A DNA stretch of 38,004 bases. It comes from Jimgerdemannia flammicorona. Taxonomy: Eukaryota. The number at the start of each line of letters is the position of its first letter. The first letter of the stretch is position 1. The DNA is taken from assembly GCA_003990765.1 (NCBI GenBank), contig RBNJ01000171.1, positions 1 to 38,004 of the forward strand, in the 5' to 3' direction. Shown here piece after piece: positions 1-38,004 of the stretch. Made by a program: the position numbers and the translations under genes. The notes beneath the pieces are model-generated. The model had not been told where the DNA came from. It did not search any database and was given only the letters and a program-made list of their open reading frames with translations.

Positions 1-22
1 TATTTAACACTTTTTTTTATAG

Positions 23-720
23 CGTCGATTTTATAGAGTTATCGTGCGATATGCTTTTATGGATTGGGGGTAATAATACCCCCGCTAGCCACACTTCCTT
101 CTTTCGAATGTGGTAGTAGTATTATAATGATTACTCGTCTCCTTCTCTCGTCAAATTATCCTGATGCCAAATGTCATTTCCTATATGCGTCACTCTTATT
201 ACAGTTGCGTCAAATTGAATAGTGAATCCTCTTATGCCATTCTGAATTATCTCGTGGCAGAGCTAGAGGTAATGTAATTGCTCGTTTATTTAAGATATTG
301 TATTTCAAAAATGCCGTCACTTGCATTAATCCACGAATTTATTTTAGGTGTGCATCGACATCATTCCTATCGAGCAAAGGATGTGTGGAAATGTACGTTT
401 ATACCTCGTGGCTGCAACAAATATTTATAGAAGATAGTTCATACTTTATCCACAAAGGTAAGAATGGATACGGTTTGTTCGATTTCTCAATGGAAAAAAT
501 TGCGACATGGGTTCAAAATTGGCAAGAATTTTTGTAAGGGTATCGCACAGAATTTAGTACAGCTGGAAGCTGCTCTGGTATGTAGGAATTTTCGTCTTTT
601 CTCTCTCTCTCTCTCTCTTTCTCTTTTTATTTTATTTTATTTTATTTTTACAAATTTGAACTTATCCTACAAACACAATTTTAGGAGAACTCGGCATCGT
701 CACAAATGTATTTTTGGTGA
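23..720 (+). CDS. 3' part of a spliced gene of unknown function (exons 23-112, 205-268, 348-392, 431-577, 685-720)
   Basis: Five exons with GT-AG boundaries join in one open frame: VDFIELSCDMLLWIGG...CVKLNSESSYAILNYLVAELE/VCIDIIPIEQRMCGN/KIVHTLSTK...LEAAL/ENSASSQMYFW*. No recognisable domain. Confidence 0.55.
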
Positions 721-1276
721 ATGCACGCTAGGTAATAATGAAAATCCTACTCTCAAACTGTTTCGTCATGACAATATAGAGGTGGGTGAGGGTAAAAAAA
801 TTCTTGATCATATTGCGCAGCATCTGGAGTGGAAGATTTGATATAGCATGTTTTATCTCTTTTATATACAATAAAAATTATGATAGTTGTATAGATAACA
901 TTGGAGTAGAGGGCAGCAGCATGCTGAAAAAAGAAAAGAAAAAATATATATATATGAAAGGAGCAAGTGTATAGGAAAGGGATGATTAGAACATCGCTTC
1001 CGAGCGGGAGGTATGTGGATACAAGCCACATCGTATTGCGATTGGCTACTTGATCATGATCATGTGTATTGGCCGCCCGATCCGCAGCAGCACCGCAGCA
1101 ACTCTCCCCTCTATCCTTTCGTAACAAGTCACCTTTGAAACACCGTCTCGTACTTGCGTCGACCATATATAACCATATATAATATAGATAGCTCAGTTGG
1201 TAAGGTCGTTCACGTGCTTTCCTTTGTACCTGTCCGTTACTATAAAGCTTATGCATCTTTGCCGCATTTCCATACA

Positions 1277-1360
1277 CTGTCGTCTGCTGTGTCGTCTGCT
1301 GTGTCGTCTGCTGTGTCTTTGTCGTCTACTGTGTCTTTGTCGTCTACTGTGTTTCGCTGT
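1277..1360. repeat. Minisatellite of 12-bp (ctgtgtcgtctg) and 18-bp (ctgtgtctttgtcgtcta) units; degenerate tgtcg-rich sequence continues to ~1510
   Basis: Directly visible tandem units; they explain the low-complexity ORFs at 1154-1525. Confidence 0.85.
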
Positions 1361-1906
1361 CGCATCGTCATCTACACCTGCCACGTTCTCTCATTGGTCT
1401 TGCCGTGTTTTCACTTGACCGTACATTGGCCATCTGTCCGTTTTTGCCTGTCGTGTTCTCCTACAATGGCCATCTGTCGCGTTTTGCCTGTCGTGTCCGC
1501 TACGTTTCCCGTATCCTCTTGGTAGTCGAAACAGTATGCTTGCCGAAATTGCCAAAAAGATGCTTACCGAAGTTGTGGATAGTGAGTGATGTTGCGTTTC
1601 TTTGCTCGGGGTTGTGTAGGGGGGCTATGCATAGTGGTACTTGTGTTTCACGCTGTGGTCTCTACCTGCATATATGCGTATTGTGTGTAAACGTGGGATT
1701 TGTGGAAAGTAAACCGATCTGGAAACCAAAACCCCCTGCTCCATGCAATCTTCCTTTGAAAATTTGACCCACATTCGATAATAACACGCCAATTTTATAA
1801 TCATCATGCGAAGCAGGCCACCTTTTAGACTTGTTTTTTCTGATGATATCGGCTTATGAACACATATAATATATAATGCCATTAACTAATATTAACACGT
1901 TCACAG

Positions 1907-3641
1907 GATCAGAAGACCAGAGGTCGGTCTCATCGCCCACACCAGGTAAGTTAATGAAGCTTAAAATAAAGGATGCTACGAATTTTTACATTGGACAACT
2001 TTCGCCTTCTTCCCCCGCATCTATAATCAGCCCCTACGGTTGTCGTCCCAAGTGACAAACAGAGACAGAACTACCAAGGCTCTTTAAAGCGAAAACGACA
2101 GCCAGAAGAAGGTCCAACCGATAGAGACCGGCCTATTCGAGACCCCGCACCTGGTAAGTTACCTGCCTTTGTCCAACCAGTGTATGAAGCTTAAAATAAA
2201 GGATGCTACGAATTTTTACATTGGACAATTTTTCGCCTTCCTCCCCCGCACCCATAATTAGTCCCTACAGAGGTGAGCGAGGTTGTCCCAAGTGACAAAC
2301 AGAAGCATCATCGCCGAACCTTTTTAAAGCCAGAAGGTTCAAAGGCGGAATCTGAGCCAACCGATAGAGGCCTCATTCGATCACCGATCGCCAATTTCAA
2401 CCCCAAGAAGTTTGCCCGCCTATTGGAGACCCGTTAAAAAAAGATCGGTCACGTCCATGATCGATATGAGGGAGAAAGTTTTCCATGCGATTTTTGAAAT
2501 CCTTCTGGATCAACCTGATCTCGTTATATCCGAACTTCGCCTTTCGGAGAATGGCAAGTCGCGTTATCCGGATATATGTATTGTCTCAGACAAAGAGATA
2601 ATCGTTATTGAGATTAAATACATAACATTGGTAAGCCTTTTAAAGGGGGGGAAAGAAGACAGTTCCATTGCGGAGTTCGATAGGAGCCTACAAACTGAAG
2701 ATAAGGAATCTCTGCTAGCTAGAAATTATTACGAGATGAAGATGAAGAAAACTAGCGACAATATGGAGGAGGCAATAAAGCAGCTGCGGATGTATATGAA
2801 TTTGATAGTAGGGGGCAAAGTTGCGGATAGTCGGGCAAAATCCTACAAGGCTACCCGTAAACTGGAGGTGAAGGGTTTTGTCATCATGGGGCTTGGCCGC
2901 CGCGTCCTGTGGCGTCCCATTAAAGTGCTTTCTACCACTTATCGAATCGAAGCATCATGCTTGTTTCAGGAACAAATTTCGACGCTGTTTGAAAAAAACC
3001 CGAGCCTGTTTAATTTAAAGCGAAAGTCACGGCCAGAAGATGGAATCGATCTTCCAAAGTCAGCATCAGAGCCTACCAATAGAAACCTCATCCACCTATT
3101 GGAAACCTATTTAGAAACCAAGTCATACAGGTGCATTGAGGTTATGAACGGTAGCGTTCTCCGCGCTATTGTCGAAGAGGTTGCACAAGATCTTCCTATG
3201 CCACAACACAGCCATACGAAAGATCAGTGGCGTCCGAATATATTTATTACCTGGGACGAACCGTCTTTGGGCAAGATGATTGAGTTAGAATGTCCAACAT
3301 TGGAAGACCTTCTAATGGGGGATCCCGACGGTCGTCGCAAATATGGCAATAGAGGAGATAAGCAAAAGGAGAATTTCGACGAGAAGCTACGAACGGAAGA
3401 TGAGGAGTCTCTGCGAGCCAGAAATTATTACGATAAGCCCGGCGTGCAGAATATTAGCGACAAGATGAAGGGGGCAAAGAATAAGCTGTCGGAGTATATG
3501 GCTTCGATAGTAAGTGGCGCAGTTAGGGATGAGCGAGTAATCGGCAAGGTTCCAGATAAACTGGAGGGGTATGTGATAATGGTGGTGGGCCGCCATGTCC
3601 TGTGGGAAAAAGTTTCCGATCAAAGGCAGGCGACTAGTTAA
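1907..3641 (+). CDS. Protein with two tandem PD-(D/E)XK (restriction-endonuclease-fold, DUF1703-like) domains; spliced 5' exons 1907-1945, 2031-2153 and 2262 onward; frameshift near 2435, so possibly a pseudogene
   Basis: Domain 1 reads RYPDICIV..IIVIEIKYITL...GFVIMGLGRRVLW and domain 2 reads WRPNIFI..MIELECPTL...GYVIMVVGRHVLW. Both share the TEDxESLxARNYY and LxxYMxxIVxGxVxDxR motifs. Upstream exons have gtaagt donors. Confidence 0.75.
1954..2380 (+). repeat. Tandem duplication of an intron+exon unit (~1954-2140 and ~2184-2380)
   Basis: atgaagcttaaaataaaggatgctacgaatttttacattggacaa occurs twice, as do gtcccaagtgacaaacaga and ccaaccgatagag. Confidence 0.9.
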
Positions 3642-5055
3642 AAGCTAAAATTTTAGAATACCCCTGTCGCGAGGAACACGTCAGTTATATTTATCATAGG
3701 GTGGTGTGGCTTCTGGCCGCATATTTAGTGTTATATTATCATTATATATAAATATATAAATATATTCTTAACTTGTGCATGTTTTTATGATTGTTCTGGA
3801 CTGGGCGAAATTGGTTTGTCGGCCTGTGTTACAATGTGTCAGCGGACGGGAGCAATAAAAAAAAAAAACTTGCAAAGCAGTTCGTTGACGAAATTCAATT
3901 TATTTATTTATTCAAAAGAAATGTGTTTACAAAAAAAAAAATGAGGTGCCGTAAGTGCATGGCTTTTGCGACCGATGATGGTTATCAAAATAATTTGCGA
4001 CAATCAATTTGCTGAGCCACCGCGCCTATGTCATCAAAATCAATATGGTGGCGCAGCGCGTCCTTCTGTAAATAAAGTCCGTTCAGTTATGTCAGAAATG
4101 GGGTAAAAAACTCTGACCATATGGGCCAAACTCCGCAAGAGGCTCAACATTGCCATCAACTTTAGAGAGTGGGAGAATGATGGATACGATAAATATGCTC
4201 AAATTGCCGCACTCACATAATTCGATGCGCCGACGTGGAGCCAGTGTCAAGGCCGATATTGGAGACTGATCTCAGACGTCAAAATTAAATCCAAAGGCGA
4301 CAATGGCTTCAGTTATGACTGACACATTTGCAAAGATAAAAAAGTAAATGAGAAATGTTACACCATATTTCCCCCACTTGCATTTTAAAAAATTCAGCAA
4401 CCAAACTATAATATCTATACTGTAAAGAACTTCAAATGCAATTATAAGCAAAATCTCTTTATTCTTAAAAAATTCAAACGTCCGCCCATAATCTGGACTC
4501 CCCGACTTTTGGAGAGTAAGCAAGCAACTGGTGTAAGAAATAATTTAATGTGGATTGTGTGGCGTTGGGAAGCGAAAACCAATCATAACTACTAAGGTCT
4601 GTATAGTTGTATATTTTTTATTTTTTATTTTTATTTTTATTATTTTTTTTTCAGATATATATATTCTTTTCTTTGCATCCTCAATGTCCGCAAACAATCT
4701 CTTCAGTATGATCCTTCGTGAACACTCTGAGTGCAAACGGCCCAAAGTAATCTTTCCAGTTTTGTCCATTTACTATCCCTGAGCACCTTTTGATGCAGAT
4801 TAAATGATAGAATGTGGCTTCCAACTGTAGATGATAAATAATTTCTATTTAGAATAATAAGTTTCATTTTATTATTTTTAAAGAATTTATTAGATTAGAA
4901 ATGATAATAAATCAAATCAGTCTTTTGATTTAATTTAAGAAATAATAACAGATATGAATTGATTCAAACAAATGGCCACGTGACCATTCTCGATCTGGAA
5001 CCAGAGACACGGAACCAGTCCGACAGCCTCTTCCTCTCTCTCTCCCACGCCCATC

Positions 5056-6405
5056 ATGTCGGTAACTGACGACCAGTACTTGGCTGACGACAGCATGGAC
5101 CCCTCTGACGCTGACTCTCCCGTCTCCTCTGCTCCCGCCACCGGCACATCTTCTCCTCTCTTCAAGTCGGACACTGAGCTGTCCGCCAAAGCCGCCGGGA
5201 AGAGAACCGCGACCGCAATGCTGGGAGGTAAGTGTGTTGTAACTTTTGGAGGCGGAGTTCGTAGAAAATAAGCTCTTTGTACGATTTATTCTCCTTTCCG
5301 CTCGTCCTTTTTCATGGCTTAGTCGAATACCCGAACGAGGATTCCCGTCGCCGTCGCTCTCGGGTTTACGACGACGACGAGACTCCCGGCGGAGACGAGG
5401 AGGAGGACGACCTGCCAAGGAGGAGGTACACGGGCTCGAGCAGCGTATGTGTGAGACTTAGTTTGAATCACCATGTCGGTTTGGTGTTACGGGAGATAAA
5501 ATTTGTTTGCTTGAGGACGGAATTTCGCAACTTGGACCGATGAAGGGATGACATTGTGGGCCGTGGTATGATTGGGTTGCGGTATTACATTTCGAATTCT
5601 GAGATGACAAATTCGACATTTTGCATCCCTCACCCTCCCTTCCTCCCGCTGCTTCTTTTCATCGCTGTATTTGCAACTCTCAAAATAGACGGCTGCGGAG
5701 GCCGACGGAGAGTCCGTTGACGAGGATGAGGAGCTCGGTACGTAAGCTCGTTGCAGAAATTTGATCATTGTCGTTGAAAATGTGGGGCTTGCGAAACCAA
5801 AACGCAAGCCACTTTGCCAGCGAGAGCAGTTTGCTCATGGCATATTATCTAACCATACATATACAAATTTTCCTCCTCTCCGCCCTCCCACCTATAAATT
5901 CTCACTCGCAGAGAACGACCTCGCCGGTCTCGACACCCGCGATATCATCTGGACTGGCGGCCGTACTCGCGGAAAAGTGATCGATTTCACGGCTGTGGTG
6001 CTCGAAGACGGGCTGTCTGACGACGACGACGACGATGATGATGATGCCGGTGCAGCAGTCGAAGAGGAGGGTGAGGACGGTGACGATGACGATGACGATG
6101 ACGAAGATGAAGAGGAGGTGGTGGAGGATGGTGAAGGGGAGAGCAAAGTAGGCGGCGAAGAGGTTGAGGAGGAGGGAGGAGTCGAGGCTGACGCCGACGC
6201 TGACGCTGATACAGATGACGAACAGGTTGAGGGTCAGGGTGCGGAAGAAAAACTCGAAGAGAAGGAGGATGTGGATAGGGGGGAAGCGCTGGAGGTCACA
6301 GGGGGAGACGTAGTTGACGAAGGGGAGGACGAGGTTGGCGAAGAGGAGGACGAGGTTGACGAAGAGGAGGACGAGGTTGACGAGGAGGATAGCGAGGACG
6401 AGTAA
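5056..6405 (+). CDS. CHZ1: Histone H2A.Z chaperone Chz1-like protein (CHZ motif, long acidic tail); exons 5056-5227, 5323-5444, 5689-5737, 5912-6405
   Basis: The GT-AG introns keep frame. The motif ENDLAGLDTRDIIWTGGRTRGKVIDF matches the Chz1 CHZ motif (DDLAEIDTSNII-SGRRTRGKVIDY) and is followed by a D/E-rich tract. Confidence 0.85.
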
Positions 6406-8704
6406 TTGGGTAGTCGGGTATTTGTACATAAGCGACCTGTGTCGTTAAGCGTACGGAGGGAACCAGTGGGGGATGGCGCTCGAGGATGTCTCGCATCGTA
6501 ATATGATTTGTGCAGGCGACGAGGTCTTCCGTCACCGCAGACGGTGGGGATCAGTCACAGATCGAGGCTTCGGGAGATGATATTATGGAGGTAGCATAGA
6601 TTTTGTTTGGATTTACTCGTGTTTTTATTTCTCTTTGGCGTTTTTGCGATGTTTCTTGATGGTTTAGGCGCATGGTTTGCGTAATTTTTTTTTTTTTTTT
6701 TTGTTGTTATGCAGGGGTAGATGGGGGTAGATGAAGAGTCAGGTGTGGAGTTGTCACCGTATAATAGTAATATAATGACGAATTTTCTGCATTGATGTGT
6801 AATCGTGGTTCAATTATACTGAAATAATATTATTTCATTTCATGCCCTCATAACTTCAGCAAGTCGACCCTGTCCGTGCAAATCCCAGTCGAGTAGCGAT
6901 CACGTGTGGCATTTTACGCACGCGGACTTTGTTACACACTGACGGTACGCCCTGAGTTCTCGTGTCTCTTTGCCGAGGTGGCTTGGGAATGGTTGTAGTT
7001 GTGGATGGGTTAAGGCAGTGACGAGGAATGGTTATGGAACAAACGGGGTCGGGTGGATAAGTTGGGAGTATGCACATTGCACATTTCTCATTTTCCAATA
7101 TATGCCAGTATCAATCTCGATCCACCCCTACCAGCCTCGTCGTTGTGCGTACCCGATATCCAGATAATTTTTGCGCGACAACCCAAGGTAGGTTGAGTAC
7201 GTCCATACGGAGCGTAAGATAAAATGTGGGAATTGGAAAGTAGGGGGAAAGGGTGCGTTTGACGAATGCTCGGAAGATGTCTTTCTGGCCACATGAATGA
7301 TTGGTGTGATATTGCCTCCATTGATGATACTCACCTTGTTCACAAAGCTCGGTTATCATGCCGAGCGAATTTACATTTCGATATTATTTTCTTTCAACGC
7401 TCTCACAGGTATGTATATGCCGTAGGGATAAGGGAGGAAAATGAGGTATGTTAATCTCATCCGGTTTGCTCCCTCACGCTTTCCTCCCTTTTTATATGGG
7501 GCGTTAAGCATGGGTGTATTTTTTCTTTGTCGAACTTTGTTTCTATTATAATAGTCATTTTATCGCTCAAAACTCACGCTCTCCAGTGACTGCTAATCAG
7601 TGTTTGGGGAATAGGATTCTGACAGTCGTGAGACAGTCCGAAGGCAGGTATTTACTTTTTGTTGTCCCTTCCTTCGTACTCATCTTCTAGGGCTAGACAG
7701 TAAATCAATACTTGATTCGTGTTAATGGATCAAAAAGCACGTGCGAAAAAAATCGATGCCTCTGTCGGGATGATGTCTATGTTATATTTTTATCTCTTCT
7801 CTTGCGTTCGGTCCAGAAGACGATGGCAAGGTTAACTCCAAATCACCCGTCCCCGATTTTAACCTTTCGGGCGGGTACGGTCACCTAGAGACAATTCAGA
7901 GGGCAGAGTGTTGGGTTACTCACAAAGAGCATATTACTGACTTTTTGGTACGATATATTTTCTTGCAGGTAGTGGTTTGGATGTCACGCTAATGCAAAGG
8001 TAGTTGAAAACTCGGTTTGGGGATTGAGATAAAACGTCTATCCTTATCCTTGTTCATCGCGACGTGATGGTTGGGATGTTCGCAACGCACTTCTATTTAT
8101 TTGCCCTCTTTTCCTTTTACCGCCACCTCCTGGAAAACTCAACTCGACTCTTCATACCTACAGTTTTTGCAGGAAACCACTGCGGTCGAGAATTATATAG
8201 TTCTGAGCAGGATGGGAGAGGCGGCATGGTATAGGAATCAAGGCGAGTGATGCAAATCGTGCTGGGACGGGACGGGAGTCAATGCGAGGTATGCGAGGTA
8301 TGCGATGTGTGCACATGAAGGTGGGGTGGGAGAGGGTATGTATACGAAGCGGGGACAAAGTATACCTCTAACGCATAACAAGAGGAGAGGACGCGACAGT
8401 ATATCTACTGTTTTTCCCCTTCCTATGCATTCCGGCCTAATAACGAAAAGTGTTCATCTCACAGCTCATCTCGATATCCACGAATCTCGAATCCATGTGT
8501 GGGTGTTGTGCGCTTTCGGCAAGATGGGAATACAAGTTTCATTTTTTTCATTGGGCCATACGTGTCCCGTCTTCCAAATGATACCGCGCCATTCGCTGTC
8601 GTTGGTGAGTAACTCGTATGCATCAATGACTTCAACATTGAATAATTTGATACTTCTGAATAGAACGAACAGAGGTACACGAGTGATGTGGTTGTGGCGG
8701 GTTA

Positions 8705-8739
<35 letters not shown>

Positions 8740-11399
8740 GCAGGCGTTTCTCGAACGTTTTTCGGACGATTTCCATTTACCGATAGCTAATCATCTATGT
8801 GACTAGCCCTTGTACAGGCTTTGCCCTGATATGATGAGGGCCGATGTTTTGCATGCAATTTGGTCAATAAACGCATTTTAATGAGATTCGCTGCCTGCTG
8901 GTTCTTTGCCCTCGTTTCATCTGATATACGGTTGGGAACATATTGTCATTGCATAATGTTGCGTAACATGGCGTGATCGTGATTTACCGTTTCCAGCTTC
9001 ATTTCGGAGATGCAATTATTACTAGTCTCGTGCAGATACACCATGGTGATCGCTCATGTATCCGCCAATGATTGCCTCAACGGCCATTTTTGACCATCAT
9101 CGATTATTTACGGAAGACAACCGAGCCCGCCACACTCGCACAGGTACAGGTGTCACACATCTGCATTTCCAAAGTTCATTGTGTTACCCGCAATGGATCG
9201 CTCCACAGTCACAGAAGAGGTCCTGCAAGGCTGTAGCGTCGGGTAATCTGGTGTTTGTATATTAGGCGATCGACATTCATTAGGTGGAACATGGCAAAGT
9301 GGCTGATAGAGCTCGTTCTACCCTGAATGTCGGTGGGCATGTGCTCGGACATCGGAACTGGACTGATGTCTGCGACGGGATCGAGTCATGGACACGTCAT
9401 TGGCTTCTACGCGCGTATCGTATCTGCTAACCGAGATTATGCAGTTCGTCCGATCACTATTGTATTATTCGCAAAATGTACCAAGCGTCCATTTCGGGCT
9501 ACTTGTCGTGTCCCTGATTCTGAACAAGCCAGATCGGGTCGGGTCGGGTTGCCATTGAGCCATCTTATCTGGTGAACTAACGATGCGATTTTCCCGTTTT
9601 ACGGAAAGGTTGCCTTTCTATTAGGTACCCTCAAAGCAACAGTGACATGAAAACCGTCCCGAAGCCAACACGGTGTTCAGTGGTGATGCCAAGGTATTCT
9701 GCCCTGTCCGAGACTGTGTTGTCCATGTAGAAGTTTGGGTAACGATGGTGCAGGGGCGCGCATTTCGCTCCAATACCTCCCGCTATGGTATTGATTATCT
9801 GCCGCGTCGTTACTGCCTGCGGGCCGCGCTTCCGGCATGGCTTATCTTTGCTCGTTTGTTATCGTCGTTCCCTTGTAGAGCGGGTTTTTAAAGGTCAGCG
9901 AATAAAATCGTGATGGCGTTTGGGAACTGCTTCGATTTCACGGAGATGTCTTAGTAGTCGTGATTGTATTTTTATTTTATTTTATTTTATTTTTTTCGAT
10001 TGGGTAATGCATTTTCGGTATTCATAATTCTCTTGTCGCGAAAATAAATGGGATATGCAGGGTCCGAAATGCTTGTAAATTTTTGAGGTCTAGGATTTGT
10101 TATGTACTGGTGGGCAAAAAAGAGCAAAAACTTTACGTAGCTCCAGACTAAAGTAACTATATATATCGAATATTTCTGCATAGAAAGAAAAATCCGTCTT
10201 TGTAGGACTTTCGAAACTAGAGATAAGGAGGTAAGGTTGTAAACAATGCAACCTACGATAAGGACTTCGGTCCGAAAGATTTCATAAGCCATCTAAATAA
10301 GTGCGATCGCTCGAATACCCCAATAGACCAATGAGATAGCAATATCCCGCCGAGGTTTTTTTTTTTTTTTTTTTTTATTTTTTTTATTTGTCGTCGTGTT
10401 ATACATTATTTGACCGTGTCCCTTTTGGTTATGTTTACAGCTATTTCCACTGTACCTAAGGGAAACGGCGAGGATCTGCGTTATTGAAAGAGGGGTAGAC
10501 ATCACCTATTTGGACGAATGTACACCGTGAGGGTCTCTTTGTTCGTTCTCCCAGCACAGCAAAAGAGTTCGTGTGGACAAAAGGTTCCGATGCGCAGGAG
10601 ATCAATTTGATTCGATTCCACCGTTTCGGCCCGAACTCCGCGCGCACACGCCGTGGGTTTGAAAATTCTAGACTCCGCTGTTCCCGCTTCCAAGGGGGTG
10701 GGTATAAAGTGTAACCGGGTCAGACACGGTAACGGGTTGCATGAACTACCGAGGGTTCAACGATCAGTCAGGGTGGGCTAAAATATCAGTAATAGAGCAT
10801 GTATTGTAAACGGAGCGGCATATGTGCGGGCTCATTTCTAATTCGTTGACATTGGTGAGAACTTATCCTAAATGGACACAAACAATGCTAGCTCATCATC
10901 GGACCCTCTGTATCCTTGACTAGGATTTATGCGATCGGCGCTTACAAACGGATTTAAGAGCGATCCTCACACAAAGCTCCTTTTGGATAATCCCTTAGCG
11001 ATACCAAAAACAGACCACAACCCTCACAATGACTACCGAAGAGGAGAGTCCGTCTCATACAAATATCGCCGTTTCCACGAATGACCACTACATAGCTGCT
11101 CTCGATACCGCCCTCGATATAGAATTGCAAAGTAGAAGACAAGAATACCGAAATTACTTGACTATACACTTCTATTTATAAGTGAAAGGACCTCAAGAAT
11201 ACAAACGACAACAATAATCAAGTGACCTATCATATTAGTGACCACCCAAAAGGAAAGTACATCATCCGTTCATCTCTATTCTCTTCTATGCTTATTTTAT
11301 GTTTGAGGATTGCTTTTTAAGTGACTGTAATTATGAGGGGGTTTTTTTTGTATTATTACTCTTTATTATAACAATAAAATAAAATAGTGCCCACCACTC

Positions 11400-12010
11400 T
11401 ATACTACTCTAATATTTTGCACCCTCTAATCAAACTACTTCTCTATATCCTCAAATACCTCCTCTACCCAAATCTCACTTCCATCTTTACTCTATCTTCA
11501 TATCTATAACCTGAATCCTCTACATCTACCTCTATAACCCAAATCACCCACTTCTATCTCTATCATCTGAATATCCCACCTTTACCTCTACCATCCAAAT
11601 CTCTCACTTCTATCTCTACTATTTAAATTCTCTATCTCTATCTCTATTACTTAAATCTTCTATCTTTACCTTCTTCATCCAAATTCTCCACCTTCTCTAT
11701 TCAAATTTTCTACCTTCTCTATTTAAATTCCTCACCTCCTCTACTCAAATTCTCTATCTCTACCTCCTTCACCTTCTCTATCTCCTCTACCTAAAGCTCT
11801 ACCTCTCAAATGCCCCACCTTCACCTATCTGAATTCTCCACCTCTATCTTTACCATCTAAATTCTATATCTAAATCTCCTTTACCCAAATCCCTCACCTC
11901 CACCTCCTCTACCTAAACCTCCATCTCAATCTTCTTTACCCAAATCTTCATCTTTACTTCCTCCATCCAAACCCCCACCTCCATATATATGTCTTCACTA
12001 CTAAATTCAG
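11400..12010 (-). repeat. Degenerate low-complexity tract encoding an eroded (GGGGF/L)n Gly-rich sequence on the minus strand
   Basis: The plus strand is pyrimidine-rich with recurring acctc/ccaaa units. The minus strand reads YGGGGLDGGSKDEDLGKED*DGGLGRGGGGEGFG*. Confidence 0.6.
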
Positions 12011-13765
12011 TTTCTGAAGATGAATGGAGGTTAGAACAGTAAATATGCTAAGTTTGGAGATAGGAATTACTGCACCACTGCAAGGAACAGTTTACACAAT
12101 TCTAATATATACTTGAGCTTCAATGTGGTCAGAGTTGTATTCTGTTTCATAGATTCAACTAGTGCATATACTCCATAATTGCCCCAGAGATAAATATTAC
12201 ATAGTTGAACAAATGTGTGATAATCGAAAGCAGAAACCCACCTTGCAGCTATAAACATCAGAACATAAAATTTAAATATACTCTGGAGAATTAGCATAAT
12301 CCGATACATACACTAATTCAGAGTCTTAACCAGTTCATATGCTTCTATACTACCTATGTTGTTATTTAAAAATAAACATAAAATAGTTAGTATAGTCATG
12401 ATCTGAAACCCAGCATGTAGCCGCACATGACTATTCTCGAAGCTCCAACATATCTACAATATTCAGTATGTTCAGAATTGTTTTCTACTTCAGACCTGAC
12501 CAGTGTGTATACTCCCTTGCCGCCAATAATGATGTCTGCAAATGGACAGAATATGGGTGTCAATTTAAAACTAAAACCTATCATGCAGTTACACACATGT
12601 TTAACCTACTCTAGAGATTCAACGTGGTCGAAGTTGTATCCAGTTTTAGTGACTCGGTTAATGTGTATACTCCCTTATTGTTATGTTGTTGCCTTAAAAT
12701 AACTAAGGAAGATCGTGAGCTGAAATTGATCCCGCAACTGCACAGTTTTAACATACAGTAGAGCTTCAACCTGCTCAGAGATGTCTTCTGCTGAAGATAT
12801 TTAGCTAGTACACTTACTCCCTCGTTGCCGATGTTGTTGTCTGAAAATAAATAAGAAAACATGTAAAAATTGAGAACAGAAAATCACAATACAGCAAGCA
12901 AAATACAACGTTGTCAGGATCGCGCACTGCATTAGAGACTCGGCCAGTGAACATGCTCCCTTCATTCCAATGTTAATAACTGATGATGAATAAGGGATAA
13001 AAGAAAAAACATACGAAGAATATGAACAAAAACTCATCGTATGACTGAAAACAGCGATTTCTACAGATTTAACATACACGTGAAATTCAGCATCAGGGTC
13101 CTGTTCTACTTCAGAGACTTGGTCAAGTGTGCTTGCTCTGTCACCACCATTGATGTTTTCTGAAAATGAATAAGCAACCAGACAGAACTCATCACACAGT
13201 TGCAAATAACAGTTCATAAGTTCGAACATACTCTTAAGATTCAGTATGACCAGAGTCGTATTGTCCTTCAGAGCCAGGACTCCCTTGGCGCTTGTGCGAT
13301 TTTGAGAAAACAGGCACAGGTTGTGAGGTTATACCCACAACACAGCTATAAACAACCAGTTCTGACATACTCTTAAGATTCCGCATAACCAGAGTCGTGT
13401 TCTGGTTCAGAGATATGGCCAGGGCGCATACTCCTTCACCACCCAAATATGAAAAGAGGATTAATGAATAAGCATGCACACGCAGCTATAATCGACAGTT
13501 CACAATTTTAATATACCATCGAGGTTCATTGTGGTCAGACTTATATTCCGCTTCAGAGGCTCGATCAGTATACGTACTCCGTCGCTACAGATATCGTTGT
13601 CTGAAGATGATGATCAAATACGCCAAGATTGTAAGCTGGAACCCACTGCCTTAAACAACAGTTCACACATTTTTACCATTATATATGAGATTCAGCGTGA
13701 TCCGGGTTGTGTTCTGTTTCAAAAACTCACCCTGTGTGCATGCTCCCTCACCGCTGACGATTCAT
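11400..13765 (-). pseudogene. Decayed ribonuclease-inhibitor-type (28-aa) LRR gene with ~11 single-repeat exons and a Gly-rich terminal exon
   Basis: Exons 13517-13600 (NDICSDGVRILIEPLKRNISLTTMNLD) and 12757-12840 (NNIGNEGVSVLAKYLQQKTSLSRLKLY) are exactly 84 nt and phase 1. Other units show frameshifts, stops and lost AG/GT sites. Confidence 0.85.
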
Positions 13766-14313
13766 CTGAAGATGAACAGGGGATGGATCATCGCCGGTGG
13801 CCTTACGCCCTTTTCTGCCGCGAAAAGTGTGAGTTTGCGAAATGGGAGAGTTCGAGAGAGGGTGAGGGTTTGAGATTTCGAAGGATTAGATTTTATACCC
13901 CTTTTTTTGTGGGGAGGTGAATAAAGCCTTTCGGGAGCAAAAAATGTGGAAGGGTGAAAGGAAGAATACCTTGCGGAGGTGAACGACGGGGGAGGAAGCA
14001 TAATATTTTATGGGCAACGATGTGGAAGGAAAAATACTTTGTGGTGACGAACCATGCCAAAGGAAGATTAATTTGCGGGGGAGAAAGATGGAGAAGGAAG
14101 AATACTAGGAGGGACGAACAATGTAGAAGGGCCGAACGGAGAATATTTGCGATGCGGAAGGAAAGATAAAAGCGTTTGCAATAGAGTGTGGGGCGTTTTG
14201 GAGTGATTGCGGTGCGATGGGGGCGTGCTGATATACGCCCGTATATATGTGTTGTGCCAAAAAAAAAAAAACCCCCCTCACGCCAGTATTCGTCATTGCT
14301 GGCCTCACATTAT

Positions 14314-14380
14314 TGCCGGCATGAATTTTGGATTCCAATCATATTCCGGCGTGAATTTTGGATTCCAATCGTATTCCAGC
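14314..14380. repeat. ~30-bp tandem direct repeat
   Basis: ccggc(a/g)tgaattttggattccaatc(a/g)tattcc occurs twice. Confidence 0.85.
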
Positions 14381-14644
14381 CAACAGCATACAGTCGACGG
14401 CGGACCATTCATGCGATTAATCGCCGCTTAACTTTACGCAATTATGCAGAACAATTATGCATTATGCGTTCTCCCCTGCGCCAGAAGCAACTTAGTTTAG
14501 CGCCGATTTTAGATAGACGCCTGTGGTTTCAGCACGCAATGTAGCTCGTTTCATGCACCGATGAGTACTCGTTGCATCTCGCATCTTAGCAACTAAGCGT
14601 ATACTACTCCAGTAACGTCAGTTTACAGTCACATTTATGTTACT

Positions 14645-15177
14645 TAGAGTTATGAACGTAGCTCAAACTTCGGCAAAGTGGCCGAAGCCACGGATAAACC
14701 ACTATCATGCAATCTTTCAGGTCTTTCATGCAATCTTAGCTTAGTGTCAGTTCCCTGCCACACCGTTTCTTATGCAATCTTAGCTTAGTCTCAGTTCCCG
14801 TTGCGCGGTTTCTTATGCAATGTTAGCCTAGTCTCAGTTCCCCGGCAAGATGCCAGTGGCAAATAGCTTAGCAACGTTTCAGTATGCATTACATGTAATA
14901 TCCCCCTGAGCGACTGAGTACGCGTCGCATCTTAACAATCAAGCGCGTAGACTACGCCTGTATACTTAGTTAGTTCCTGCAATCAGTTTACGCAACCCAT
15001 CCCGCCCTTCCCTTTTGGAAGAGGAACAATAAATGTGCGGCCCCTTCGCTTTACGCGAATGGCGGGCCTGGGAAGCGCATGCTTCCATATTCACCAAACC
15101 CATCGACCCAGCTTATATCAGCACACTCGATTTAGCATAACACATCTCACATACATTTCACGCGAAGGACACTTTGA
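14645..15177 (+). mobile_element. Solo terminal-repeat remnant (A-spacer-B) of an Ngaro-like retroelement related to the element at 22633-27741; partial duplicates flank it (~14562-14627 and up to ~15276)
   Basis: It starts tagagttatgaacgtagctcaaacttcggcaaagtgg like repeat A, contains ccttttggaa..aataaat..ccttc..aatggcgggcct like the A2-B2 junction, and ends gacactttga like repeat B. Confidence 0.65.
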
Positions 15178-15733
15178 ATTAGTTCAGTTTACAGCTTAGG
15201 TCTGCGGATTTATGCATTTTACGTACATTTATTTTACGGTGCACGTCTTTCGTATTTTATGCAAAGGACACTTGAGTTTTACATGCCGGAAAATTGCGCG
15301 CAACAGCTTGAACATTGGAAGCCGGTGGTATTGACGAAGGACCAAGGCACGCCTCTGCACAGTCCGTCAGGAATACGGGCAGCCCGCTTATACGCTTTTC
15401 GTAATGTGATATTCGGTCTAACACCTTTTCCTTTATTCACTCCTTCCATCCGTAACATATTCTACACCATCGTTAAGATGTATATCGTCGCCCATCGACA
15501 AACATTATCTCCGCCGAGATCAATTCTCGCGATACCCAGCTACCCCCATCATAATCACCAGCCACTTAACCAGCACTGATCAACAGACTCCCACATGTAC
15601 ACTATTTAGTTGACCGAAACTCTTACAACTTTCGAAACAACCCTTCCTCGGCCAGTGCTCCCACCAAGGGAGAAGAACAGTGCAGTGGCAGCAGACGTCC
15701 GCCGCACCAATCTCAAAAAAGCGGCCCGTCTGC

Positions 15734-15821
15734 GGCAGGACGGCACTGCATCTCGTCGTGTCGGGACGTCGTACGTACGCTGGTGGAGAGCCTGGAAGTC
15801 AACGTCAACATTGTGGAAGAC
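15734..15821 (+). pseudogene. Frameshifted ankyrin-repeat fragment
   Basis: GRTALHLVVSG in one frame continues as RDVVRTLVESLEVNVNIVED in another. A second TPLH motif lies at ~15345. Confidence 0.55.
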
Positions 15822-16261
15822 GCTCTATGGTTGAGTTTTGGATTTAATTAATGGAAGGATTGCCGGTCAATTGATATAATTGAAGCGAGGAGAAGGCTTG
15901 GGGAAGCGATGAACATAGAAATAGTTATCAGTACGAGGCGGTTCCCATGCAATCACGATGCAGTGCGGTGCAGCCATAATTGAAGCTTTTTTTAGTTATT
16001 CATTAGAGCCCTTTATTAGGCTGCGCTCAGAAAAGACATATACATATTACATCATTCGAACATACATTGACCTGATCTCTATTCCTTTCTTTCGAATCCT
16101 CACAAACCTAATAACACTTCCTTCCTCCTCAGGACCACGAAGGTAACCATCCTCCTCAACTTCACCACCGATAGTACAAACCCCTCTACCTCCAACTGCT
16201 CCAACCTCAATCTTCCTCGGCCTGGCGGACTTAAACGGACTCCTCAGGTCGATTGATCACG

Positions 16262-16440
16262 GGTGGCACGGCGCTTTACACATGGGGCATGAACGCCAAC
16301 TAAGTCCTGTCGCATGCCGACTCTGATAACCGGACCTTCGCCGAACGTGTGCGGGTAGCTCCTTCGCGACGTAGCGTGGAAGGCTGATTATGCAGGTGGC
16401 TATGGCCACGTTTCACACAGCAGTCGTGACGAGCGACGCG
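16262..16440 (-). pseudogene. Possible RING-finger remnant
   Basis: CPMCKAP plus an upstream frameshifted GH..TC-like segment; weak. Confidence 0.25.
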
Positions 16441-16769
16441 GAGGGAAATCTCTTTGTTGTGCTTTCAGAAATGGGGGGAGGCTGGATGGATTAAAAGTAG
16501 CTCAGCTGACACTAAGGAACGTTAGGGGCGTTAGATTGAGGATAAGGGAATGTGGCATCGGGAAGGGATAATACCGTTATCGTGACTGAGAGGAGGGAGG
16601 TTATCAGGTTTGAGAGTACTTGGTTTGGGAAGCTGGGTGAGTGGTTTGTTCTGATTTAATAGTTGAGGCTGTTGAGGATGTATTGAGTTACACAGAAGTA
16701 GGAAACTGGGTATGGTCCAGTAAGAATCACGGTCTGACTGATGTTAACACTGCAAACCTCCTCCAATAG

Positions 16770-16923
16770 GTTACCAGCTTGAGCACAAGGAGGACGAGGA
16801 GTCCATACAACTGATGTCGCGAGTTCTCACCGATCCGAAACACAGCTGCTGCCTCGCGTTTCCACACCATCGTTTATGCCGGCACCAAGGTGTTCACGTC
16901 CGGGCTTAACCTTGGTCAACTTG
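16770..16923 (+). pseudogene. RCC1-repeat exon fragment (IBTK/Btb1-like), frameshifted
   Basis: Segment bounded by AG and gtgagg: GYQLEHKEDEESIQLMSRV, then a frameshift, then AAASRFHTIVYAGTKVFTSGLNLGQLG, a typical RCC1 motif. Confidence 0.6.
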
Positions 16924-17661
16924 GTGAGGTATCATTTCATTCTTTTCGGGGGAGATAGGCGAGGATGGAGACGAGCTCGTTAAATGCGATTGTGCATGCG
17001 AACCTATTCAGAGGTCAGGACCACCTTGTTAAATACATCGAGCGCAAACTCCGTTGGAAGCACGCAAAGAAAATGCCGACCACGCGCGGCGTCCACCTCC
17101 CAGAGCCCGCCGACAAGGAGTTCCGCAACACACCCAACTGGAAGGACATCTTCGAGACCATTCACCCATTCCCAACTACGCGGCCTTTGCACATGACCTC
17201 GCCCTCCATGGACAAGCACCCACCACATCACCCACAGCGCCCAATCCGTAATTCGCTGGCCCTAGGTCGTCCACTACGCCAAAGAAATCGGTATTTTTTG
17301 CCGGGCAGGCGGAAGTTGACCCGGCGTCACCGCCATCGAGAAGAAGAGAAGAAGAGAAGAGGGGAAGATATAAGGACAGGCATCGGGCGTGGACGGGTCT
17401 CTGTCACGGCCCTCTCTACGCAGCGGCGGAGAGGAGTTGCAATCCAAGAGCATTGGGTCTGCGTTACGACCATTGCCAAAGGCTAGGTAGACTACGCCTG
17501 TTGCACCCGTTACAGCTGTAGAGTAGAGGTGCGTGAGCTCCCTGTCCTTGGCCTCGGCATATATATACCGAAGAGGGGACAGATTGAATGTTTAAATTCA
17601 CCGTTAAGCCACTGTCGAATATCCTTGCATCACTATTAAAGTATGGAAATTGTAAACTAAC

Positions 17662-18083
17662 CTGGATATAATGAGGACGTGGCGGATATCCTCAAGTTCC
17701 ATGGCATCGATTGGACACTCGCCGTGGCGACGCGGTTGCGAATATTCTCCGTGATGATGACGGCTGGCAGTCGCAGGAGGGATTTACAATCCTCGTAGTC
17801 GGTTTCCTATCAAATATTATTATTGACCAACCACCTATCGTGAAAACAGAAGCAAATGAAGATCAACCATGACAATCTCGGTGCCCAAGTCAAGGAACTG
17901 GGAGAAGTCCTTTTTTGCGACGACACGTAAGTGAATGCAGCCATCGCCATGACAATCACGACCATTTTGGTCGGACTCGTGGAGCAAGTACCCGGCCTCG
18001 CCGCCAGTGATGGCGAGAACTTGCTTGTAGGTGGTAATGGCACTTGCTTTGTTGGCGCTGGTGTTGGCAGTGCGGAATTCTGT
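17662..18083 (-). pseudogene. Degenerate duplicate of exons 1-2 of the NmrA-like gene at 20181-21830
   Basis: TEFRT..KQVLAITGGEAGYLLHESDQNGRDCHG..LDLGTEIV aligns with MESRT..KHILTITGG..AYLLRESERDGRDRH..RDMGAEIV. ETDYEDCKSL..ENIRNRV..IDAMELEDIRHVLIIS aligns with EIDYEDRKCL..EMTRNRV..IEAVESENIRHVLMIS. The ATG has become ACA, and deletions and a frameshift are present. Confidence 0.85.
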
Positions 18084-18279
18084 CTTTGTTTTATTTGGAT
18101 TAGGCATTTGTTGGTATCGAGCTTGATTGTTGTGTAGAGCACGATGGAAAGAAGGAATTGCTAGGGTGAAGGACATTTATAGTGTTACAGAAACATGATA
18201 TCATGTGTGGAGGTTCTAGGCGCATGCAATAGCACACCCACTGTCGTAAACCATCAGACTGGTGCGGGACGCTAGCATT

Positions 18280-18385
18280 TATCTACTCGCCGTCGTTCAC
18301 TTGCTCGCTGCCGCACACCTACTTGCTATTCGCTTGCTCGCCGTTCACCTGCTCACGGTCCACCTGCTCGCCGTCCACCTGCCCG
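18280..18385. repeat. Degenerate 15-bp tandem repeat (cacctgctcgccgtc)
   Basis: Visible repeated units, giving HLLAV repeats in ORF 18262-18648. Confidence 0.7.
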
Positions 18386-20180
18386 ACGCACGCCATCACC
18401 AGCTTGAGACGAACCCCACCATAAGCGGCACTCCGAGCCACGGACGCGAGCACCGCCCACATCTCCATCCACCGGCGTTGCGGCCTTGTTGTCTTCGGCG
18501 TCTACATCCACGGACGTCGATCAGCGCCGCGTTGGCAGTAAAGGAGAGAAAGAGGTTGACGACGTGGAAGACTCAGATGTTTAGAAAGATCTGCCGCAGG
18601 ATTTTATTAAGCGTAGGGAAATCATGGTCTTCAGGACCCGATCATTGAATACCCGGAAGGCTGCTAGGAGGGACGCCCAGAAGATGGAAGAGTAGTTGTC
18701 GAAAAGGTCAGGAGAGAAACGACACGAGGGGGAAGTTGGGCCGGCGGCAACGTGTTGACTGTCGAGAGAGAGATGGGCAAAGGCTTAGTATCTGCACATC
18801 AACCTCTTGGAGCTCATCGCAAACCCGAATTCGACCCAACTTAGCCATGCCTTTTTCTCACAACCCCACAATTGCTGCTGCCTCCCTGCATTTCTCGCCC
18901 GCCTCGACGGAAGAGACTTAATGAGACATTCACATCAGCATTGTGGCGCACCCAAATTTGGCTGTTTCGCCGTGTCGCCTGCTGCGTGATTGATGTGAGT
19001 GGTGTGACAGCGGTATCCCGGAGTCAGTGAGAGGATCGAATTGCAATTAGTGGTAGAGTAAATAAGAATTACTAAAATAACACTTGCACCCGACGTCTCC
19101 TTGTGGTATTCAAAATTATCCACTGCGGCTAAAATCTTCAACAGTATTCTGGTTTGGCATTCCTACCGGGTGCACTAATAGTTTAGTTTCGACTTGGATT
19201 TATCGCTTTTGGGCGTTTGTTTATTGTGATGCATTCCGTTATTATCCACATCTTCCAATTCATTTTATATGGCCAGGTGATATAAGACACCCTGCGCAAA
19301 ATACGCAAGCTGACTTTCCTCGTACTTCCGAACCAATGCTGAAATAAGAGGAGATATTTCGACTGCAGTGGAGGCACCTCCCTTTTCAATGCTTGAGATT
19401 TTTATTTTATTTTTCTTTGCAGATGTCTCTCATTCGGTTCGCAAGGCTACGTTTTCTCGGCTAGCCCCCACCACGCATAAAGATACGCCTTGCCAAGCTG
19501 GTATGGCATTCCCTGCCTTTCATTGCTTGAGTTTTATTCGCCTTTAAGAATTTTTTTTTTTTTTTTTTATTCTTTTATTTTATTTTTGCACGTGTGTTGG
19601 ACATCAAATTTCATATTTCAAATCCTCTTCTTTAGTAAATTCCTCGGCTAGGCTGGGTTGCGAGGACGGGCCTGAAATCCAGACGAGGACTCGACCATTG
19701 TGCCGCGACCTACGAGGAAAAGAACAAAGATGATTTCCTAAATGCGCCACATTATTATACAAATAAGAAAAGCATGTCGTGGTGTATAAATGCACTTTTG
19801 GGTTGCAAAGCTTGTTCAATGGGAGAGCGTCTGCCCAAGGAGAGAGAGGGATGAGGGAAACTTGCGTCTCCTGTAAATTAAATTTGGAAAAGATTGATTA
19901 AATTTCTTTGTGGCATCTTTGGATCCTGGCCGTTTGGCAGACGCGAACCGTCTAAATTTGGAACACCCCCCCCCTCCGTATTCGGCTCAAGACTATCGTA
20001 TGGCTCAAATTAAGCACAGACATAATTGTTTTCATTTGTTTATTCACTTTGCATTGCTTCCGCTATTGTATTTTATTCTAATATTATGGGATTGCGATTT
20101 ATTTATTTTATTATTTTCAACCTCGGAACGAAGCCCGGTTTATTTGTCAGGTCATTCAGCTCAGCACACAGCGCGCTGCC

Positions 20181-21830
20181 TCACTTCCGGCGATCGACCT
20201 CGTCGCGGTTGCGTTTGTCATCATCGCCCCTGAACTCGTCACGATGCTCCCTGAAGAATTCCTCAAGCGATTCGGGCTTCTTGTCGATAATGTCTTGGAG
20301 GTCACCTGTACATAAAGGAAGGTTTAGTGGAATTGTATATACGTGGACGTAATGGGATTCGATGGACAGTAATGTAACAACGGAGACTACCAGAAGTAAA
20401 ATCAGCACCGCCCAATTTGACATATTCAAAGAAGTCGAGCTCCGTTTCAATGGTAGTATCGTTAAGGTGCTTCCTCAGCGGAATACCGTGGCGGAACTTG
20501 CCATCACGATGGCGGCGACCGTCGCGCTCGCTGTCGTTACCATCGTCCTTCCTACTACCGTCGCGACGCTCATCGTCCCGATGTTCACCTCCGCGCCTAC
20601 CGTGCTTCCCATCTTCGTCGCGCCACGACTCCAGTTCCCTCCTCATTTCGGAACGCGACACGTCCTTGAACCGTATCTCGCGCTCGCCAATAGTGTCGCC
20701 GAGAATGCGCGCAATCTCATCGCCGGAAACGGCCTCGCAGCCCGTGAGGCAGTACACGCGGCGGTGGTGGCGCTCGTCCAGAGGAACCCAGCGGAAACTC
20801 TGCGAGCTTCCCTTGGCCTGAGCCTGGGCCTGGGCCTGGGCCTGGGTCTGGGTCTGGGCGGGGCTATGATCACCATGGCGGTCGCCATAGCGGTGGTGGC
20901 GAGTAAGGGAACAGTAAATGGCGCGGCAGACGTCGAGGATATTGACGGGAGCAAAACGACCGTCGCGGCCGATGCTCATTTTGAGAACGCGTTCGTCCTG
21001 GATCGTGGGGGCCCAGGAGAGGAAGCATTGCTGGAGGAAGTCGAGCCTACGCAGGGATTGTAAGTAGTGAGGGATTCGTCAGATGTTCTTGAAGGGCGTG
21101 TGAGTAACCTGATTGGAAGTGAAAATGGCTTTTACCTGAAGATGCACCACCTTCCCCTGGTGAAGTTGTCCTTGAGGCACTTCTCAAGATCCCTGAATTC
21201 GCAGAGGTTCCTGAGCTCGCGGTTGTGGGACTCGGCACCGATCCTGAAAAGCAAACCGAGGGAACGTTAGTGCCTAAATTATCATTATCATCCCAATCCC
21301 GAGAGAATGTCTAGTCAAGAGAGCTCACATGGATATCATAAGGACATGACGAATGTTCTCGCTTTCCACAGCCTCGATAAGACACTCTCCGTGGCGAACC
21401 CGATTGCGAGTCATTTCCGGGACGAAGATGGCGTACTCGCTGTCGCGGAAGGCGCGACGCAGGCACTTGCGGTCCTCGTAGTCGATTTCCTATCCAATAG
21501 CATCCACATTAGCATCCATGCAACCATCCCATTCGATGCTAACAAATAGCTGTAAATAAAATAAATACGCTAACGGATACTTACAACAATTTCGGCGCCC
21601 ATATCCCTCAAATCGTCGCAATTCTTCTCGCAACAGCACAAAACGCGGATGCGGCACTCGCTGTGGCGGTCGCGGCCGTCGCGCTCCGACTCACGGAGAA
21701 GGTACGCCGCGATGCAGTGGCCGAGGTAACTGTCGCCGCCCGTGATGGTAAGAATGTGCTTGGTGCGGGTGACGGCGCCGGCGTAGGCGCTGGCGTTTGT
21801 TCTGGCGGTGGTGGTGGTGCGGGATTCCAT
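20181..21830 (-). CDS. NmrA-like / atypical SDR NAD(P)-binding Rossmann-fold protein; exons 21830-21585, 21489-21329, 21243-21136, 21046-20391, 20305-20181
   Basis: All introns are GT-AG and the frame is preserved. It has an N-terminal ITGGDSYLG dinucleotide-binding motif, FAPVNILDVCRAI, VYCLTGCEAVSGDEIARILGDTIG and a C-terminal DLQDIIDKKPESLEEFFREH typical of the NmrA family. Confidence 0.9.
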
Positions 21831-22363
21831 TATTACTTTTTTTTGGAGGAAGGAAGTGGGCTAGAGTTGCTTAGTTGTTATGTTGTGAGATAATATGGTG
21901 AAAAGATGTTGGAAGGGGGGCTTTATATGATACTGGGTCAGAATGTCGCTTTGTTCTCGGAGAATTCAGGATTGCATTCATAGCTACATACGCCAACGAT
22001 TGGCGTGCAGGGTTAAAATGTGCCTGAGGTGCAGTGGCGCAACGGTGTCATATTTCCCCCACCCCCTTTTTTTTTTTTTTTTTTCACACGCACGTCCATG
22101 CATTTTTATGTAGTTCGTCTCTAGCGGGTTTCCAAAGATTTTTTTCTTCGTGGTCTGGGTGGTTATTTATTTATGTCATTTATATAATATATATATAATA
22201 TTTTAGTAAAATAATTTTTTATATCAATGATCACTAATTTCGCAGTTTATATCACGTGATCGGCATTATTCTCACATTGGTTTTATGTTTACTTTACTCA
22301 AATAGAGAACAATTTTCCTACTTGCAATAAGACGTCAAGTCAAATATATTATAATATCCTTAA

Positions 22364-22479
22364 TTGCAAGCTGCAAGCCAGCTGCAAGCTGCAAACTGCA
22401 AGTTGCAACCCTCAAGCCACATTCACCGCATTCACCGCATTCACCGCATTCATTCACCGCATTCGCCGCGTTCGCCGCA
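22364..22479. repeat. Short tandem repeats (gctgcaa)n and (cattcaccg)n
   Basis: Directly visible. Confidence 0.85.
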
Positions 22480-23071
22480 TATAAAATCAATAGATTAAAT
22501 AATTTTTGAGAAATACATTGAGGTGAATGGTATTTCTTGACAACATTTTCAGCATGAGCTAATTTAAGTCCTTTCTGAAAAGCAATCATATATCTTTGTA
22601 GTAAGTTCTACATAAATATTACAATAATAAATATAGAGTTATGAACAAAGTTCAAACTGCAGCAAAGTGGTGTGAACCATACAACATTCATTTAAGTAAT
22701 GCAGTCTTGCAATTCACCCTAGTAATATTCGTTTCAGCAGTATAGTTATGCAATTCACTCTAGCTCAGTTTCACTTGTAGTCTTAGCCTCCCTTTTAGTC
22801 TAATTTAGTCCAGTTTTAAGTACACCAGTTTCAGTCTAATTTAGTCCAGTTTCAAGTACACCAGCAGCCATAATGCACTTCCTTCCTTCAGTGCTCATTA
22901 CTTTACCTTCAAGCATACTTTTCATTATGCAGACATTTCTATTGTATTTTTGTATCTTTAATCAATTTTTATACATTATCTGTCATCATACCACCTATTT
23001 GTCAGTTGTAAGGCCTACCCTCTGGTTTCTCCACTCCTGCTGCCCCTTACCTATATCTAACAATTTCTAAC

Positions 23072-24275
23072 TTATCTAGCTTATATGCTCTACACAAGGA
23101 CCAACTGATTGTACTTTGCCACAAATATGACCTTTCAATCAAGGGTCAAAAGGTGGTCTTGGTTATATGCCTTGATACTAATTAACCACACTCAGATCCA
23201 TTGGTCTCAGAGCCTTTAAGGTAGGCTCTTATATTTCTTCCCAACAGTCAAGCTATGTACTGATCAAATAGCTAATTTCCATACTCACCACTCATCTTAA
23301 TGGACCACTAGTCTTAGCTCCAATGTCTATTAGTACCAATATTATCTTCTCCCCCATCCCACTACTAGGTCCACTATCAGCAATTCTCCCTCTTCTACTG
23401 CTACCAATCTCATTACCCTTGCAATTTTCTTTATCACCTACCTCTCTTTATGATGAGCTATCTATTCCTCCATTTGTTTCTGATATAGTCTTATATTGAG
23501 ATTAGATACTACCAGAGCTGTTGACTTTACTCAAATCTGGTGAATAACAAATTTTGATTGAGTGGATGGATAATGCTCTTCTGTCTTATTTGAGCAACCA
23601 GAAGAAACCAGATACTTACCTGTCAGACTGTGACCTCAATTTACCACTTTGGCTAGAGGCTATATTTAATATTTATGGTATATTATTATCACTAAGTATT
23701 ATCTAAGCTACTTTCTACACTACTTATACTATACAGCTCCTCTTTTTTTTTTATAGTCACTTACTATATAGCTCCTCATACACATCATCTTCATTATCAA
23801 GGCCATCAACAATTGGTATGATTGGGCTACTCTTCAGTATTTTGACTGGCAGATCTGCACATTAAAGACTTCTTTCACAGAACTTAACATTGGTAATCCA
23901 GACACAGTTTGGCATATATTTGAGACAATCACTGGCCAGCTTATATCTGTACTGCTTATCTATTAACCTATATATCAGCTTATCTATACAGCCTTCTCTC
24001 CTATAGATAACCTCAAGATAACCTTATCTCATCCTTTTTTATACTTTTGGTATGAGGTACAGGGGTATATATTGACTACCTACACCCAAACCCCACTTTC
24101 ACAACTCACATTTTCCATTAAACCCAATGATACTATTGCTACTGATGGTGCTGCCAGCTCTATCTGTCATAGCTACAATAGTATTAGCTACTGTGGTAAT
24201 TGTAATAGTTCTCATATTTATCTCTTCTGTTATAGCTTGCATCTAGGTATAGAATGTATTACTCACTACAGCTAA
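23072..24275 (+). pseudogene. Ngaro ORF1 (gag-like) remnant with an N-terminal SAP-like motif and a C-terminal Cys/His finger
   Basis: LSSLYALHKDQLIVLCHKYDLSIKGQKVVLVICL at 23072-23176; ICHSYN..YCGNCNSSHIYLFCYSLHLGIEC near 24160-24260. Confidence 0.65.
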
Positions 24276-24319
24276 GCTTGTCCCTCCATTAGTATCTCAT
24301 TCTCTCACAAGCTCTTATC

Positions 24320-25850
24320 ATCTCACTGAGTGGATAGATGCTCTTCATTTTCATTCCAATCAGTCTCTTGTTCAGTACTACTTAATGGGCCTCCACTGAG
24401 ACTATCTTTATAGCAATCACTCCTATTCTGAGCTCTGCATTGATTACATCTCTAACAATCTGACTTTAGCATTTAGTTACCAAGATGTTCTTACTATGAA
24501 TATCTTTATAAAACTGCAAGTGGGCCATTATCTAGGCCACTTTTCATCTCTCTTGGTCTTATCATCCAAGTTTCACCCCTTTTGCAATACTTCTTTGGAT
24601 GTTATACCAAAGAAAAGCTCTACAAAATTTCATATAATTTAACACCTGTTCTTCCTCAAAGGGGCCTCAGTCAATGATGGCATTAATCCTGAGGAGTTTT
24701 TGATTTAGTATCAGTCTGTTCAGTTCATCATTCAGCTGCTTTTAGAGATAGATCCCACCATACTCTTTTGGAAGACAGACATCACCAAAGCTATCTACAC
24801 TATTCCAGTCTATCAGTCCAACTGGGCCTTGTAAGGCATTTGCTGGCTTGGTCTCTTTTTCCTAGATATATATATATCTCTCATTTAGCCTTCACTCTGC
24901 ACTATTCATATTTACATTACTTATGGACTTATTCACATGGATCTGCATTCACCTGTATCACCTTCCGAATTTGGGCCATTTTGTAGATGATTTTATCTAC
25001 ATTACATTGCCCTCTACTGCATTTTCCACTTATGTAAGATTCCATACCATTACTACTCAGTTTGGTCTCCCTCTTAAGAAGGCTAAGGACATTCTGTCTA
25101 CACCTACAATAGAGTATGTGGGCTTCCTTCTTAATGCTCTGAACATGACCATTAGCCTTCTTACTGACAAATGTACATACATTCTCTCTCTGCTAGCCAA
25201 TTGGCTTTTACTATTACATTATTATTATCATTCTTGCCCTCATTCCTGGTCTTACCACAAAGCTCAATCTCTCTCAGACCATCTTATGCACATTGTATAA
25301 GTCCTTTCCAAAGGGAAAGTATTCTGTGATTCTGTTATTTAGTTTACATCTGCTTTAAAACTGCTCTATGTAGGACATTATTATATATCTTTCTATATAG
25401 TTACCAATTTTCAATGATAATAAGATGTCTTATGCTCATGGACAGATTATTGCCTGTTTTTCCACTTCAAGTGATTGGACTGTAGTCTATATACAGACAC
25501 ATCTGGGACCAATAGCACCAGTGGCCTCTTTGGCCAATACTAGTGGAGTATTCAGTGGACCCTATTGTTTTGTTGGTAGAATAGCTATGAAATTTTCTGA
25601 AAGAAGATGTTTGCTATTTGGGTCTTGCTATTGCTATAGGCTTTCTTCTTTCAGCATCAAGATATTATTTTATAGTACAATAGACAACCCTATATTGAGT
25701 CTTTAACTAGTGGTCAGACTTAGCACCATCTCCTTATTAATGATCTTTTACATTGTATTATTATCTTATATCTCAATATAGATTTCAACATCCAAGCTCA
25801 TTATATTCCTTCTGTCTCTAACTCTACCAATTCTCTTTTTCATCTTCTTT
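24320..25850 (+). pseudogene. Ngaro reverse transcriptase and RNase H remnant
   Basis: SLDVIPKKSSTKFHII*HL..GASVNDGI, WKTDITKAIYTIPV, HFVDDFIYI, IEYVGFLLN; RNase H motifs YTDTSG and IQAHYIPSVSN. Confidence 0.88.
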
Positions 25851-25949
25851 ATCTCCCTACTCACTCTTAGAAATCTCTTCCTTCATCAGTTATATCTCTC
25901 TTTGGCTTTGCTATCAATTTGTATCCTGTCTCTATCAGTACTCTCACAC

Positions 25950-26830
25950 CTGGACTGATAAGCTCTGACCTAGCACTAACTCTTTCTACCATTTTCTAAG
26001 GATCTGTGGTATTACTGATGTCAACATATTCCCTCTTCATAATGACCTTCTCAGTTACTGGCTTATGACTGGCTAATGATTGGAAAATATATACCACTAT
26101 CAAGAACTACTTCTATAATATTGCTGCTTATCAATTGGCTTGCTAGTAGAGCCTTTCTCTCCTTTGTGCATCTTTACCCTCATTCAACCTGGTTTTGAAA
26201 TCAATTCAAAGCCACCCCCCCACATCCTTTTGCTCTCTTGAGTACTGCCCAGTTACTTATCAACTACAATCTATCTATACTGCTCTTCTCCTCGAAACAC
26301 CATTTGATACTATGATTTGGGCAGCCATATATACAGTATTCTTCAGCCTCATATAGATTGGTGAATTGACATCTTCTGATAGTACTTCACTTCTTTCACC
26401 CTGGCTGGCTCACTGGTACTATCTTCAGTGGTACTGGGACTCTATACTCTCTTGGCCATTTTGGTCTCTACATCTACCTTGGACCAAAACTGGCATCTCT
26501 GATGATGTGTTTTTGGATTATTCTGGTGCCTTTGATTATCTCTGTTCAGCAATTGATAATATAGTTTATATCTGTCCCTCTGATCTTGATGACTCAGTTT
26601 TCTGCATTGATCTCTTTCAGCCTTTATATTACTCAATGTTCATCAATACTATTTGGGGTCTATTAGCTGATATCTTTTTGGCTACTGGTATTTATGGCCA
26701 CTTCTTTCACATTGGTGGCATCACTCTTCTCACATCTGCAGGTTACCCAGATCATATTATTCAACTTGCTGATCATTGGAAGTCTATGGCTTCCTGTATT
26801 ACATTTGGCAGCTTGATCACATTTTGCCTC
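25950..26830 (+). pseudogene. Ngaro tyrosine recombinase remnant
   Basis: IWAAIYTVFFSLI*IGELT (eroded LRxGE), LPWTKT, and GHFFHIGGITLLTSAGYPDHIIQLADHWKS (eroded GHSFRIGGAT...GRWKS). Confidence 0.9.
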
Positions 26831-28229
26831 AGATGGCAGCAACTCTAGCAACACTGCTCCTATCCGATTTTCAACAGGCTGTGGGTTTGGTCAGTAGTGG
26901 TCCAAAGGTGCTCACAAGTGGTCAGTAGTACTAATACTATGTTTAGGTGTCTCACTCACTTCCCAGGCCTGTGGTATTGATCCCTTCACATATATATATA
27001 TAAATGACAGACCTTGAAAAGCCCAAATCCATATCTGGTCTTTTTGTATTCTGGTTTTTACTTAATATTTTCAATTACTCCTTTTTACTATACTTTCATT
27101 TATTTTATAATCCACACACCATACATTTACTCTACATACTCTGTAAACCCTCATATGCAAGACACTTTGATAGAGTTATGAATGAAGTTCAAACTACAGC
27201 AAAGTGGCACAAACCATGCAATATTCATTTAAGTAATGCAGTCTTACAATTTACCCTAGTAATATTTTTTTCAGTAGTACAGTTATATAATTTACTCTAG
27301 CTCAGTTTCACTTATAGTCTTAGCCTCTCTTTTAGTCTAATTTAGTCTATTTTAAGTATGCCAGTTTCAGTCTAATTTAGTCCAGTTTCAAGTATGCCAG
27401 CAGCCATAATACACTTCCTTCCTTTAGTATTCATTGCTTTACCTTCAAGCATACTCTTCATTACACAGACATTACTATTGTATTTTTGTATCTTCAATCA
27501 ATTTTTACACATCTCTCTCACCCATCTCTTTTGGAATAAATAGATATTAGCTTCTTCATATATATATATAAATAGTGGACCTTGAAAAGCCCAAACCCAT
27601 ATCTGGTCTTTTTGTATTCTAGTTTTTGCTTAATATTTTCAATTACTCCTTTTCACTATACTTTTATTTATTTTACAATCCACACACACTATATATTTAC
27701 TCTACACACTCTGCAAACCATCATGTGTAAGATACTTTATAAATATATATAATATATATTACTTACCTATAATTTATTTTTTCAGTAAATTCTTAAAAAA
27801 GTGATTTTTATATTTTGAAGAGATAAAATTTATATTATACATATAATAGTTGTTCTATTTATATACTTTACTTCTTCTTTTTTTTTAATTTTTTTTTTTT
27901 TTTGATAAAAGCTCAAGTATTTTAATTTCTCATAATAATTTTTTTTTTTTGCTTTTTATAAGTACTGTAAACTTTATTCTATTAGATTCTATATATAGCA
28001 AATTGTCTACATACTAAATTGGTAGCAATTATTCTATATAAAGAAGATACAGACCAGTAATCTCAAGAGAGACTATTAACTAATATCTTTCTTCCATCTC
28101 ACCCCCTGGTTATCTAATAATAAGTAGCTCTAACTTTCTAGTATAATATCTTGTACTCTCTTTAGGATACTCAATTAATTCTACTTTCTATAGTACTAGT
28201 ACCCCTATATCACTTCTTAGAGTAGCTAT

Positions 28230-28304
28230 TATTGGAATGACAACTTGATATATCAATATATAACTTATGCAACTTCAATAAAGTGTCTCTCTTTTTTTAC
28301 AATA
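28230..28304 (+). repeat. Copia 5' LTR (internally shortened)
   Basis: tattggaatgacaact...aataaagtgtctctctttttttacaata matches both ends of the 3' LTR; TG..CA termini eroded to TA..TA. Confidence 0.8.
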
Positions 28305-28524
28305 AAGGTTATGAGCTCTACTAGTACTGAGCAGTAATAGTATATAAATATATCTCTTTAAAATATACTATACTAGAAATATCTGATAAATAGCCTAGCA
28401 ATATGAGTACAGAAATAGATATATCAATCATAAGTATTTCTACAGATGTAACCACAATAACAACTGTAACAGGTATAGGAAATATAGTCTCAATTATAAG
28501 CATAAATATAGCCAAGAGGTCTAT

Positions 28525-29691
28525 AGCTCCTTTTTCTACTATATATCTCACTGGTTACAAGATTTGGTAAGCAATCTTCTAAGTCTACTTTCTACATCTA
28601 ATACTTTCTCTATCTTGAGTTGGTTTGCTGTATCTATTGCAGAGTTGTAGGAGGGAGGCAATGGTGATGGATTACCTCTTTATCAGTATTGAATCAGTGT
28701 CTTCTTTATTTTTTCACAGTTTCTAATATCTTTGGCTATATCTAGAGTATACTTGTTTTGATATAATACCTTCTTCCTTTTGCCATCATTAATAAGATAT
28801 AATCTGATATATTATAGACTATATATGGAGTTGGTCAACCTTGGATATTAAGTGCCAGTATAGGTTATCTGCAGGTCCTTGGTATCTGTGGTTGGACTAT
28901 CTTAGCTTTGGTAAGCTTTTCAGCAAGCACAGTTCTAGTATAGGTAATTGCTTTTCAGGTAGAGCCAGGATAGGAGGGGAGATAGCTATTACAGATAAGT
29001 AGAAGAGCAATTATGGTAGACTAGTAGAGTGTTAGGCTGAGAGTAGTTATTGAGACTGAGGTGAGTACTGCTTCAGTGGGGCATTTTGATTTGTATGGGA
29101 CAGTTAGATAATAGGTGGCACTTTTAGCTGCTTTTGGCAATTCATAGAGTTGGGCCCCAGTTATTGGGGGTGCCTGGGGGGCCTGAGGCTACCTAGGTCA
29201 GATATCTTAGCTATACTCAACTAAAACTGAGAGCTGATATAGTAATATGTTTAAGGTCTATAGACTTGAGTAGTGGGATATTGGAGTCTTCTCTTGCCTT
29301 ATATATAAGTTCTCTACTTATCTTACTTGGGAGACCAGGCTCTATCTATCATTCTATGCTTTGAGGAGGGTTTTTTCTTTACCTATCATTCCACTTGAGA
29401 TGGTAGAGACTATTTTATTTGGCTTAAGCATGGTCTTGTACATATGTTGGGTTTTGGATATATGCTTTTAGTTATTGATATAACACTGAGTTCCCTCTGA
29501 TAGTAGAGAGAGCATAGTGTACAGAATAAGATACAGACCATATAGGCCCTACTGTACTTAGTATAGTTGAGCTACTAGACAATTGCTAGCCTAGGTTTAA
29601 TGAAGGAGTAGTGCTCAGTAGGTAGTGGGGGAGGGTTTTGGCCTATATAGTCTAGGTCCTATTTCAATAAAAATCCACAGAACTCTGAGTC

Positions 29692-29731
<40 letters not shown>
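28525..29731 (+). mobile_element. Poly(A)-tailed retroposed insertion (5'-truncated LINE or other retrocopy) inside Copia gag
   Basis: 17-bp TSD atagccaagaggtctat at 28508-28524 and 29732-29748; AATAAA at 29666; 37-nt poly(A) at 29695-29731. Removing it restores the gag frame (..AKRSISIFNRKDYMI*VFHITNLLEKYDL). Confidence 0.92.
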
Positions 29732-29734
<3 letters not shown>

Positions 29735-31445
29735 GCCAAGAGGTCTATCTCAATCTTTAATAGGAAAGATTATATGATCTGAGTATTCCATATAACAAAT
29801 CTTCTTGAAAAATATGACTTGGCAGAGTATACAAAACCACAAGTACTGATTTCAGATTACAATAGTAAAAATAATATTTGAGTATTACACAAGATTGCAT
29901 TCATACTATCTAACTCTCAAATGAAGCTTATAATATATATATCAACTGCTCATAAGGCCTGAGAAACTCTATGCAATCATTATATGCAAATATCTATATC
30001 AAATTAATTCCACTTGAAATCTCAACTATTTAATCTATAGATAAAGCCAAAGAAGGCCATTTACAAATATGATAGTTGTATCAATAATCTGGTAAATCAG
30101 GTGAACTTGCTAATTATATTAACACAATATATAAGCAATGAAGACAAGGTCTTAGCTCTTATAAAGAACCTCTCCAAGAGATATCACAACATAGTGGTAG
30201 CTATGTAAGAGAGTAGTAAACTTATAGATTATCCTCATGTCATAACAAGCCTCATGAATGAGGAAATGTACCAAGAAAACAGTACTGATGATGATAAAAA
30301 TACATTCTACAGATCACACAGACATAGTTGGTAGATTTGGTAGATTTGATAAATTTGACAGTAAAACTGTAATCTATATATATTGCTTGCATAAAGAATA
30401 TCAGTTTCAGTAGTGTTGGTATTATTACATTTCTCTTTGCTATAATAACTCTTTCTGCTATCTCTATATTGCCAATGCTAGCTTTCATGTTGTTGCTTAT
30501 TTTTACCACTCTTCTTATCATTTTCCCAGTGATAACAGTTGTACTTCCTGTATCTATACTTGCTATAATATTCACAGTAACCATTATACTTGATTGATTG
30601 GCTGCTATCACATTGATTTTGGATTTGGGTTTATTGATCTTATTGTCTATACTTTTGATCTCATTTGGCAATTAAGCAATCTATCATCTATAAATTCCAG
30701 TCAACAGTCATACACTTTTCACTTAATGAAAAGTATTAATAATATCAATACTGCCAGTAGTAAAAATGCCAATAAAGAGAGTAATCCTGGCTATATATAT
30801 ATCTAGTGAATGTACTATAAATATAGCCAATGATAATAATGTCTGAGTAATGGATTCTAAAGCTATATAATATATGATACTCAATAGAAAATAGTTCTCT
30901 ATATATGAGCCTTTCAAATATTTTGTACCTAATAAACTAGGAGACAACAATATCATTTATACTCAAGAAAAGGAAAATGTCAGAATATATCTCCAAGGCA
31001 ATATTGTCAAACTCACTAGCATCTTCCTAGATATACTATATACTCCAGAAATTGGTAAGAATCTCTTTTTGATGAGAAAAATAATATCTCACCGCAACAA
31101 AGAGATATATATATATATAGAAGACACTATAGTATATAATTCATATAATAATGAGCTAATGATAGCCTTAACATATAGTAATCTTTACATGATCAATGAG
31201 ATGCTAAATAGTATGAAAGTCTCTATATATATAATAATTACATCTGATATGTCCAATATATAGCATCAATGTTTAGGATATATCAGTAAGATGAACCTTA
31301 AATATCTGATAAGGAGTAAATCTATTAGTAAATTACCACTGAATATATATCTCAGAAACAATTTTTTCTGTAAGAATTGTATAGCAAAAAAAGGTATCTC
31401 AGCAACTATTCAAAGAATGGTTAAAGTATATATCTGGGATCCTTG

Positions 31446-31483
<38 letters not shown>

Positions 31484-32078
31484 TCAATATATACCATTTT
31501 ACTCTGAGAAGAAGTATTTTATCATATTTATCAATAATTATATATATAAGATATATATATACTTTCTATTAGCAAAGAACAAAGTACTGGAGAAATTTAA
31601 AGAATTCAAAGCAATTGCTGAAAATGAAACAGGATATAGAATATATGCTATACAATCAGACAACAGATGTGAATATATCAATGATATATTCAGACAATTC
31701 TTAAAAAATATATATATATATAATAACAAATAACAGCTCTCTATATGACTTAGCAAAATGATATAACTGGGTGATTTAACTATATAGTCATAGAAATAGC
31801 TTATATAATAATTAATACAGTAAGATTGAGATCTCCTATTGGGCTGAAGTAATCAATATAGTAATATATATTGTGACGTATGCAATTGACAATGGAGTAC
31901 CAGTGACTGCTAAGATCAGATGACATAATGGCATGACAATCAAATAGACAGCCTGACCCATTAGGTGATCATCCCAAAAGAAGACAAGATGATCCAAGCC
32001 AAAATGAAGACCATGTTATTTAAGAAACCATACTCTACCTCAGGGATTGGCACCAAAGAACCAAGTATCCACTACATA

Positions 32079-33065
32079 ATGCCTCCCATTCGCCGAACCA
32101 ACCAGACCTCCCGCCACTCTACCCCTTTGTCTGGCCCAAAGATCCTGATCTTTGAAGCTATCAAGAAGGCCATCTGGCGCCCAGATACTTCCGAACACTT
32201 GAACTTCTACACTAAGGACCTTGGACACTTCATCAACTACCGGTATATAATGACCCAACAGCTCAAAGACACTACCAAACGAATGACCCTCTGGCATGAC
32301 TATGAAATCAGACACCACCTTTATAATGAGACTCAAGAAGACAACCGGGAAGGCCTCATTACTGAATTGATAACCACTAGCCAGCTAATCAAGAGAGCCC
32401 TCCGTGTCCACCAAATCTTCCACCATATTCCCTGGGCCATAGCACACTTGTAAGGAGTAATGGCTGGCAGCCTCTCCTACCTTTCAACTGAAGATGCTGA
32501 CTGGATAGAATCTGAAGTAGCCAACTCTATTGGCAGCAACTGCGTTGCCGTAGGAAGCCAACAAACCAAACCTACTCAATCAGGTTTCCACACCACCCCA
32601 CTCCGAGACAACCATCAAGGTCACCTAATGAGTCTTATGGAGATATTTGAAGGACCGCCCATTACCATAGAAGCATCTGTTGGAGCTACCCCTACCACCT
32701 ACCACCCTGTCAGCCACAATTCACATCTCATCATTTGGGAACCGAATCAAGAAGGAGCCCAAGAGGTCCCTGTCTTTGAAGAAGAAGCCCAAGAACTCCA
32801 AGACCCTGCCCCTGAAGAAATCCCCTCTGACACTGAAACTGATGAGTCTTCAGAAGAAGAAGAGGAGCAACAGAGAGTCTACCAGTCCTCTGTCCGCATT
32901 CAAGCTGTTCAAGGGTTGGAGAATGTTGTTGAAGATGACTGGCCACTTTTCTACCCCCTCACCTCTTGGCCGGTGCTTCCCCCTTTTGAGGAGAGGTATG
33001 ATGAAGAAGAAATCTTAACCCAGCAAGGTTTGCCCGCCACAGATGAAGAGTACTATTTCCTCTAG
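32079..33065 (+). CDS. Unknown protein encoded within the putative solo LTR; two in-frame ORFs separated by a single TAA (32451-32453); acidic C-terminus
   Basis: ORFs 31965-32453 and 32460-33065 are in the same frame (CAC TTG TAA GGA GTA ATG). The start could be the ATG at 31989, 32004 or 32079. No recognisable gag/pol motif. Confidence 0.6.
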
Positions 33066-33105
33066 AAGCACCACCCATCAGCCATGAGAATTGTGCAGCC
33101 TTCAT

Positions 33106-33240
33106 GTCAGCAAGTCAGCAAGTCCATTTCCAGCATTGCTATCCAGTGCAACTGTTTTCAGCATTTTGTCAGCAAGTCCATTTCCAGCATTGCTATCCAG
33201 TGCAACCATTTTCAGCGTTTTGTCAGCAAGTCAGCAACAC
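33106..33240. repeat. 54-bp tandem repeats in the putative U3 region
   Basis: gtcagcaagtccatttccagcattgctatccagtgcaac occurs twice, plus partial copies. Confidence 0.9.
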
Positions 33241-33504
33241 TCGTTTTCAGTGTTGCCACCCTTTACAACCGTTTCTGGCAACAATTAGCACTCCTGTCTG
33301 CTCATCCGAATCCAGCATTGCTATCCCCTACAACCTAATCCATAGTAAACAATAGCCTGCACCTCGCATCGTACAAGCCAATAGCAAAGCAGAGTTTGCC
33401 ACAATATAGTATACCTTAGCCTTAGTCACACCCCCCCCCATAGCTAGCAAACTTGTATAAATAACCCATATTCTTAGAGTGAATAAACCTCAGTCAGTTC
33501 TAGT

Positions 33505-33808
33505 TTACAAAGAAACCACTGTCTCCAAGAGACCGGAAAATTCTGAGAACAAGATAACAACCTAGAGCAACGGATCGCTCAGAAGTTTGAGTTAAGAAAT
33601 TTCTCTTGCCGCCCGAATTTCAAGTTTTGCTGCCATGAAAAGGATTCAAGACCACAGACTACCCACAAGTCAGTCAGTTTGTATTTAAAAGTAAAAAGGA
33701 TTACAAAGAAACCACTGCCTCCAAGAGACCGGATAAATTCTGAGAACAAGATAACAACCTAGAGCAACGGATCGCTCAGAAGTTTGAGTTAAAGAATTTT
33801 CTCTTACC
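33505..33808. repeat. ~110-bp direct duplication in the putative R/U5 region (33505-33610 and 33700-33808)
   Basis: ttacaaagaaaccactg.ctccaagagaccgga..ttctgagaacaagataacaacctagagcaacggatcgctcagaagtttgagttaa occurs twice. Confidence 0.92.
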
Positions 33809-36574
33809 ATGGAAAGAAAACGTTACCCGACCACTGCCATTCATGACCCAGCCAAGGATTCAAGACTATGACTGCCGTGCATTTCAGACCACTATTCGGA
33901 CCACCACCATTCAACTGCCATTCGAGATTCAAGACCCAGAAACCCAGGGATACCCAGCCAAAGGATACTAGACCGCCAAAGACCGACCCGCTGTCAAAGA
34001 CCCGAATGACCACCAGGAACCTTTCAAGTTAATAAGTCAAGATGGACGAGCAAGCCGTCAACCTCCATTTTCCTGACCTACTGCACCACGGACCACTTTA
34101 ATTGACTACATAAAGAGTAAGCCTGTCATTGCCGTATAAATTCAAGTTCGCCACCAAGTTAATCGCCGCCAGGAAACTTAGCCAGCATAACTGCCGCCCT
34201 TATCTACTAAACAATTGAGCCATCATCGAACGATCTCTCGCTATTATCAATTACCGCATGAATCGAACGACCTGTCACGTGACCATCGACCCATAACCAT
34301 CGCGAATGCACTCAGACATATACCGCGCACTTCACCAAGTGGCACATTGAGCAGTGCCAGAAGAGAGATAGAGATACAAACCCGATGCCACAATATATAT
34401 AATTAATGTATTTCTTGAGTACTAAGCAAAGAAGCCAGCAACAACAATAAGTATAAGGATAATGATCTCACTCCTGAAGAATTATAGAGTAAAATTAAGT
34501 CTGATATATCACATCTATATATATTTAGTTACAAGACATTCATTCTTAATAAAAGTAATACTAATCAGTATAAATTTAAGCCAAAAGCTGGCAAACACAT
34601 ATTTCTTAAGTGTTCTGGCACTGGTAAGACATATAGACTCTGGGATCCATGTAAGTAGTATATTATCATTTAGTATAATATATAATTCAGAGAAAAAGAA
34701 AATAAAGAATCCTGTATAGATATATTAGTATATATATCTACATCTATATCCCAGTTATGTAGTACAAGTGTACCAACTATCATCAATCTCATCAGCAGTC
34801 AATTGAAATTATTTTCAACCACTATATATACCTGAGCCAGAGTTGCCTGAGCTAAGAATAATGGAGATCAAGGATAAAGATGATAATAAATTCAATACTG
34901 AGAGATCCTCTACAAAGAATAAGCAAAAGCATTCCAATATTCACTAAGAAACCCATTCTGAATTAGGAAGTTATTAGGATATACCAGTGAGCCCTAGATA
35001 GTAGTAATATCAAGACCATATGAGCTATACTGAAGTATATAAATATATATATATTATAAAATCTGGTGAGTCAAATATATATAACAATACCATACAATCT
35101 CTAGATAGCAAAAAATGGGAATATATAATAGATAAGGAGTATGATTTACTCATCAAGAATAATATATAGGATTTTATACTCCTTCTATCAAATTATCAAA
35201 TAATTGGATCCAAATGGGTTTATAGAATCAAGTATAAGAGCAATGAAAGTATAGAGCAATATAAAGCTTATTTCATTGCTAAGAGTTATTTACAGGATTA
35301 TGATGTAGATTATAATGAGATATTTTTACTAGTATTTAAGCTTACTTTACTAAAAATACTTATCATGATCAGTATACTATATAATCTGGAAATCTATCAA
35401 ATGGATATCAAGACAGCATTTCTGAATGGTGATATAGATACTGAACTATATATTCATCAATTACAAGAATACAAAAAAGATGAGCTCATATATAAACTAT
35501 ATAAGAGACTATATAGTATTAAGCAAGTAATATAACTATAAAATAAAAGAATTAATAAACATCTCCTTAATAATGAATTCACCCACTACAAAGCAGATAA
35601 TTATATATATCCAGTACTATAATGATGGCAGTAAAGTCTTCATTGGAATCTGGATTGATGATATTATTGTTATTACTAGAAAAATAAGCTTAATAGAGTT
35701 AAAGAAGCTTTATACTGAGAATTCAGAATGATAGATATGGGTGATACATCCTTCCTTTTGGGGATATCTATCATATATAATAGAAACTGTATACTATATA
35801 TCTCTCACAAGTGATATATACTCAAATAATCCTTAAACATTTCACTATGAATAAATGCAAACATATCAGTACTTATGAATACTTCTGTAAAGTTAAGGAA
35901 GCTAGATACTACTCTCAAGGATGATGACAATATGCTAGCTAAAAATAGTACCAAAGATATACTGTATTAGTAAGCAGTTGGTTCTCTTATATATCTCATA
36001 CTGAAAATGAGGTCTGATATATTATGTATATACTATAAATAAGATAGCACAGTATTTCTCTTGTTATGATAATTTATATTAGAACACTGTCAAGAGAATA
36101 TTTAGGTATCTTAAGGATATAGAATATTATACTCTTGTATTAGATAATGGTGATAGTGAGAGAAATGACAAAGAGAATAATATTCAGCTATCTAGTATAT
36201 ATAATACAGATTGGGCAGGTAATCTTAACAACTGCCAATCTATGACTGAGTATCTCTTCTATATCAGTAAAAACAACCAAGGGTCTATTATCTCATGGTA
36301 AATATATAAGTAATTATCTATAGTAATATCATCAATATAGGCAGAGTATCAGAAATTATCATTAGAAATAAAGAAAGCTTTTGGCTTCATAAACTATTAA
36401 AAGAAGTTGGATTCACTCAAAAATAAAGCACTATACTATATTAGAATAACTTATCTATAATTGTACTTACTAAGAATTTAGTATATTATAGTAAAATAAA
36501 ATATATTAATATATAGTATTATTTCATTTATAAATGTATAGAAAATAATACTATATACTTGGAATATATTCTTA

Positions 36575-36780
36575 TCCCTTACTCTGTAATGCAGCCGAAT
36601 TTGGCTGCAAAAAAAAAAAACTATAAAAATATTATAAAAATCAAAAGAAAATCAAAAAAATAAAATTATCAAAAAAAAATTTCATATAATTTTATAATAA
36701 ATATTAAGTCAAAAAAAAATTTAAAAATTTAAAATTTTTTTGCAGCCAAATTTAGCTGCATTATATTACAGAATAAGGGA
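36575..36780. mobile_element. MITE (Tc1/mariner-type, TA target duplication) inside Copia RNase H
   Basis: TA|tcccttactctgtaatgcagccgaatttggctgcaaaaaa ... ttttttgcagccaaatttagctgcattatattacagaataaggga|TA; ~40-bp TIRs around an A/T-rich core. Confidence 0.9.
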
Positions 36781-37181
36781 TAGTATATGATCACTAATTC
36801 ACTTACAAAAGCTCTTCTAAAGCTAAAGTTTAAGCTATACATATAAGAAATAAGTCTTATGAGTAATATACTAGTTTAGTGGTTAATTATAAGATACTTT
36901 TCAGACTCTAAAAAGTCCCTCCTACTATATTTGCATTATTCTTATATTATTTACATCCACATTATGCATTCTTACTACATTTCTCATCTATAAGTGGATT
37001 TTGTAGATATTTTAGATATTATGAAATACTTTTTGACCTACAATAATTTTTTAGATATAGGATTTTATAATAGTAATTTAAGTTATATATAGTTCTAGTT
37101 TTTGTATACATTGTATTACTTTTTTACTCTAGTTTATATTCTCTTTTCTTTTTCAAATTTATATATCTTATTGAGTGGGAG

Positions 37182-37310
37182 TATTGAAATGGTAACTCAA
37201 TATATTAATATATAACTTATATCATTCTATTAGATTTACATTATTCATTAGTAATATATAAAATATATAACCTATATAACTTTAATAAAGTATCTCTCTT
37301 TTTTACAATA
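37182..37310 (+). repeat. Copia 3' LTR
   Basis: Follows the polypurine tract and shares both ends with 28230-28304. Confidence 0.85.
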
Positions 37311-38004
37311 CTTAAGATATAGAGATATTACTCAAAATAAATAGACTTTATAAAATATACAATTCTCTTTAGAATTTACTTTATATAAATATCTATACAA
37401 TAATAACTTCAGATTTTTAAAAAAGATATTTAGCAATATCTGCTCAACTGATTTCAATTATTGATTTTGAGTATTCTATATCTTTTCTTATAGAATTTGA
37501 TATATGATTTATATTGATATCTTATTTTACTAATCTTGAATGATTTTCTGAAGATATTACTCAACTTTTACAAATAACTATATCTGAGTATACTAGTTCT
37601 ATAAAGATATTTTTGGCTTATATATGAGAATTCATTACTGATGAAGTTTTAAAGTATATTATATTCTATCTTGAGTAGTATTATTATACTTTATTATTTG
37701 TTCATACAGATGATACACTTGAGAAGATATATTGAGCTTTAGAAGAATTTGACAAAGTAAAGAAAATCTTTATAAAGGTATCTTCAAATCAGCTTCAGAT
37801 ATATAAACTATAAATAATATAATACTGAAAAGAGTATATATATTAAGAAGTGTGGCACTTCTAACAACTATGATATAGAGTCAGGGTGGACGCTGGCGCA
37901 GTTTGGTGGTGAGGATCTGTGAGCAAAGTGGAGAAAGGGTGGAAATGGTATTAGACAAGGTGGTCTTTCATAGGGAAGGAGTAGGGGGGGGGGGGCCCCC
38001 TAGG

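What the first reader, a model, noticed from the sequence alone, without database searches (positions are those of the whole stretch)
22480..37870. RIP-like repeat hypermutation hitting both CpG and CpA/TpG in an apparently non-Dikarya fungus
Seen: outside the 31872-34392 insert, this ~15-kb block has only a handful of CpGs by eye, while the neighbouring genes are CpG-rich, and the boundary near 22480 is sharp. Differences between the element's own repeats A1 and A2 are almost all transitions. Some are reciprocal CpG decays (gaaCAaag/gaaTGaag, ggTGTGaa/ggCACAaa), and many are CA>TA or TG>TA (aaCAtt/aaTAtt, ctTGc/ctTAc, aTGCAa/aTATAa). The Copia motif HIDIRYHFIRE now reads YINI*YYFIYK, which needs CAT>TAT, CGG>TAG and CGT>TAT changes. 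Established: RIP (RID/DIM-2 dependent) is characterised in ascomycetes, with CpG-biased RIP-like patterns in some basidiomycetes; deamination of methylated CpG alone does not predict a strong CpA bias. Inference: if the host is Mucoromycota-like, this points to a poorly described genome-defence mutator or to heavy non-CG methylation of repeats.
Basis: partly seen in the sequence, partly recalled or inferred. Interest (0 to 1): 0.78.

Follow-up and report, generated by a model that had tools for sequence, protein, structure and literature searches.

The report
CpG and CpA hypermutation of transposons
A cluster of dead transposons in what looks like an early-diverging (Endogonales-like) fungus has lost nearly every CpG and is also losing CpA by C-to-T change, a pattern so far tied to ascomycete RIP.

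Summary
From 22477 to the window's end, outside the 31872-34392 insert, there are 8 CpGs in 13,007 bases. The genic 22.5 kb holds 1,191 (O/E 1.04), and the edges are sharp.

The block holds a 5.1-kb tyrosine-recombinase-type retroelement with split direct repeats (A1..B1-A2-B2) and a degenerate Copia carrying a younger insert.

The repeat pairs differ at 51 transitions and 3 transversions in 523 columns. Of the transitions, 31 are CA/TG<->TA and 14 form 7 reciprocal CA/TG (CpG-decay) sites. Pyrimidines before A differ 31 of 169 times, against 4 of 237 before C or T (p 5e-9). Duplicates in the CpG-rich genic part show no such bias. Copia codons polarise the change as C>T/G>A, 70 to 10.

Named relatives of a host gene are all early-diverging fungi, closest Jimgerdemannia (Endogonales), none Dikarya.

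Best reading: transposon-confined, cytosine-methyltransferase-linked C-to-T decay, with rates CpG >> CpA >> CpT/CpC. Whether it is passive 5mC deamination or a homology-triggered RIP-like mutator cannot be told from one window.

The parts
22416..22480 (.). CpG-rich 9-mer satellite (CATTCACCG-like) that forms the left edge. It holds 9 CpGs within 50 bases of the CpG-free block.
   Evidence: Tandem repeat rows; CpG list.
22477..22632 (.). AT-rich, CpG-free stretch between the satellite and repeat A1. It does not match B1, so it is not part of the repeat system. It is either old debris or flank that was mutated too.
   Evidence: (X5 alignment).
22633..27738 (+). Degenerate 5.1-kb retroelement with split direct repeats in the order A1 ... 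B1-A2-B2 (Ngaro/PAT-like layout of the DIRS order). GC 36%, 4 CpGs (O/E 0.03).
   Evidence: Repeats; composition; no Pfam hit in any frame.
22633..22976 (+). Repeat A1.
   Evidence: 89% identical to A2, 36 mismatches and 1 gap opening in a 344-column alignment.
26357..26845 (+). 163-aa open frame, a likely tyrosine-recombinase remnant.
   Evidence: Atlas feature score 0.96 to eukaryotic clusters in which PF00589 is on 12-13% of members, 17 of 30 hits in that set. No direct Pfam hit.
26989..27168 (+). Repeat B1.
   Evidence: 89% identical to B2.
27170..27512 (+). Repeat A2.
27557..27738 (+). Repeat B2.
27739..28188 (.). Spacer with no CpG. The composition figures were measured on 27739-28247: GC 22%, and the only segment with a positive composite RIP index (0.56).
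28189..37402 (+). Old Ty1/Copia element (about 6.7 kb without the insert). LTR-like ends 28189-28392 and 37201-37402 are about 70% alike. Domains: gag 30041-30205, Pol_BBD 30895-31260, gag_pre-integrs 31264-31443, integrase 31491-31730, RT 35026-36021 (RVT_2, E 5.6e-24), RNase H 36032-36570. GC 25-30%, 2 CpGs.
   Evidence: Pfam; tblastn; LTRs; composition.
31872..34392 (+). Younger 2,521-base insert in the Copia integrase. It has TGTG...CACA ends and ATATA(T) on both sides, so it looks like a solo LTR. GC 46%, 62 CpGs (O/E 0.48), TpG O/E 1.30, TpA O/E 0.71: an early stage of the same decay.
   Evidence: Its internal repeats differ by a reciprocal TG/CA and a CA/CG.
36502..36534 (+). Decayed RNase H motif YINI*YYFIYK. 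Three invariant His codons now read TAT, and two Arg codons now read TAG and TAT.
37403..38004 (.). Tail after the Copia LTR. It is CpG-free up to 37890. The CpGs at 37891 and 37897 may mark the right edge.
20392..21045 (-). Largest exon of the neighbouring NmrA-like host gene, used to place the host. GT..AG introns at 20306-20390, 21047-21135, 21244-21328 and 21490-21584.
   Evidence: Joints; relatives.

Best explanation
The block is a nest of dead retrotransposons in a non-Dikarya, most likely Endogonales-like, fungus. The elements decayed in place by C-to-T transitions whose rate depends on the base 3' of the cytosine. CpG is essentially saturated. CpA runs about ten times faster than CpT or CpC: roughly 25% of CpA sites per repeat copy have changed, against 2-3% of the other cytosines, at 11% total divergence.

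The mechanism I think most likely is heavy 5-methylcytosine on transposon chromatin followed by deamination. CpG methylation would be kept by a DNMT1-class enzyme, and a weaker CpA-directed non-CG activity would come from a DIM-2-like member of the same enzyme family. The process would act cumulatively over time.

Shown: the spectrum, its polarity, its confinement to the transposon block, and the graded states. Inferred: the methylation itself, the enzymes, and that the change is gradual rather than premeiotic and homology-triggered.
For: CpG loss is confined to the block and has sharp edges.

The 7 reciprocal CA/TG sites in 523 columns show that the element had CpGs when it inserted and lost them in place.

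YpA differences are 31 of 169 against 4 of 237 for YpC+YpT (p 4.6e-9), with a ts:tv of 51:3. Three duplicated segments in the CpG-rich part of the same window give ts:tv 70:59 and no YpA bias: A 10 of 83, C 16 of 100, T 13 of 104, G 15 of 82.

Polarity comes from 240 changed codons out of 394 conserved Copia codons: G>A 49 and C>T 21 against A>G 6 and T>C 4. Of the 21 C>T changes, 18 have A or G as 3' neighbour. Of the 49 G>A changes, 32 have T or C as 5' neighbour.

The elements form a graded series: insert (CpG O/E 0.48, TpA O/E 0.71, GC 46%), then the split-repeat element (0.03, 1.03, 36%), then Copia (0.01-0.02, 1.18, 25-30%).

C>T and G>A events are interleaved, with no strand runs. The base after CpA has no effect, so this is not CHG-type methylation.

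Literature, passages seen: DIM-2-like homologues occur in Endogonales and Glomeromycota, while RID is exclusive to Pezizomycotina (PMC9963178). Phycomyces has DNMT1 plus Dim-2, with CG methylation higher than non-CG (PMC7862722).
Against: No methylation data exist for this DNA and no DNMT inventory could be made.

DIM-2 is reported to prefer CpT rather than CpA (review PMC13297926, passage seen). In print a CpA signature has gone with RID, which this lineage should lack (PMC4352252, passages seen). A CpA bias therefore fits an active RIP-type enzyme at least as well as passive decay.

The left edge is very sharp: 9 intact CpGs lie within 50 bases of the block. That is unusual if methylation spreads.

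The spectrum rests on 54 differences in two repeat pairs of one element, plus codon inference against distant, mostly plant, Copia homologues (35-46% identity).
Confidence: 0.5

Rival explanations
1. A true RIP-like defence. A homology-triggered mutator, probably acting in the sexual cycle, deaminates C in repeated DNA with a CpG+CpA preference. It would be run by a DNMT1-family enzyme other than RID, for example the DIM-2-like protein reported in Endogonales.
For: The CpA-directed C>T bias and a ts:tv of 51:3 are the hallmark of RIP. The change is confined exactly to transposon DNA with sharp edges. The CpG+CpA combination matches what is reported for Tuber melanosporum and for Aspergillus niger and A. 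fumigatus (PMC4352252, passages seen). From recall, not checked in a call: in Neurospora, DIM-2 can drive a second RIP pathway.
Against: The classical indices are not met: (CpA+TpG)/(ApC+GpT) is 1.16-1.32 and the composite index is negative in the elements. There are no strand-coordinated runs of mutations. The insert sits at a mild intermediate state. RID is reported only in Pezizomycotina (PMC9963178). A kingdom-wide k-mer screen found RIP-like signatures only in ascomycetes (PMC12543289, abstract and section 9 read). Homology dependence cannot be tested without the genome.
Confidence: 0.3
2. The host is a Dikarya, an ascomycete with ordinary RID-dependent RIP of the CpG+CpA type, and the early-diverging affinities of one gene mislead.
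For: The spectrum itself is what Tuber and Aspergillus transposons show (PMC4352252). The Atlas's first hit for the NmrA-like frame was a cluster whose few recorded members are mostly Ascomycota.
Against: None of the 9 organism-named clusters among the 30 relatives looked up is a Dikarya. The closest named are Endogonales at 49-52% identity. Two other searches, with the 437-aa frame and with the exon against longer proteins, found no relatives at all in a 5.8-billion-protein collection. That is unlike a well-sampled ascomycete lineage.
Confidence: 0.07
3. Only CpG methylation decay is at work. The CA/TG<->TA excess is a general neighbour effect of this genome's neutral mutation, or a small-sample accident.
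For: There are only 54 differences. No polymorphism data exist for unique non-coding DNA.
Against: The Fisher p is 4.6e-9. Genic duplicates show no YpA bias. Of the 40 shown window-versus-X1 differences in the genes (356 more were not shown), 27 are transitions and only 3 of those are at YpA. TpA cannot arise from a CpG dyad without a second hit at a CpA (reasoning). The reliable core of the Copia LTR pair shows the same pattern: 4 of 5 differences are CA/TG<->TA.
Confidence: 0.06
4. Editing of the retroelement's cDNA or RNA before integration, by an APOBEC- or ADAR-like activity.
For: Retroelements are known targets of such enzymes (general knowledge).
Against: The A and B repeat copies differ from each other within one integrated element, so the changes came after integration. 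This assumes the copies were alike at insertion, which I recall from the replication model for split-repeat elements. Both strands are hit about equally: 31 C>T and 20 G>A. The specificity is for the 3' base, and TpC is not favoured: 6 variable against 15 conserved. Spacer DNA between the elements is CpG-free as well.
Confidence: 0.02

Closest known systems
Canonical RIP of Neurospora crassa and other Pezizomycotina (RID-dependent)
   Same: C:G to T:A transitions dominate in transposon DNA. CpA is strongly preferred over CpT and CpC. Stop codons and AT enrichment result. Neighbouring genes are spared.
   Different: Here CpG is hit hardest and is almost eliminated. CpA+TpG are not depleted overall, so the indices fail. 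The host is not an ascomycete by the gene evidence. RID is reported to be absent outside Pezizomycotina (PMC9963178). Homology dependence is untested.
CpG+CpA transposon mutation signatures of Tuber melanosporum and Aspergillus niger / A. fumigatus (PMC4352252, passages seen)
   Same: The same pair of target dinucleotides. In Tuber the genome is also transposon-rich and the fungus mycorrhizal, with CpG-methylated transposons.
   Different: Those species carry RID/Masc1, with which the CpA signature was correlated. This lineage is expected to have DNMT1 and DIM-2-like enzymes only.
CpG or TpCpG hypermutation of transposons in Basidiomycota (PMC3318451, passages seen)
   Same: CpG decay in repeats, attributed to methylation and deamination, outside the RID-bearing fungi.
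   Different: That study found no raised rate at cytosines in other dinucleotide contexts. Here CpA is raised about tenfold. I did not test a TpCpG preference.
Repeat-directed 5mC in Phycomyces blakesleeanus (Mucoromycota; PMC7862722, passages and table rows seen)
   Same: An early-diverging fungus with DNMT1 plus Dim-2, and with CG methylation (2.2%) above CHG and CHH (0.3% and 0.5%).
   Different: That is a methylation map, not a mutational record. No CpA-biased decay of repeats is described in the passages I read.

Membership tests
Canonical RIP (RID-dependent) | C:G>T:A transitions dominate differences between repeat copies | tested here: met
   51 transitions and 3 transversions in 523 columns. 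Polarity is 70 C>T/G>A against 10 T>C/A>G in Copia codons.
Canonical RIP (RID-dependent) | CpA is the preferred target dinucleotide | tested here: inconclusive
   CpA is about 10 times CpT/CpC (31 of 169 against 4 of 237), but CpG is hit harder still (O/E 0.01-0.03).
Canonical RIP (RID-dependent) | RIP indices: TpA/ApT >= 0.89, (CpA+TpG)/(ApC+GpT) <= 1.03, composite index > 0 (thresholds recalled) | tested here: not met
   TpA/ApT is 1.00-1.03, which is met. (CpA+TpG)/(ApC+GpT) is 1.16-1.32 and the composite index is -0.12 to -0.32 in the two elements. Only the segment measured as 27739-28247 (509 bases) is positive.
Canonical RIP (RID-dependent) | Triggered by sequence duplication (length and identity thresholds; linked more than unlinked) | not testable with these tools
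   No genome is held. Short genic duplicates of 160-229 bases at 70-77% identity are unaffected, which fits a threshold or simply a lack of targeting.
Canonical RIP (RID-dependent) | Host encodes RID/Masc1 and belongs to Pezizomycotina | tested here: not met
   Host affinity: 0 of 9 organism-named relatives are Dikarya, and the closest are Endogonales. The gene inventory itself could not be made.
Methylated-CpG deamination decay of transposons | CpG depletion with TpG/CpA gain, confined to transposons | tested here: met
   O/E CpG is 0.01-0.03, with CpA 1.02-1.31 and TpG 0.86-1.16 in the two elements. There are 7 reciprocal CA/TG sites.
Methylated-CpG deamination decay of transposons | Excess mutation limited to the CpG context | tested here: not met
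   31 single CA/TG<->TA differences against 4 in CpC/CpT contexts.
Methylated-CpG deamination decay of transposons | 5mC present on the affected DNA | not testable with these tools
   No methylation data. The only run found holds contigs, not raw reads.
DIRS-order tyrosine-recombinase retroelement with split direct repeats (Ngaro/PAT-like; layout recalled) | Repeat order A1 ... B1-A2-B2 | tested here: met
   A 22633-22976 / 27170-27512 and B 26989-27168 / 27557-27738. B1 abuts A2.
DIRS-order tyrosine-recombinase retroelement with split direct repeats (Ngaro/PAT-like; layout recalled) | Encodes a tyrosine recombinase and RT/RNase H | tested here: inconclusive
   Atlas score 0.96 to clusters with PF00589 on 12-13% of members. 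There are no Pfam hits for any frame. RT/RNase H were seen only by eye.
Ty1/Copia LTR retrotransposon | gag - integrase - RT - RNase H order, with LTRs | tested here: met
   Pfam Retrotran_gag_2, Pol_BBD, gag_pre-integrs and RVT_2 in that order. tblastn to polyproteins. LTR-like ends about 70% alike.

The most novel reading that the evidence does not exclude
Endogonales-like Mucoromycota have a RID-independent, RIP-like mutator that deaminates cytosines at CpG and CpA specifically in transposons. It would be run by a DIM-2/DNMT1-class enzyme. If so, methyltransferase-driven C-to-T genome defence is either older than the Dikarya or arose twice, and index- or k-mer-based screens miss it because CpG decay refills the CpA/TpG pool.
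Probability: 0.3. Interest if true: 0.8.

Novelty: new variant of a known kind. Interest (0 to 1): 0.62.

Why it matters
In the literature I could search, CpA-directed C-to-T mutation of repeats is tied to ascomycetes and to RID (PMC4352252). A 2025 kingdom-wide screen concluded that RIP-like signatures are restricted to ascomycetes (PMC12543289). Early-diverging fungi are mostly discussed as 6mA organisms with little 5mC (PMC13297926).

A clear CpG-plus-CpA decay of transposons in an Endogonales-like genome would show that cytosine-methyltransferase-linked mutagenesis shapes large, transposon-rich Mucoromycota genomes. It would give the DIM-2-like genes reported there a candidate role. It would also provide a lineage in which to test whether RIP-type mutagenesis needs RID.

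The case also shows why standard RIP indices can miss such decay.

Tried and rejected
- Whole-genome search: none is held, so there are no family-wide alignments, no DNMT inventory and no unique-DNA control beyond this window.
- Host placement by the 437-aa frame 2328-3638, and by the NmrA-like exon against longer proteins: no relatives. The Atlas on the NmrA-like frame gave no usable taxonomy.
- Rfam and tRNA scans: nothing.
- Sequencing runs: one coded run with 9% of the words and no RNA holder listed. Laying it gave intron joints and a small genic control. It gave little cover of the transposons, so other copies could not be used to polarise changes.
- Pfam on the split-repeat element in six frames with stops read as X, and on its open frames at E up to 10: no hits.
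- Metagenome scan for relatives of the recombinase-like frame: none confirmed.
- Earlier findings of this scan: nothing held.
- Copia LTR pair as a third spectrum: at about 70% identity the alignment is unreliable (30 transitions, 45 transversions). Only its 43-base core was used.
- Strand-run test for burst-like mutation: no clustering.
- Rejected: sequencing or bisulfite artefact. Conversion would hit unmethylated genes, not transposons, and would not be CpG/CpA specific.
- Rejected: pre-integration editing (see rivals).
- Rejected: CHG-type plant-like methylation, because the base after CpA has no effect.
- Chang et al. 2019 on Endogonaceae genomes is not held, so any statement there on repeats or RIP is unseen.
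- Searches for RIP with Mucoromycota or Endogon* found no report of such hypermutation in Endogonales. This covers the open-access library only.


Full report
**Layout.** The window is eukaryotic and no whole genome is held for it. Bases 1-22480 are gene-bearing, with GC 45%, 1,191 CpGs and CpG O/E 1.04. From 22477 to the end the DNA is AT-rich (GC 22-37%) and nearly CpG-free, except for a 2,521-base insert.

The block contains three elements.
- At 22633-27738 there is a 5.1-kb element with direct repeats ordered A1 ... B1-A2-B2. A is 22633-22976 and 27170-27512. B is 26989-27168 and 27557-27738. Both pairs are 89% identical. This is the split-direct-repeat layout I recall for Ngaro/PAT-like members of the DIRS order.
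- Its last open frame (26357-26845) scores 0.96 in the Atlas against eukaryotic clusters partly annotated as PF00589. Pfam itself finds nothing in any frame.
- At 28189-37402 there is an old Ty1/Copia element. It has gag, Pol_BBD, gag_pre-integrs, integrase, RVT_2 (E 5.6e-24) and RNase H in order, and LTR-like ends only about 70% alike.
- At 31872-34392 an insert with TGTG...CACA ends and ATATA(T) on both sides splits the Copia integrase.

**The observation.** The last genic CpG is at 22476. It lies inside a CpG-rich 9-mer satellite with 9 CpGs in its last 50 bases. After it, outside the insert, only 8 CpGs remain in 13,007 bases. The insert's 62 CpGs lie exactly between 31877 and 34383.

CpG O/E is 0.03 in the split-repeat element, 0.01-0.02 in the Copia halves and 0.48 in the insert. 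CpA and TpG are not depleted (O/E 0.86-1.31). TpA rises from 0.81 in the genic DNA to 1.03-1.19.

**Mutation spectrum.** Across the A and B pairs there are 523 aligned columns with 51 transitions and 3 transversions.
- Seven sites are reciprocal CA/TG pairs. This is the mark of one ancestral CpG decaying on different strands in the two copies. The element therefore carried CpGs when it inserted and lost them in place.
- Thirty-one further transitions are single CA/TG<->TA differences.
- Only 4 transitions lie at pyrimidines followed by an unchanged C or T, and 2 more have a variable neighbour.

Per site, pyrimidines before A differ 31 of 169 times. Before C the figure is 2 of 58, before T 2 of 179, and before a fixed G 0 of 46 (those 46 are all TpG already). 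The Fisher test for YpA against YpC+YpT gives an odds ratio of 13 and p = 4.6e-9.

Under a C>T-only model, about 25% of CpA sites per copy have mutated, against about 2-3% of CpC/CpT sites. This is my arithmetic on the counts.

A TpA cannot come from a CpG dyad in one step. Deamination on both strands segregates into TG and CA daughters, so the TpA gain needs real hits at CpA (reasoning).

The base after CpA does not matter, and TpCpA is not favoured. A purine 5' of the C may be favoured (18 of 26 variable against 12 of 36 conserved). That is exploratory and the numbers are small.

**Controls inside the window.**
- Three duplicated segments in the CpG-rich part (1954-2129/2184-2372, 2688-2912/3387-3605, 17657-17816/21324-21499) give 70 transitions and 59 transversions. 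They keep 8-19 CpGs per copy and show no YpA bias: A 10 of 83, C 16 of 100, T 13 of 104, G 15 of 82. Two of the three are coding, so they are under selection. The control is useful but not ideal.
- One search printed 40 of 396 window-versus-run-X1 differences in the genes. Of those 40, 13 are transversions, and only 3 of the 27 transitions are at YpA.
- The reliable 43-base core of the Copia LTR pair shows 4 of 5 differences as CA/TG<->TA.

**Polarity.** I aligned 89 Copia polyproteins to the window by tblastn. They are mostly plant proteins, 35-46% identical to the window's RT frame. I kept codons where at least 10 homologues align and at least 70% agree, which gave 394 codons: 154 unchanged and 240 changed.

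Of the changed codons:
- 96 need two or more changes
- 49 are explained by a single G>A
- 21 by a single C>T
- 6 by A>G and 4 by T>C
- 38 by single transversions
- 26 are ambiguous

Of the 21 C>T changes, the 3' neighbour is A in 14 and G in 4. Of the 49 G>A changes, the 5' neighbour is T in 22 and C in 10. Three invariant His codons in the RNase H motif now read TAT. The direction is therefore C to T on either strand. On the repeat copies the two strands are hit alike (31 C>T, 20 G>A) and without strand runs.

**Host.** Most frames in the genic part have no Pfam family. Only a CHZ domain and a weak NERD match appear. The 437-aa frame has no relatives.

Contigs of the one run that shares words with the window gave GT..AG introns of 85-95 bases in a minus-strand NmrA-like gene. 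Its largest exon has 40 relatives at E <= 0.001 among 1.84 billion representatives.

I looked up 30 of the 40. Nine clusters carry an organism name:
- Jimgerdemannia flammicorona, twice (49% and 52% identity, E 1.9e-16 and 3.5e-14)
- Podila epicladia
- Racocetra persica
- Bifiguratus adelaidae
- Cokeromyces recurvatus
- Geosiphon pyriformis
- Actinomortierella ambigua
- Spizellomyces punctatus

The taxonomy tool places Jimgerdemannia and Bifiguratus in Endogonales and Racocetra in Glomeromycota. The placement of the others is from my own knowledge. None is a Dikarya. The two best hits overall are unnamed. I put the host in the early-diverging fungi at about 0.85-0.9, and near Endogonales at about 0.6.

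**Mechanism.** Dependence on the 3' base (G, then A) is typical of C5-methyltransferase-family enzymes rather than APOBEC-type deaminases. This is general knowledge, and one search shows no TpC preference.

The literature passages I read report the following.
- RID only in Pezizomycotina, but DIM-2-like homologues in Endogonales and Glomeromycota (PMC9963178).
- DNMT1 plus Dim-2 in Phycomyces, with CG methylation above non-CG (PMC7862722).
- A correlation of CpA signatures with RID and of CpG signatures with Masc2-type enzymes, with Tuber showing CpG plus CpA (PMC4352252).
- In basidiomycetes, either TpCpG or plain CpG excess, with no other context raised (PMC3318451).
- A 2025 k-mer screen that found RIP-like signatures only in ascomycetes (PMC12543289, abstract and section 9 read).

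The graded series runs from the insert to the split-repeat element to Copia. Together with the lack of strand runs, it makes me favour cumulative, methylation-linked deamination (0.5) over a premeiotic, homology-triggered RIP-like mutator (0.3). The CpA bias and the razor-sharp left edge are points for the second reading. One window cannot separate the two.

Classical RIP indices would not flag this DNA. CpG decay refills the CpA/TpG pool, so (CpA+TpG)/(ApC+GpT) stays at 1.16-1.32.

**Novelty and limits.** Searches for RIP with Mucoromycota or Endogon*, and for Endogonales with transposons and methylation, found no report of CpG+CpA hypermutation in this lineage. So did the passages read in PMC7928374 and PMC10386755. 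The Endogonaceae genome paper is not held, and the library covers open-access papers only.

The evidence is one window. It consists of 54 differences in two repeat pairs of one element, codon inference against distant homologues, and one host gene family. I rate it a new variant of a known kind: RIP-like or 5mC-linked transposon decay with a CpG >> CpA hierarchy outside the Dikarya. Interest 0.62.

Noticed in passing
window 2328-3638 (+), with 1954-2129/2184-2372 and 2688-2912/3387-3605: A 437-aa open frame with an internal duplication (71% identical at DNA level) and a weak NERD nuclease match (E 3.6e-4, below the Pfam cut-off). It has no relatives in the 5.8-billion-protein collection. An upstream 176-189-base tandem duplication is 77% identical. 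All copies keep their CpGs.
   Followed up: partly
window 11450-11930, and 11000-13400: A C-rich array of 22-, 28- and 56-base tandem repeats with GC skew -0.65. The surrounding 2.4 kb has GC 37% and CpG O/E 0.49, intermediate between the genes and the transposon block. It may be another partly decayed repeat.
   Followed up: no
window 19900-21900 (-) and 17650-17820: An NmrA-like gene with four GT..AG introns of 85-95 bases and a long charged insertion. A paralogous piece lies about 3.7 kb upstream (70% identical). Contigs of run X1 that are 80-95% alike reach depths in the thousands here, so the family is either highly expressed or has many copies in related organisms.
   Followed up: partly
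window 31872-34392: The insert has LTR-like TGTG...CACA ends and ATATA(T) flanks. It holds a 54-base tandem repeat (33114-33232), a 106-base direct repeat (33505-33610 / 33701-33808, 95% identical) and a 365-aa frame broken by one stop (31965-33062) with no Pfam family. X1 contigs match it at about 88-95%.
   Followed up: partly
window 29695-29732: A run of 38 A between the Copia 5' LTR and gag. It may be the tail of a retroposed insertion. X1 contigs about 80% alike cover 28.0-30.0 kb.
   Followed up: no
window 23000-28000: The + strand of the split-repeat element is pyrimidine-rich (GC skew -0.17 to -0.34, AT skew -0.13 to -0.23), although its recombinase-like frame is on that strand. The Copia part is A-rich on its coding strand, and G>A (49) outnumbers C>T (21) there. 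This is possibly a strand asymmetry of the mutation process or of the original elements.
   Followed up: no
window 5746-6402 (+): A frame with a CHZ histone-chaperone domain (E 8.8e-9) followed by long acidic runs. It is the only clear Pfam domain in the genic 22 kb.
   Followed up: no
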